Positions 1-64,000 of a stretch of 64,000 nt of DNA are shown piece by piece. The notes below the pieces were generated by a model. It saw only the letters and a list, made by a program, of their open reading frames with translations. It searched no databases and had not been told where the DNA came from. The translations under genes were made by a program, and so were the position numbers. This stretch comes from Glycera tridactyla (Eukaryota). Location of the stretch: the NCBI GenBank assembly GCA_965644265.1, contig OZ286463.1, forward strand, positions 27,404,001 to 27,468,000, written 5' to 3'. The number at the start of each line of letters is the position of its first letter. Positions within the stretch are counted from its first letter, which is position 1.

Positions 1-1080
1 CTTGTCTGTTTGGTTTCTGTTACTACCAAAGAAATAGCAACTCTCAATTTTTTTCACTGCAATTGAAGAACCAATGGCATCATTCGATTCAGACAGAATA
101 TTTTCCAGCAGAGGTCATCCCGAAATCAGCAGTATGCCTTTGAGGATTAGCACTCATCGTCTGCCCTGGAGCTCCAGATTTTCTACTCTTACACCAAGTT
201 TCTTGAATTCACGGGTCATGTCTTCGAATCTCTTCTCCCATTCCTGACTAATTTTGACATTTGTAGAGACACTCAGCGACCTGGATTTATCCATGGCATC
301 AGATAGCTCAGTGATGGTGTCAATCATCATTTCTGTCTGTTTGTCCATGTTTCTGATCATCGTGTTGGCTTGACTGAAGTTTTCCTGCAAGGATGTGACT
401 CCCATATTGGTCTACCCTGATTCCGGAGACAGCTTGCTAATACTAGCTCTGTTTTATTGAACTGAGTGTATCAGACATGGTGGCAAGCTGAGGTTGCACC
501 ACCTCTGTAAGGGCATGAATTTGATGATCACGTTTAGGCATGGTATTCTTGGATGCTGTTTTGTTCTGAAAAGTCAGATGGGCTTTTTAATAATTGGATT
601 CCGGAGATTTTGGATAGTCTCCCCTCTAAATCTGCCAAATTGGATGTTGTCCAGGTTAAATTTTCATTCATTGGAAATGCTCCTTTGAAGTGAAGGCAGT
701 CTTGACCTGATGTCATTTGGGTTGTAGGGAGAGGGATCCACAAGATCAGTTTCTCCTAGTTCTGTGATGTATTCTTTGGCTAACACCTGGAAGGAGCTGT
801 CATCATGACTCCGGGGTTCACCTGCTGTGTCGATTCTGTTTCCTTGTCCACACTGGATTGACTAGACTGGGCTTCCACTCGATGCCTGTGAGACATCATC
901 TTGTGACAAGTGTACAGCTGGGTGCAAGCAAGAATGACATGCGACTCATCCGTCATGTTTTCTATTTCAGCCTTGGTCAAATGAGATTTTTTTACATTTC
1001 TTGCCAGGTTTGTTGTATGAAGTTTCCTCATTGGAGACTTCATGTCTTTGTCTGGCTCTGCTAGGTGTGCTTCTCTTCAC
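1..1080 (-). pseudogene. Decayed LINE ORF1-like sequence (coiled coil followed by the start of an RRM-like region), running off the left edge
   Basis: ORF 154-405 is a heptad-rich coiled coil. It reads through a stop as ...RVENLELQGRR*VLILKGI, matching the 'LEqysRr.NlilkGip' coiled-coil/RRM junction of CR1/L1 ORF1 (compare DALQKIERMNVVIIEGLP in ORF 45429-47486). The upstream part is broken by stops and frameshifts. Confidence 0.55.
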
Positions 1081-1120
1081 AGAAGTGTGAATCTATAAGT
1101 TATCCCAAATCTGAAAGGGA

Positions 1121-2119
1121 TCATAACTTTGTTTTGAAAGAGGATAAATGATCACAATCTCTGCAATCCTGGGGTAGGGAGTATGAAACACCTCTATAAA
1201 TGAACCACTTGTCGATGGGGATTGTCAGAAATCTCCTATTTGAGCAAAGGGTCACTCTCTGCTGTTGCCCACTTCCAATTAATTTCGAAAATAGGCTCTT
1301 GATGTTATTTGAGCTCTCTCCTTCCGATATTCCAAAGAACTCTGAAATGCTGTCGACGGATGAGTCAATTTTGATAGATTGAGTAGCTCATTAGAACTGG
1401 TCCACTGGTCTTTACCTAGAGCAATCCTCATATCAGAATGTCCATCTAAATGGGTAGATTGTGTAAAAGCAAGTCCATCATAGATAATATCACAATAAGT
1501 GATAATAGGCAGAATTAGTGTTCTCAGCAGATATAGAGCAGTCTTGGTATCTATAAAGCTGCGTACCCATCAGAAAAGACACAGATGTTTATTCACTTTC
1601 TTTACTACATGATCAATATGCCCCTTGAATGATAATCTATGGGCGAGAATCACACCGAGATATTTCATAGACATCACACTTCCAAGCCCCAGTACTTTCT
1701 CATTCATAGAGGCAGATTGGAAAAGGGTATAGGTGCCAAGGTATATGGTCTTACTTTCGGACCGATTCAAATTTTTGTTTGGTTTGAGGTCAGCGGACAA
1801 TAATTCCTTGGCAGTAACAATATCATCCGCATGACAGCAGTATCAGCAGCATTCATAAAAGCCCTGGAATGCTGCAGGGAGGTCAACAAGTCATCAATAT
1901 GAAGGACAAATAACATTGGTCCCAATATAGATCCTTGCGGCACTTCAAAGCTAACGACATAAAAATCGGAGATATGCTCTTCATATTTGGTCGCCTGGCA
2001 TCTTTTGGATAAATAGGACTTGAACCAATGAAGACATAGGAATGAAGCTTATCTATCAAAATTTGATGATGAACTGTATCAAATGCCTCTGTCAGGTCCA
2101 GGAAAACCACCCCAAGCAT
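1121..2119 (-). mobile_element. CR1-clade LINE ORF2 3' fragment (RT and C-terminus), decayed
   Basis: Motifs GVVFLDLTEAFDTVHHQILIDKL (1883-2119) and KYLGVILAHRLSFKGHIDHVVKKV (1570-1800). C-terminal FIYRGVSYSLPQDCRDCDHLSSFKTKL* ends at 1121-1123. Confidence 0.85.
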
Positions 2120-2775
2120 GAATCACAATAGGTAGGAAAATTAGAGGATTTGACTTTCATGTTACCTGAACTTTGAGTATGTGTGATTGGCAGTGAATGG
2201 CTTCTGCACCCACTAGCCTACATTTACAGTGAAAAGAGCGATCTGATCATCTGAAAAAAGAGAACCGATATTCCAGTTGAGGCCAACATTCTTCACCTTG
2301 ATGCAATTAATCAAACTACACCATGTTTGTCATGAGGAACAAAATCAAATGTCAATTTGCAGTTATGTTAATACCCATGGTATTCATTCACCCTGGCTAG
2401 CTCTCTAAGCATATCTGTCATGAGTTTTGAATGATACTTCTGTAGTATTTGAATATATTGCAATAATTGTATGAGGTGTGATATGGTAATCAGCCTTGGT
2501 TTTTGGATGAAATTACACAAACTATTTCACTGATAGATATTTTTTTATTCGCATGTCATGTATCCATGTCTTGAATATGTTAGAGTATGAAAGAAAGCTT
2601 TTGAACTGAATCAGACCACATGGTAATTCAGTTCAGAAGCCCAAATCATCATCTTTTGTTATTGAAGTAGATATTTTGGTAGCTTACTTTGTCTCTACTT
2701 GCAGGCTTCCAGTCGCTGTGTGGCAGGCCATCAAGAAAACAGTCTTACTCAGTGTTTGCTTTCTTGTGGGTTACC

Positions 2776-5700
2776 ATGATGGGTCCTCCTCAAAGCAACG
2801 ACAATAGAATCCAGGTGAGCTGAATGACAATGTTCTCCCTTTTATCCACTCACTGCTCATTCTTTGTGAAATAATATTAATCATGTCCATTACAACATTC
2901 TCAGCAGGCACAATCCAACAGTGTCTGGGCTTTGCGATATGGGTGACAAAATTTGTTTCTACTCAAACCATTGGACACAACTATCAGCTTCAATGGGCAG
3001 AGAGTAATACTCAGATATGCATGAATGATGGTCTAAACGTTCATACAGCTATTTCATAATATATGTAAAAGAAAGAAGGTGGGAGTGTTCATCGACAATT
3101 TTGACATGCACACACTGGCAAGTAAATTCATATGAAATTGGAGACGCAGTGAATTTTCCAGTACAAGATGTCTATATGATCCCCGGTATGAATATATTTT
3201 CACAGGAGGCAGCTGATGTTAATTTCTTGACTCTCAATTTTCAGCTATTCAGATTTTATCATATTGAAATGAAGAGCAGAACGTTTAAATCACTGGCATT
3301 ACCTTTATAAATCAGAAAGGTGTCCATGGGACACAGATGCCTCTGCTGAGACCCTAACCTGAGTGAGCAACAAAGTTTTTGCACATAACATGTCGACTTC
3401 ATATGGTGATCACTTGTACCAATTTGTTTGAAAAGTTATGGGCTAGACAATAATTGACCAATCAAAGGCCACCATTTGGTGGGAACTGACCGAAACATGG
3501 TGAATTGTGCACACAAAATATCATCCTCATAAGATGATCATTTGCACCAATTTATTTGAAAATCCAGTCATGCATGGCAAACTTATGGGCCGGACATGAA
3601 TCGACCATTTGGCGTGAAATCACTCAAGCATGATGGTTCTTGCTCTGGACACATCAACCTTATGTGATGATCTTGTGTCCCAAGTCATAAGAGAATCCAG
3701 GCATGGATGGCGAAGTTATGGCCGGACATGAATTGACAAATTAGAGGCCACCATTTGGTGGAAAACCACTCAAACATGACAGTTCTTACCCATGACACAT
3801 TGCCTCCATATGACGATTATGTGCACCAAGTTTCATGAAAATCCAGTCATGGATGGCAAAGCTATGGGCGGGACAGGAATCAGCAAATCAGAGGCCAGCA
3901 TTTGGCAGGGAATCACTTAAGCATGAGGGTTTTTGCTCATGACACATCCTTTTCAAATGATGATCATGTGTACCAAGTTTTATGAAAATCTAGGCATGGA
4001 TGATGAAGGTATGGGCCAGACACAAAAATGATCTGACACACATACACACACAGACACACACAGACACACACACACACACACACACATGGACAGGGTAAAC
4101 ACTATATGCCATCCGCCACGATATGGCGGAGGCATAAAAATTCTTGCACAATTGATGGGACACTGATGGTGATTCTAGAAACCCACTAACTGGGTGGAGA
4201 TGATATAACAAGGAAAGCAGTGAATGAAATGTTTGTGACAGCTGATGACGATATTCTGTTCATGATCAGCTTTCAAAGAGCTGCTCATGACATTCTCAGT
4301 ATTCAGTAAATGTGTACTATTGTCAAATTTAGGTCAATGTGCACTCTAGTTGAATTCAGCTGGAGTTGAACTCCTGAGTTTTCATAGATTTGATCATTTT
4401 ATTTGGTAGCATGAACAGTAGGTGTCTTTCAATGACTGTGTCTGAGCAAGATGGAATGTCAAGGGCTTTTTCACTAAGTGGTTGAATTGAATGAGATTGC
4501 TATTTTGTTACTGAATAAAATGCGATCAGACAATTTGATTTGACAAGAAGAGAATTTTAGTTATCATAGTTTCTGGATCATTATTTTTCAAATTACATTC
4601 CGGGTCACACATTAGTGTGAAATTGGATTGAAATGAAATACACACTGTTCTTATCAGAACATAATATCACCTCAAAGCTGTTCTGAAAAGTGATCTGGTG
4701 AAGTCGGCTCGATGCCAATGGACCAAAGATGATGTCATGTTTCAAACAGCTGAACTTAAGATTCTAAGGAAACCACACAGGGGATGAGAAATGGAGCACA
4801 GCTCCAAGTGCACATGGTCAATTGAAGCTATTATCCAACTTGACACCTAACCAGGCATTCCATCATTTCTGATTCACTTGGACGGTGTCCAAGATGTCAA
4901 CAATCTGTCACATGATGTAAACGACCCTTTGCTTGATAAACATGTCCATAAGTGACAAGACAAATATATTAAAATACATTACAGTGAATCTCATGACACT
5001 GCAGCATTTTTCATTACCCTTCAACAGGTCCACCTTATCTCTGACAGCATTCTCAAATACATGCCAGCATTTGTGGAAGGATGTGAATTCACAGTGGATG
5101 CATATCCGGGTGCCAAGATTGATACAATCAAGCAAGGTAAGTGTCCTATCATCTTGCCTTGAACACCATTAGTACTGATTTCCAGAAACCAGGAGTTGCC
5201 TGTATATCATACTGGGAACTTACCCCCCCCCCCCCTCCCCGCACACAGACACAAACACATTGAGAAATCAATAGGCCTATGACACCTGAGCTTATTGGAA
5301 AAGCAGTTCATCCATGATCTGCCAATTTTTGTTTGCTGAGTCTGGATATCGATTTCAATTAACAAGTTCACAACTGCTCATAATCATCCTCTTCAAACAA
5401 TTACTGTGTGATGATGACAAACAATTTGTCAGTCGAAAAACAATGCATGAGAAAGATGATATGTGTCAAACTTCAAACTTGTGTCGTTAGGCAGTACTTT
5501 TGACAAGGACATCAAATATTGTCTCAGGGAGCTCATGAAGCATATACTCTGACCATAATATACTGACCCCTAGAGTTTGAATATCTACTTTTATTTAGGA
5601 TCTATCAATAGGAAAGAAAGTATGAACACAAAATTATAATATGTTGTGAATGGTGATTTCCAATACCACCTATATTTCACGATACAGCTTAAGTAACATT

Positions 5701-8700
5701 GGAGGGTTTAATTCAGGGAATTCAGGGCTCCACGTTGTGAGCCACAGGTAACCAATCACAAGTGCATATTAAGGATGCTAGTGAAGAAATATTTCGGTTG
5801 CAAGCTCGTGAATACCAATCAAATTACAGACAATTGCGATTGCTTTCACAATAAACAAATGAATACCATGATGTGAACATATATTTTTCCTGGTGACCAC
5901 CATCTTGTCTCCTCGGAAAATGAACCATGTGTCCTTAGAAATTGCAGCGCATGAGCATGATATAGTTGTAGTGAATATGGAGCATGAGAAACCAGGATGC
6001 CTTAATGGCATGATCTAAAGATAGCTGTTCTCTGCATGGATTATGCAAATGAGGGTGTTTCCGTCTGAATCCATGCATAATTGTGCCTTGCATCTCTTTA
6101 AGGTGTTTATTAGGCAAACTGTAATGATCTACCATCGCTTTGATGCGAGATCACATTGTATTATGAAACTAGGAATGTATGCCAAAAAGAAGGATGCCTG
6201 GTAGCTCACATCTCCTCTGCTAGTGAGTGTGAGAGAAATCAATTTGAATTTCCACATTCATTCAGTCCACCAGCTGCTCACTTTGTCGAAATGGGGATAT
6301 CTTACCCTCAAAACCCAATCATCGAAAATGTGATTTCACTCATAAATCCCCGAATCATACAATCATTTATGCCTCCCATGATTGAAATGCTTCCATGTAT
6401 ATCTAATGAACCATAAGTTTAAAATGAACAGAAAAAGGTAGAGACTATTCATATCATTAGCGATGTCAACCTGATGGCAAGCCAAAATCAATCATGAGCT
6501 GGCAAGAAATTTCTATAGGAAGAAATCATTTTCAAGTAAGATAGACTCATAGAGAGCTATCCAAGTAATCTATGCAAAGCAGACAGGCTTTCACAACAAC
6601 CATACACGATTTCATGGAAATCCGAGCAGTTCATCCCCTTCAATCGGCAATCCCAAAAAAGTTTTAGAATTTGTTCCATTTTTTGTCATCTAAACTGCAG
6701 TCCCAAACATGAGTGATAAGAGGAAGGATGCCTGCCTGAAAACACAACTGAGTTATGGTGGAGATTCCATGGAAATCCGAGCAGTTCATCCCTTTCAATT
6801 GAATATCCCAAAAAAGTTTTAGAATTTGTTCCATTTTTTGTCATCTAAACTGCAGTTCCAAACATGAGTGATAAGAGGAAGGATGCCTGCCTGAAAACAC
6901 AACTAAGTTATAGTGGAGAGCTTGAATGAAGGCATTTTGACAAATTTTAAACAGATATGTTAGTATTCAATATAGTAGGCCATAATGCAGTGACACAGAG
7001 GTCTATTTGTGGCTCACAGCAAGGACCGCACCCTGAGATTCCTAAAGGGAGGATAGTCACTAGCCATCTGATCTATGGTGTATTTACATTGACAGCAGCC
7101 GAGGTGGGGACAATGTGTTGGTGGTGGTGGTGATGGTTGAATCATATGGACCAGGCCTGTGGGGCTGAAATGGTCAGCAGCAAGAGTGTTAACATTTGAG
7201 TGTGTAAGTGAGTGGCTGTCGGTGTGGGAAGTTGAGGGGAGGGGGGGGGGTTAGGTGGGGGGGGGGGTATGCTGGTTGGTAAGTAGTTGGCTAGGTTTGT
7301 AGATGGATAGGTAGGTAGGTCGTTGGGTAGGAAAGCTGTTTGTTGGGACTCCTAAAATCCGGGAAGGGACTCCTAAGTTGGAGACTCTTCGAGTCCATGG
7401 GGCTCTGAAATATTTGGCTAAAACATCTTAGCAGAACACAAACCAGGCTATATTCCGATACAATTTAAGATGTGATGAATGCAATTTGGCCAAAACTGAC
7501 ATGGCTACGAAATCATGAAAATTATCACCTCCAAGCTACCAAAGAAAAAAGAACTGGCTAACGAAAAAGTAGCTTCCGATTTTTTTCTAACTTAGAGCCC
7601 CGGGAATGGATGAAAATCGCTCAGATCATCTACATTCGAGGACTAATGGTCAAAATGAGAAAATAAATCATGAATGATACAGTTCGAGCAAACACAGCAA
7701 ATCCTAAGAACCAGAGCTGCTGTCTCGAATTTCAGTCAAAAACTTCAGAGAATGTCAATTTGATACATGACAGGATGCTTGTATCATCATTTGCTGCCAG
7801 CCTGTCGAGAATGCTATTAGAAATTGATGGAGCATGGAAACAACTTTGCGCTCATGTGCAGTATCATATTCCAGTCAAAAAACAACTCCTATTAACAAAT
7901 TATCAGACTTAGATTCGAATTGGTAGCAGCAGTGATATCTCACCTCCAATCCATGCCCCATGGTGCAAACAATGTCGTAACACACAGATACAACTTGCAG
8001 TGCCACACTGACATGAGACTTATGGTAGAATGCATCCAGGAGCTAGCCATTGTCCAGTGTGCCATGGTTACCATCTTGGCTCTATTGAGATGGTCATGCA
8101 ATGGTCATGAATGAGGTCATTCAAGACTACCCTTTCTTGGTTGCCAACATAATGTGTACATATATAAAACTGACGGATGGTTGCTACATCTTGTTGGCAG
8201 CATGTTGTGTATTGAGAGGCCCATCTAATGAGGATGGGTAAAATTATTCATGACTACTACTTGCAGGGTCCACACTGAAGTTGAACTTTCATGAAATTCA
8301 CACTCTCAAACTATCATTTGTGACTGGACTCATTGCTGTATTGCTACTGAGTCATTCGACTTTGGGAAGAGTACGAGGTAGTTAGTTGGTTGCTTGGTTC
8401 TGGTTTAACGTCACGTCAGCACCATCTGGGCATTATTGTGATACCCATGCAATGGGCATGGGTGGGACCTTCCAAGACTCCTTCTGGGTCCCCAATGGAA
8501 GATGAAATGATATGAAAATCAAAGACACACAAGGTGCCATCTGAGAGTATGACGTAAAGATATCCATCGGCTCATGTGTGTAAGACATGTATCATAGTCA
8601 TATGGAAGGGATGATGGATGATAGGAAGTTGGGGCCATCCTGCTCAGTCATATACTTCACTGGCTATGGTGCATCACCACAAGTTGATCAACATGGATGA

Positions 8701-10725
8701 TATCTTACTTTGTGATATGCTCATTTAATATTCCAGCTGTATGTTCCTCAGCATATCACATCGACAATGGAGCTGATGTTATTTGGATACATGTTGGAAC
8801 CAACAACCTACCGGCTCTTCTTCCCAATAAATTCGAGGATACTGCATGGGAACACATCCAGCTGGCGCAAGCACTTCACCAGAAGTACAATAGAATGGTC
8901 ATCATCGGCGAGGTACTTGGAAGAAGGTAAATTAGGATCTGTCTGCACTTTATGTTTTTTAAATGTACATAGTTGTTCCTATTCAATGTAAGTTTATATA
9001 TGTAGAAGATGAACATGGTAGGTAATGGTGCATTGGATAAATGCACCATTACCAGCTATATCAGATATAGTGAGAACATATTAGCCCATGCATCGGATGA
9101 ATCCTATGATTTATACAGCAGCAAATAGGATTAATCACTAATATGCAGGCCTTGTCCAGCAATCATAGGGCTCCCAATATTGTCAAGCTGGTTTGCAGTT
9201 GACATTCCACAAATGAAGACGTCATTGAGGTATCTCTATAGTGTGTTGCATTTCCTCCCCAGCTTTGTTCAAGAGCATCACAATTAGCTACGAGTGTCAG
9301 CTTCGAGCTAGTATTATAACTTCATATGCCATCATTGGATTTACAGGTCAATGATGAGTGTGTACTGATAGCTTGTTTCACAACATTTCAAGTTTCTCAT
9401 CATATAATGTTTGTAGTTTATGAGAGTGATGCCATCAAAGGGCAGATCACACATCTTGCAAAGACCAGGAACACAACAGTGCTTTGTCACATGATCTGAT
9501 CATGCTGTTCAACCTCCATCAATTATTCTGACTTCAGAGACTGTTATGAGGTGTCGGCCAAGTTGTATAACTCACACCTACGGAAACTACACAAGATGGT
9601 TGCAGATCCAGAACAGATTCGCTTGGTCAGTTATGTTGCATTTGAACAGCCATGGTCAGACAGACTGCTTTCGTGAGTATTTCTCTCTCTACATATGAGG
9701 AATTTGATTGTTTGCTTTTTAAGGGCTCTAGTAAGAAAGCTTGCCCTACTGGCATATGCTCAGGCAAGTGATTTCGCCCATACTCGATGGTCAAATCTTC
9801 AGTCCTCACCCACCAGGAAATCCACCTCACCTGGTTCAAACACAAAGTACCACCTGCTCTCTTAGATTGGCTCTACTAATGAGTGATAAGTATAAAAATG
9901 GGAATTTAATATTGCTGTTTGCCTGATGCTCTATTGGTGCTTTGACCAGAATACAACTTTCATGGGTTACTCAAGCAGTGAAAAGGTTTGGCACAAAACA
10001 CAATGGTATTTCACATTTTATGTAGGACAAACATGATTGTAAAAATTGTCTCAAGTTGGCAGGATGTGGATGAATGGATGTCTTTCCTGAACCCTTTCAA
10101 AAAGCATCCATATTGGGCCCATCTGTCAGCTTACAAGTGATATGGATATACCTGTATAGATTGATTGATTCATTGCTATTTCTTCATCTGTGTTTGTCTA
10201 TGAACATACATACAATATATTTAGTACATGGTAGAGTCTCTAGGTAGATAAACCAATGTCATTACTGCTTTGTTTTCAATATAAAATTGATTTTCAACTA
10301 AAATAAATGGTAGTTCAAACAAATGAATGAGTGAGAATGTGAATTTGATGATATGTCAGCAAAAGAGTAATGGGTGATCATATAATATTGAAAAAATAAA
10401 GACACATGATGTACAAAATGGGTAAGTGATTGTTTGAGAAAATGAAATGAGAACAATGAAGTATAACCACATTTTTTGGACTTGGTCTTTGCTAAATATT
10501 CATATATATGTCCCTTGTTGATTAGAAGGGTTTAAGCACCATCATGAGAGCCATGGAAAGAGTGATTGTTAAAGCATAAATACATGCATTTCTGTTGACA
10601 GCAAGGCCGATCAGTTGCATCCTTCTAGGAACGGCAATGAAGTTCTCCATTCATTCATCGCCAAAGTCATAGAACATGAGATGGAGAGAAATTTCGAACT
10701 TGAACAAGCTGCATGGCATCAGTAA
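2776..10725 (+). CDS. Spliced SGNH (GDSL-like) hydrolase gene. Exons 2776-2814, 5028-5136, 8737-8926, 9538-9672, 10602-10725; 198 aa if it ends at TAA 10723-10725
   Basis: All four introns are GT-AG with compatible phases (0,1,2,2): cag|gtgagc, tcaacag|, aag|gtaagt, ttccag|, aag|gtaaat, cttcag|, tc|gtgagt, ttgacag|. The joined product is MMGPPQSNDNRIQVHLISDSILKY...YPGAKID...DVIWIHVGTNNL...VIIGEVLGRR...KADQLHPSRNGNEVL, giving SGNH blocks I, II, III and V in order. The first exon (acceptor before 2705) is open upstream of the ATG, so the N-terminus could be longer. Confidence 0.85.
3309..4140 (+). mobile_element. HINE-like (Helentron-associated, pearl/DTC84-type) non-autonomous element
   Basis: 5' short hairpin tgtccatgggaca with sub-terminal atgcctctgc. 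About 5 tandem core repeats of ~130-147 bp (tgcaccaagtttcatgaaaatccag...). (CA)n/(CAGA) microsatellite at 4040-4086. 3' hairpin atgccatccgcca-cgata-tggcggaggcat at 4106-4135, whose right arm is inverted to the 5' motif, followed by aaaaa-tt. Confidence 0.8.
6608..6917. repeat. Two-copy tandem duplication, ~155-bp unit
   Basis: gatttcatggaaatccgagcagttcatccc...gagttatggtgga starts at 6608 and again at 6763 with few mismatches. Confidence 0.9.
7399..7601. mobile_element. Small MITE-like element with terminal inverted repeats
   Basis: ggggctctgaa at 7399-7409 and ttagagcccc at 7592-7601 are inverted. No clear TSD. Confidence 0.45.
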
Positions 10726-12179
10726 GTAGATCATAATGCTGATTTGTAGGCCAAATGCTCATATTCCGAGTAACTGACTTCAGGTGTTGAAATTGGTATC
10801 CAATATCACCAGTATTCATAGTGGATTGCATGAAAATTGATCTTTCCAAATCAAATCACTCACCAGATGATTGAGTATTGAACATATTGCAAAGAATCAG
10901 AAGATGCTTGTGAAATGCTGTGAAAAAACCATTGACAGTCCAAATGTGAGCATTTGGTCGAAGAGGACAGCTTTTTTGCAGTCTGAATGGTCCTTTGCGA
11001 TTTATCTGCCAAAATGCAATTTCAGGAAAGATCCCGTCGAACATTAATCATGACCCAGGCTTCCATTCCAGTTCATCGCATCATGACCACTCAACCATCC
11101 AACAATTCACATATCTACCCACTAATTCACCCATTCATTGTATCATATTTATTTGCTGAAGAAATGTGATCATGTACATGTTTAGGTAAGATACACCAAA
11201 TCAAAATTGCATGCCAGTTTTTGCAGAGGAGTGAGGAGGAATGACTCAGTTGTTGACACTTCTGCATGATTGTACCTGAAGAAAGTATCATTGCATGATC
11301 AAGTCAAGTAGAACAGGGATATTGAATCTTTGTGAAAATCACTTCAAAGCTGTCCATTATTATTGACATCGCATTGATAGCAACAGTGCCAAATAAACGG
11401 ACAAACAGCATTCCAATGTAGCTAGCTTCTCACAGACCAGTGGTTGACTTGATGTAAGCTTTCCCCCCCCTTCCATTACCAAAGTGGGAGGCTCAGGCCT
11501 TGATATTTATAAACAATCAATCAATGAACCTGATCAGAGTTGTCTTGTAGGTCCATCAAGACCAAGGTCCATTATACACTTTTACTTGCATTTTAGAATG
11601 TACATATGTATGGTGTAGTGGTAGCGTATCAATACTTGACCTGAATGTGAAACAGCTATGGCTGCAGCTAGTCATGGGATGGACAACCACAGCTGGGTTG
11701 TGAGAATGCCTCACCAGTGTGGGTGAACCATACACTACCCTAATAGTCACAGACCACTAGAGTATTCTCAGCCCTCAGTGTTGTATTCTGAACACAGGCA
11801 TGAGCCACATCCAACCAGGGTTTGGGGATGGTGTGAGTGCCTATCTGAGATCTGAAAAGAATGGTCTTCGGTTACCAGTGGTGTTATGAAAAGTGGATAC
11901 AAAAACCAGCTACACTGATACAACTCCTCAGCATACACCCACATGCAAGCACAAAAAATCAATCACAGGAAGAGGGTTGCACCTCCCAAGATTAGACCTG
12001 TTACCAATAAATAGCTAACAGCAGTACTGGGAAGATCAGAGCCTTCAGACTGACAGTGATATTGGACTAAGATCAGTCAAAACAGTCAAAAAAACAAACA
12101 TCTGATACAGACATACGACTTTATAATAAAATCATTGTTGTTGTTGGTGCTACCACTGCTGTTCTTGTTATATGCATAC

Positions 12180-12282
12180 TCATATATATCATATGAATAT
12201 ATATATATACATAAATACCACATACATACATACATACACACATACACACATGCACATATACATACACACATACAAATACACA
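12180..12282. repeat. Compound (TA)/(CATA)/(CA) microsatellite
   Basis: atatatat...catacatacatacaca...cacatacaaatacaca. Confidence 0.9.
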
Positions 12283-12745
12283 TAGATACTGAAGGTGCAA
12301 TCTTCTGTACCACATACAGGTTCTTAATTGGTGAATGTTCGAGCCTTGAGAAGTCTCGACAACGCTTCGCACGTTATCTTCAACAGAAAAAAAGGTGAGA
12401 AATTTCTTGACTTGTCATTGTGTTTTGATTGTGAGATCGATCCAAAGAGACCAACATGGGTGATATCAGGTGAAATCACCAATGAAATGGTCACATCTTA
12501 CCCATGTTTTGGTCATGAATCAAAGAAAAGGAATCTCAGAAAGAAGAATGGTCGTCGACTTATAGTGGAGAGGTGGTAATTTCAAAGGGAAAGAGAGAGA
12601 GAACTAATGCCTGAATATTTCAACTTTTGTCGGGGTCGTGAAGAGTGGTCTCATCATGTTTTGTCTGCAACCCGGCGAGGTACCTGCTCGACGATCCAGA
12701 GTTTGTGGGGAGGCCAATTGTCACTTTACAGTCTGATTCTCATAC

Positions 12746-13290
12746 CCAGGTCTCAGACAACCCCCTAATTTGCCAACCTTAAATCTGTCAATTGAGCTGT
12801 ATTGGCCAATTGACCAATGCCACTCATTTGACCAACGCCTGAATAAGAGCGGATTTTCGCCGTTAGAAATTTATTTCATTATGAAAAAACCCTCGCAACT
12901 GGAGAGAAGGTGTAATGATCATCAAACATGAGGAATTTTGAGGATACCGGTCTCATTTATGAGTGCTGGTAACGAATTTTTCGAGTGACAATAATCCCGA
13001 AACTCCACCTTCCTCCAGTTTTTCCTCTGCGCACAAAATTGAGATTTTTCATATGCATGAAGAAAACAATGCCCCTTTGATTGCATGTATTACATTTTGT
13101 ATTCTATGTATTCTTTTTTCTATATCATGGCCAAAAGTCGCCAAAATTGGATGTAAACAATGACTGCCATCTAGCCTGTTAGGAATCTGTATACCGCATT
13201 TATAGCTTTAGCAATTGAGTGACATGGTCAAAGAGTGAGCCGCTGAATCTAACCGTGGTCACCCGGCAATTTGGCGATTGTCATGGAGGG
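12746..13290. mobile_element. Possible decayed hAT-like MITE
   Basis: Imperfect inverted repeat: gacaaccccctaatttgcc (12756-12774) versus ggcaatttggcgattgtc (13265-13282). Internal tcgcca/ttggc motifs. Confidence 0.35.
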
Positions 13291-14599
13291 AGTTCCCCAG
13301 TAAAGGCACTGTCTCAGACCACCATGTGTCGCTTCTCATAAGATATTTTTCCCCTCTCAATGTCCTCATGCAGTGTGTGAGTTGAATGTAGTCAAATTGC
13401 TCTGCAAAATAGCCACTCATCTGGCACATAATAGTTTTTCATGGGCAGAATAAAATCACAGGGTATGATGATTCAACCGGGGATCGAACATGTCTCACAT
13501 TGATCATTTCAAATCATTTCCAATTTTTGTCTCAACCCAAAACCAATCAGGCAGAAAAGTAGAATTCTGCTTTGAAGAATAGTGGTTACATAAGTGAATG
13601 TGATGATGTATCTATAAATATCCGTAAATAGATTCCAAAGTCGAAATCGAAGTCAAAGCCAGGGCAACTGCAATACCTACCTCAATTTTGTTGAGTATAG
13701 GTTGAAAGCTGTTTTCCGACTAGTAGATGAAACTCAAAAGATATCATGGTCATCTTGACATTTTCATGAATAGAGAGAAAATGAGGATATAGCTGATTCA
13801 GTGCATGGTAAAACATATATTGTCTCCACTATTGTGCATTGCCCACGATTGGATGCTCCAAATATATGATTCGTCACATTTGACACAAATCACAAACTCA
13901 TTTCACTCTGAGAACTCAGCCATGGCTAATGTCACACATGACAAGCAAAATACTGATTGATTTCTCATAGCACTTTCAGATCCCAGCGTTTTGTAAAATC
14001 TTTGACATGTCATTAAGGTGACAATTCCTGCCATGAGAAATATTTCACTTTTTGTCACCACTATGTTTTAATGATATCTATATGAATAAACGTAATCGAT
14101 TAAGTGCATTGATTGGAACGCGGATGTCAAGAATGTGCTCAATGTCATGAATTCATTTCAGAAGACGGTTTGAAAGAAACTTCTTCACAAAGAAATACAA
14201 AGATCAGAATCGTTACAAGTCCAAAACAGTCAAGGTGAGCGATACTTCATCATTTTCCACTCAGCAGTTCCATCAAATTCTTGGGGTTTCATCCATCTCT
14301 CCTATCTCCCATCCCCATAAACACTATCCATGTATGTACTGAATGGTGTCAAGCCTAAATTCTTGATAGATAGTCTGTTGCTTAATTAATTATTTCAGTT
14401 TTGCCTCATTTCTGGATGCATTGATATGTGGTTGAATAGCTCAGAATATGGATACCCAAAAACAAATGAAGAAAAAAGAGCCATATATTAATATGAAAGG
14501 CATCGAAATGTCTGAATTATTGAACTGAGATGATGTTGTTACTTCAGACCCTCTGTCATGGCAAACAAATGTGGGATGCAATTGATTCTTCATACTCAG

Positions 14600-14650
14600 G
14601 CCTCAGGCATCACCACTACCACAACTCTGGGATCATGGATATGTCCTCCT
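14600..14650 (+). CDS. Tentative downstream exon of the SGNH gene (PQASPLPQLWDHGYVL)
   Basis: Acceptor ttcttcatactcag| and donor ct|gtgagg. 51 bp, phase 2-2, in frame with the ca|gtaagt donor at 10721. Confidence 0.45.
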
Positions 14651-15636
14651 GTGAGGACAACGTATTCTTTCATTGCAACATCACCAGTTAGTTGATATCT
14701 CTCAAGCAAATCCCAAAATTTGAATGGAAAAGAACAAATATCCTGCCAGAAATGATCTCAAGGTTTGCACTGATCTCAACATCTGTGCACTGCAAAAATG
14801 AGCTATTTATGAAATCACATGGTGAGACATGAGACAAGCCATCCTTAAGTTCATCAGTTTTATGAGTTGGAGTCAACCTGGGAGCCCTACATGAAAAGGG
14901 TCAAGTTTGGTACTATATGATATAATTCAGCTTGATAATCCTATCAAATTTATTCTGCAATAGTTTTTCAATGTAGAGCTCCATTCATTCTTTGTAATGT
15001 AAAGAATGTATCATTTTCTCGATGATTGGCCGTCCTTCAAATCTGACATCCGAAGCACACCATGCAATCAAATTATCATATTCATAGGAACAGCTACTAG
15101 TTTCTTCTTTTTTCAGATTCCTGTAGCTCTGGGTAGGGAAAATGTTGTGAAACACAATTCTCGTCTCCTGAATTAGATTGGTATGATACATGCTCAATCA
15201 AAGTTCAGCAATTTTATAAAAGAACGAGCTTAATGAAGGTGTATTACCTTCGAACCTGCAGTCAAGTGTCTTTTGCTTCTTTGACCGATAAATAGATAAC
15301 CTGCACATATCTTTCACTTGGAGTAGTATTTCCCATGATATTTCTGCGATATCAATTCTAAAGAACATGGGTCATTCTGAAAGTAAAACTGACAATGCCA
15401 GTTAGGGGGGAAATATCCTAAGCAGATATCCAGGCAGTTATTTTTGGGGCAGTTGCATGTTAAGCACTCCGCATGAGTCCAGTCATGCAAAACCTATACA
15501 TCCCAACTGTATTGACCTCTACTACAATCTTTGAATGAAATATTGTTTTGTCACTTTGTCATTAGCCCCTGTGTTGTATCTGTAGAATCATTATTTTGCT
15601 CTGGGAAGCATTTGTATGAGCCATCTTTTGGAATAG

Positions 15637-15820
15637 ACATGCTCGTGATACATGTCATGCAGCATATCTATCAGCATCGTCATCCAGTTCAATATCAACG
15701 TCTGATTCTATCCAGGCTAAATCAGCGAAACCTGTCAATCTACATAGCAGAAAGCCATCCCATAATGGGACCCAAGCAAAATCCAAAGTACCAACAAAGC
15801 TGGATGAGTGGAAGATGCGG
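15637..15820 (+). CDS. Probable downstream exon of the SGNH gene (Ser-rich HARDTCHAAYLSASSSSSIS...KVPTKLDEWKMR)
   Basis: Acceptor catcttttggaatag| and strong donor cgg|gtgagt. Open for 184 bp in the phase-2 frame required by the upstream exons. Confidence 0.55.
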
Positions 15821-18629
15821 GTGAGTACATTTTGAACATCTATCCATGTTCTGAGTGGCTCCAACTTTTGGTGTGTAAATTTGTTGATATTATCCAATAT
15901 ATGATCTTGATTGTTGATTGTGTAGACATACAATGAGACAATCTGCTGTATCAGACTGACACAGAAGCTCAGATTGGAGACATATAGTAGAGATTCTAAA
16001 TCGATCTTTTTCATTTCATGATCTAGCATATGCACTGATTGGATGATTGGATTGATGTCCCAGGATGAAAAATGCAGTTTTACCAGTGAACTTGGAATCT
16101 ACGAGTTTGAGGCATATTTTTGAGGTCATATCAATCCGACCCATTATGGTGAATATGTGAGGCTGTGTTCCCTACTCCTTGCAATTGATTCAATATTGGC
16201 TATAAGGACAAGCAAGACAACTGTATGATGTAACATAAAATGCCATTTATTGACCAGATGGGAGGGGAGAAACTGAATTTGTTATCATAGTAGGAATGTC
16301 TTTACCTTATATGGGCTGATAAAATATCTGACACATGTTAGGATTTGTCATATGGATGTTACCACATAGATGTGATAATAAATGAAGAATATGGGCTATA
16401 CCGAGAGGTCTTTCAATAATGTAATGATTAATGAAGTATATGGGCTATATTGGGGAGATTTTTACCAAATGGCTATGCTGGGAGTAGGATGGGTATTTTT
16501 GACCATTTTCTGACCTTATAAAATGCATATTCCCAGCGCACTCTCAAAGTATCCGATAGCAGGATAAAGTGGAAATCCCGCCCCTTTGTGATCACTCATG
16601 TTGGTTACATTGCGGCCTAGTCAGTCAATGGGAGTGAAACATACCCTCTATATGCACCCCATGATGTAATGCTATAACAGGTGTTTCTTGGGATAGAGGA
16701 ACTGAGTGCCGTCGACTTGAAGCACACAACATGTAGTGTTTGTCTGCTCTATGGTTTCATCACTTTTCGCCACATGATTGTAGCCAATCTGGTGTGGATA
16801 GAAATCAGGATGAATGTGATCTACTACATGTGTCTTCTCCAGGGGAACCCATGGAGTTGGTATCTCCGTCCAGTGAGTGTATCATGGCCTATCAATGGGA
16901 TTACTTCATATTATGAAGAAATCACATTCTGCATCAAGACGTTCTTCATACCAGAACTTCAAAATAAGATATCTTCTGAGCCACACTGCATATCTCACTC
17001 CAAATATTCAAACATTTGAGAGATGGATGGGTCGATAGATTGAGAGGTGGACAGACAGACAAACATACAGGCAGACAGACAGACAGATTGCTTAATTACT
17101 TCATGACCCTCATGATACAAAAGATATGATCATGACTGGATTCAAGTCACAGGGAATATTGCTAGATTCCTGGTCAAGTGCAATCTATTTGGAGCTCTAC
17201 ATTCACTACAAATAGGATCGATTTCAATTGCATCCAATTGGTTCGAGTTGCAATTGTTGAATTGGCTGACAATTTATATCATGAAATTTAAACTTATCAA
17301 CAGAAAGGTTTGACGAAAAACTCCATGGCTTTTGCAAGTCATGATGATTACTAGCCCTTATTAAGATTCCAACACAGATTCATGCAATAAGTTGGTGTAA
17401 AGGGGAATCACATGCATCACCTCTCATGATCTACTCTACAATGCAGATATGTTCCATAGTGATGTGACATTCTTACCCCAAATGATTTCTGTTAGGTTTG
17501 TATTTTGAAACAATCATGTGTTGATGTTGAGCAGGTTGGTAAAGTGGATTATATTCCCGAGTATGTATTATGTAAAGTATATCGAAACACTGTTTCAGCA
17601 GCATGCATGGTTTTGTTAGTTTGTTACTGTTTACATGTGTATTTGACTTCCGGTTTAGGTTTGAAATGAACATGACCCCTCAGAGTGGGAAGATCCAGGG
17701 TGTATGACACTTGATTCTGATATTAATAGACTGTTCAGATCAATTCATGTCTAGTTTGTACTGTTAGAGAGAGAGAGATGGGTCCTCCTGTAGACTAAAA
17801 ACCTGTAATGCCATCACAGTCAATGTGAGGTATTGAAGGGCAAACCATTTTTTAGTCACTGAGACAAAATATGCAATGATGTGGAAAACAATGTTTCTAT
17901 GATTTCGTCGTTATCTTGCTCCATATCTGTGAGAACTTGCGGGATACTGATGAAATGCCTATGCAATGAGTTTATGTGTGAACATAAAGACTTCCTCTGG
18001 GTCCCTAGTGGAAGCTGGAGATCTGAGGTGTCACTTCAGATTCATGTGGGATGTGCCTAAACACTACTTGCATATGCAATGATTAAACTTCTCTCGGGTT
18101 ATTTGGTAAATTGGTATTATGATATGAATGATGTGTATCATATTCCAAGGACATATCAGACACAATACCTAATCTCCATAATCAAGATTACATAGAACTA
18201 TCGCTGTCATGATAATCATCTCCAAAATTCTGTGTGATCAATGATCCACCCACATCATTTGGCGATATTAAAAATATCATTCATTATCAAATATTAGCAA
18301 TGAGAGCATCACAGATTCCCACATATATCATACTGAGAGTGGAATTGTTCTGGCCCATTATTTGCCATCTGCATGATCATATAATCATATCTTTCCTTTC
18401 CCATGATTGAAGAAAAGTGCTCGATATGGGCATCCATTCTTTATCATAAAAAGGATTTATCATCAACAAGATTGTTTATGAATTGAGGAAAAAATGATAT
18501 CGAGGTTTCACCTTGATCATTTATTCTGCAGATGCCCTCTGACAGGTGAATTGGGACTCATGTCTGCCCTAGCTGAACGCTTTCCTAGGCCTCTTATTTG
18601 TAATCATGAAGAAACAATCAAAACCTGCC

Positions 18630-18845
18630 TGTAACCCAGTGCATGCCGACTGGGATATCAAAGGCCGGTCATGTATTTGGGAGCCTTTTCTTTTACGCAT
18701 CTTAAAGATCCACTGCTGTCTTTTGCAAAGAGTAGGGACAGCCCCCGGCAGGCAGTGACTCTTTTCTTCAGCACTCCAAGTTTTTCAGTCCGATATAACC
18801 CTAGGGGATTTAAGTGATGTTAAACTCAAACAAACAAACAAACCA
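18630..18845 (+). mobile_element. 5'-truncated SINE (Meta-domain-like core, (CAAA)n tail)
   Basis: Core gcatcttaaagatccac...gcaaagagtaggg and tail gatgttaaactcaaacaaacaaacaaac. Confidence 0.5.
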
Positions 18846-19365
18846 GCCTGTTTGTGCCAGAATTGTGGGCCTTATCGAAGAGTCAATGAAACCGATGATT
18901 ATATGTATCAAATTAGAATTTCAACTTGATGAAACATCCCTCATGCTGGTAATAATCCTAGGTATGGCGTGACAATTGGACCATGGGTCATTTGGGACAG
19001 GAAGTAGATTACCCCATCAGGGTATTTCATATCATTGTGATTCTCATCAAGGATGAAGGTGAAACATTATTCCAAGTGTCATCAGTTAAGTATCAGCTGA
19101 TAGACGTATGAACCATGTTGATCTTAATTAAGAAAATTCCATAGCCAATCATGTGTTTATCATGTCTGAGACAATTGGCCCAAATATAGTATTTGTAATG
19201 ATGGAGATCACTCTCAAATTGGATATTTGAAATTGATCAATGATTCTATAATTCCACTAACACCAAGCTTGCATAATGTTGTTCATACTAACAGTTCCAA
19301 TGTTTGTATTATAATTGAAAAAAATAAATGATCTCCAGACCTTTTCATGCTCTCCGAAAAAAATC

Positions 19366-19653
19366 AGAGGTAACGCTCTCACAGTTTGAAGAGCCATTGG
19401 CCTGACAATTTCAGTCAGATTGAAACATCACATACATGTGAATAACGCTCTATAAAGGTCTTTCTTAGATGTAATAAAAGCCAAGATATTGTCATTGTGC
19501 ACAGAAAAAATTAGAGGTACGCTCCCGCAGTTTGAAGAGCCATTGGCCTGACAATTTCAGTCAGATTGAAACATCACATACATGTGAATGACGCTCTATA
19601 AAGGTCTTTCTTAGATGTAATAAAAGCCAAGATATTGTCATTGTGCTCAGAAA
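19366..19653. repeat. Two-copy tandem duplication, ~147-bp unit
   Basis: agaggtaacgctctcacagtttgaagagccattggcc...gtcattgtgcacagaaa starts at 19366 and again at 19513, nearly identical. Confidence 0.9.
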
Positions 19654-20650
19654 CTCTTTGAACCCTTACTATCGGAAAAAAACCTTGAATTCAATGGAAT
19701 CCATGTTTACTTCTAAAAATGATGAGTAGTTGAATGAAGGGATTGAAACGAAGAGAGGGCGCATTTCGGAAATGTCCATGATGCGCTTTCTCTTCTTTCT
19801 TCAAGTCATCATCCAATGCAATATTACACATCCAATTATAATTCACCTTGACGTTCAAAGCTGATGAGTGTCTGTTACCTCTCATGGACACTCCGACACC
19901 AGCAGGAGCATTTCAAACTGATACTTGCTCACGGGCTATTGTTTTTGCTAGAAATGAGAAATCTTGACATAGCTGCAAAAATTTAGGTACGGATTTTGGC
20001 ATGCTGGGAAAATGTAGAAACTGTCTTGATTACTCATTTATCCAGGTGAATGACTTTCTGTGACATTGTCGATATGATGAGAGGATCCATATTGCTCTCA
20101 AAAAGGGAGGATGATTTGACCACAGCAATAATAATTACTAAAAAATTTTTGAGTGTGACTATTCAATAGCAGTCAAATTGACTTCCTGGTGTGATCTGAA
20201 TTTGAGTGCTCTGAATATGCATAATATCGAGATTTTGTGCAGCAGAATTGAATGAATTATGAATGGATATTAACCCAGATAAGTTTATTTGGGAATCAAG
20301 TCACAATATTCTCTTACTTCAATTCAAATACAACCTTGCTTCCTCCATCCTCACTTCCACAATACAACTCCAGTCTTTGTACCCCGCTTCGGAAAAGGAG
20401 GGCTATCATAGTTTCACCACCATCATCTGGTCACCCGGTCATACGGTCATTCAGTCATCCAACCATCTGTCCAGTCACATTTCATTCAATAACTTTGGAT
20501 TGGCTAGTCCAGTGTTCATCAAACTTGATAATTATGGTCTATATAGTTACGTACCCAAAGGCTGAAGGGCAAGGACATATATTTGAAAATTAGTACTTGT
20601 GAATCTCATGCACACAACCGCTCTAACCCACCAGCTTATACAGAAATGCA

Positions 20651-20659
20651 ACACACACA

Positions 20660-20710
<51 letters not shown>
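20651..20710. repeat. (CA)n microsatellite
   Basis: Almost uninterrupted acacacac run. Confidence 0.95.
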
Positions 20711-20712
<2 letters not shown>

Positions 20713-22246
20713 ATTCCCAAACATTTGTCATTCATTGTTTTGTACATCAAGATATGATTCCAACATTGGATGAGAATTAGATTATTGTTATAATACATAC
20801 TCAAACTGAGGCAGTGAAAAAATACTCTCTATTGTTCCAGATTCAGTGATGTAAGCACAGCATTTCCATATGAGGTCATTGACAGCAGTGAGAAGAAGGT
20901 ACATTTGTTTTTCTACATTGGATGGATGTTTATGCATGATGATGGTTGGGGTCATGTTATTCTCAAATGAATTAGGCTTGACATGCCATCATTTGGTGTT
21001 CTCACATGATTGATATGAAAGTGGAAAATTCCGTGATGGGTGGTTGGTTCTTCTGGTTCAACATCAGCTCCATTTGTGCCTTATTGTCATGCTCATAGGA
21101 GTATAGAGCATGAGAAAAGATACGATTATCCCAGCCAAAAATGGCAAAGACAATCTGGTATGGCTATACATGTCATCATATATGTAATGTTAATGTCATC
21201 CAAACAGTCAGCTCATTCAGACAAAAGTCCATACGTTTAAGACCACAATGATATTTTCTTGAACACTGACAATCTTGCTCGACATCATTAATGAATAGGT
21301 CGAGTATGGGGAATAAGTGAATGAAGAAGATAAATACGAAAGCAAGGAGCAAGTCTCTGAATTGATGAGTGATCAAATTTTGGGAATTGAGTCGAAAAAG
21401 TCATCTGAATGATGTGAAAGTGTCAAGAGCAAGTTGAATTCCCTCTTGAAAGTCTTGAAATTGGCCGAGAAATATCAATAAGGCATGAGTCAAATCTGAA
21501 GACACCCTCTGTGAATAATTTTGTTGTTGTTTTTTTCGAATTCGTCCTGGATATATGATCATGACCATGGTTACTATTTCTGCAATTCACCCTCCATTTT
21601 GTGACATGGATTTATTGGAGGCATGGCTGGTATTTTACTTCTTTGCCAGTGTTCAACGAATGCCATGGCCAATCATAGCTGACGGGTGTATGTAGGCTGC
21701 CAGGCAAATTCCTATCTTCACAGCTTGACCTATAGACAAGCATGTGATCAAGGTGTATTTAGGGTAAGCTGGCAGCTGGGGCCCATTTCATGACTCCAAC
21801 CAACCTATCATAATAATGCACTCTGCAAGAAATCATGAAAGAAGTGAGGGGATGGAGCACTAAGAGTCTCAGGTGAGATGATACTAGAAGATATTGTAAT
21901 TGATACCTCACCAAGAAGTCATCACTGAGATGCCTGTCTCAGTGGCCAGTTAAAACTCTTCACTTTTGATTTTACCCTTTTCCTAGTTCTACTATAGCAT
22001 TAAGTGTTGTTTGGCTACTTGCAAAGCTAATAGTTATTCATGAAACCCATGGATTTTGATGAGGATATAGTGAAAATGGCGAGACTTTACCCTACAATCA
22101 GATAACTACCATGAGAGGTAATTTTCTACAAGAAAAAAACCCACTTAATATTGATAATTTTGTAATTTATGTATATCCCTTCATGAAAATTCTTGGTTCG
22201 ATTGAGTATTGTTGACACAGTTCAATGTGTTCATCACATACTGGTA

Positions 22247-22360
22247 AAGTGAGATCTCTTTTGCGAGACCGGCCCAAATGCCAATCACAAGCGGTCCGTC
22301 AAGAGAGATGGTCTCTCATTGTAGGTATTTTTACTATGCCAAATAGAAGAGGTTTCACTG
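22247..22360. mobile_element. Short Tc1/mariner-type MITE remnant
   Basis: Left end ta-aagtgagatctc and right end gaggtttcactg (reverse complement cagtgaaacctc), with internal gagacc/ggtctc motifs. Confidence 0.45.
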
Positions 22361-23143
22361 TTGTAGGAATAGTGCTGTGTTGAGCTTGAATACTTGTTAC
22401 CTGTGGTCTCTTTTCTTCTGTTGGGTTATAACTTATTAATATATATATATATATATAATGGATATGATAGTTCCATGGACACATGGAAAGGCATGATTTG
22501 GTGAATATATTCATTCTCAGATCATTGGAATATAATGTGGTGGAGAGAACACAATATTTGCTGATTTGAAATGTTAGCATGATACATTGTGGTATTCGAG
22601 GGCTCAATGTTCACTTCGAGCAAGTACCCATTCTCAATTTTGTTGACCACTGCTTGCTCCCTTCCATGCGTGATGTATGTATGTTTCTTAACAACTATGC
22701 AAGACAAAGGCATGTCCTATCGGTATGGTCCTACACAGCATACCCCATGTGGATTAGTTCATGACCTATTCAAACATGATCAGCAAGTAAGATAATCTTG
22801 GTATCAAGGACAATACTGCAATGTGTGGTGAACAGTCCTAACTGGGTCATCTGACGAATCAACAATATACTGATTAATTGATTCATCAGGGCTCAACCTT
22901 CCTTCAACCAGGGCAGAAATCTTTGAGACTGAACTACATACTAATATTTCCATATCAATTACAGGTACTTCCAAGCAATGATCATCGTAAATTGACGAAA
23001 AAGAAAATCAATCACAGTGCAAGACAGGAAAGTACTCCCAAGGTAAGTTTATCTGGTTGACATTTGAGCCTTTTCATTACTATTTCTCCAGAAGAGATAC
23101 AATACTTTATGGAACAATTCATGTAGCAGGCTGGTGGGTTTTT

Positions 23144-26120
23144 CAATTCAATTCAATTCAATTCAATAATCTTTCATCTTTTTCTTACATGTTAATATAG
23201 CACATTTATTCAATCCAATTCAATTCAATAATCTTTTATTTTTTTCCTGCATGTTAATATAGCACATTTTTTTCCCAGTTCTCAATAATCGTCTCATTCA
23301 TACAGTCACAATGATTTACTCAACATTTATATCATGAAAAATAATGAGGTACTCACACATGCACACTCAATCTCACACAAATTGGTACAAAAATATATAC
23401 TCTAGTCTGTAAAGGGGGATACAAGGTGGATAAACCCATTTGATGGGTATCTGATGGAGGGGGTCTGGGACTAAGACCCACAGAGTACATATATAATCCA
23501 TACTTTAATGGACTCATATTAGGAATAGATTTCCCATGGAGTACTTCACTTTGTCATTCATGATATTCTTATGTGATGGTGCCCAGATCCCAGGGGTCTC
23601 TATTCTGAAGGATTTCCCTCTTGAAGACTTCCAAGAGAGTGGCGTTCTTTAGATGCTCCCCAAGGGCGTTCCACAGCTTTGGCCTCCTGTGAAAATTATT
23701 CACTTGACATTTTGAAGGACGGGGGGCAAGATACTTGATGGTGGTGTGCCCTTGCACATGTATTTCTTCAGTGGCGCTTGGTAATATATCTGAACTTCTT
23801 TCTTATCCAGGTGGATTTTGATTAGAATTCAAGGACTCACTCATAGACAATACCACAGTAGTCGTATATGGGGGCATCAGGCTTTTATAAAACATCAGTG
23901 CTGTTGACTGATTCAAAATTGGTCGTAATCTGCCAAGGTACTTTACATTGCCAATTGTTTTGGCTTTGATATAATTTGCATGCAGATCAAAGTTAAGACA
24001 ACAATCCAGTTTTACTCCAAGGTACTGAAATTTGTAACTCTATTTGTTTGCCACCGTATTTGACCACCACTTTATAAAATTTTCCTACCATTGCTGGGGT
24101 CTCAAAAAGCATAAACTGTGTCTTGTCTACATTTGACATGAGCTTGTTGGATTCATACCAGCATGCTACTGAAGCCAGGTTCCAATTGAAAATCAGTTGC
24201 ATATCTTGCATGGACGAGGTCAAATATGAGAGTGCCATATCGTCTGCATATATTAGAACAAATTTGGCATAGCATTAATGTACAAAGTGAACAGTAGCGG
24301 CCCCAGGACAGATCCCTGGGACATTCCACAGGTAAAGTATCAGAAATAACATCATCCACATGTGTGTTTACTCAGATATGACCTCATCCAATCCACGGCT
24401 TGGGTGCAGAGTCCAATTTTTTTTAGTTTGATACAAAGCACATCGTGATTAACTGTATCAAATACCTGCGTAGGTCCAGGAAGAGCAGTCCACTGGGGCA
24501 GCCCCCTCCATTTCAAGAAAAATATTATCAAGGAACTAAAGCAGGCATGTCACAGTCAAGTAGCACTCCCTGAACCCAAGGGCCTGCCTTGGTGGCTCAG
24601 TGGTAGCAAGCTGGGCGAGCGTGCAATGGGTCTGGGGTTCAAACCCTGGTCCTACCATGCAGGAATGTTTCACCCTTCATCTTCGCTCCTTCTTGGCAGG
24701 TGGTCTGATTCAGCCTACTCGAGTGCCGAGAGTGGACCTAAAACCTCAACATTTCAATTTTTCCCTGAACCCAACTTGGACCAGGTTAAACCTGGTCAAG
24801 AAATCACTTAGCTGGTCATGGATTATTCTTTCAAATATTTTGCTCACTGGGTTGAGTACAGTAATTGGCCTATAATTAGATGGATTCGACCTTTCTTCAT
24901 CTTTGAATAGAGGGTAAATGGTGCCATTTTTCCAATTTTGTTGGAAGACAGATGTCCGAATGCTAATGTCAAAAATGTGTTTCAGTATAGGCCCATTTGA
25001 TGGCAGGATCCATTTCAGTATGGTTGGTGGTAGGCCACAATTACCATGACTTTTGGAGCTTGACATTTTGTTTATATTCATAGTAATTTCCATGAGGTCG
25101 GTCATACTCAAATTAAAGATGTCGGCAAGGGTAAACTGTGTGAATGGTATCATGTTCTGAGCCCCCGGGAAAGTATTATAATCCGGCCAATCATAATAAA
25201 ATTCTCGATGTTCATCTCCTCTGTACATACGCTGCGGCACCTTTTTAATTAATTTGTAGCCCTCTGAGCTGAATCTTTTATCACTTAAATACTTTTCAGC
25301 TAATCACTATTGATCCAACTGCGTTGCACATCTCTAGACCGGATTTGCTCCATGGACAATATATATCGCAGTATATTAGCATGAAATAAATCACTGGCTT
25401 GGTCAACCATTTCACAATTATAGGAACTAGTCCAATCAAGGCTACAAATATCGTTGTTAAACTAGGGAAAGTCAATGTCACAGTAATTTCCCATTTTCAA
25501 TGTAATGTCCCTTTGACACAATTTCTGCTCTTTCCTTGTTACATAAACTAATGCATGATCACTTAGTCCCAGGTCTAAGATGCCATGTTCTCTGCAATAT
25601 TCATTCCTGTTGGTAACAATACGGTTGTTTCAGTGACACGGGTAGTCTCTTGTATCAATTGATCCAGAAGGAAGTTTTTTAATTCAGTTTCTTGATTCCA
25701 TACATCTTGCTGGTTGGACTGAAATAGTTATTGCTTGAACTGATTTGTTCCACTCATATATTATAGAGGTATATATTTGATACACGTACCCACAGTTGAA
25801 CAAGAAATATGTTTCGAGAAATCATTGAGTTGGCCTGAATTAGACGGCACTGGATAATTTATTGAATCATGAATGTACCTGGCCAGAGTACATCCTCCAT
25901 TTCCTATGAATGTTTGTACCTTTATGGCATAAAAACACAATGACTCAAATTCTTGAACATCATAAGATATATGACATTGATGTAATCAAGCAAAAAATCC
26001 ATTCTGTCACTCACTATATCGACATCACTTTTGCATATGAAATTACTGGATGATAAAGTGTTAACCACCATTGATTTCTTTTCCAGAAATTCATCATGAG
26101 CTGGGGTTGTGCACTGGAAA
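23144..26120 (-). mobile_element. Decayed CR1 LINE covering most of ORF2 (APE and RT) with a (TTGAA)n 3' tail
   Basis: APE C-terminal HGILDLGLSDHALVYVTRK at ~25540-25600. SNYRPITVLNPVSKIFERIIHDQL in ORF 24746-25240. Further RT pieces at 23993-24359 and the C-terminus at 23569-23757. Tail ttcaattcaattcaataatc at 23144-23240. Many stops and frameshifts. Confidence 0.8.
24580..24761 (+). mobile_element. tRNA-derived SINE with a 13-bp TSD, inserted in the CR1 RT
   Basis: A box tggctcagtgg at 24593-24603 and B box ggttcaaacc at 24636-24645. TSD tccctgaacccaa at 24567-24579 and 24762-24774. Confidence 0.85.
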
Positions 26121-26849
26121 AGGACAATGGTGAGAACTTTCAGCTTTTTTCTCGAAATGAGACAAAGATAGTTCACCCTGTTATTTGGATACATTTTTCA
26201 CACAATACATCCTCACTTATCACATCACTAGCCTTTTCTTCCCCAATGAAATATTGCATGTACTTCCCAGGAATTAATGGCTTCTCATGTCAACTATCTG
26301 ATTTTATTAGGAATGGTTCGGTAGACAATGTGCATATCAGACAACCATTGGCATTGTTTTGCTTGAAATATGCGCCATGTGAATGGTCATGAATTATTTG
26401 AGATGTGCACTTCGAAATGATGCATTCTTTATTTTGCAATAAGAGTCGACATGAGCATTGTAATTGTGACTGTTTGATTGATATGCTGGTTTCTTTTTGA
26501 TGGAATTTTGCTGATTTTATTGCAAACCAGCATTGGATACCATCATGGGAAGTCGAGGACTGAGTGAGCCCGCAAATGCACGATACACTGGTGTGTCAAC
26601 AAGTTCTGGAAATATGTCTAACCCTGGTGTCAACAATCACCCACAGGTATGTGATATCATATGCAGACTTTTTAGGATGAGTCTGAACCTCCAGGATCTA
26701 CTTGTACTCTCTTCCTCAAAATTACCACTATACAGGTTGAGAGGCATATGTGTGAAGAATGAAAACAAATGATTATCATTCACATGATTGTACTGAAACT
26801 GCATCTTACGAGGTGGACCAGGCTATCCTAATAATTATGCAAGCATGAG

Positions 26850-27450
26850 CTATTTGGCTTGAGCATGTATGCTATGACTAATTTACATAGTCATACATGG
26901 ATGAAGAATACTGGAGATTCTTACCCAGGTTCACTTCCTATGTCTCATGATGTGCCCCAGGGCTCTATTCTGGGGCCGCTATCATTCATTAGTTACATGA
27001 ATTATCTGGCTGAGGTACTTTGCTCTGCAAGATGTGGATGACTCCACTATTGCTTTGTATGGTGATTCTGGAGAAAACTTACTGAGGACCTCAAGTTTTT
27101 GACAGATTCGTTCAGATTTCATCAATATTGACTGTAAACTTACAGAAATCGAATTTCATATTTCTTGGCACTCGATATAAGATATAGGATATTTGACCTA
27201 TTTTTGCCATTCAATAGCCACAGAATTGAATGTGTTCATGTTTTAAATCACTTAGAGGTACTACAAGATGAAGCTCTCAGATCTATCCGCCTGATTTCTC
27301 CCACCCAGTCTGCATTCCATAAGCCAAAGTGTCTACTTGCAAACATTCCAACAGCGAAGATTACATTTAGAGGATCAGACCTCCATACCAACTTGTCGTT
27401 CATCAGGTGGGGTGGTATACACCATTCATGAAGTGGTTGCTCTTTATCAG
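26850..27450 (+). mobile_element. Decayed CR1 RT fragment
   Basis: HDVPQGSILGPLSFISYMN in ORF 26859-27041. LEVLQDEALRSIRL in ORF 27165-27431. Confidence 0.7.
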
Positions 27451-27999
27451 TGTATCTTTGACTTTTCACAGACCATGCTCAATGGAAATTGAAAATTTAC
27501 AAAGAGGATATAGTAACTGTTTCCCAAGGAATACTGTTGACTTTGTCTTCAGAGTGTATGCGAAAACAAAATTTACTTGAGATTGTTCATGATTTTATAG
27601 GTGGCTTGAGTATTGAGATGATATAATGTTGGCTGAATGTAGATGTGAATGTGAATAACTCTATTTTATAATAACAAGTAGAGTTAGCTACTAAACTATT
27701 CAGTATCAATTAACTTGATTATTCGTAACAGCACATTAATGGTTAGTGACAATACAATCGGCTTCAAACGATGATAATGCAAGGAATGCAAAGAAACACC
27801 TCAAACAATGATGTGTACTAACTTACTTGGGGAACAGCTTGTGGTCTGAATATTCGTTTTAAAGATCTTTGGAAAGGATAAAAGTAAAGGTAGTTTGCGA
27901 AGAAGCTCACAAAAAACAAAATATTTATGAGTTTGATAATTATGCTATTGAACAAGTAAGAATAATTTCAATTTTTTTTAGCTATTAGCTGGTGAGAAG

Positions 28000-28850
28000 A
28001 CACTGTATCTGTTGCTGTGATAGTTCCAAGTATCCGCTGCTGTGAACAAGAAATTACTTTCACACTTGTTCAAGTTGACTTTTGGTTTTCCCAGATATAT
28101 TTTATCTTGATGTCTAGCGAAAGATCATGAGATGCTACCCGCGTTCCACAATAGGTCTCAATATTTTGGGGTTCATCATCATGGAGAAACTTGCAGCTTT
28201 GCAAAAGGAGATGTTGCTTGTGTCTTTTATCAACTGTAATTCCTCATGGAGGGCTTCCATCCTATATAATCTGGGTCTCATTAATGAAACATTGAGGACA
28301 TCATGTTGTACCCTATGGGGGGCAGCAGCATCTTTCTGATTCATTCCTAAATATATGTGACATCACAGTAATCTATGATGGGTAATACTAAGCTTCAAAA
28401 GAGCATCATGGCTGTGTCTTTATTCGAGAGAGATCTCAATCTACTTAAGAACTTCACTCTATCGCCGGCTTTTGTTCTGGTATATGAGACATGCTCATGC
28501 TCTACCAACTGTGAAACTTCCAGGTATTTCAAGTTGTTTACAATTTCAATGTCTTCAGTTTTCAATTGACCTTCAACATTTGTGCATTTTGCAATCCTAT
28601 CCTTATAGAGAGCCTATCTGCAGCCAACACTCTAGTGATGGATACTATCATGTCATCCTAATTTTTTCAAGTGATTCAACTGTTGGACTGTTGGATTGTG
28701 ATTGCTATATCATCGGCATATGAATTTAATGTCATGTTATTTAGATAATTTGGCATGTCATTGACATATTTGGTGAAAAGGAGTGGACCTAAAATTGATC
28801 CCTGTGTGACACTACTCTTGACGGTCTGGTGACTTGACAGGGCTCCTGAA
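28000..28850 (-). mobile_element. Decayed CR1 RT fragment
   Basis: VKSSVTQGSILGPLLFTKYVNDMPN...SYADDIAI in ORF 28676-28978. Downstream LNVSLMRPRLY and LQLI remnants at 28135-28344. Confidence 0.8.
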
Positions 28851-29964
28851 ATGATTTTATATGGCCATTTCAAGATGGAGAAGAGGAAGAAATGGCAGAG
28901 GATAATCCACAAATCAGTCATAACCCTGTGAATCAAATATCTATTCCCAGAGAGATTTGGGGTATGTTGTCCGATCAATCAAATCAGGTTGTGTTGGCAT
29001 TGGAGGCAATCAATGGATCCAGTCTGGTAGAGGGCATGAATGGTACTCTTTATTCAGACACAATAGAGGTCCGTCTGGTGCACTAGAAATTAAGATGGTC
29101 AGCTGAGGTGACGTCTGCTCAGAGAATTTCAGTAGATCACACAATAGGAGGGTGTCCCGTCATGCAGAAGGGTATCGTGCTCCCGTGCTCAGTGGACCTG
29201 AGGGGAGACAAATGACTTCTAGTCAATCATTGAAATAACTTCTTGATCAAATGTTACTCAGGTTATAGCTTCACAATCACAAGTGGCAAGTCTGTCAACT
29301 AATTAGCTTCATGTACATGGTCAGTTGTGACCAGAAATCAATACTGGATATCAGAAGTCATTGGAACTGCTGGGCCAAGCAATTCATGGGCTCTGGTGAT
29401 GGTATATACCATCGTCAGCTGATGGAAGAGGAGGTTGTATTGAGGTCAAATCATCTAAATCGAGAAAATCATGCAATGTTCATATCATTCTAAATGATTC
29501 ATTCTTTGTTTCCTTAAAAGATTCATTTAATGCCATTTCTGGAATTAGATATCTTTATATATTGTTTGATTTTGTACTTAGATCCTACATAAGTTTGGCA
29601 AAGCTATTCAGGATCTGAGTACCGAATAGCACTACACTTGCCAATCTATGTTATAATATCACATGCAGTATCTCTGTGTCTGCTCAATTTCACTGTTGCC
29701 CCTTTGTGTACATTCATCTTGGTTGGCAAAGACTGAAGTTGTGTAAGGAGAGACTGGGCCATCAATTAAAGGATATCTTACTATGGATTAACTTGTAAAA
29801 TACCCATCAAAAGAGAGACTCTCTCTATCAATTCGATGTTCAGTGCGCCATGACTGCCAATGCTCCAATTCATAGATTTATGTGTATACAGATTTCTGTG
29901 AAAGCATGTGAGACAGGGGCAATGAATTGGACTGGTACAGTTAGACATTGTGCTTGCCAAAATA

Positions 29965-31920
29965 ATAACAATAGACAATAGAAAAAACTTGATCCAATTC
30001 CAGACTGGGTGGCCAAAATCCGACCATATTTCTCATTAAGAATACAAATATGATAACGTATATGCAGTAAGTGAAACAAACACAATACAAAGTGGCTAAC
30101 CATTCGCCCAACAAATTAATCGATCAACTCTGACATCAGCTTTCGTCCAACAAATTATTCGATCAGCTCAAAACATATCAGCTCGTAACAGAGTAGTAAT
30201 TGCATCTCGAAGATAAAAAAATGTAGACCGATAAAAATCAACAAAGCCCCAAATTGTCCAAATACTTATTCGCCCTATCGGCACCATCTCCAAGCATTAG
30301 TACAGTCTCAACCTGAAGATTATCAACTAGCTCAGAAACCATAGTGCTGTACCTAGATAATAATTGGACAGCAGTTATGGCACACATCATGCCACCAAAT
30401 TTAATGAGACAATACTGATATCATGTAAGTTAGCACAGGTGAATTAATAGACAAGGCATAAATGCACAAAAGACTCGCATGCACGTCGCTTGTCAAAAGG
30501 GGACACATCTCTGTGTGTGTATGTGTGTGTGTGTGTGTGTGCCCCACCACCCCACCTTTCCCCCACTCACCCACCAATCTCCCCCACCCCAGGCTCAACC
30601 TCTCCCACCCTCAGACTCACCACACCAATCCCCCCACCCTTCCCCTCACACACACACCCGCCCCCATATCTGCGGCCCTTCCCCACCCATCCCTGGCTCT
30701 TACCCCCCCCCACCCATCCCTGGCTCTTACCCCCCAACCCTGGACCCAACCAACCAATCCCCCACCAGCAACACCCCCCTACCCTGATCACCGATCCCCC
30801 CTTGCCCCACCCAACCCCCTCCCCACACCCACCTTCCCCTACTTCTGCCGCCCCCCCCCCCCCCCCGGACAAACTTTTCTCCTCAACCCTGGCCCCACCC
30901 CCACCCATACATGCGTATGTATAAGAAAGCTCCCATTTTGTTGTCCAATTACTGATGCATATGTATACCAAATTTCAAGAAAGTAGGTGCAATATTAGCC
31001 GAGTGAGGCTTCAAAGAAAAACTTTGACCAAAACTTTAACCTCAGACCTTCACGCCGACCAACTGGATGATTACAAAGACTCGCATTTAGCTTTGCATGA
31101 AAAAAAGTGACAGTACAAATCATCAGCTAATTTCGCTTTCAGGCGGCAAAAACCACAAATAATAAACGAGAAGCTTACAATTCAAAGCCTTTCAAGATGA
31201 CCTATTTCGGGCACAATCAATGAGCAATAATTATCTCTATCCTCTGTATGGTATCAATTGGCAGTGAGATAAAACAATGCGCACAAGTGCCAGTCAAAAT
31301 ATACAAGTAGATAAAGAATAGCTCTAAACACATCAGCTTGTATCAGAATAGTAGTTGCCGTTCGACTCGAGGATAAGTTAATGTAGACTAGTTGTCATCA
31401 ACAAAACCCCTGATGGACCAGTTACTTGGTGGGGTATCCGGTTGAGGCTACTTAGTTGCCCTACCGGCATAATCTCCAGATGTCAGTACCGCTAGAGTTA
31501 ACATACAACTCAACCAAAAAATTGTCAAGTAGTTCAGTTACGAGAGCGCCTCGCTAGATCTAATAATAGTACTGATATAATGTATGTTTCAATAAGCACT
31601 ATAGTAATTCAGCTGGAAAACGAGTGACAATACAAGTCATGAGCCAATGCCACTACGGGCAGCAAAAAACACAGATAAGAAAGAAGGAACATATAACATA
31701 AGCATCACAGATGAGAAACAAGGTACGTATAATTACAAGTATCTCAAGATAAGCTATTACGATCACAGACTAAGGCGGTAATGCAACCTTGTGGGAACAT
31801 TTGTCATGCTGAGAAGCATCAAAGTATTGTGCTGGCAATCACATCATACCTTCGCAGGGATCAGAACCGTTGTTTTCGGATCAGTTCAGGCAACTGACCG
31901 GGCAAATATCCAGGGAGTTT
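29965..31920 (-). mobile_element. 3' fragment (mostly 3'UTR) of a CR1 family related to the 47880-50203 copy, interrupted by a HINE-like insert
   Basis: The terminal ~90 bp (caatagacaatagaaaaaactt...gggtggcc...ttaagaatacaa) aligns with 47889-47970. The (CTATTGT)-type tail is shared. The right boundary is approximate. Confidence 0.5.
30450..31110 (+). mobile_element. HINE-like element with a (TG)n run and C-rich low-complexity interior
   Basis: acaagg start. aaagactcgcat occurs near both ends (~30468 and ~31075). Core ccaaatttcaagaaag and actttgaccaaaactttaacc motifs. (TG)n at 30512-30541 and a C-rich tract at 30542-30905. Confidence 0.5.
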
Positions 31921-31957
31921 TGATATGACAGATGCTGGCTGGCTGGATGTATGTATG

Positions 31958-33305
31958 CATAACATAACATAACATAGCATAATTTGATTAACGAGTCATT
32001 GGTCATTTACAAATACACGAGTGTTATATATGTGTGTTAGTTTGACCCCGACCCCTGACGGGCCTACAAGACTCAACAACCTACATTTGAAATCAGTTGC
32101 ATATGGTTTTAGTAATAGTTAGTTGGTATGTTTAGTGAGATATATACTTTGGTCATTCCCATAATAGAGTGCTGATAGCATGTTAGGTTGGATCTGACCA
32201 GTGTGAGGGGTTTGTCGAAATCTTTGATTTTGTATATACATTCGTAGTTTTGGCTTCTCACTGATCTCATCCACCCTGTCCTTTCTGGCCTTGAAGTACA
32301 AACAGGTATATATGTTATCCAGGCATACTTGTGAGTCTGGTTCATATATCATGTCCAGCTCTTGGTGTATTGACAAAACATCGGAGAGCCAACTTTTACA
32401 CTCTTGTGATCGATCCCATTGGTGAATTTTTTTTGGTATTCTGTGACCTTTCATAGCACTCAATCTATTGTGGTATGGGAGAATGTTCACCCATCTATGG
32501 AATGCCATTAGGATGGCATCCATTTCTGTATGTGTGGCTGCTAATGGGGCAAATCGATGAAGTCCTAGGTAAAATCTGATAATTCTGTTGTACAATACCT
32601 GGGGTCCTGGGTAGTCTCTGTACCCCACACTGCAGCGCCGGGGTTGGCCACCAGGAGGATGTAGGTATCGAATAGGGTATTGTATGTACTAAATCTCATA
32701 TCCTTTAGTGATGTGAACATATTAACATTTCTCCCAAATGACCTACCCGTCGCTGCAGTGAGGGAGTTCACTGTTTTCTTATAATCTAGAAACTCATTCA
32801 CCCAGCACCCCAGGTATTTATAATTGTTGACAAACATTAATTCGTTCTCACCAAAGGTGAAGTTAACATTTCTTCTTGGTCGTTGTTTGTTTCTCACATG
32901 CACCACCTGCCTTTTTTTACATTGATACTCATGCACCAGGTGGTGCACCAGGAATTCAGGATATTCATCATACATTGTATGTTGGTTGGCAAACCACTCA
33001 GCAGGACCATATCATCAGCGTATACTAGAATACTCAATTGGTCATCTCCAATCTTCACACCTCAGTCGGCTCGGATAAGCTCTTTTGCTAGGTTGTTAAT
33101 AAACATTGCAAAGAGCGTGGTGGAGAGAGAGTCCCCTTGTCCCCCTCCTGTCAGTACCGAAAACCAATCTGTGAAAATTCCATTTAGTCTGACACAACTG
33201 CCTATAAATGGCTCTGACCGCATTGTAGATGCTGCCTTCAATTCCATTTCCTAAAAATTTATGGAACAGGAGCTCGTGGTTCACATAGTCGAAGGCTTTC
33301 TGCAT
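31958..33305 (-). mobile_element. 5'-truncated RTE-X/L2-like non-LTR RT fragment with a (TTATG)n tail
   Basis: QKAFDYVNHELL, GGGQGDSLSTTLFAMFINNL, YADDMVLL, YKYLG, AAVWG, RFYLGLHRFAP...EMD and KPKLR. Frameshifted. Tail cataacataacataacatagcataa at ~31958-31983. Confidence 0.75.
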
Positions 33306-33309
33306 GTAT

Positions 33310-33725
33310 TTATGTAGGTAGGTAGGTAAGTAGGTAGGGAGGTATAAATGTGGGTAGGTAGGTAGGTAGGTAGGTAGGTTGTCTTTTGGGTGGATAGGTG
33401 GCTGAGTAGTTGGGTGGGTGGGTTGATAGGTCAGTGAGTGGGTGAATGGGTGAGTTGGGTGGTTGAATAGGTTGGTGGGTGGGTGGGAAGGTAGATGGGT
33501 AGGTGGCTGAGTGAGATTCGGGTAGGTAGATAGGTTGGTAGATATATATGTAGGTAGGTGGTTGGCTAGGTAGATGGGTTGGTGGACAGATATATGGATG
33601 GATGGACAGTTATGGAGGTGAGTGTGTGGGTCGGTAGGTGGGTGGGTGAATGGGTAGGTAGGTGGGTAGTTTGGTAGGTAGGAGGGTATGTGGGAGGGTG
33701 GATAGGTAGGTGGGTATATATATAT
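33310..33725. repeat. Complex (GGTA/GGGT/GAGT) microsatellite tract followed by a HINE-like aggtcaaggtca motif
   Basis: G/T-rich tetramer repeats. The ORF 33096-33749 is a low-complexity product of this tract. Confidence 0.85.
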
Positions 33726-34904
33726 CAGTGTATTAGAGGTCAAGGTCATACCTCCAGGGTCAATGGGTCAGAGTGACACAGTAATCATGATACTGTTTCA
33801 GCCACTCTCCCATCAGAACTGCAGACTGGAATAATTACTCTCCCTAGAATCAATTCACTCTTCCGAATTGGTAAGAGGAAAACCATACATCAGATGGCCC
33901 TACTTGCATTTATCAGCATTTGCCTGGCTTTGCAATTCATATGTCCACCAGTTAGAGTTTTCTTAGGGCATCTCAGCCTAACACCTGGCATGACTAATTA
34001 CGCAAAACTAGGTCACTTTAACATTGCAGTTTTCCACTCATGTATCTTACCCATGAGGAGATTTTCTTGATTCTTCCCATGAATATCCTTCCCAAAATAT
34101 AATGATGGCAGAACATGAATGATCTTTGTCCTGAAGCTGTGTGATATAACATTGTCTTATGCATGCAATTGATGGTATAAACATCATCTGTTTTCTCTCT
34201 TTTTTTCTTCTTCGTGTATTTGTCTATACATTGTTAAGAGTGCTTATGTAATGCAACCTTTCCCTCCCAGACATTTGCGGGGACCAAGAAAAAGAAGTTT
34301 CCCACCCATGTTCATTGCATGGACGTCACAATATAGCATTATTGAGCATCACATGACTCACCGAAGAGAAAATTATGTATATCACATGTGATGCACATGT
34401 ATTAGAGATGACTGGCCATATCCCGTGTAACACATGGATGTATTCTCTCCCTTTGCTTCTTTGAAGCATTCAAACAGAAAATCGTCAATGCAAATTTAAA
34501 TTGTCAGTCGCATCTGTACTGGAAACCTTCTATCCTTCCTATGGGGGCCACTTGTGCTGATTGTTTGTTTGTCTGTTTGAATAAAACGTCACTTAAACCC
34601 GCTTGGGTTATATCCTACTGAAAAGAATGAAAATGCTATGGGAAAGAGTCACTGCAGTTGGCATGCACTGGGTTAGCATGCACTTGATTTATATTTGTCT
34701 AAATATTCCCAACTCATGCAAATGATCAAATATGTCTGGTGGATCGACTTTCATGAGAAGTTGTGTGAGGGGTGCTCTAGTCAGGACTGGCTGTACACAA
34801 TTTGTGATTCTTACATTTAACTCAGATGACCTTTTTGAATGCAATTTTTTGGTGAAATGCTGCTTGTTGAATTGTCCTGGAGTTGTTGTTTCACACAATT
34901 TTGA

Positions 34905-35085
34905 TAGAACCTCGATGCAAAGACCGCCTTTGGTCACATCAAAAACGGTCTTCATTGGTAGGTGGTCTTCATCAGGAGGTCATTCACTGTTGAAAATACT
35001 ACCATGCCGGTGTCACAGTTCAGGGTGGTCTCCATAGGGAGGTGTTCTTTATGGAGAGGTCATCTTTAGAGGAGGTTTGACTGTA
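34905..35085. mobile_element. Tc1/mariner-type MITE
   Basis: Right end gaggtttgactg-TA at 35072-35085. Degraded left end tagaacctc...aaagaccgcct. Repeated (ga)ggtggtc/aggtc internal motifs. Confidence 0.55.
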
Positions 35086-36949
35086 TATGCCAGCCTCTCA
35101 AATGCTTGCCCTTGTGACTTATTGATTGTCATAGAATATGCCAACAACAATTTAATGTTTCAATTATCTACAAACTGAGTGAAATTACAGTCAACGAATC
35201 GGGTCACGCATGCAAACACCCACCCAAACACACACACACTCACAGATGATGGGAATGAGGATGCAGCTATATATACCCCTTCTCTTCACTGTCATCTGTT
35301 AGGGTGGGTGGGTGGGTGTAGACACGCTGATACTGGTAGTCAGCTAATAGTCTGCTGCACCCCTCTCAGCTACAGATGGTGCTGTGCCTACGCCCGGCCA
35401 TTCAGTCAACCACAGCCACTCACTCACCCCAACTGGACTGTGCTTCACTGAGCCGAACACGGCTCCATATGAAATATAGGAGCCGAGAGCGGCTTCCTCG
35501 ATTCTCAACAGTCATTGGCTGATACAGACACGTGAGTTTGATGAGCCATGATTAAAAATGTCAGAGGAAGCCCAAATAAACTTCATGGGGAAGTGACAAC
35601 TGAATTACCATGTGTATCAAACATTAATATAACCTTACCATGAACATATGGCACACCCTGGAAATAACACTAAATGATCATGTTCGAAATTAGGGAATTG
35701 AAAACAGAGCAGCATTTATTTTTTTCAATCATGACTGATCCTGTCAGGTCAGGAGATATAATCTCACACAATCAGCACCCCACTGTGGTGGTTTGTTGGT
35801 CCAGCGCAGATAGCCCAGAGAGCAGCACCCGGACAATCCTGGACGCTGACCAAGGCCGCTACCGACTACTTTTGTAGTTATGTAGTGCAGAGATTGAGCC
35901 TGCTTGTTCAGCTTAGTGCTTCAGATGCCCTCCCCCTCCTAATTACCCTCATTCTGACCTACACGGCCACAGCTGGTTCCTGTTATTGATGCAAACATGT
36001 TCATCAGAGGGAACAACACTGACAGTGACCCCAGGAGTAGACACAAGGCCCATCTCAAATAGAGCTGAGTTCACTGGCTAGGAGAATGGAGATAGTGGGC
36101 ACCACCATGATGTAGAATCTATGCAGATGACAGAGAGCTTGACAAGATTTCATGAAAAGTCATGATCTCATGCAAAATATTTTATCACCAACCAGGATTA
36201 CTCCTACCTCTGCCAGTCTCATTGACAATATTCTTACTAACAGACCAGAATATAATTCATTTAAAGGTACTCTCGATCCAACCCTAAGTGACCATAAACT
36301 CATATATACCACCCCCCACAGAGGCAAGCTGCCAAAAATCACCTCCTTTCATAAAGTCAGATCTTTTTGCAAGCTTACCACCAAACTACTAGCTGCCTCC
36401 TAATTCCAGGAGACGATCACCAAGGTGCTTGACAATCTAGGTCCCATAAAATCCATGCCTATACGAAATGAGAGCCAACCCGAGATTGACTCTGACTATA
36501 TCAGTCTTATTGATCAGAATATCACAGTAAAAAATACTCAGATAGTCAATCGATCCTGAACTTCGAACTCAAATGCAAAGCTCTCCAACTCAAGTCACAT
36601 CTTAAACATGCAATCAAAAAATCTACTCTCCGAACATTAAGATGACCCCAAAAAACTATGGAAATAAATAAAAAATATCTGGCCTTTGGCTCGAAAGGCC
36701 ACCATCACTCCTTTCTTGACAAACATACTTCTGATATCTCCCTTTTAGACCAAGCCAACTCATATTTCTCAAATATCGGTGAAAATCTTTCTGACGAATT
36801 CAATAATATTTCTCATCCCGATGATCTCCCGCTTCCAGATGAACCTCAAAAGATTTTCAGATTCGAATACATCTCAATTGCTGATGTCGGAGAATGTATC
36901 AAGAGTCTGAGTTCTTCTGGGGTTACTGGCCCTGTTGGTCTATCCTCTT

Positions 36950-37466
36950 TTACTTGCATTACTTACACTGGGAACATCCACCTCAAGCATCACCTCCTAC
37001 TATAGTACATACCTCTCTGCATACACAGATGGCACACCAGAACCTACCACGGAAAGTGAAATTCCTTACTTTGTTACTACCATATGGTGTACTTTTGTAT
37101 CACTTGCATGAATTGCAATAACTGCGCTACCTGTGTAAATACTAGCAGTAATTGCCACAATGCGATCTGAGCATGCCAGCTGTGATCATGTATCACTTGT
37201 ATTATTTGTATCAATTATGTTATATGTGTGAATATCAATATTAATCGCTATTGTATGCTCTGATCTTGCCAACTGTACTTATGTGTCACTTGTATCATTT
37301 GTGTCACCTGCATTAACCTTGCTACCTTTGTAAATAATTGATTTGATTGTTACTGTGCATTCTGAACATGCCAGCTGAAGTTATGTTTGCATAAGCATAT
37401 TATACGACCCTGGTGGTGCATATGTAATCTTGTTGAACTTATGCATTAAAATATTTCTCATCTCAT
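36950..37466 (+). mobile_element. Short LINE 3'UTR fragment inserted in the host CR1 ORF2
   Basis: It interrupts GPVGLSS//FIVKMFCHDV and ends with attaaaatatttctcatctcat, the same (CTCAT)-type tail as at 50418-50451. Confidence 0.5.
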
Positions 37467-39491
37467 GTTATCATTCATTGTCAAAATGTTCTGTCATGAT
37501 GTATTGTCTATTTTAATTGCCATACTCAACCTGACCATTGACAAATGTATATTTCCCTCAATCTGGAAAAATGCTATTGTTACTCTCATCCATAAAGGAG
37601 GTCCTACATCTGGTTTCGACAATTTTAGCCCGATCTCAATTCTACCTGTTCTCGGCAACCTTTCCTGAGTGAATCATTCACTACAAACCTATGATTTCAT
37701 CTCATCTCATGACATACTTCATCATAGGGAATTCGGGTTCAGGAGGGGTCACTCCACGGGGTCATGTCTCACTGGGCTCCTTGATAAGATTTATCTGGGA
37801 GCCCAGGGGGGCTGCCTCACTGGGGTCCTCTTTCTCAACCATAGGAAGGCCTTTGATATGGTATGTCATGACCTCCTCTTAAAGAAGCTTCCCCATTATG
37901 GCTTCCATGGAAATTGTATCTCCTGATTTCACTCTTACCTTAGCAATATAAAACAAGCAGTGAAAATAAATAACCAAGTTTCATCCTTTGCTGATATAAA
38001 CTACGGATTTCCCCAAAGATCAATCCTAGGACCTATTTTATCTATTATGTATACCCACAATTTGTATGTCAATATTAAATCCTGTGATAATTTCCTATAT
38101 GCGGACAACACTACCTTGTGCTACACAGGCCGTGACATTCGAGATATTGAATCCTGCCTCAATAAAGATCTTGTCATCATCGCAGACAGGTTCAACAAAG
38201 CAAAATTTATCTTAAACACCTACAAATCTTGTTCTATGTTGTTTGGCACCAGTTGTCGTATCCAGCAATCTACATCTCTGAATCTTTCCTATGCCAATTC
38301 ACAAATTTTGAATGTCAAAACATATAAATACTTAGGTGTCACTCTTGACCCAACTCTATATTTTTCTGAGCACATGAACAAAATTATCGATAAAGTTAAA
38401 TTACAACGATATGCCCTCTTCTTCCTACGGCCTTCTATCAATCAAAACATGGCCATATATCTGCATAACTCTCTAATCAAACCTGTATTTGCATATTGTG
38501 ACTTTATCTTTGACAGATGCAATGTCTCTGACTGCTCTAATTTACAAGTTGCTCAAAATAGATGCATGAGTACCATCAAGATGAGTGGTTGGAGCAATTC
38601 TGCAACCCAGTTATGTCAACAGCTCAAAATGGTGAAATTAATTACCCTGAGATCTCTTTCTACTGCCAATGAACTACACAAAGCATTTCATGGACTCTCT
38701 CCCCGGACTTTTCAAATTCATTCTACATTTGAAATTCACCCCTTACCATTCAAACTCGCTCAGCTAGTAATGATCATTTTCTTCTAGAAAGCCCCTTTAA
38801 TCGCCTGTCCATCTCTGACCAAAATATTCAATATAGAGGAGCATGCCTATGGAACTCCCTCTCCAACGAAATTCTGAATTTTCCCCGTCTGTCCACCTTC
38901 AGAATTGAAACTGCTGAATTTTTTGGAATATCATTGAAACCACAATTTTTGATTCACTCATGCATCTCAAATTATTTCACTGCACTGACATATCATGTAG
39001 CTAGCTGAATGATTCTCTTATTTGTTCACTCATTGTCTTCTTGTCGATGACTTCTATATATATTGATTGATTGATATTTCTTTATTTCAGTTTGTCAGTA
39101 ATCAGTTACATCAATCAGTGATGCGTTTCCGGTTCGACAAACACCATTACCATAATCACAAATGACAATCAAATTAAAGAGAAAAATGTAACAGAGTGGA
39201 AATAATTGAGTCATTCATATTGAACAAAAATAATACAAGTTGAACGATACCGATATCTATTCCACTTGTTCAACATTAAGACACCTTTTGGTAAGAAAAG
39301 AAGAGAGAGAAGTAGAAGAGGAAGCAAACAGTGAGAGGAGAAAATAATTAAATATAAATTTCCCAAATTCAGTTAGACACATCACCTTGATATTATTAGT
39401 ATTAAGTATAATCTTTGAGGATTCAAGAACATATTCAAGAACAACTTCAAGAACAACTTCAAAATCCAAGCATATGGTCCTTCCATATCAA

Positions 39492-42419
39492 TTAAATATG
39501 CATGAAATTTTTCAGCTTCATTTTAAACTGTTCTGATTCCAACGGTCCAAAATCAGCACACTTGTTGACACACTCATTCCAATACCTACAAGCTCTATAT
39601 CTAAAAGATCCTTCTGTTTGCTTTCTAGATGAAAATTGCATTTGAACATACGGTTTCTCGTGATATCGTGTCTTATAATCATGGGCAGGGACTGACAAAG
39701 TACATAGTTTCTCATACTGTGACGGCACCTGATTCATAATAATATTATTTGCATGTACTATAGTGTGATATCGTCTACGACAGTCCAGGAAAGGCATATC
39801 CAATTCTTCATGTGTAGAGTTACTACTCCTTATCCAATTGCTCATAGTTATAATTCTAAAGGCCTTATTTTGCACTCTTTGCAATTTCATAGAATCCGCC
39901 ACCCCCAGACTGTCATAGACGATATCACAATAATCGAAAATGGGAAGAATGAGCGACTTGTAGAGCATCAGTGTTGTATTTTTATTCAATACACCCCTGA
40001 GTCTCCCAAGTACACCCACCCTTCCCAATGTTTTTGTCCTCATATGTTCAGCATGTTGTGAAAATTTTAGTGAGCTATCCAATATGACACCTAAATACTT
40101 GAAGTGATCCACCTTTTCAATTTCATAATTATTAATAACTATATTAAAGTCACAATTTTGTAATTGTGTTTTTGTTCCAAAACAAATAACTTTGGTTTTC
40201 TTTAAATTCAAGCTCAACTTATTTCGTTGCAACCATTTGCTCACATCTACTAGAGAATTTGTTAATTTAGCTTTGAGATTTTTTGGATCATGATCACTCA
40301 CTAGTATCGCTGTGTCATCAGCATATAGGCTGATACTGGATCCTCTCATGTGATGTGCAACGTCGTTCACATATATCGTGAACAGGAGAGGGCCCAGTAT
40401 CGAACCCTGAGGTACACCGCAGCGTGTATAGTGTTCAGATGACATCACATTATTAACTTTCACCTGGCATCTTCTATCATACAAATAACTTTTAAACCAA
40501 TTCACACATATGTCATCACCACCATATGACTTTAATTTACCTAATAGAATAGCATGGTCCACCGTGTCGAAAGCCTTCTTTAAATCCAAGAAGAGCACCC
40601 CACTGGCCAGGCCATTTTCAATATTGTAGTATATCTTATCTAAAAACTCTAATAGACATGTGCCAGTGGAGCACCCTCCCCTGAAACCTGATTGCTCTCG
40701 ACACAGTAGACCATGGCATTCAAAAAATCCAGCAACCTGTTGATGTACAACTTTTTCTAATAATTTGCTAACAGTACTTAACAAGCTAATAGGACGATAA
40801 TTAGCTTCTACAGAGCGAGAACCTTCTTTATACAAGGGGATAATCGTGGCAATCTTCCAATCTGTTGGAAAAACTCCTGTTGAGATGCTTAAATTAAATA
40901 TACGCGTTAGCAAAGGAGATAATGCAATTGCACAAGATTTAACAATTTTCACTGGAAGACCATCATCTCTGCCTGATTTTGAAGGAGATAATTTTGATAT
41001 CAATTTACGTACCCATTCTTCACATGTCTCCTTCAGGATCAAATTATCATGATTTGAAATTGGAAAATCCTCAAGAGGATCTATCCCATCATCTGGTATT
41101 TTTTTACTAAGGTCCACCCCTATATTGCTAAAAAATGTATTGAGTTTATTTGCAATTTTATCATTTTCAAATTCTTCCCCAATTTTCAATATTCTATTTG
41201 CAGATTGGTCTTTACCCCAAAAACTATTAATGGTTTGCCACATTTTCTTGGGGTTATCTAGATGCTGGGTAAAAGAATCTTCTATGAACTGCCGTTGAAG
41301 GTTTCGTTTCAATTTTTTACATTTCTTCACTATCTCCTTTTTTAACTGCTCGTTTTCTGGAGTTTTTGACAATCTATAGTTCTTACTAGCCATATGCCTT
41401 TCTTTTACCATGTCCAAATATTCTCCATTCAACCATTTTGGCCAATTGGCTGTGACTCTGTGTCTTTTCATTGGTATATGTTTTTCCAAAATATTGTTTA
41501 TTGCCTCATGAAATAACTGAGTACATTCATCTATATCGTCTGCTCTGTAGAAATCTGTCCAATCATGATTTATTATATCCTCACTTACTGCATCAAAGTT
41601 TGTATTTTTGTAATCTTTGAAATAAACAAATTCATCATTTCTTGGTTGCTGAATTTTTTTCCTAGCAACAATGACCATGCTATGGTCAGATAGACCCGTT
41701 TCAAGAACACCGTGTTGATGGTACATGCATTCATCATTTACAATAACATGATCAATAATAGAGCTGGTGAGAGTGGATATCCTTGTGTATTTATCAATTA
41801 GCTGGGATAAATTACAAGATTTTAAACATTTTTTGTAATTTTTACTAATTTTACCATCAGAAAAATCAATATTCACATCACCTATAATTATCTGATCGCA
41901 CACTCTTTGCATACTCAAATCCACCACTGAATCCTCTACCCAATTCATAAATACAGAATGATTGCCATGAGGTGGTCTATAGACCATTCCTAGAAATATA
42001 GGCCTTGTATCAGGTAGGACAATTTTAGTCCAAAGTGCTTCTATGTCAACATTACAAATATCAGAATTTTCAACAAGTTCTACTATTCTATCATTCCTAA
42101 TATAAGCGATTATTCCTCCTCCTTTTTGCCTCATGCTTGCAGCAGTTCTATCAGCTCTTATAGTGTAATATCCAGGGATCTGAACTTGTGAATCATTAAT
42201 AATACTAGTCAAAAAGGTTTCAGTCAATACCAGTACATCTATATTGGATTGTAGAAGGATTAGCCTAATATCATCAATTTTCTTCATAATGCTACAGATA
42301 TTCAAATGTGCTATCTTAAATCCTTTAAGTTTTGGTATATCACATGTCGTATTCAATTCTATTGTAGATCTTTTAATTGATTCTTTAGGAGGTTGCTTTG
42401 CTGTGGTTTGTCCAGGCAT
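39492..42419 (-). CDS. CR1 ORF2: AP endonuclease and reverse transcriptase, 975 aa, intact
   Basis: APE motifs HLNICSI, LTETFL, GGGIIAYI, YRPP, GDVNID, IDHVI, LSDHS. RT motifs NYRPISLL, QSGFR, LDLKKAFDTVDH, GVPQGSILGPLLF, YADDT, KYLGV. C-terminal FRYRACRYWN. Confidence 0.97.
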   Translation of the reverse strand: MPGQTTAKQPPKESIKRSTIELNTTCDIPKLKGFKIAHLNICSIMKKIDDIRLILLQSNIDVLVLTETFLTSIINDSQVQIPGYYTIRADRTAASMRQKGGGIIAYIRNDRIVELVENSDICNVDIEALWTKIVLPDTRPIFLGMVYRPPHGNHSVFMNWVEDSVVDLSMQRVCDQIIIGDVNIDFSDGKISKNYKKCLKSCNLSQLIDKYTRISTLTSSIIDHVIVNDECMYHQHGVLETGLSDHSMVIVARKKIQQPRNDEFVYFKDYKNTNFDAVSEDIINHDWTDFYRADDIDECTQLFHEAINNILEKHIPMKRHRVTANWPKWLNGEYLDMVKERHMASKNYRLSKTPENEQLKKEIVKKCKKLKRNLQRQFIEDSFTQHLDNPKKMWQTINSFWGKDQSANRILKIGEEFENDKIANKLNTFFSNIGVDLSKKIPDDGIDPLEDFPISNHDNLILKETCEEWVRKLISKLSPSKSGRDDGLPVKIVKSCAIALSPLLTRIFNLSISTGVFPTDWKIATIIPLYKEGSRSVEANYRPISLLSTVSKLLEKVVHQQVAGFFECHGLLCREQSGFRGGCSTGTCLLEFLDKIYYNIENGLASGVLFLDLKKAFDTVDHAILLGKLKSYGGDDICVNWFKSYLYDRRCQVKVNNVMSSEHYTRCGVPQGSILGPLLFTIYVNDVAHHMRGSSISLYADDTAILVSDHDPKNLKAKLTNSLVDVSKWLQRNKLSLNLKKTKVICFGTKTQLQNCDFNIVINNYEIEKVDHFKYLGVILDSSLKFSQHAEHMRTKTLGRVGVLGRLRGVLNKNTTLMLYKSLILPIFDYCDIVYDSLGVADSMKLQRVQNKAFRIITMSNWIRSSNSTHEELDMPFLDCRRRYHTIVHANNIIMNQVPSQYEKLCTLSVPAHDYKTRYHEKPYVQMQFSSRKQTEGSFRYRACRYWNECVNKCADFGPLESEQFKMKLKNFMHI

Positions 42420-43997
42420 TATGTATGGTTAGTAAAGAAAGAGAGAGTAGATTAATTTGATAAATTTCGCTAATTATATTAGCTCTAATGCAAGACAAGA
42501 TGGTTGCGAAATGAGTATGCTCCAAGAATGACTTCCAGGGGAATAGACTCTGTGTGAGGTAGTATCCCTGTTCATGGGGATACATATTTAATTACACAAA
42601 AAATTATTTTGACTAATTTTTAAAATAATCTAACTGACCACATGAGGTACATGGGTTGCAATTGGGATTCTAATTGGCACAATATGCTCAAAAATCTCAC
42701 AAGGACGTCAAAATAAACAAACAAATTATTCTCAGATCCAACATCCTGAATCAATCCTGAATCAAAACAGCGGCTAGAGACCAGATAGGGAAACTGAGAA
42801 AGGACAAAATGCAAAATACAAAATACAAAATGATGGTGAGGACAAAAATGCCAATGAACAATGTAAATCAGTTGCAAAAAGGAAAATAAAGTAAGATTTT
42901 TTCAGAAAATAGAAATATCAAAAATACCAAATATTGAAAATAAATCGTAAGTGGAAACTGCTCATATTGGCATCATAATCACATTCCTTCTCTCAGCAGA
43001 ATTTAGACAGGTCATAAGACAGATCATAAGACAAAACATCCATAGCTTCCACTCAATATAATAATACTCATATTTCAAGTCAATTTACTATGGAATTGGT
43101 TTTCTCATTAACATCATTTTTCATGTATCCAGATCATTTTTGAAATTGCTCATCATACTCCTTGAGACTCACACTACTAGCATATACCAAGTTCTAGCAA
43201 TTCATTTGTGCATTCAATAATCATTGTGATTATAATTATAGTCACCTCATTCTTGAGTACCTGAATACTTAAACCGAAGTTTTCAATGACCAATGGGTTC
43301 TATTTTCCCAGTATTTCCAGCACCTCCACTCAAACCCAGCAGACCACAGTATGTATATAGGAGTGTCAGTGAGTGGATGTGCCTTCAATCAGTTAAATTT
43401 GGTCTGTCATGTTCATCATCCATAAATAAGACATAGTAGACCACAGCATGTATGTAGGAGTACCAGTATACCAGTGGATGGAAGATTTCATAAATAAAAT
43501 GAAATTTAATCTAAAATCACATTTTCAGGCATTCTATTGCACAATACGGGACCTCAGCAACTCAGTCTAATATCAATTCTCTATTCAGTTACTGGGTAAG
43601 TCCTAGTCAATAGACAGCTAGAAGAAAGAAAACATTCAAAACACACACTGGATATAACTAATCTGTGATTACACCCGCTATTATTATCTCACATCTATTA
43701 CAATTGACCTTTCAAGCTCATCTTTTAATATTGTATAAATCAGTCGGAGTAGACATCTTGCATCAATTCTCCATTACAACCTGGAGACAAAGTACTCATG
43801 CAGCTCTACACCATAACCACACCTGGATGGTTTAAAGGTTACTTACAATAGTGGTTACAAATTCGGTCCGAAGAAAATACTCATCTCTATACATCTTCAT
43901 TGCTGGTCGACTTAGAACATCTGATTACACTACAATCACACAGAAGTTGGAATGAAGTATACATCTTTAATTATCTACCAACAGAGAGAGAAGGCAG

Positions 43998-44915
43998 TCA
44001 GATCGCAGGAAACCAGTTACCCAATATTTGACCAATTATCGATATTGCAAGGCCCTGATTTCCGTACTTATTCAAATGAATCCTATCTGGTTGAAACATT
44101 CCACACAGAATATCTCCGTGTTTGCATGGTTTTCTTCTACCAATAGGAAGGGATTGCAAATTTTGTGTTGTGTTGTTTGTCTTGTGTGTTTTCACAAATA
44201 ATTGGTGAGTATTGAGAACCTTGACAGTATGTACAGACATAGGTGGATTTTGTCTTTTACGAATAAAGTTGTCCACCCATACTGCCAAGGCTCTGGCCTC
44301 ATCACCCCATACTGGTCTCCATGTGATAGGTATTGTACATAGTTTAGATTCTGGAAACTCCTTTCTCAATAGTGCAAGCACTGTAATAACATCATGTACA
44401 ATCTTATTGAAATTTGTGATTCTCAGTGCTCTAATCTCCCTCATCAAAATTCTAGGATCCCTGGTTCTATTTGTCAAATTGTTCACTTTTTGGTTGTAGC
44501 GATCAATGTCATTCGATCCCAGAACAAGCACTATGTAGTTTGGATTTATCTGCATTTTCTTGAGCTTTGACAAGGTATTCCCATATCGATGCAGCTTCTT
44601 CAATCCATGTTTTGTCTTGCTAAAGACACCAGTCATTTCATTGGCAAAGGTACCCCATCCCGCACCACTGATGCCATAGTAGTGCCATTCTAGCAGTAGA
44701 GGTTTAATGCTAGAAGTATCTGGTAGTTCTTTTTTCACAAAATCACCCATTCTCCAAACATGACTGCTTCCCAGTATGAGAACATCCGGATGGTCATAGT
44801 TGTCAAGTAGATGGTGCCTGCGCGTTACTGGGCAAGTTGCTGATACCAGGTTCACTCGTTCCCTAGCTATATGCTCAGCCTCGTTCAGGTTTTTCTGCAA
44901 GGAAATCAAATGGGT
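43998..44915 (-). CDS. SGNH esterase ORF of the LINE (303-305 aa), with no ATG upstream of the catalytic Ser
   Basis: Block I VLILGSSHV, block II YGISGAG, block III VLVLGSNDI, block V FQPDRIHLNKYG. The ORF opens after TAG 44918-44916. The track start at 44909 is a TTG. Confidence 0.88.
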   Translation of the reverse strand, partial: THLISLQKNLNEAEHIARERVNLVSATCPVTRRHHLLDNYDHPDVLILGSSHVWRMGDFVKKELPDTSSIKPLLLEWHYYGISGAGWGTFANEMTGVFSKTKHGLKKLHRYGNTLSKLKKMQINPNYIVLVLGSNDIDRYNQKVNNLTNRTRDPRILMREIRALRITNFNKIVHDVITVLALLRKEFPESKLCTIPITWRPVWGDEARALAVWVDNFIRKRQNPPMSVHTVKVLNTHQLFVKTHKTNNTTQNLQSLPIGRRKPCKHGDILCGMFQPDRIHLNKYGNQGLAISIIGQILGNWFPAI

Positions 44916-45428
44916 CTATATAGAACTCTTATTTAACAATCTTAGGGTACATAATCATTTTTTACATCTAGAAGAGACGATATTTATTAATATATAAACA
45001 AATTTAAATTATACTAATACATGTCTACGTTATAGTGTATTCCATGTATTACATCAATTTTCCATTCTAGATATTAATCCAGTAGCAATTGGTCTAGATA
45101 TGACTTTAAGTGTTATATGATATGGTTAAAGGTTCATTGTTACTCTCGCTCTTTCAGCATGTGTAGCTGTATTTACAAGAGAAATATAAGGTGACACGCG
45201 CACGTGTGCGCGCCACGTGCTTAACCGTGATAAATTTCTCTCATACGAGCAATAGTCGCACTATACATACTGCCGCAATGACTTACTACATTGACGAAGC
45301 CCTGAAGACGATCTATATGTCTACGTTCGGTGATATAACGTGTCGTGGATGCCATAATGTAGAGAAAACAACGAAGAATTAATCTAATAGTCTGTCCGCT
45401 TTCATTTCCGGTGATGGTCTGTTCGAAG

Positions 45429-47474
45429 CTATTGCTTACGTCCACCGCGATTTGAACCGCGGTTTCGCCTTCCGCGAACTGTTCGAAAATCATCAGCCCG
45501 TGATACCGAACCATTTACCTGCTCCTCTCCTGAATTTTGTACTAGGCTAGGAAATTCTTCTGGATCTAGGAAATAAGATTCTATTCCTTTAGTTTTCTTA
45601 TATTTTGATTTATTTTCTAAATTAGTTTTTTCTTTTCCTGCTATGCGAGTTCTAATATTTTTCAGTGAAATTGCTATATCCTTTATATCCTTTACAGGTT
45701 CAGAATTTTCTCCCTCCACTGTTTTATGATCAGTGGTTAGAGTAGCATCATGTGCTTTTGTAGTATCATTCTCTGGGGTTTCTTTCTCAAGGGCTTGTGC
45801 CTCATCCCTTACTGTCAGCTCATTAGTGTTATGACCTCCCTTATTTATTGCACTCAAGAGTGATTGATCATTAGTTAACAAAATCTTTGGCAGCTCCCTT
45901 CCATGCGAGACAAAAACTCTCCCATCCTGCGTCCATACGTTACTTAGCAACCCTTTGCCTTTGGCATCTTTGGCAGAATGGAATAGCTTAGCCTCCCAGG
46001 GAGTGAGTTGCTCCCTTAAGAAATATTCTGTTCCCCTCAATTTTGCTTTCTGCTTCAAAATTTGCCTTCTAAGTTCAATAGTTGATGCCCTGATTTTTAC
46101 TGAACGTGGTCGATTTTCACGCACAGGCCCATACCTGACAACTTGACATATATCACCCACTCTTAATTTTAGATCAGTTTCCTTGTTAAAGAATTCAATC
46201 ACATGATCATGTAAGGTGGTGTTCTTGTTTACAGGTAGACCCTCTATTATGACAACATTCATTCTTTCAATTTTCTGCAATGCGTCAACATCATATTCTG
46301 TCTGGTCAATGCGATCATGGTGTTCACTCACTAACAGTGATATCTGACCTAGGGCTTCTCGAACATTATCCATAAACCCTTCATCACCATACGTTGGTGT
46401 CTCTATGGTGGCAATGTCCCTCTTTAGTTCAATCAGTTCTTGGTTAACAGATGCTGACATCATGGCTAGTTCATTTCCAAGAGTCTTGATTTCTTTTTGT
46501 TGTTTTTCCACCACTTGTACTAGTTGCTGATGTTTAGTGAGAAGTTCAGCCTTACAGCGCATTGTGCTGTGATTTACAGAGGTCTCTACGTAGTTCTCCA
46601 TCTCTGTCTTGAAGCGATACTCAACCTCTGGTATAATTAGTTCCATATTTTGTTGAACATGTTGATATGCATGTCGCTGTAGATACTCAGATGAAATTGT
46701 TTCAATTTCATGTTTTTCGCTACCCACTGGGATAATGCTTTGGGATAAGTGATATTGTACCTTGTCTGATATTATTCTACTGAAGGTATTGGACTCCAAG
46801 TAGGCATTTACTCCCACTTTTATACTCAGTTCCAAAGCAGTCTCGGGAGTTGTAGCATGAACCTCAACACTTGCCGCAGCTGCCAAATACTCATCACCAT
46901 TTGTCGTGGATTTCATCATTACTATATCCTGTAATACACCACTTGGAGGTATTGATTCACCATAATCACCAACAGATTTAATAGTGACAGATTCATCGGG
47001 GATATAGCAAGATGCATTTGTTGTCACTTTATTCTGAGCATCTGGAACGGTTTCCTCATCATCGGTAACACACGTGTTTTTGTGGCGCGCACGTGTTGCG
47101 ATTCCTGCTATTGAAAGCCCCGTGTCATCTTCGGCTGTCTTCGTAACTTCTCGGTCTGGGCACTCCGACTCGTCACCCTCTTCCTCGCTTTGTATGGCAA
47201 ACGATTCAAAATGGCTTGATTCACTCGACGTTGTTTCTAGTTGACTTATAGTATCCATTTTCTTCTGTGTGGAGACCATATTCAGTTCTGATTCATTGAA
47301 TGATTCGTGAATATCATCAAAAGAATCAACTCTCGCAACCTGATTCATTGACGTGCTTAGTTTTGTTCTTTTGTCTTCTAAAATAGACGTATCGCTATCG
47401 GGACTTAGAACACGCTTGTTTCCAGTATCAGCGACTACCGGCGTACCAACCTGTCCACACTCTACGTTCGACAT
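45429..47474 (-). CDS. LINE ORF1: acidic disordered N-terminus, coiled coil, L1-ORF1p/Transposase_22-like RRM and CTD (681 aa from the ATG at 47474)
   Basis: Coiled coil KHQQLVQVVEKQQKEIKTLGNEL. RRM NVVIIEGLP...RYG...RPRSVKIR. CTD YFLREQLTP...VWTQDGRVFV. Basic tail. The track start at 47486 is a TTG. Confidence 0.88.
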   Translation of the reverse strand: MSNVECGQVGTPVVADTGNKRVLSPDSDTSILEDKRTKLSTSMNQVARVDSFDDIHESFNESELNMVSTQKKMDTISQLETTSSESSHFESFAIQSEEEGDESECPDREVTKTAEDDTGLSIAGIATRARHKNTCVTDDEETVPDAQNKVTTNASCYIPDESVTIKSVGDYGESIPPSGVLQDIVMMKSTTNGDEYLAAAASVEVHATTPETALELSIKVGVNAYLESNTFSRIISDKVQYHLSQSIIPVGSEKHEIETISSEYLQRHAYQHVQQNMELIIPEVEYRFKTEMENYVETSVNHSTMRCKAELLTKHQQLVQVVEKQQKEIKTLGNELAMMSASVNQELIELKRDIATIETPTYGDEGFMDNVREALGQISLLVSEHHDRIDQTEYDVDALQKIERMNVVIIEGLPVNKNTTLHDHVIEFFNKETDLKLRVGDICQVVRYGPVRENRPRSVKIRASTIELRRQILKQKAKLRGTEYFLREQLTPWEAKLFHSAKDAKGKGLLSNVWTQDGRVFVSHGRELPKILLTNDQSLLSAINKGGHNTNELTVRDEAQALEKETPENDTTKAHDATLTTDHKTVEGENSEPVKDIKDIAISLKNIRTRIAGKEKTNLENKSKYKKTKGIESYFLDPEEFPSLVQNSGEEQVNGSVSRADDFRTVRGRRNRGSNRGGRKQ

Positions 47475-47879
47475 GTCTACTTCCAAAGTTATTGTGTGAT
47501 ATAATTACTCCATATCTCATTTCGTATGTCTTGAACATCTATAATCCAATTAATCCCCTGTTCCCAGGTATCTCATGTGTGTATCAGTCCATTTACAACA
47601 TCGTACAGTTATCCATTACGCAGGTACACAGCTTGTAATTCCCCGGAACATTCACGGCCGTGTTTACCCGTCAGCCATCTTGTTGCCATATATATATGCA
47701 TGTATGTGAAAAAAACTGTAGTACCATGCAAACTCCTATACTTTCACCTCTACCTCCCCTCACATCCTTTCTAACTCTCCCCTATCTGATTCTTCCTTTC
47801 CACCTGTATTTGCTCATCCTCCATTTCACCCCACCCAGTTCATCTTCTCATTTGCCACCCACTCCTCTGCCCACCTATT

Positions 47880-50203
47880 TAGAAAATAGACAATTGACAA
47901 TAGAAAAAACTTTATTTAATTTTAGACAGGGTGGCCTTACAAAGATAAACGACCTTTAAGAATACAAGTATAACCCAACATATATACACACAAAACAACA
48001 CAAGCGAAACAGCTGACCCTACTTTACAACTATATAAGATAATCGTGGTTTACAGTCCATACCAGGATCCAAAATCCTATCCTTCCTGTGACGAGTACAC
48101 ATATAAGATTTTCGAGGTAATCATTGACCAACAAAATGAGATCATGACATACTGGGCGGTAGAGACAATTCACATATACAAACTTCACCATATCAAATAA
48201 TATCCGTGGCGATGAATGAACCATATGATTCTGTCACAAAATTTCGGCGATCATAATAAATGTAAACTTTGAGCAGCTTCCGAGAAATAAAATATTTGAG
48301 TCAAGGATCTAGAATCTAGAAACTAGAGTCCAGAGTCCAGAGTCTGGGGTCATCTGACAACACCATATGGCTTGTCAAATGATGATGCACAAGTTTCACT
48401 GATCAATTAAGTGAAAGATTGAGTAAATGACTGCTGTATCATATGAGATACATTATACCCGCAGTGAGAGTCAGAAGCCAGACGTCAATACCCAAATTGA
48501 AGACACCGGTGATGCAAGGAACATATAATATATCTTAATCTGGGTTCACCTGACAACACCAAATGGCATGTCACGTGGCGATGATCAAGTTCCCTCGAGT
48601 AAATAAGTGAATTAATGAGTGAGTGGCCGCTGTCATAAATAAAATACATTATCACCAGGTAAGTCTAAATCCAGATATGCAGCATTATCAAGAAAATCAG
48701 TGACATAGTAATACAAGGAAAATAGAGTCATGGAACCAAATGTGCCTGACTTATATTCGAATCACAAGAGTAGGCAATTAATGAGTGACCACAGAGGGCA
48801 CGATGCCTAAGCACATGGTACACAGTTACAAGTTGGACTGTCTCGAGAAATATAGCCGATATTGCTTTCAAAAGTCATGAGTGGCAACCTCTAGAGCAGG
48901 ATATAAGCAAAAAGATAGCCCGCAGCGCCATCTGTGGGAGCGGAGCCCTTTTCACACTCATTATGGGTAGCAAAAGGAATTATCTCTCATAGAACCTCTT
49001 TAGATTGGACTTAAAACTGGCAATTGAGCCGGCAGTCCGTATTCTAATGGGAGCGTATTCCACATGGCACCACATGCAATGAAAAAGTTACTATCAACAA
49101 TCCTCAATTTGGTCTTTGGGATCCTTAAAAGCTCAGCACTATCAGATCTAGTGATGCGAGATGTTCTCATCTGGTAAATAAGAGTACTTAAACCTACTTA
49201 GTTCTGTAAGGCGCTTAGATCAATTACCACTTGATATGTTATAAAGTTCCCAGAGTCCATGTATTTCCCTTCGTTTTGCAATATCAGTGAGGCCACTTTC
49301 ATCTAATAATTTGGCCGACGATGTGCTCATGTCTTCACATAGGACAGCCCGCAAGCAATTATTGTGAGAGACCTTACTTTTCTGCTGATCACTGAGGCCC
49401 AGTAGTAGGATATCCGCGTAATCAAAGAGAGGCGTGATCAATGCTTGTGCCAGATGTTTAGCGAGCTTTGTGTCAATGTGGCTACGGACATGCCACAGAA
49501 GGCCAGTGCGAGATTTGACTTTTTTAACGACACTATCAACATGATTCGAGAATGATATTTGAGGATCAAGTTTAACCCCTAGATATTTAAAACAAGATAA
49601 TCTCTCGGACCCCAGGACATGATTGATATCAGAAGTCATACTAGCAAGCTTCTGTCGAGTGCCAAACTGCATGTATTCAGACCTGTCCCGGTTCAGCGTA
49701 AGCCGATTGCATGAAAACCAGCGATCAAGTGCAAGAATATCTGGCTCTAATCTAGCAACAATTTCCTCTTCACATGTGCCTGTTGCAAGGATAGCGGTAT
49801 CATCCGCATACATGTAGACTTGATAATATTTGACCAAATTCAGCATATCATTAATATATAAAACAAAAAGGAGGGGTCCATTCTGACACTCCAATGTCCA
49901 CAAGTCTAGAGTTAGAAGATTCAGAGCCAAACTTGGTGCACTGGCGACGTCCATACAGATAAGACTCAAACCATGAAACAGCAGAGTTTCTAAAACCAAG
50001 TAATTTCAGTTTCTTAAGAAAAAGATTGTGATCCACAGTATCGAAGGCCTTAGCCAGGTCCAGGAAGACCACACCACAGCCAAGCCCTTTATCCATATTG
50101 TCATAAACGGTATTACAAAAATCAATCAAACAGCCAACAGTGGAGTGGTTCTTCCTGAAACCCGACTGGGCCTCCGATAACAATTCATACTTAGCTAGGT
50201 AGG
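47880..50203 (-). mobile_element. 5'-truncated CR1 copy (frameshifted RT 3' half and ~1.1-kb 3'UTR) with an 8-bp TSD
   Basis: LLSEAQSGFRKNHST, LDLAKAFDTVDH, YADDT, KYLGV and MWNTLP (~49030). Tail aaataaagttttttctattgtcaattgtctatt. TSD cacctatt at 47872-47879 and 50204-50211. The UTR contains a ~197-bp degenerate duplication (48343 and 48540). Confidence 0.88.
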
Positions 50204-50809
50204 CACCTATTGCCTTTCATCACTCACCAACTTGAACTCTCGCCCCCACTCTTTCACCTCATACCTCTCACACCCTCTATTCACTCCCAACTTCATCTTG
50301 TTCGTTGCTTTCAATGTTCCCAATTGTTCAATGTTCCTGCCAGTGATCTCTTCTTGAAAATTTTATATGAAAACATCAGCATGTAACTTGACCCTCGTCG
50401 TCTCATGTCTCTTGTTTGATAAAGCATATCTTATCTTATCTCATCTCATCTAAATATGGGGGGTAATGGCTGCCAGTAGGTGCAAAAATTGGCACAAAGT
50501 TAATAAAATCTCAGCTTACAGAGCACTTGCAGCAACCAAAAAAGTTTTTTCCGTAGAAGGATAGTTTTGCTCAGAAAAAGACCAAGCAAGACCAAATCAG
50601 TTCCACATGAGCGGAGATTCTGGCGCCACAACATTTTGGGGATCCAGTATCATATTATAGATTGTGTACCACCAATGGGTTACTTTCAAGTCCTACCTAT
50701 CCCAACAACATTTGAGTTCAATTTTATCAGATATGGATTGTTTTGGGTTTGCCTGGAATCACCATATATGAATGTGAATTATAAATGTGTTATTTTTTCT
50801 GTTATATAG

Positions 50810-53329
50810 GTCAAATTGCTTGGCGGAGGTAGAAGAGGGAGAGAAAGAAGAGTTCATTTGGAAGAGCTGGCAATGATCATCATTGCAACTTGCGAGGAAA
50901 ATAACATCGTACACTTGAACAGCGACATGCTTATGGCTGATGTAGTATCAGAATATAATTGCTTGAGTAGGGAGATGTATGCATTCAGGAAGCCGCTCAC
51001 ATTCAAGTATTTGAAGTTGATGTATAGTGATAAATCTCATCCACTGCATGGTATTGTCAGAGATAAATGGCCCACAATCACGGATGATGTTGAACCTCTG
51101 CATCATTCACAAGATGATGTTGAAGGTTCAATCCATGGCATCAGCGTCAGTGAGGTGCCTGGTCATATACTGTGTGAAGCTGAACCTCACAAAGATAGGG
51201 CCTCTGACCCAAGTGATGCTGAGCATATTGAAAATCCTTGTGGAGATGCAGTTGCTCCAGCTGAGTACAACCAGCCACTGTTGCAATTAAATGAAAGCAT
51301 TATGACCACTGGTTTTGATGGGGGGCAAGGTCATATGAATTTGAGGAGATCAAGTGTGACTGAGGGACAACAAGATCGTCAAACTGTGCATCATCGCTCA
51401 CAGTATTGTGTTGATGCTGACAATACCAATCAAAGGGAATTCTCTAGCAAAGTTGAGCAGTCATTTGGGGATATATTTTCATCGACACAGACCCTTCCCA
51501 TTTCACCCATACCAGAAGGTATACCTGGCCACATTAGTCACCCAAGTAACTCTAATTTTGGTAATTATGTTTCCTCGAAAACTGATCACTTGAAATTGCA
51601 GGTACATAAACTAAGAATATGCACTGGTTTCGATAGTGGCCATGGCCATTCATGCGAGTTTACTAGCAGTAACAATTTGAATCAAGTACACCAGATTGGA
51701 TCTATGCATGGATCATTCTCATTGACTGATAATCGCAATTGCCAAGGTGGTGATATTCATGCTTTGCGTAATCACATAGTATTATCCAAAGTATGTGCTC
51801 CGACCAATAGGCAGAGAGGGACTCATTCAGATGAGGTCTGTTATACTGCTCAAACTGATATACAATGTAATACCATGGCAACCACTTCAGATTTGAATGT
51901 TCAGGCCCTGCATGATATCATCTCTGACCGTAATGAGACAAATTTATCCTCCGAGTTTGCTGAACAAGATACTGCCCACACTGACATTGTTTGCAGCATC
52001 ACTTCGAAACCTATTGTGATTTCTAATCTTGGGCAGTCTCACACACATTCAGCTACATCATCAGAATCTTTGTCAATCAGTGGAAGTTGTACTGCCGATA
52101 CACACTGTGCAAATCTGGATATAGATAACTTATCCAATGATATTCCTGCCACAAGTAGTCTTGATAATATAGAGTTTAAGTCACATATAGATCAGAAAGA
52201 ATTCGTGACTGCTTCTATCCCACATGGCATCAATTGTGTCATGAAGGAGAAAGCAGGTTTTCATGAGTACAGCCTTCAGGTGGATTCACAAAGCAGTGAC
52301 AATGTTGGTAAATCCATGGACACCCATGTGGATGACATCAGGTCAGTGCTATCAGGTGAATGTGATCGCCCAAATGAGTTACAGGTTGATCAAAAGGAAG
52401 ATGATACTGCCAACACTGACATTGTTTGCAGCATCACCTTAAAACCTATTGTGATTTCATATCTTGGGCAGTCTCGCACACATTCAGCTACATCATCAGA
52501 ATCTTTGTCTATCAGTGGAAGTTGTACTGCCGATACACACGGTGTCAATCTGGATATAGATAACTTATCCAATGATATTCCTGCCACAAGTAGTCTTGAT
52601 AATATGGAGTTTAAGTCACATATAGATCAGAAAGAATTGGTGGCTGCTTCTATCCCACATGGCATCAATTGTGTCATGAAGGAGAAAGCAGGTTTTCATG
52701 AGTGCAGCCTTCAGGTGGATTCACAAAGCAGTGACAATGTTGGTAAATCCATGGACACCCATGTGGATGATATCAGGTCAATGCTATCAGGTGAATGTGA
52801 TCGCCCAAACGAGTTACAGGTTGATCAAAAGGAAGATGATATCAAAAGGTCCGAAGGCTTTATTGTAGGTAACACAATAACTCATCAGTCTGTTGGCTGT
52901 GTACAGGTATTTAGCCAAACAAGGGAAAATATGATCGCTTTTTTATCAACTGGTTCCCTCAATACAGTCTTCGATATTGATGAGAGTTGTCGAATGATAG
53001 AAAATATCATAAGCCCTATCAAAACAAAGATGAGTGACAAACACTTTTCATTATTTACCCAACTTCGCAAAGTAGGTAGCAGATACTTGCCTCGAGGGAA
53101 ATGGGAATTTATGTTCAGTGAGTTATTAGAGCAAAGTAATAAGCTCTGTACATTTTCATTCTGCAATCATTATGTTTCTGTTGCCAAAACAAATCAATCT
53201 CATCTTTTCACATGTCGTGCAAGATGTTCATATAGAGGGTGTGATGTTAATGCTAGTATGGCATTGAAAAATAATGGAGTTATTGACATTGCATTCAAAG
53301 GTAGGCTTGGACATATTGACAAAAACTAA
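50810..53329 (+). CDS. N-terminal part of the giant MULE-type transposase reading frame (disordered region, 145-aa duplication, first zinc-ribbon module), ending at an in-frame TAA
   Basis: Preceded by the acceptor ttattttttctgttatatag| at 50809. Same frame as 53396-59254. It contains YLPRGKWEFMFSELLEQSNKLCTFSF...CRARCSYRGC...GRLGH, homologous to two modules in the next ORF. Confidence 0.8.
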   Translation, partial: VKLLGGGRRGRERRVHLEELAMIIIATCEENNIVHLNSDMLMADVVSEYNCLSREMYAFRKPLTFKYLKLMYSDKSHPLHGIVRDKWPTITDDVEPLHHSQDDVEGSIHGISVSEVPGHILCEAEPHKDRASDPSDAEHIENPCGDAVAPAEYNQPLLQLNESIMTTGFDGGQGHMNLRRSSVTEGQQDRQTVHHRSQYCVDADNTNQREFSSKVEQSFGDIFSSTQTLPISPIPEGIPGHISHPSNSNFGNYVSSKTDHLKLQVHKLRICTGFDSGHGHSCEFTSSNNLNQVHQIGSMHGSFSLTDNRNCQGGDIHALRNHIVLSKVCAPTNRQRGTHSDEVCYTAQTDIQCNTMATTSDLNVQALHDIISDRNETNLSSEFAEQDTAHTDIVCSITSKPIVISNLGQSHTHSATSSESLSISGSCTADTHCANLDIDNLSNDIPATSSLDNIEFKSHIDQKEFVTASIPHGINCVMKEKAGFHEYSLQVDSQSSDNVGKSMDTHVDDIRSVLSGECDRPNELQVDQKEDDTANTDIVCSITLKPIVISYLGQSRTHSATSSESLSISGSCTADTHGVNLDIDNLSNDIPATSSLDNMEFKSHIDQKELVAASIPHGINCVMKEKAGFHECSLQVDSQSSDNVGKSMDTHVDDIRSMLSGECDRPNELQVDQKEDDIKRSEGFIVGNTITHQSVGCVQVFSQTRENMIAFLSTGSLNTVFDIDESCRMIENIISPIKTKMSDKHFSLFTQLRKVGSRYLPRGKWEFMFSELLEQSNKLCTFSFCNHYVSVAKTNQSHLFTCRARCSYRGCDVNASMALKNNGVIDIAFKGRLGHIDKN
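51968..52837 (+). repeat. In-frame 435-bp (145-codon) tandem duplication inside the transposase N-terminus
   Basis: gatactgcc(c/a)acactgacattgtttgcagcatcac...gatcaaaaggaagat at 51968 and 52403, with few differences. Confidence 0.95.
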
Positions 53330-56300
53330 AGCATTACAGAAGCTGAATCAGTCACTCAATTTCAAGCATATTCCAACCATCCTGCGAGCAAGCATGTGGC
53401 CAAAGTTTCTCAGGGAACAACTGGTGAATCACCTGTTGGAACTGATCATAATGCAATACCCAAGAATAAAAAAGATGCTCATGGTGATGAATTTCAATGT
53501 TCATCAGGGACACAGCCTTTGTGTTGTCCTGACCGAAATGTATTTGAAATGAAGCAGGTCGTAATTGAATTTCTTTCTACAGGCTGTTTCGACTATGGTA
53601 TCATTATTGATGATGTTTTCTCGATGATAGAAAATGTTCTCCCTCTTGTTGTGACCCAGATGAGAAGAAAAGATCATGACTATCTCATGAGATCATTCAA
53701 AGGTCTCGGTTCATTTCACATTCCAAAGGCGAAATGGCAATCAATAATTCACAGTCTTGTATTTGAAAGTAATACAGTATGTGATTTCTCTTTCAGCAGT
53801 TATCGAATGCCTACAGCACAAAGGGCTCATGACAATTTTATTTTAGAGAGTAGAGGAAAGTGTTCCATGAGGACATGTGGGGTTTCTGTATTGGTCAGAG
53901 TGAGAAAAGGAGGCCAGGCTGAGATCAGTTATGAAGGCAGAATTGGCCATGGGATTCCAAAACAAAGTGCCAGCTCAATTTTGCAGAGTCTTAGCTCCAC
54001 AACAGAGAGATATTCCAATGATAATGAAAGAAAATCACAGAGTGATCACATATCTAGTGAACTGTCCATCACTCATCAGAGTTGTGATGAGGTGGAAGCT
54101 GATAGTCTACCAACATCAAAAAATAAACTCGGCAGTATGAGAAGGATTCCTGCAGATAATTCTGATATGGAAGTCTTGTCTCCACCTGAAGAAACAAATC
54201 AAACAACTTGTAAAGATATAGATTCTAAAATGAAACAGGCTATGCTTGACTATTTGGCAACTGGACATATTGATGATAGCATTGATATCAATAACACTTT
54301 CTTGATGATAGAGAATCTAGTGCCAACCATGAAGACTCAAGTTTCAGACATTGATCTAACAATTCTTTTGTCTTTGAGAAAACCAGGGAGCAGATATCTT
54401 CCTAGAGGGAAATGGGAGTATATGTTTGTTGAGCAGCTGAAAAAAAGTAATAAGTTGTGTTCCTTCGTTTTCAAGGAAAATTATATATCAGTAGCAGTGA
54501 AGCAGAAAAAAAAGGTTATTTTCACATGTAAAGCTTTTTGCAAGCATGGAAATTGCTCGGTGAGTGCTCTCATTCGTCTTGAAATGGATGGCACTGTGGA
54601 TATATCTTACAAAGGCAGAATTAAGCATGATAGTAAAGCTATCCATGCAAGACCCATTCGTTCTCCAGAGCGATTGAAACTATATTCAGAGTTCAAGTCA
54701 GGTATATCCCCAAGTAAAATGTATCATGATAAATTATCAAGAAAAGATGATGATGAATTGCTCCATGGTAATTTGGATGGAATAGGTATCACCCAATCGG
54801 TTATGCAGAAAATCTCATCAGAGTCAAAGGTCGATGGTCAAATAGATCAGAGCATCTTTTCCAGGCTATGTATGATGAAACAGCAGTCAGAAACACTGTC
54901 GAAAGGGAGGAAGGTAATTGGAGATATCCAATATGTTTCTATGGACCCAACTATTGTGATAATTCTTAGTGAATCAGGTCTCAATATCTGGCATAATAAT
55001 GTTAAAAATGATTATGTATTCCTTGATTCTACCGGAAGTGTTGCAAAGGCATTACCAAACAAGAGCAGTTTTCTTTATTATGAAATTTGTGTTCGCAATA
55101 GAGATATTAAACAACCCAACATACCTATTGCGGGGATGGTTACAAATGACCAGTCAGAGTTTGCTATGACTCAGTTTCTGAATAAGCTTATTCATTGTCA
55201 GAAGAAGATGTTTGGATTTTTGGCAGTTAGGCTCCCATTACAAATCAGAATCGACAGATCATATGTCCTTCTAGCCTCTATTCTCAAAGCTTTCAATAAT
55301 GAAACTATAACAGATTTTGCACTGCGAAGTTACAGGATAATAACAGGATGTGCAGAAGGAGATGACCTCAAGAAAGTTAATCCTTCTGCATGCATTGCTC
55401 ATACCATGAATTCTTGGAAACATCATTCCAAAACTCGTTACACTGGTGATATATCATTCATTATGTTTGCATTCAGTATATTGGCATCATCTACCTCCTT
55501 AATGGAATATAACACAAATTTGTACAATTTCTTTTATGTATTGCTCTCCGAATATAACACTCATTCAACAGCAATGTATAGCCAAAAACTCTTATCATCA
55601 GGCAATGACAAAACACATCAAATTTCGGAAATCATTGATAGCCATCAAGATGCTGAAGGAGTAAAAGAAGAAAACTCAGAAGAATCCTATATGAAACAGG
55701 ATCTCAAGTCTCCATTCAGAGAGTTGGCACAGAGATCGAAATATCAAGTATGTGCAGCAATTGAATCAGATAAAAGTGATGAGTTTCCAAAAAATGCGAG
55801 ACACTGCCCAGACATGATTGACTTTTTCATAAAAAACTGGTCAGCTTCGGCCCACTTTTGGTCAAATCTTGTCTGTGGGGATCTAGGCCGACATGGGAGT
55901 AGTGAAATATACAAACAGTTCACTTTTCCAATGAATGTTGGCGTACACTCATATAATGCTCATTGTGGCACCAACACTGCTGCTGAGCAGCGTTTCAATA
56001 TAATCAAAAACATCCATGCACTTGGAAGCAAAATTATGAGATTGGACGTCTTTATTCAAAATATGGTCAAACATTTCAGTGATGTCCACAAAAAGTATTT
56101 TTTCGATGATTTCAAACGAAGTAATACAAAATTATTAGAAGAGAAATGGGGTAAAAAGAAGACAAAAACAAAGCGTAAAATTGGATTTTATCAGGGCACT
56201 CCAAAGAATGTGAGCATTTTGAAACAAACAAAAAAGATGCGAATAGACTCAGATTCAATCAACTCAGAAGTGACTTGCATGCAGGGGTCAGATGTCAAGA

Positions 56301-59254
56301 GAGTTGCAGAAGATGTTCCTCTCAGTACCAAAAAGCAACGAGTAACTCCCTCTGTGACTCAATATTTGGCACAGAAAAATATTACCACAGTTGGCAGCTC
56401 ATTGCAACAGTGTTCAGAGCCGAAGTTCATACAGTTATGCAATATAGCACAAAATTGCTGGTTTAATGCCATATCCCAGGCATTCATTGGTACCACTTTG
56501 ATAAAGACTTTTCTTGAGAGAATCTCATATATAGTTGATTTAACTAGTCTGTTTCATATGAAATACAAAAAAGTATTCTGGCTCTGGAGCAATATGTTGA
56601 AGGGAAAACATATACCTGCTAGTGAGATGGAGAGCGTATTAGCAAGCCTTGCTGATAGAGGAATCATGGGTAACAATTATTTCAAATTTGGCCATCAACA
56701 TGACGCACATGAAGTTGTAACCACATTGATAGATCGCTGCATTGAAGAATGTGGTGAGCATTTTTCTCTTGACATTTTACACCAGTCACAATGTAGCACG
56801 TGTGAAACTCAATCAATACTTGATGTTCAGACTGTCAGTAATCTATCACTGACTATCCCTGTTCCAAGAAAAAATTTAAGAAAAATCTCAGTATCATCTC
56901 TTCTTGATGAGTATCTTTTGGAGAAAACACCTATGCAAACAAAGTGTAACATCTGCAATACACATTTGAAGAAAAAAATGAGTTTTTTGAATGCCCCGGA
57001 AATATTAATCTTCCATATTAAAAGGCATGATTTGGGTCCAACTGGGATACAGAAAAATCGGACAAGTGTGTATTTCGAAGAAATTCTGCATATACAGGAT
57101 TTTGAATACCGGATACATAGTGTTGTAAGACATAAAGGGACAGACCTACATAGTGGACATTATGTTTGTTATGTCCACCAAAATGATAATTTTTATAGAT
57201 TAGATGATGACAGGCGACCTGAAATTGTGTCAGCATTAGATTCCATTTATGAGGAGGCATACATCTTGGTCTACACTAGATTCGATCCTGATCGCAATCT
57301 GTCATCTTTGCCTAGCTGTGTTTCTTCTTTTCTATCGCTGGCATCATACAATAAACTAATCATTGAAGAAGTAGAATCTCAGTTGAAACATGGATGCCTG
57401 TCTCCAAATGTCACTGTCTTCTTACAGTCTCTCTTTCATGGCAAGATTGAGATTGGACATTTACAATTTCTGTTAGGATATCATGGCATCCGTGACATCA
57501 GAAATCTGAACTTATGGACATTTGTTGACTTCTTATTTACAAAGTTGCTACACAGTAGTAAGATTTTCACCTTTAAGATCCATCACAAAATATCTTGTCT
57601 GATTTGCGAATGCAAGCATGATTTGATAGCAGCAATTTCTATGATATCATGCACAAACCTAGCTACACCACCCAGGGACTTTTTTGAGCAGCAAATCCGT
57701 ACATCATCTAAACCCAATTGTCATGATAATTTCAGGATAACGGATTCATATTGCATAAGCCCATCAAAAATGATCATGATCTATTATGAGACGATGGATA
57801 AGTTTGATATCTCAAATTTGAAGCAGCTGAATTTTAGTAATTTGTCACAAAATATGTATGAGGTATGTTATACACTTACAATGTGTCTCCTGTGTGAAAT
57901 GGAATGTGTCAAGTGCTTAGTTGAAGAAAATGGTGAATACAAGGAATATGTCAATGGAAAGCTCAGCGATATTGAGATGTCATCTTTTGGTTCCAACAGT
58001 AGTGCCCTTCTATTCTACGAGTTGAATGAGACCAGTTGTTGCCATGACATTAAGGTAGAAATACCTATTGACATGAATGAGTATATTCGTGTATCAGAGG
58101 AGAATGTAGACCTTTTTACAATCGATGAAAAGCTGTCAGCATTAACTGATGACTATGTTGATGAAATATGTGCATTTAATCAAACCATGTATTTCCATGA
58201 TATGAAGATTCTGCTGTATGGGGGAGATCTCACAAGTAGCATCATCAACATGTTCATCACTTTTATTGCTTCGATTGCCAAACTAGACAGAATCATAGTA
58301 TGTACATCTCTGGACTTTTCCCGAATCCAACAACAAGAGTCTCCAAAGTATGAACAGGGAGATTTTTGGATGAAAAGTGATTTTGTTTGCATCCCGGTTA
58401 ATATATCACAAGGACAATTCAGGCATTGGGTCCTACTTTTTGTATGTCTGTCTGAGAGATATGTGATGTACTTCGATTCGTTGTCTGGTTATGATGCTAG
58501 TATTTCTGAGGCCTTGTTCAAGCAATTGTCTTATGAAAAGTTTCTTATGAATGAGCAGTTTGACAGGAATATGTGGAAAGTAATCAACATGTCAAAACAT
58601 CCGACCTTCCCATTACAGAGAGATTCACACAGCTGTGGTGTTTATGTCTGCATGATTGCTGAATGTCTGTTGACATTTAAGGATTTCCCTTTGACCATCA
58701 GACAACAAGACTTGGATTCCTATAGGATTAAAATACTATCCCTCTTAGTGAATCAGAGTAATTTACAAACGACTAAGCTAGTCAGGAATATCAAGGATAT
58801 TTTCATGGTTGCAGAGTTTGTCGAATATCATTCGCACAAGATAGCAACACTATTCATTCCAAGCATTGCTGATAAGTATATTTCAAAGATAAAGCCATGG
58901 CATCAACGGCACAATATTATGATGTCCAATCCTGTCCACTTCAGAAAAGCTAAACTGGAAGGCTTTGCCAAGTATTACATTGCCGATGATGTCATTGATA
59001 CAATTGCTGACATCATAGAGAGATGTGTGACTCACAAATTTTCCCAGGGTATATTTTCATTAGCAACATCCCATCTCAATATCGATGGGTGTGATCTGGT
59101 TAATAACAGATTCACAAATGCGGAGTTTGCTTCCTACTTGACGGATGTCCTGACAAAGGAAATTTTGATCCTGATGTTTCGGGTGCAATGTGGCATACAG
59201 TATGTCAGGATAAACAATTTATTTTGTGCATCTGAAATATCGCTAGCACAATAG
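53330..59254 (+). CDS. Mutator/MULE (NOF-like) DDE transposase fused to a USP (peptidase C19) domain and a Ulp1 (peptidase C48) domain
   Basis: Transposase: FLDSTG (D at 55025), IRIDRS (D at 55253), ACIAH (CxxH at 55391-55402), TNTAAEQRFNIIK (E at 55985). USP: CNIAQNCWFNAISQ (C at 56456), QHDAHE, CSTC/CNIC fingers, HKGTDLHSGHYVCY (H at 57158), LDDD. Ulp1: HWVLL (H at 58424), YFDSL (D at 58475), QRDSHSCGVY (C at 58634). The frame is open from 53330. Confidence 0.88.
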   Translation, partial: SITEAESVTQFQAYSNHPASKHVAKVSQGTTGESPVGTDHNAIPKNKKDAHGDEFQCSSGTQPLCCPDRNVFEMKQVVIEFLSTGCFDYGIIIDDVFSMIENVLPLVVTQMRRKDHDYLMRSFKGLGSFHIPKAKWQSIIHSLVFESNTVCDFSFSSYRMPTAQRAHDNFILESRGKCSMRTCGVSVLVRVRKGGQAEISYEGRIGHGIPKQSASSILQSLSSTTERYSNDNERKSQSDHISSELSITHQSCDEVEADSLPTSKNKLGSMRRIPADNSDMEVLSPPEETNQTTCKDIDSKMKQAMLDYLATGHIDDSIDINNTFLMIENLVPTMKTQVSDIDLTILLSLRKPGSRYLPRGKWEYMFVEQLKKSNKLCSFVFKENYISVAVKQKKKVIFTCKAFCKHGNCSVSALIRLEMDGTVDISYKGRIKHDSKAIHARPIRSPERLKLYSEFKSGISPSKMYHDKLSRKDDDELLHGNLDGIGITQSVMQKISSESKVDGQIDQSIFSRLCMMKQQSETLSKGRKVIGDIQYVSMDPTIVIILSESGLNIWHNNVKNDYVFLDSTGSVAKALPNKSSFLYYEICVRNRDIKQPNIPIAGMVTNDQSEFAMTQFLNKLIHCQKKMFGFLAVRLPLQIRIDRSYVLLASILKAFNNETITDFALRSYRIITGCAEGDDLKKVNPSACIAHTMNSWKHHSKTRYTGDISFIMFAFSILASSTSLMEYNTNLYNFFYVLLSEYNTHSTAMYSQKLLSSGNDKTHQISEIIDSHQDAEGVKEENSEESYMKQDLKSPFRELAQRSKYQVCAAIESDKSDEFPKNARHCPDMIDFFIKNWSASAHFWSNLVCGDLGRHGSSEIYKQFTFPMNVGVHSYNAHCGTNTAAEQRFNIIKNIHALGSKIMRLDVFIQNMVKHFSDVHKKYFFDDFKRSNTKLLEEKWGKKKTKTKRKIGFYQGTPKNVSILKQTKKMRIDSDSINSEVTCMQGSDVKRVAEDVPLSTKKQRVTPSVTQYLAQKNITTVGSSLQQCSEPKFIQLCNIAQNCWFNAISQAFIGTTLIKTFLERISYIVDLTSLFHMKYKKVFWLWSNMLKGKHIPASEMESVLASLADRGIMGNNYFKFGHQHDAHEVVTTLIDRCIEECGEHFSLDILHQSQCSTCETQSILDVQTVSNLSLTIPVPRKNLRKISVSSLLDEYLLEKTPMQTKCNICNTHLKKKMSFLNAPEILIFHIKRHDLGPTGIQKNRTSVYFEEILHIQDFEYRIHSVVRHKGTDLHSGHYVCYVHQNDNFYRLDDDRRPEIVSALDSIYEEAYILVYTRFDPDRNLSSLPSCVSSFLSLASYNKLIIEEVESQLKHGCLSPNVTVFLQSLFHGKIEIGHLQFLLGYHGIRDIRNLNLWTFVDFLFTKLLHSSKIFTFKIHHKISCLICECKHDLIAAISMISCTNLATPPRDFFEQQIRTSSKPNCHDNFRITDSYCISPSKMIMIYYETMDKFDISNLKQLNFSNLSQNMYEVCYTLTMCLLCEMECVKCLVEENGEYKEYVNGKLSDIEMSSFGSNSSALLFYELNETSCCHDIKVEIPIDMNEYIRVSEENVDLFTIDEKLSALTDDYVDEICAFNQTMYFHDMKILLYGGDLTSSIINMFITFIASIAKLDRIIVCTSLDFSRIQQQESPKYEQGDFWMKSDFVCIPVNISQGQFRHWVLLFVCLSERYVMYFDSLSGYDASISEALFKQLSYEKFLMNEQFDRNMWKVINMSKHPTFPLQRDSHSCGVYVCMIAECLLTFKDFPLTIRQQDLDSYRIKILSLLVNQSNLQTTKLVRNIKDIFMVAEFVEYHSHKIATLFIPSIADKYISKIKPWHQRHNIMMSNPVHFRKAKLEGFAKYYIADDVIDTIADIIERCVTHKFSQGIFSLATSHLNIDGCDLVNNRFTNAEFASYLTDVLTKEILILMFRVQCGIQYVRINNLFCASEISLAQ

Positions 59255-59689
59255 AATTGTAATGGGGTTCATCTTTATGTCGTCTTTATATTCTGTCTAA
59301 TGAGAAGAGTATACCATCATGCATGACCACTTGCCAAGTAGTTTTCTCGCAAAAAAAGCCTTCACATTTATCAGAGTGAGATGCCATGATATTGAGGCTG
59401 TCCTAACAAAGACAGTCTGGCTTTATTTCTGGATTAGCGTATACACAGCCAATCAATGAAAGGGTAGAAAGGGTAGAGAAATGCCAATGATGAAGATGAT
59501 CACAGAATGATACTGAAGCAGGAATCAAGATAAGATGAGACAACTTCAGGGACAAATCCATGATACATGACTTCCACTTTCTGTCATTACTGTTAAACCA
59601 CTATTTCTTGATGCCATAGTGACAAAGATCACATATGCTTCATCTGTGCACAGTTTCATTTCAACTGGCTACAGATCAAAGCTTTTTCA

Positions 59690-61200
59690 TCAAACACCTT
59701 TTGGGAATGTATGTCCATACAGTCTCTCAAGTTCTAAGGATTGAACTATCTTTGACATCAGGTGGAATCATATTCCAGACCTTCAGACCATGTTTTCTGA
59801 AATTTATCCTATACATTTTGAGTCACTTGAGGGCTCCCAAACAGAGAATATCATGACCTTGCCCATGATCATGGCAAGGGTCTTTCAATATAGTGTGGGT
59901 AATGCTTATGAGACAGGAAACCAACCATTCATTCTGCAAACAACCTCAAATTTCTCTGATGAGTATCAAACATCACAATGTATTTATTTAACATGTCAGC
60001 GATTTAACATGTGACATGGACATCCATTACTGGTAATTCGCTTGAATAATTCGATGTTTTGCCAGCTCAATTCATGCCTTTTGGATCTCAAATGTCAGTG
60101 TAAGTGGAATTTGTAACATCATTATAGAGTGTAGTGTTTTATACTTGTTTTTGGGTGGTAGCTATGGCTATGGGATATTGCATGCCATTGTCAACAGCTA
60201 GAGTTTGCAATGGGTCTAGTAGGATATTCTTTAACACAGTGAAGAAATTGTGTCGTGTGATCGCATGCAATTTCAGCACAACTTCTGTGCCATATTTTAG
60301 ATAAACGTTTCCATGGGGCAGGTAGAAATATTCCCATTCTTGACAAATCAATTTTTCTTTCTTTTGATGGATGGACAAAGGTGCTGTGCTTCTTGTCAGT
60401 TCGGACTACTGGCTGAAAGGCCTAATGTTGTGCCCTACCCAGTAGATCACCTGATCAAACAAATTTCCAACAAATTTAGATCAGGCAAATAATGCCTCAA
60501 GATGTCTACACCTCTATCAGGCAATGCATACTGCTTGCATGACTCCTACAAAATGCTGTGGTCTCATGTTAGCTGTCCTGCATGTCTGAGAGAGATGTAG
60601 AAAAAGGAAAGCATGTATTTCTATTCATAGTCCACTCGAAGCTTCTGATTAAAACTACTTGATTAAAATCACTCATATCTTGTTTGAAATAATTTGACAC
60701 TTAGCTTGGGATATGTTTAGCCATGGACCCAAGAAAGTAGTACCCTTCTTGCCTTTATAATGGCAGGATGCAGACCAGATGGTCAATCCACATATGATTA
60801 TAGCCCATTGAAGAAATGCTTACTCTTCATCGCGTCAACTAAGCTTCTCTCTCCTACATATCATCAGTAAAGTCAAATGTGTCAGGATTTACTGAAATAT
60901 TGATACTGGAGAGCTATGGTACCTGGATGGGTGATGCTGTGTTGAACCTGCACTCACTTTGGGTATAATTGACAAGTATGCTACTGAATATGATGTGTTG
61001 TACTGAACTGACATAATTCCCACTATGAGTCATCCACTCATATTGAATACCAAATGTATTGTTCCAAACATGGGTGTGTTGAAAATATTTGAGAATACCC
61101 TTCCTACTGATATTGATTTCGGAATCCAGCAGGTCACAACTGAGATTTAATACCTTTAACCATGAAACAACTATGCAAATCTGTACAGTCAATCATGAAC
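59690..61200 (-). mobile_element. Heavily decayed CR1/L2-type ORF2 remnant
   Basis: YRINFRKHGLKVWNMIPPDVKDS at ~59730-59820, RT-thumb-like remnants at 60139-60378 and weak APE-like remnants further upstream. Confidence 0.5.
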
Positions 61201-61799
61201 TTGTGATGACAGATGCTTGTTTTTTTCTAGATGTTCTAAAAGTGCACTACGAGCTGATAATTATTGAAATAATCTTTTTCTCATCTTGCTAGTCTACCAT
61301 CTTTTCTCTTCTTTGCTTTCCCTCTTCCTTTTCATTCATTTCAGATTCCAACAATTTTGATTATAGAAATTGGCCCAGTATTGAATGTGTCCTGATGTGG
61401 AATCTGCAATTTTCCTAAAGGTAGTTGACAAAAATTGTGTTCATGACCCAGCCATTAAATTTTCCACCCGGGTTCCCAAGATTGCTCAGTACTGCAATTT
61501 TCAAACACATATACATCAATCAGTCTGCAGTCAACTGTGCTGAACTGTCCTTAACATCCACGATATTTTCCTTCCCTTTTTCATGACAGCGGGCTGGCAG
61601 GCAAACTGACATCTGACATCTGGTTACATATTTGAAACATATTTGACTTTCGAAAAAATATTCTACCCCAACTTTTCTATTGAGCTAGAATTGAAATGTT
61701 GATAATGTTTACACTCAATTTGTCTGAGACCTCCAATGCCTTAGAGAGAGAAATTTGTGATTTTTTGAATCATCCATGATAGTTTATTTCTTTCTTTCA

Positions 61800-62250
61800 C
61801 AAGGTACAGCAAAGTTGCTGGTATATGGATTCCAGAAGAGTTGGAGTCCTGGACAGACTCAAGGGTGTTTTGAGTGAAAGACCTCCCTAATGCTGTACGG
61901 GGCTCTCAACCTTCCAAATTTCAATTATTGTGACATTTTTCATGGTTATTTAGGTTTGATAGACTCAATGAAACTCCAGCGAGTCCAAAAAAAAGCTGTG
62001 AGAATAACAACATGCAGCCCAAGATTTACAAGTAGCTTGCAATTCCACAGTCAGTCGGTTTTGCCATTCCTGTCACACCTAGTGTTTTGCGAACAAGATT
62101 CTGTCCGAGATTATGCACAAGCAATATTTTGATTTGTCTGAGCTTCCTCCTGAGAATATTGATTACAAATTGAGAACCAGGAACTCTCTTCATGGGACGA
62201 TGCAGCTCGATTAATTTACCATATGTGAGGGGAACATTTTGAAGTCTAAA
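61800..62250 (+). mobile_element. 3' ORF2 fragment of a CR1 closely related to the full-length element
   Basis: RVGVLDRLKGVL...MLYGALNLPNFNYCDIFHGYLGLIDSMKLQRVQKKAVRI matches RVGVLGRLRGVL...MLYKSLILPIFDYCDIVYDSLGVADSMKLQRVQNKAFRI of ORF 39492-42419. Confidence 0.85.
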
Positions 62251-64000
62251 TTGAATAATATCCTTTACATTGGAAATGATTATGTAATCATCTATTCATG
62301 ACTGAACATCTTACAAAGTGATATTAATCCAAATTGGTGCTTGTATTCAACTATCAAACATGACAATACCACAAATAATATCATAGTGGAATCCAAATTG
62401 AATGTAATAATGAACATGAGAAACAGTTTCATGTTTCATGTGAATCACCCCTCCAATTGCTTTGTTTCATCTTCCATTTTATCATGCATCATTTTTCATA
62501 TTAGTCAAGGTGTATTGAAATGAAGTCCCATTATCAAAGTCCGATTAATGTATGAAAATCATACTGATCAGCTTTCGACCCTATTCCTATTGTATGGTTA
62601 CTACTGAGTGGCGTGGCAGGATGTCATGTTTTGAATCAGATGACAGCATACAGGTGAAGTGAGTCTTTTCAGATGATGCCATTGTTCCAATGTTGACTGC
62701 ATGGCAGTTGCTATCTCAATTGCAATTGGACTGCACACCTAATAGTAATAGATACCTCATACAGGCCAACCTCTATATGTTGTTCTCATTCATTCTATAT
62801 TATTCGTGAGCAGATCATGGTTGTATTTAATTAGATAATTGACATACCCCCTGAATACATTTACAATCAAACATGATCAGTCTCTGCATTGTTGACAGAT
62901 CACACATAATCCTTGACATATTCTCAATTGAACATAACTCCTAATGCATCTATACAGTATAGCTCACCATTGTGTACCTGTATATTCTCACGACGGAAAA
63001 CACCCAGTCATCAGCAGAATTTTATTCAGCATTTCAATTTTGGATGAGACGATGATATACATAAATATAGTTTTCCGAAGTGAGCTACCTCCAAATTGAT
63101 GACCTCTCTGATAGAAACTTGTCACACATTCAGTGATAGTAAGTGGGGTGATTGGTTTCAGTATCAAATTTCCAAATATATATATGCAAAACCTAATGAA
63201 GAGAAATATATACCCATGTTGGTGATTTTGTATCCAAAATATCTCGAATGTGATCCTATCTAGCAGTTGAAGTGGAAGGTTGTGAAATTGTGATTGAGAA
63301 CAAGTTTTCATGTTGTTCCCAATTTGGATAAAGAAATAAAACTCGTACATCATCTATATTCCATATTCTTCTCATTTTACAAAACCTACGCTGTGATGAC
63401 AATAGGGGGAAGAAGTTATTGACTGGCTTTCAATGTACTATCTATCGTTAGGGACCGGACCACCATATCCCTCCTCTAAATGATATGCCATGCGTATATG
63501 AAAGCAGTTGAAGACTAAATCCAAATAGAATGATTGAGATGTGCTGGAGAACGCATTTTCTTACACACATGAAATTGAGAAGATGATTCTTGCTGTGAAT
63601 ACCAAGTACAAAAGTGAGTGAAGATCATAAAGAGGGTCACATGAGTTTCTGAGAGCTTGTCAAACTCAGTGATGGGTCTTCCTTATGAAAGTGGTTCCCT
63701 ACTGTACACTACATAGATCTTCTATATGTGACTATCAGAGAAAATCCTAGCCATGTTTTTTTTCAAGAGGTGGGGGCCCAGGGCCCTGTTGTATGTACAT
63801 TTTCCCTACTTTCACTATATTGGGAAAGCAGACTAAACATCCATTTTTTTTCTGAACTTGGTTTCATGTATTAATAAAAAGAAACTTTTATTCAAACTCA
63901 ACATGGAACAGTAACAAGACATTGACATATTGTTTCCAATCAGACTACATGAGTGGAGAATTCAATACGATTACACATACATATATAATACTATGAATAT

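Follow-up and report, generated by a model that had tools for sequence, protein, structure and literature searches.

SGNH esterase exons in Glycera tridactyla that are probably the 5' part of a giant gene with ubiquitin hydrolase and Ulp1 protease domains

Introduction

The esterase domains of the CR1, L2, RTE-X and Penelope retroelements are a long-standing puzzle, and we know of no substrate or role assigned to them.

Esterase domains in the ORF1 proteins of non-LTR retrotransposons (ZfL2-1 and the CR1/RTE-X/Penelope groups) have been described by Schneider et al. 2013 (PMC3905857; PDB 4c1b). Transposon-encoded esterases share a conserved His at H191 (HxGTN) and a Ser at S228 (IIVSGPLP) (PMC3905857). 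The Texim genes are known from fish, lancelet, sea urchin and Oikopleura (Tomaszkiewicz et al. 2014, PMC4021074). Ulp1, OTU or ubiquitin-hydrolase domains have been found on proteins of DNA transposons, including the Ulp1 Mutator elements of hydra, lancelet and plants and Ginger1 (Bao et al. 2010, PMC2836005); an SGNH esterase domain is present in none of the searchable descriptions of these proteins.

The window analysed here is a stretch of 64,000 nucleotides from the 2.04-Gb genome of Glycera tridactyla. A sequence-only reading had placed in it a hidden five-exon gene for an SGNH hydrolase, which it took for a domesticated retroelement esterase, a retroelement esterase that had gained introns, or the cargo of a large DNA transposon. 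Comparison with related loci of the same genome supports the esterase exons as real, selected coding sequence, spliced as judged by gene structure and distinct from the esterase of a neighbouring LINE. The five exons probably do not make up a separate gene, and the comparison points to a single, much longer gene.

Results

Five exons encode an SGNH esterase domain

The proposed set of five small exons with canonical sites and matching phases was borne out (Table 1). The introns are GT-AG throughout, the exon-end phases are 0/1/2/2, and the joined sequence (597 nt, with the last exon counted to 10725) reads as 198 codons plus a TAA, its single and terminal stop. The gene start at 2705 found no support, the ATG being at 2776. 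Exon 1 was found again solely in the 95%-identical duplicate on C31, in a search that was noisy for the other lineages, and is therefore without independent support.

Table 1. Exons assigned to the locus in the window (a slash marks the exon boundary)
Feature	Position	Strand	Description
Exon 1	2776..2814	+	Putative first coding exon; ATG at 2776, 13 codons; donor CAG/GTGAGC, phase 0
Exon 2	5028..5136	+	SGNH blocks I (ISDSI, Ser nucleophile) and II (PGA, oxyanion Gly)
Exon 3	8737..8926	+	SGNH block III (HVGTNN, oxyanion Asn); seven loci
Exon 4	9538..9672	+	Between blocks III and V; seven loci, phases alike
Exon 5	10602..10721	+	SGNH block V (DQLHP, Asp/His); seven loci; likely end at donor CA/GTAAGT
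Exon 6	12320..12394	+	Basic linker FLIGECSSLEKSRQRFARYLQQKK; 75 nt; phase 2 in and out; acceptor cag/, donor AG/gtgaga
Exon 7	14162..14234	+	K/R-rich; 73 nt; phase 2 in, 0 out; acceptor tttcag/, donor AAG/gtgagc
Exon 8	15716..15820	+	Ends ...PTKLDEWKMR; 105 nt; phase 0 in and out
Giant exon	50810..59254	+	USP (UCH) and Ulp1 (C48); start without ATG, begins V-K-L-L-G-G at a conserved acceptor

All four SGNH residues that had been recognised in ISDSI, PGA, HVGTNN and DQLHP were found, so that the catalytic set consists of the Ser in xDSI, the Gly in PGA, the Asn in GTNN and the Asp and His in DQLHP. The Pfam scan of the single esterase exons gave no SGNH match. Their relative P0001 is a PF13472 protein (6.4e-13; 50 bits against a cut-off of 32.9), onto which exons 2, 3 and 5 align in order, exon 2 at residues 4-29 and exon 3 at residues 45-103. 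As far as can be read from the sequence, exons 1 to 5 together specify an SGNH esterase domain that is complete and looks catalytically competent.

Seven loci in four old lineages

Exons 2 to 5 recur at exactly seven loci of the genome, always in the same order and with unchanged boundaries and phases, which puts them far beyond chance; exon 2, for example, with the acceptor aacag/ and the donor G/GTAAGT in the window, has identical boundaries in all seven. The loci fall into four old lineages: C11 (the window copy) with C31, C10b with C4, C10a with C17, and C28. The three young pairs sit in large collinear duplications, of at least 64 kb for C11/C31, and the loci were copied as DNA together with their introns.

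The copies of exon 3 are 48-95% identical in amino acids. Block I is xDSI at all seven loci (SDSI in five, TDSI in C10b/C4), the Gly being replaced by Ser or Thr; block II is PGA in six and RGG in C28; GTNN of block III is unchanged throughout, and block V is DQLHP or DGLHP in every copy. Between lineages the SGNH exons have pS of 0.64-0.87, which is saturated, and pN of 0.17-0.36, giving a dN/dS of about 0.1; within the C10a/C17 pair it is 0.12, and between the window copy and its C31 twin 0.54. The catalytic residues are kept, and by these substitution patterns the esterase coding sequence is under purifying selection between lineages.

In sequence searches the family stands by itself. The exon-3 profile scores 115-134 bits at the seven loci and at most 21.5 bits anywhere else, a gap of about 95 bits. 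The genome is rich in LINE esterases and has at least 2,387 candidate GDSL_2 ORFs, of which those scored were mostly intronless. The weak exon-3 matches L008-L010 are unrelated repeats. A word search with exon 3 returned zero candidates, and P0003 and P0001, used as queries in the same way, retrieved nothing beyond themselves and two close copies. Against 1.84 billion proteins the exon-3 profile gave three weak matches, the longest of 367 aa, none of which joins this esterase type to a giant protein; as the collection does not hold this genome's own exon, the result says nothing on the breadth of the family. Matches of the profile in the PDB were at chance level.

Relation to retroelement esterases

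The domain could descend from a LINE ORF1-type esterase of the CR1/L2/RTE-X kind that was domesticated or gained introns. Its motifs are compact in the same style, and it has the gate residues Ile, Thr and Leu and, four residues before the oxyanion Asn, the His that corresponds to H191 of ZfL2-1 in six of the seven copies (Asn in C28), a position assigned through the alignment of P0001 with 4c1b and PMC3905857. That alignment is weak and full-length (E 0.15). The nearest intronless relatives in the genome, at a very weak 15 bits or so per exon, are esterase ORFs that belong to a LINE with three ORFs and at least 139 matching places. Against this descent, the equivalent of S228, located by weak alignments, is Gly in all seven copies (..IGE(V/I)L..) and Ser in the relatives P0001-P0004, the unit contains neither a reverse transcriptase nor a coiled coil, and the next-best exon-3 match falls short by the gap given above. 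The sole intact LINE nearby (39064-47688) is an insertion that the C31 duplicate does not have and is not part of the unit; the LINE that had been noted about 33 kb away, with a clearly different esterase of its own, was confirmed by an esterase ORF at 43998-44909 on the minus strand. With one of the two published transposon-specific residues present, a retroelement origin of the SGNH domain is not demonstrable from these sequences, and we regard it as unlikely. It would concern origin only, and is compatible with the esterase exons being part of a longer gene.

The frame continues past the presumed stop

The TAA at 10723-10725, taken by the sequence-only reading as the end of a stand-alone protein of about 198 aa, sits inside a donor-like GT (CA/GTAAGT) that is found at the same position and in phase 2 in all four lineages. 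The stop itself is not kept: TAA/TGA is not conserved across lineages, and C10a/C17 have no stop codon after exon 5.

Downstream, three further exons fit the frame. Exon 6 is 75 nt long at six loci of three lineages, and in the whole genome its profile matches those six family loci alone, each time just downstream of exon 5. Exon 7 has counterparts of 67 nt (C10b/C4) and 70 nt (C10a/C17) with cag/gtgagt sites; its peptide similarity between lineages is weak and low-complexity, and 15 of 2000 shuffles reach it. Exon 8 measures 123 nt in C10b/C4 (PTKLEKWKMQ) and in C10a/C17 (PLTKMEKWKMK), with synonymous changes in frame, and its profile matches in the genome are confined to the family loci. The lengths thus vary by lineage yet keep the frame (73/67/70 nt, all 3n+1, for exon 7 and 105/123/123 nt for exon 8). 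When exons were joined in silico, only to count stops and phases, exons 2-8 plus the first 300 nt of the giant exon were open with all introns GT-AG in C11, C10b, C10a and C17, exons 2-8 totalling 807, 819, 822 and 822 nt, respectively. Exons 6-8 encode a strongly basic linker of 83 residues; they were not found in the C28 lineage, exon 6 by a genome-wide profile search. A likeness of exon 6 to the tail of P0001 was discarded, as it did not rise above shuffles (68 of 500 reach it).

Since the stop is unconserved and lies in a kept donor-like GT, and since exons 6-8 extend the frame, the 198-aa model was likely cut short, and the TAA probably belongs to intron 5 instead of marking the protein end. 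If it did mark the end, the esterase would be a five-exon gene of 198 aa, exons 6-8 would form the 5' portion of a giant gene distinct from it, and both genes would merely be neighbours in one duplicated or mobile unit. The frame does close with TAA directly past exon 5 in three of four lineages, there is a conserved ATG near the end of exon 8, and the ESM-Atlas clusters nearest to P0001 are stand-alone GDSL_2 proteins of about 160-206 aa from molluscs and annelids. Set against these points, C10a/C17 would read into a junk tail of 36 residues, exon 6 enters in phase 2, an exact fit to the exon 5 donor, and an in-frame ATG is absent from exon 6 in all lineages and from exon 7 in the window copy, while the lengths of exons 6-8 are frame-preserving all the same. 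In C10b exons 6 and 7 are 191 nt apart and exons 7 and 8 are 510 nt apart, hardly enough for one gene to end and a new promoter to follow. A separate esterase gene is accordingly improbable in our judgement.

An unspliced, esterase-only product of 198 aa would be possible in the three lineages with the TAA.

The giant exon

The giant exon begins at tatag/GTCAAATTGCTTGG. Its homology to three other lineages runs from residue 1, with the start motif V-K/R-LLGG and an ATG there in none of them. Pfam recognised UCH (5.8e-26) and Peptidase_C48 (2.1e-16) in 53396-59251. A paralogue of the giant gene lies 22-44 kb downstream of the esterase exons on the same strand at seven of seven loci, and has diverged in step with the esterase exons. 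The giant gene is also multi-copy, with 56 matching pieces, many of them with stops; in copies without esterase exons the giant exon is also short of its first ~120 residues. In the window the giant exon has an in-frame TAA at 53327-53329 (codon 840), where the C31 duplicate has GAA, and because of this premature stop the window copy may be decaying. The C31 twin in turn has an in-frame stop at codon 1258.

Several candidates for the connection between the two parts were rejected. A direct splice from exon 5 or exon 6 to the giant exon fails on mismatched phases (2 against 0). A 'CFQC' zinc-finger-like match at 50270-50356, upstream of the giant exon, is not conserved in other lineages, a segment that C10a and C10b share in the same region is interrupted by stops in every frame and is repeat-like, and the codon-score exon candidates at 27865-27955, 20841-20898 and 22976-23042 have no support from other lineages.

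The region 53396-56434 gave no Pfam, PDB or PHROG match, so a transposase domain was not detected there, and a single-sequence AlphaFold model of the presumed transposase core was unusable (mean pLDDT 33). This bears on whether the whole unit of more than 50 kb, esterase exons and giant gene together, is a giant intron-bearing DNA transposon, moving now or recently, with the esterase as an accessory domain. The copy number of the giant gene would suit such an element, as would the presence of the unit on at least six chromosome-scale contigs and the fact that Ulp1 and ubiquitin hydrolase domains are known from Mutator and other DNA transposons (PMC2836005). There are, on the other hand, just four lineages, with dS saturated, and the young pairs lie in large collinear duplications and not in element-sized insertions; together with the undetected transposase these observations make recent mobility hard to credit. 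Of the three options of the sequence-only reading, cargo of a large DNA transposon is still the nearest, given that the exons are always linked, and apparently spliced, to a giant multi-copy USP-Ulp1 gene.

Discussion

The SGNH exons are likely to form the 5' portion of a single very long gene, which in the window would run from 2776 to 59254, over about 56 kb. In this gene exons 1-5 would encode the esterase domain and exons 6-8 the basic linker, and an intron of 14-35 kb, depending on the lineage, would lead from exon 8 to the giant exon with its USP deubiquitinase and its Ulp1 SUMO-type protease. Were the exon chain spliced in this way, the product would be a multi-enzyme protein with an esterase beside two proteases for ubiquitin-like tags; the esterase may prefer short acyl groups, because its gate residues Ile, Thr and Leu match those of the published ZfL2-1 enzyme. 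Such a protein might take modifications off the chromatin or the proteins that a transposase-derived protein targets. One point against a joined gene is a conserved ATG, which lies two codons upstream of the donor of exon 8 and could start a separate product of the giant gene.

More tentatively, and with somewhat less than even confidence, the four old lineages may each encode one protein of about 3,100 residues that combines an intact SGNH esterase, a transposase-like core, USP and Ulp1. Such a protein would either have been domesticated as a 'triple eraser' of marks on proteins or chromatin, or be encoded by a giant DNA transposon with introns. With it, an esterase would for the first time be known from a protein of DNA-transposon rather than retroelement type. 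A compact esterase of the retroelement kind is here apparently spliced to an unrelated multi-copy giant gene with two enzymes that remove ubiquitin-like tags. If the two are indeed fused, the esterase may be part of a wider modification-stripping toolkit of mobile or mobile-derived genes, and a tractable context for finding its substrate would be at hand, in one protein whose partner domains are defined and which has intact paralogues. Esterase exons and giant gene belong to a single locus, and their joint annotation is warranted.

With the ZfL2-1-type esterases the domain shares its compact SGNH layout, the full S/G/N/D-H set, the His in 'HVGTN' (the H191 equivalent) and the gate residues Ile after Ser, Thr before Asn and Leu before His, and like them it is tied to a multi-copy gene that is possibly derived from a mobile element. 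It differs from them in the Gly at the S228 equivalent, in having no coiled coil and no reverse transcriptase, in being split by four introns (five with the one after exon 5) and in its apparent fusion to USP and Ulp1; the sequence similarity is at the level of motifs only. The giant gene resembles the Ulp1 and ubiquitin-hydrolase proteins of DNA transposons in carrying Ulp1 (C48) and a ubiquitin hydrolase on a multi-copy protein, and is unlike them in its at least nine exons over about 56 kb and in that a transposase core was not confirmed here. The Texim genes, compared by their published description, are likewise multi-intron SGNH hydrolase genes related to CR1 esterases, with no link to a reverse transcriptase and a patchy distribution, and in fish they are linked to a DNA transposon (Helitron); Texim is, however, a gene of its own beside or around the Helitron, and not the N-terminal domain of a giant protease-bearing protein.

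A family of seven esterase loci

The sequence-only reading had proposed a stand-alone SGNH esterase gene of five exons and about 198 amino acids, perhaps derived from a transposable element. When the five exons were joined by script and stops and phases were counted, they gave 597 nt, i.e. 198 codons with one terminal TAA, and the proposed splicing held, with AG/GT bounds and matching phases 0/1/2/2. The four motifs claimed, ISDSI, PGA, HVGTNN and DQLHP, are all found in the product. A Pfam scan of the exons taken singly returned no SGNH match, single exons being too short for Pfam.

Exons 2, 3, 4 and 5 have exactly seven matching places each in the 2.04-Gb genome, so arranged that they make up seven loci, each collinear and on a single strand. 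The loci agree in their intron positions, in their phases and in having GT-AG sites, and the four catalytic motifs are kept throughout. Amino acid identity among the four lineages is 46-70%, and no nucleotide similarity was found among them outside the exons. Between lineages pS is saturated (0.64-0.87) while pN is only 0.17-0.36, which gives a dN/dS of about 0.1; the value is 0.12 for C10a/C17, the older of the young pairs. The SGNH exons are a selected gene family and not a product of chance.

The window copy (C11) and that on contig C31 belong to a duplication that is collinear over at least 64 kb, with 94-97% identity. The twin of the whole window (1-64000) is located on another chromosome-scale contig (G000:C31:9915979-9978399) and carries an extra piece of about 9 kb (C31:9945750-9954726). 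The other two pairs are 90-93% and 97% alike, and are therefore large duplications of differing age. The C4 copy (L016, G000:C4:132030000-132039500, near 6976) shows an 11-nt loss immediately behind the exon 4 acceptor in comparison to its 97% identical C10 twin; this breaks the frame, so that this copy is probably a pseudogene.

Features of the window and of related loci in the same genome (G000; C, contig; a slash in a site marks the exon border)
Feature	Position	Strand	Description
Exon 1	2776-2814	+	bounded by GT-AG intron, end phase 0
Exon 2	5028-5136	+	AG/GT-bounded, end phase 1
Exon 3	8737-8926	+	AG/GT-bounded, end phase 2
Exon 4	9538-9672	+	AG/GT-bounded, end phase 2
Exon 5, as first modelled	10602-10725	+	closes with TAA
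Exon 6	12320-12394		75 nt long at six loci; enters and leaves in phase 2
Exon 7	14162-14234		73 nt (window), 67 nt (C10b/C4), 70 nt (C10a/C17); sites cag/.../gtgag
Exon 8	15716-15820		105 nt (window), 123 nt (C10b/C4 and C10a/C17)
Three-ORF LINE	39064-47688		within intron 8 of the probable long gene
Esterase ORF of this LINE	43998-44909	-
Giant exon	50810-59254	+	USP and Ulp1 domains
Young pair	C11 (window) and C31		exon 5 donor-like sites CA/GTAAGT (C11), CA/GTGAGT (C31)
Young pair	C10:37.76 Mb (C10a) and C17:56.13 Mb		exon 5 donor-like site AG/GTATCA
Young pair	C10:66.63 Mb (C10b) and C4:132.03 Mb		exon 5 donor-like site AG/GTAATA
Single copy	C28:44.39 Mb		exon 5 donor-like site CA/GTAAGG
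Giant-gene copy, no nearby esterase exons	G000:C4:35585642-35591918		85% identical to window copy
Giant-gene copy, no nearby esterase exons	C11:53325946-53332265		85% identical to window copy
Giant-gene copy, no nearby esterase exons	C28:23528995-23540608		85% identical to window copy

Relation to other esterases

The genome holds at least 2,387 candidate Lipase_GDSL_2 (PF13472) ORFs, and most of the 150 scored are intronless. The profile built from exon 3 reaches 115-134 bits at the family's seven loci and no more than 21.5 bits anywhere else in the genome. The best intronless relatives in the genome, at about 15 bits per exon, are the esterase ORFs of a three-ORF LINE, represented by L044 (G000:C28:86029500-86039400, 3735-9294), which has one ORF of 368 aa, one, separate from it, for a GDSL_2 esterase of 271 aa, with at least 139 matching places in the genome, and one for an RT. 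As had been noted, the LINE 33 kb downstream of the exons does carry a clearly different esterase. The C31 duplicate, collinear in other respects, lacks this LINE, which was therefore inserted after that duplication.

Against 1.84 billion proteins the exon 3 profile gave three weak matches only. The best of them, P0001, is an intronless 367-aa ORF (PF13472 at 6.4e-13), onto which exons 2, 3 and 5 align in order, and which itself aligns weakly but end-to-end with the ZfL2-1 LINE esterase 4c1b. P0001, from a 1,660-base ENA contig, has an SGNH domain followed by a Lys/Arg-rich stretch and a C2H2-like CFQC...HYHRKH motif; P0003, P0004 and P0005, from large eukaryotic contigs, are relatives with multiple, partly broken copies.

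Of the two residues defined as transposon-specific by Schneider et al. (PMC3905857), the equivalent of H191 is present in six of the seven copies, and the equivalent of S228 is Gly in all seven. Ile, Thr and Leu occur as gate residues. From its residues the SGNH domain is predicted to work like a transposon-type esterase, but its membership of the retroelement clade is not demonstrated. A retroelement origin of the domain, which would be compatible with its being part of a larger protein, is rather improbable.

Probable continuation of the frame into a giant exon

The TAA or TGA after exon 5 forms part of a donor-like site, with GT at the same position and phase 2 in all four lineages. In C10a/C17 there is no stop, and reading on gives a junk tail. 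The TAA of the five-exon model is probably intronic and not the end of the protein, so that the frame was rightly described as open but its length of about 198 amino acids is doubtful, since exons 6-8 appear to carry it on.

These three exons were found by comparing lineages. The exon 6 profile matches its six loci only in the genome and that of exon 8 family loci only. The lengths of exon 7 are all 3n+1, and exon 8, with the endings PTKLDEWKMR, PTKLEKWKMQ and PLTKMEKWKMK, shows synonymous differences in the frame that gives these endings. Length differences between lineages are always frame-keeping. The 83-residue linker contains 25 Lys/Arg versus 6 Asp/Glu. Exon 8 ends in phase 0, the entry phase needed by the giant exon. 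The latter has no start codon at its opening and begins exactly at an acceptor-like tatag/GTCAAATTGCTTGG; in other lineages the match likewise starts at residue 1 (V-K/R-L-L-G-G), right behind a tag in each and with an ATG in none. The giant exon is therefore internal, with entry in phase 0. Joined by script, exons 2-8 (807 nt in C11, 819 in C10b, 822 in C10a and 822 in C17) together with 300 nt of the giant exon form an open frame in these four loci, with all sites GT-AG.

When the genome was searched with part of the giant ORF (54800-57499), each of the seven esterase loci proved to have a same-strand paralogue of it 22-44 kb downstream. These paralogues diverge in parallel with the esterase exons, being 98%, 55% and 42-31% identical to the window copy. 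Where a giant-gene copy has no esterase exons, the first 120 or so residues of the giant exon are missing too; the three such copies listed carry different 5' sequence. The esterase is probably the N-terminal domain of a giant USP-Ulp1 gene, as judged from frame, splice sites and linkage. A separate esterase gene that only adjoins the giant gene, to which the open frame with its TAA would conform, is unlikely given the exons which appear to carry the frame on.

Content and state of the giant exon

In Pfam the giant exon matches UCH (USP, 5.8e-26) and the Ulp1 Peptidase_C48 (2.1e-16). Its middle has no match in Pfam, PDB or PHROG, and a single-sequence AlphaFold model of it has a mean pLDDT of 33. 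At 53327-53329 the window copy is interrupted by a single in-frame TAA; C31 reads GAA at this place and has a stop of its own at codon 1258. Over 8,445 nt the two differ by no indel, and among the first 1,250 codons 28 differ synonymously and 51 non-synonymously; the SGNH dN/dS of this pair is 0.54. This lineage may be decaying. At the intact loci C10a (C10:37.74-37.77 Mb), C17 (C17:56.13-56.17 Mb) and C10b (C10:66.62-66.68 Mb) the giant ORFs are open (3,000-3,436 aa). The window's giant exon holds, at 51962-52841, two neighbouring stretches of about 445 nt, each of which matches the other's C31 counterpart at 96%, a sign of tandem duplication within the exon.

The giant gene is multi-copy, with many decayed pieces. 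That the esterase exons and the giant gene together are a giant transposon which is still mobile seems improbable to us.

Comparison with known systems

Reading the esterase as the N-terminal domain of the giant gene would connect two findings of the window in one locus, in which an esterase for short acyl groups would work beside two proteases for ubiquitin-like tags. An SGNH domain on a DNA-transposon protein with Ulp1, OTU or ubiquitin hydrolase has no description in the literature that was searched. The single elements are known: esterases occur in non-LTR retroelements (PMC3905857), Texim, an SGNH gene with several introns, is linked with Helitrons in fish (PMC4021074), and Ulp1, OTU and ubiquitin hydrolase domains are found on DNA-transposon proteins (PMC2836005).

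What the first reader, a model, noticed from the sequence alone, without database searches (positions are those of the whole stretch)
50810..59254. Giant MULE-type transposase fused to both a USP deubiquitinase and a Ulp1 SUMO/NEDD8-type protease
Seen: one frame carries, in order, a D-D-(CxxH)-E core (FLDSTG / IRIDRS / ACIAH / TNTAAEQRF), a USP domain with Cys box (NCWFNAISQ), QHDAHE box, zinc fingers and His box (HSGHYVCY, LDDD), and a C48 domain with H-D-C triad and oxyanion Gln (HW / FDS / QRDSHSCG). All catalytic residues are present. Known: CxxH plus TNxxxE defines Mutator-superfamily transposases, and the DxTG variant resembles NOF/Foldback-type proteins. Ulp1 capture is known in plant MULEs, Phantom and Zisupton elements, and OTU capture in Ginger elements. 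I do not know of a described element fusing a USP and a Ulp1 to the transposase. Inference: the transposase may strip both ubiquitin and SUMO marks (for example from silencing or repair factors, or from itself) at its target sites.
Basis: partly seen in the sequence, partly recalled or inferred. Interest (0 to 1): 0.92.

Follow-up and report, generated by a model that had tools for sequence, protein, structure and literature searches.

The report
NOF/Mutator transposase with USP and SENP proteases
A 1,952-codon intron-free reading frame encodes a Foldback/NOF-type Mutator transposase fused to a ubiquitin-removing and a SUMO-removing protease; this layout recurs in many unnamed animal-type database proteins, but I found no paper describing it.

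Summary
Frame 2 of the + strand carries every listed motif in the stated order, inside one uninterrupted ORF (53396-59254, 1,952 codons). An in-frame TAA at 53327-53329 cuts off an upstream 837-codon ORF, so 50810-59254 is not one continuous ORF.

Pfam confirms the UCH/USP domain (E 6e-26) and Peptidase_C48 (E 2e-16). The nearest solved structures are USP36/USP21 and SENP1, and all catalytic residues are present.

No Pfam model hits the transposase core. A confident AlphaFold model (pLDDT 83) is nonetheless an RNase H-like DDE fold. Its best matches are ISCth4 (IS256 family), Drosophila NOF, FAR1/FHY3, ZSWIM and MULE clusters. So the core belongs to the Mutator superfamily, NOF/Foldback clade. 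WRKY-like zinc-finger modules precede it, in three copies here.

The core-USP-C48 order is colinear in at least 11 relatives that are only 25-33% identical, and their protease catalytic residues are nearly invariant. This is an old, selected architecture, not a local accident.

No terminal inverted repeats or target-site duplications were found here or in relatives, so mobility is not demonstrated.

The scan's notes list a similar 8.4-kb stretch elsewhere in this genome (unchecked).

No paper describing MULE+USP+Ulp1 was found. Protease function is inferred only.

The parts
50816..53329 (+). Upstream ORF A (837 codons, first ATG at 50873), same frame as ORF B, ended by TAA at 53327-53329. The N-terminal ~690 residues have no detectable relatives and hold an in-frame 435-bp tandem duplication (51962-52841). 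The C-terminal end is zinc-finger module 1.
52916..53326 (+). WRKY-like zinc-finger module 1, cut off from the rest by the TAA five codons after its conserved His.
53396..59254 (+). ORF B, 1,952 codons without a stop. The first ATG is codon 51 (53546), exactly at the start of zinc-finger module 2. It carries ZnF2, ZnF3, DDE core, USP, middle region, C48 and tail.
53546..53950 (+). WRKY-like zinc-finger module 2.
54209..54628 (+). WRKY-like zinc-finger module 3. This is the copy shared with all relatives, directly upstream of the core. Conserved positions are W, N, C, C-x4-C and H.
54683..56275 (+). DDE transposase core (residues 430-960). D544 lies on beta1, D620 just after beta4, C666-x2-H669 after beta5, then an all-alpha insertion domain, and E864 lies on the following helix. 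A basic cluster (56153-56179) looks like a nuclear localisation signal.
56435..57277 (+). USP/UCH deubiquitinase domain (residues 1014-1294) with N1016, C1021, H1255 and D1270/D1271, plus CxxC...CxxC zinc-ribbon fingers.
57281..58162 (+). Middle region (residues 1296-1589), colinear with relatives. It is possibly a degenerate second USP-like domain without catalytic residues. The evidence is weak.
58163..58795 (+). Ulp1/SENP-type C48 protease domain (Pfam part 58361-58735) with H1677, D1694, Q1741 and C1747.
58796..59254 (+). C-terminal tail (about 150 residues plus stop). No family hit, but it aligns with the tail of relative P0003.

Best explanation
This is a copy of a DNA transposon of the Mutator superfamily, NOF/Foldback-like clade. 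Its single giant intronless gene encodes a multi-enzyme transposase. In order it has: WRKY-type zinc-finger DNA-binding modules (one in relatives, triplicated here); an RNase H-like DDE catalytic core with the CxxH motif and an alpha-helical insertion domain; a catalytically complete USP deubiquitinase; a conserved middle region; and a catalytically complete SENP/Ulp1-type protease that is probably SUMO-specific.

Shown: the domain identities, the catalytic residues, the fold assignment, and the conservation of the whole layout and of the protease active sites across relatives only 25-33% identical.

Inferred: the zinc fingers bring the protein to the element's own ends or chromatin, and the DDE core cuts and pastes DNA. 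The two proteases then act locally for the element's benefit. The most likely action is removal of SUMO and ubiquitin marks that host silencing or DNA-damage signalling deposit there, or protection of the transposase itself from degradation.

This particular copy has lost continuity with its N-terminal ORF through one stop codon. It keeps an intact 1,902-residue protein from the first ATG, which carries the complete set of domains shared by the family. Its ends could not be located.
For: Pfam UCH and Peptidase_C48 score far above their cut-offs. SENP1 is the best solved relative of the C48 domain, with H/D/Q/C aligned. USP36, USP21, USP15 and USP8 are the best solved relatives of the USP domain.

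A full HMMER scan of 1.84 billion representatives with the core found 597 relatives. The core alignment has invariant D, H and E and at least 90% conserved D and C.

The AlphaFold model (pLDDT 83, pTM 0.78) places D/D/E on beta1, after beta4 and on the post-insertion helix. Structure matches are: ISCth4 (IS256 family) first in PDB by Foldseek and by VIA-align at Z 12.7; Drosophila NOF first in Swiss-Prot (E 3.5e-19, TM 0.67), followed by FAR1/FHY3/FRS, K. lactis alpha3, ZSWIM1/3/9 and IS256-family transposases; AFDB clusters at TM 0.7-0.77 named MULE, USP, ULP or NOF; Atlas NOF and MULE clusters.

The same core-USP-C48 order is found in P0003, P0007, P0012, P0016, P0019, P0032 and others. Of 20 relatives of at least 1,300 aa, 17 carry a protease, and these fall in one clade of the core tree. 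Protease catalytic residues are conserved in relatives: USP Cys 16/16 and His 14/14; C48 His, Gln and Cys 15/15.

The zinc-finger module model matches WRKY and AFT2 DNA-binding domains. The ORF is intronless, sits among LINE debris, and the scan notes a second, similar 8.4-kb stretch in the same genome (unchecked).
Against: No terminal inverted repeats or target-site duplications were found around the gene within the window, nor around relatives L001-L003. Pfam MULE PF10551 does not hit the core, and only one of 42 relatives reaches E 0.093. Copy number in this genome could not be measured with these tools. The in-frame TAA at 53327 shows at least some decay or a changed gene structure. No experiment bears on protease substrates. 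The zinc-finger fold match is weak (Foldseek E 0.015-0.09, VIA Z 5.5-6.2).
Confidence: 0.65

Rival explanations
1. This is a domesticated host gene derived from a NOF/MULE transposon. The transposase-protease protein is kept for a cellular function, for example as a chromatin-targeted deubiquitinase/deSUMOylase, and is no longer mobile.
For: No TIR or TSD was found here or around three relatives. The ORF is very long and intact, with all catalytic residues. Mutator transposases are often domesticated; FAR1/FHY3, ZSWIM and K. lactis alpha3 all appear among the fold matches.
Against: The gene is intronless and lies among LINE fragments. An in-frame stop removes the N-terminal ORF. A second, similar stretch in the same genome is noted by the scan (unchecked). 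The DDE triad and CxxH are intact, which is less expected after domestication. Relatives are numerous, patchy and often fragmentary.
Confidence: 0.15
2. The element is a transposon, but the two proteases serve mainly to process the giant polyprotein in cis. Viral clan-CE proteases cut precursors after Gly-Gly in this way. On this reading they do not edit host ubiquitin or SUMO marks.
For: Clan CE (adenain, ASFV and poxvirus proteases) and USPs cut after Gly-Gly (established knowledge). The protein is unusually large and multi-domain.
Against: ORF B holds only two Gly-Gly pairs, at residues 172 and 1609. Both lie inside folded domains and none lies in an inter-domain linker. No ubiquitin-like domain was detected. 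The C48 domain is closest to the SUMO-specific SENP1, SENP2 and Ulp1.
Confidence: 0.08
3. The locus is an inert, decaying relic. The copy is dead and the apparent integrity of ORF B reflects only youth, so nothing functional happens here today.
For: There is an in-frame TAA between ORF A and ORF B. No ends were detected. A 5'-truncated LINE fragment lies 0.6 kb upstream and may have removed the 5' terminus.
Against: ORF B has 1,952 codons without a stop or frameshift, every catalytic residue is intact, and an ATG sits exactly at the start of a domain. This reading concerns the state of this copy and does not change what the family is.
Confidence: 0.25

Closest known systems
NOF protein of the Drosophila FB-NOF (Foldback) element, UniProt P16320, and NOF-like proteins
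   Same: It is the best Swiss-Prot structural match of the core (E 3.5e-19, TM 0.67 over residues 10-531 of the core piece). The Atlas cluster named after NOF carries Peptidase_C48 in 45% of members and a PHD finger in 34%. Relatives of the window protein also carry PHD fingers.
   Different: Sequence identity is only about 16%. NOF is 1,056 aa, and no USP domain is recorded for its Atlas cluster. Foldback elements have long, internally repetitive inverted termini, and none was found here.
Mutator-like elements (MULEs: MuDR, Phantom/Muta, Hop/Jittery) and their bacterial cousins, the IS256 family
   Same: Shared features are the DDE fold with a CxxH motif and an alpha-helical insertion between beta5 and the Glu helix, and a WRKY/FLYWCH-type N-terminal zinc finger. 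ISCth4 (IS256 family) is the best solved structure. MULE-annotated clusters are the nearest in the Atlas. Ulp1 capture is known in plant, hydra and lancelet Mutator elements (PMC2836005).
   Different: Pfam PF10551 does not detect the core. No TIR or 9-bp TSD was seen. A USP domain is not reported for MULEs in the surveys I could read (PMC6446971, PMC13359780).
Rehavkus group (Repbase only; treated as sister or outgroup of MULEs)
   Same: [quoted passage not shown] Relatives P0003, P0019 and P0032 have PHD fingers. Relative loci L002-L004 have a ~187-bp minisatellite about 2.6 kb after the ORF.
   Different: Neither a PHD finger nor a minisatellite is present in the window copy.
Other protease-bearing transposons: Zisupton (Ulp1), Ginger1 (OTU or Ulp1), Helentrons (OTU, VTD), and the Trichomonas IS5-like transposase fused to a C19 peptidase
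   Same: Here too a transposition protein is fused to a ubiquitin or ubiquitin-like deconjugating cysteine protease (PMC2836005, PMC9741609).
   Different: The transposase classes differ. No KDZ/Zisupton Pfam model appeared among the families that hit the 42 core sequences, and the nearest fold is MULE/IS256. Each of those elements is described with one protease type, or OTU+VTD in Helitrons, not USP plus C48 on a Mutator core.

Membership tests
Mutator superfamily (MULE) transposase | RNase H-like DDE fold closest to IS256/MULE transposases | tested here: met
   The model has pLDDT 83. ISCth4 is first in PDB by two aligners, with Z 12.7. NOF, FAR1/FHY3, ZSWIM and IS256 transposases are first in Swiss-Prot.
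Mutator superfamily (MULE) transposase | D, D, E triad with a C/DxxH motif between the second D and E | tested here: met
   D544, D620, C666-x2-H669 and E864. In 42 sequences D620, H669 and E864 are invariant, and D544 and C666 are at least 90% conserved. Their positions on beta1, after beta4, after beta5 and on the helix fit the fold.
Mutator superfamily (MULE) transposase | Match to Pfam MULE domain PF10551 at the curated threshold | tested here: not met
   There is no hit for the window core even at E up to 10. One of 42 relatives reaches E 0.093.
Mutator superfamily (MULE) transposase | N-terminal WRKY/GCM1-type (FLYWCH/FAR1-like) zinc-finger DNA-binding domain | tested here: inconclusive
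   The model has pLDDT 81. WRKY domains top Foldseek with probability about 1 but E 0.015-0.09. VIA gives AFT2 Z 6.2 and WRKY1 Z 5.5, below the tool's caution line of 8. The C-x4-C...H pattern is conserved. No Pfam hit.
Mutator superfamily (MULE) transposase | Terminal inverted repeats and 8-11-bp target-site duplications | tested here: not met
   No TIR was found between the flanks. A brute-force search for TSD plus TIR gave nothing above chance. None was found in relatives L001-L003. Ends may lie outside the window or be atypical.
Mutator superfamily (MULE) transposase | Multiple dispersed copies in the genome | not testable with these tools
   There is only one copy in the window. The scan's note s1-340403 reports a similar 8,439-letter stretch on another piece, unchecked.
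Foldback (FB-NOF) elements | Long terminal inverted repeats built of tandem subrepeats | tested here: not met
   No tandem arrays or long inverted repeats flank the gene.
USP/UCH deubiquitinases (peptidase C19) | Pfam PF00443 above the gathering score, with Cys box, QxDxxE box and His box (Asn, Cys, His, Asp/Asn) | tested here: met
   92.1 bits against a cut-off of 23.9. N1016, C1021, H1255 and D1270/1271 are present. The domain aligns to USP36 and USP21. These residues are conserved in relatives.
Ulp1/SENP proteases (peptidase C48, clan CE) | Pfam PF02902 above the gathering score, with the His-Asp-Cys triad and oxyanion Gln | tested here: met
   60.8 bits against a cut-off of 20.7. H1677, D1694, Q1741 and C1747 align with the HW / DS / Q...CG positions of SENP1; that these are the SENP1 catalytic residues rests on my knowledge. 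They are conserved in 14-15 of 15 relatives.
Ulp1/SENP proteases (peptidase C48, clan CE) | Enzymatic specificity (SUMO versus NEDD8 or others) | not testable with these tools
   SENP1, SENP2, Ulp1 and SENP5 are the only close solved relatives, and no SENP8/NEDP1 appears at E<0.01. This suggests SUMO but does not prove it.
Zisupton / KDZ transposons | KDZ transposase domain (Pfam PF18758) with CxC zinc modules | tested here: not met
   No KDZ or CxC family appeared among the Pfam families listed for the window protein or the 42 relatives. The fold matches are MULE/IS256.

The most novel reading that the evidence does not exclude
An old, widespread clade of animal Mutator/NOF-type transposons encodes its own paired erasers, a USP deubiquitinase and a SENP-type deSUMOylase, on the transposase polypeptide. 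The zinc fingers deliver them to the element's own chromatin. There they remove the SUMO and ubiquitin marks on which piRNA- or KRAB-type heterochromatin silencing, or DNA-damage signalling, depend. This would be a built-in anti-silencing or repair-steering device that has not been described for DDE transposons.
Probability: 0.25. Interest if true: 0.8.

Novelty: new variant of a known kind. Interest (0 to 1): 0.6.

Why it matters
Transposon-borne proteases of the ubiquitin and SUMO systems keep turning up: Ulp1 in plant MULEs, Ginger and Zisupton, and OTU and VTD in Helitrons. None has an established role in transposition.

This family offers a well-defined case. Two different deconjugating enzymes have been held on one DDE transposase across deep divergence, with active sites intact. 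That argues both activities matter to the element.

SUMO and ubiquitin are central to transposon silencing and to double-strand-break repair, so the family gives a direct handle on how a cut-and-paste element might manipulate either process. It would also add a clade that current Pfam models miss, and which automatic annotation labels as USP36-like or USP-domain proteins. That matters for genome annotation.

Tried and rejected
1. The word-indexed homologue search returned nothing, both with the core region inside the full-length protein and with the 42-sequence alignment. The exhaustive HMMER scan found 597 relatives, so the blanks reflect the index, not absence.

2. Pfam on the core, the zinc-finger modules, the middle region and the tail gave no meaningful hit.

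3. A profile search of PDB sequences with the core alignment gave only noise.

4. Zisupton/KDZ, P-element and hAT were considered for the core. No KDZ model appeared among the Pfam hits. P element (Z 10.5) and Hermes (Z 8.4) score below ISCth4 (Z 12.7). Swiss-Prot matches are all Mutator-derived.

5. I tested whether an intron could remove the TAA at 53327. The only plausible GT...AG pair (53301/53413, 113 nt) shifts the frame and removes the zinc-ligand His, so this was rejected.

6. TIR and TSD searches included repeat finder, blastn with word size 7 of the sequence upstream (1-51000) against the downstream flank, and a brute-force search for 8-11-bp direct repeats followed by inverted ends. 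Nothing rose above chance. The single 178-bp inverted match (39847-40024 against 61835-62011) is LINE sequence.

7. I tested whether the element split a pre-existing LINE, which would have given exact ends. The two flanking reverse-transcriptase fragments overlap in LINE coordinates and lie in opposite orientations, so they are separate insertions.

8. Ends were sought in relatives. L002-L004 are the same locus at 99% identity including flanks, and L001 has only low-complexity inverted matches.

Single-protein scans of metagenome and viral contigs found nothing.

10. The exact-protein look-up of the window ORF found no record.

11. Polyprotein cleavage at Gly-Gly was considered. No Gly-Gly pair lies in a linker.
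Full report
**What is in the sequence**

It runs 837 codons to a TAA at 53327-53329 (ORF A). The same frame then resumes and stays open for 1,952 codons, from 53396 to the stop at 59252-59254 (ORF B). The one correction is that 50810-59254 is not a single ORF.

The only plausible splice pair around the TAA is GT at 53301 and AG at 53413, 113 nt apart. It would shift the frame and delete a conserved zinc ligand, so the stop is real. The first ATG of ORF B is codon 51 at 53546. It coincides with the start of a folded module, so ORF B could be translated on its own into a 1,902-residue protein.

**The two proteases**

Pfam places a UCH/USP domain at residues 1014-1293 (E 5.8e-26) and a Peptidase_C48 domain at 1656-1780 (E 2.1e-16). 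Both are far above the curated cut-offs.

- The best solved relatives of the USP domain are USP36, USP21, USP15 and USP8. The Asn/Cys of the Cys box (N1016, C1021), the QxDxxE box, the His box (H1255) and the Asp pair (D1270/1271) are present, together with the CxxC...CxxC zinc ribbon.
- The best solved relatives of the C48 domain are SENP1 (E 1.3e-11), SENP2, yeast Ulp1 and SENP5. H1677, D1694, Q1741 and C1747 align with the conserved HW, DS and Q...CG positions of SENP1, which I take from my own knowledge to be its catalytic His, Asp, oxyanion Gln and Cys. No NEDD8-specific SENP8 appears at E<0.01, so SUMO is the more likely substrate. This is inference.

**The transposase core**

Pfam finds nothing in residues 430-960, even at E up to 10. 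An exhaustive HMMER scan of 1.84 billion representative proteins found 597 relatives (246 at E<1e-10), the best only 33% identical.

In an alignment of 42 near-full-length cores, D620, H669 and E864 are invariant. D544 (in a DATGS-like motif) and C666 are conserved in at least 90% (numbers converted to ORF B).

AlphaFold with this alignment gave a confident model (pLDDT 83, pTM 0.78). Its strand and helix order puts the first Asp on beta1, the second just after beta4, and CxxH right after beta5. An all-helical insertion follows, and the Glu sits on the next helix. This is the canonical arrangement of hAT, MULE, P and Transib-type DDE enzymes.

Structure searches agree on the family:

- In the PDB, Foldseek ranks the IS256-family transposase ISCth4 first, ahead of P element, RAG1 and Hermes.
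- An independent aligner gives ISCth4 Z 12.7, P element 10.5, and integrases and Hermes about 8.
- In Swiss-Prot the first match is Drosophila NOF (E 3.5e-19, TM 0.67 over almost the whole model). It is followed only by Mutator-derived proteins (FAR1/FHY3/FRS, K. lactis alpha3, ZSWIM1/3/9) and IS256-family transposases.
- AlphaFold DB clusters at TM 0.7-0.77 are named MULE transposase, USP domain, ubiquitin-like protease or NOF-FB protein.
- The ESM Atlas gives NOF and PF10551 clusters.

The core therefore belongs to the Mutator superfamily, NOF/Foldback-like clade, even though the Pfam MULE model fails. Among the 42 relatives, one reaches E 0.093.

**The DNA-binding modules**

Three modules of about 135 residues precede the core, at 52916-53326, 53546-53950 and 54209-54628. 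They are 31-45% identical to each other. Relatives carry a single such module directly before the core, so the triplication belongs to this lineage. This agrees with the scan's separate note s1-340516.

The conserved positions are W, N, C, C-x4-C and H. A model of module 3 (pLDDT 81) finds WRKY DNA-binding domains first in Foldseek, with probability about 1 but weak E-values. The second aligner finds AFT2 and WRKY1 first, at Z 6.2 and 5.5. That fits the WRKY/GCM1-type finger usual in Mutator transposases, but the scores are modest.

**The architecture is a family trait**

BLAST shows colinear alignment from the zinc finger through core, USP, middle region and C48. In P0003 it extends to the C-terminal tail. 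These proteins are only 22-28% identical to the window protein. Pfam confirms UCH plus C48 in P0003, P0007, P0012, P0016, P0019 and P0032, some with an N-terminal PHD finger.

I built family-specific HMMs and applied them to the 157 fetched proteins:

| Domain content | Proteins |
|---|---|
| core + USP + C48 | 11 |
| core + USP (most end inside or just after the USP) | 21 |
| core + C48 | 5 |

Of 20 proteins of at least 1,300 residues, 17 carry a protease.

On a quick maximum-likelihood tree of the cores, the protease-bearing proteins and the window fall in one clade. In that clade almost every protein with an informative tail has a protease. The other clade consists of proteins that end soon after the core. 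The tree is midpoint-rooted and the search was short, so this is an indication only.

Catalytic residues are conserved in the relatives: USP Cys 16/16, His 14/14 and Asp/Asn 14/14; C48 His, Gln and Cys 15/15 and Asp 14/15. Conservation of both active sites at this divergence argues that both activities are under selection.

An Atlas cluster with C48 in 100% and UCH in 83% of members also exists. The relatives come from metagenome and read-archive assemblies and carry no names.

**Is it a mobile element here?**

For:

- The gene is intronless.
- A 5'-truncated LINE reverse-transcriptase fragment lies 0.6 kb upstream on the other strand (49223-50210), and another lies at 61796-62072.
- The scan's notes list a stretch with the same description and nearly the same length on another piece of this genome (unchecked, and it could be an allelic contig).

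Against:

- No terminal inverted repeats were found.
- No combination of TSD and inverted ends was found.
- There is no tandem array of the Foldback kind.
- There is no second copy in the window.
- Three relative loci also lack flanking inverted repeats.

L002-L004 do have a ~187-bp minisatellite about 2.6 kb after the ORF. That recalls the Repbase description of Rehavkus (PHD finger, minisatellite before the 3' TIR; PMC6446971).

Ends may be atypical, lost to the LINE insertion, or outside the window. I rate transposon copy at 0.65 and domesticated gene at 0.15.

**How it probably works**

Steps shown: domain identities, intact catalytic residues, family-wide conservation.

Steps inferred:

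- The WRKY-like fingers bind element DNA.
- The DDE core performs cut-and-paste. The hairpin-forming Muta1 mechanism reported for MULEs (PMC5499845) is the nearest model.
- A basic cluster at 56153-56179 would give nuclear import.
- The USP and SENP domains deconjugate ubiquitin and SUMO near the element.

Plausible targets are the SUMO-dependent heterochromatin machinery, histone H2A/H2B ubiquitin, repair factors at the excision break, or the transposase itself. Bao, Kapitonov and Jurka suggested in 2010 that ubiquitin and SUMO pathways are involved in transposition, based on Ulp1, OTU and one C19 fusion (PMC2836005). Helitron VTD/OTU domains raise the same idea (PMC9741609).

Polyprotein self-processing is a weaker rival, because no Gly-Gly pair lies in a linker.

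**Comparison with the literature and novelty**

The following are known: Ulp1 in Mutator elements of plants, hydra and lancelet; Ulp1 or OTU in Ginger1; Ulp1 in Zisupton; OTU and VTD in Helentrons; and a C19 peptidase on an IS5-like transposase of Trichomonas (PMC2836005, PMC9741609).

Nine full-text searches, plus the MULE surveys I could read, gave no description of a Mutator/NOF transposase carrying both a USP and a Ulp1. Repbase Reports, Dfam and the Phantom paper (not held) could not be checked.

Public databases already hold many such proteins under automatic names. The window is therefore a member of an existing but apparently undescribed clade, which I rate as a new variant of a known kind.

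Noticed in passing
window 51962-52841: An in-frame 435-bp (145-codon) tandem duplication, two copies 95.5% identical, lies inside the relative-less N-terminal part of ORF A. Relatives L002-L004 likewise have 30-bp and 48-bp coding tandem repeats in their N-terminal regions.
   Followed up: partly
window 52916-54628: The WRKY-like zinc-finger module is present three times (31-45% identical), whereas relatives have one. The TAA at 53327-53329 falls five codons after the conserved His of the first module.
   Followed up: yes
window 57281-58162: The region between the USP and C48 domains may be a second, degenerate USP-like domain without catalytic Cys or His. Profile-profile comparison with the USP alignment gives probability 42%, E 2.6e-4 over 55 columns. 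Relatives P0016 and P0020 give a significant second USP hit there.
   Followed up: partly
window 49223-50210 (- strand) and 61796-62072 (+ strand): Two separate fragments of a LINE reverse transcriptase flank the gene. They are related at 33-51% amino-acid identity to the large LINE at 39064-47688. They overlap in LINE coordinates and have opposite orientation, so they are independent insertions, not one LINE split by the element.
   Followed up: yes
window 39064-47688: By tblastx, the reverse-transcriptase part of the large CR1-like LINE noted by the scan is read on the minus strand (about 39918-40736).
   Followed up: partly
L002:12026-12448, L003:17163-17620, L004:10278-11144: Loci of a relative (P0155/P0156/P0009, about 25% identical to the window protein) end in a ~187-bp minisatellite with units in both orientations, about 2.6 kb downstream of the ORF. 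All three contigs break there. In L003 and L004 the gene is split into two or three ORFs.
   Followed up: partly
window 50806-50816: A strong splice-acceptor-like sequence (a pyrimidine run followed by AG) sits exactly where ORF A opens. An upstream exon cannot be excluded.
   Followed up: no
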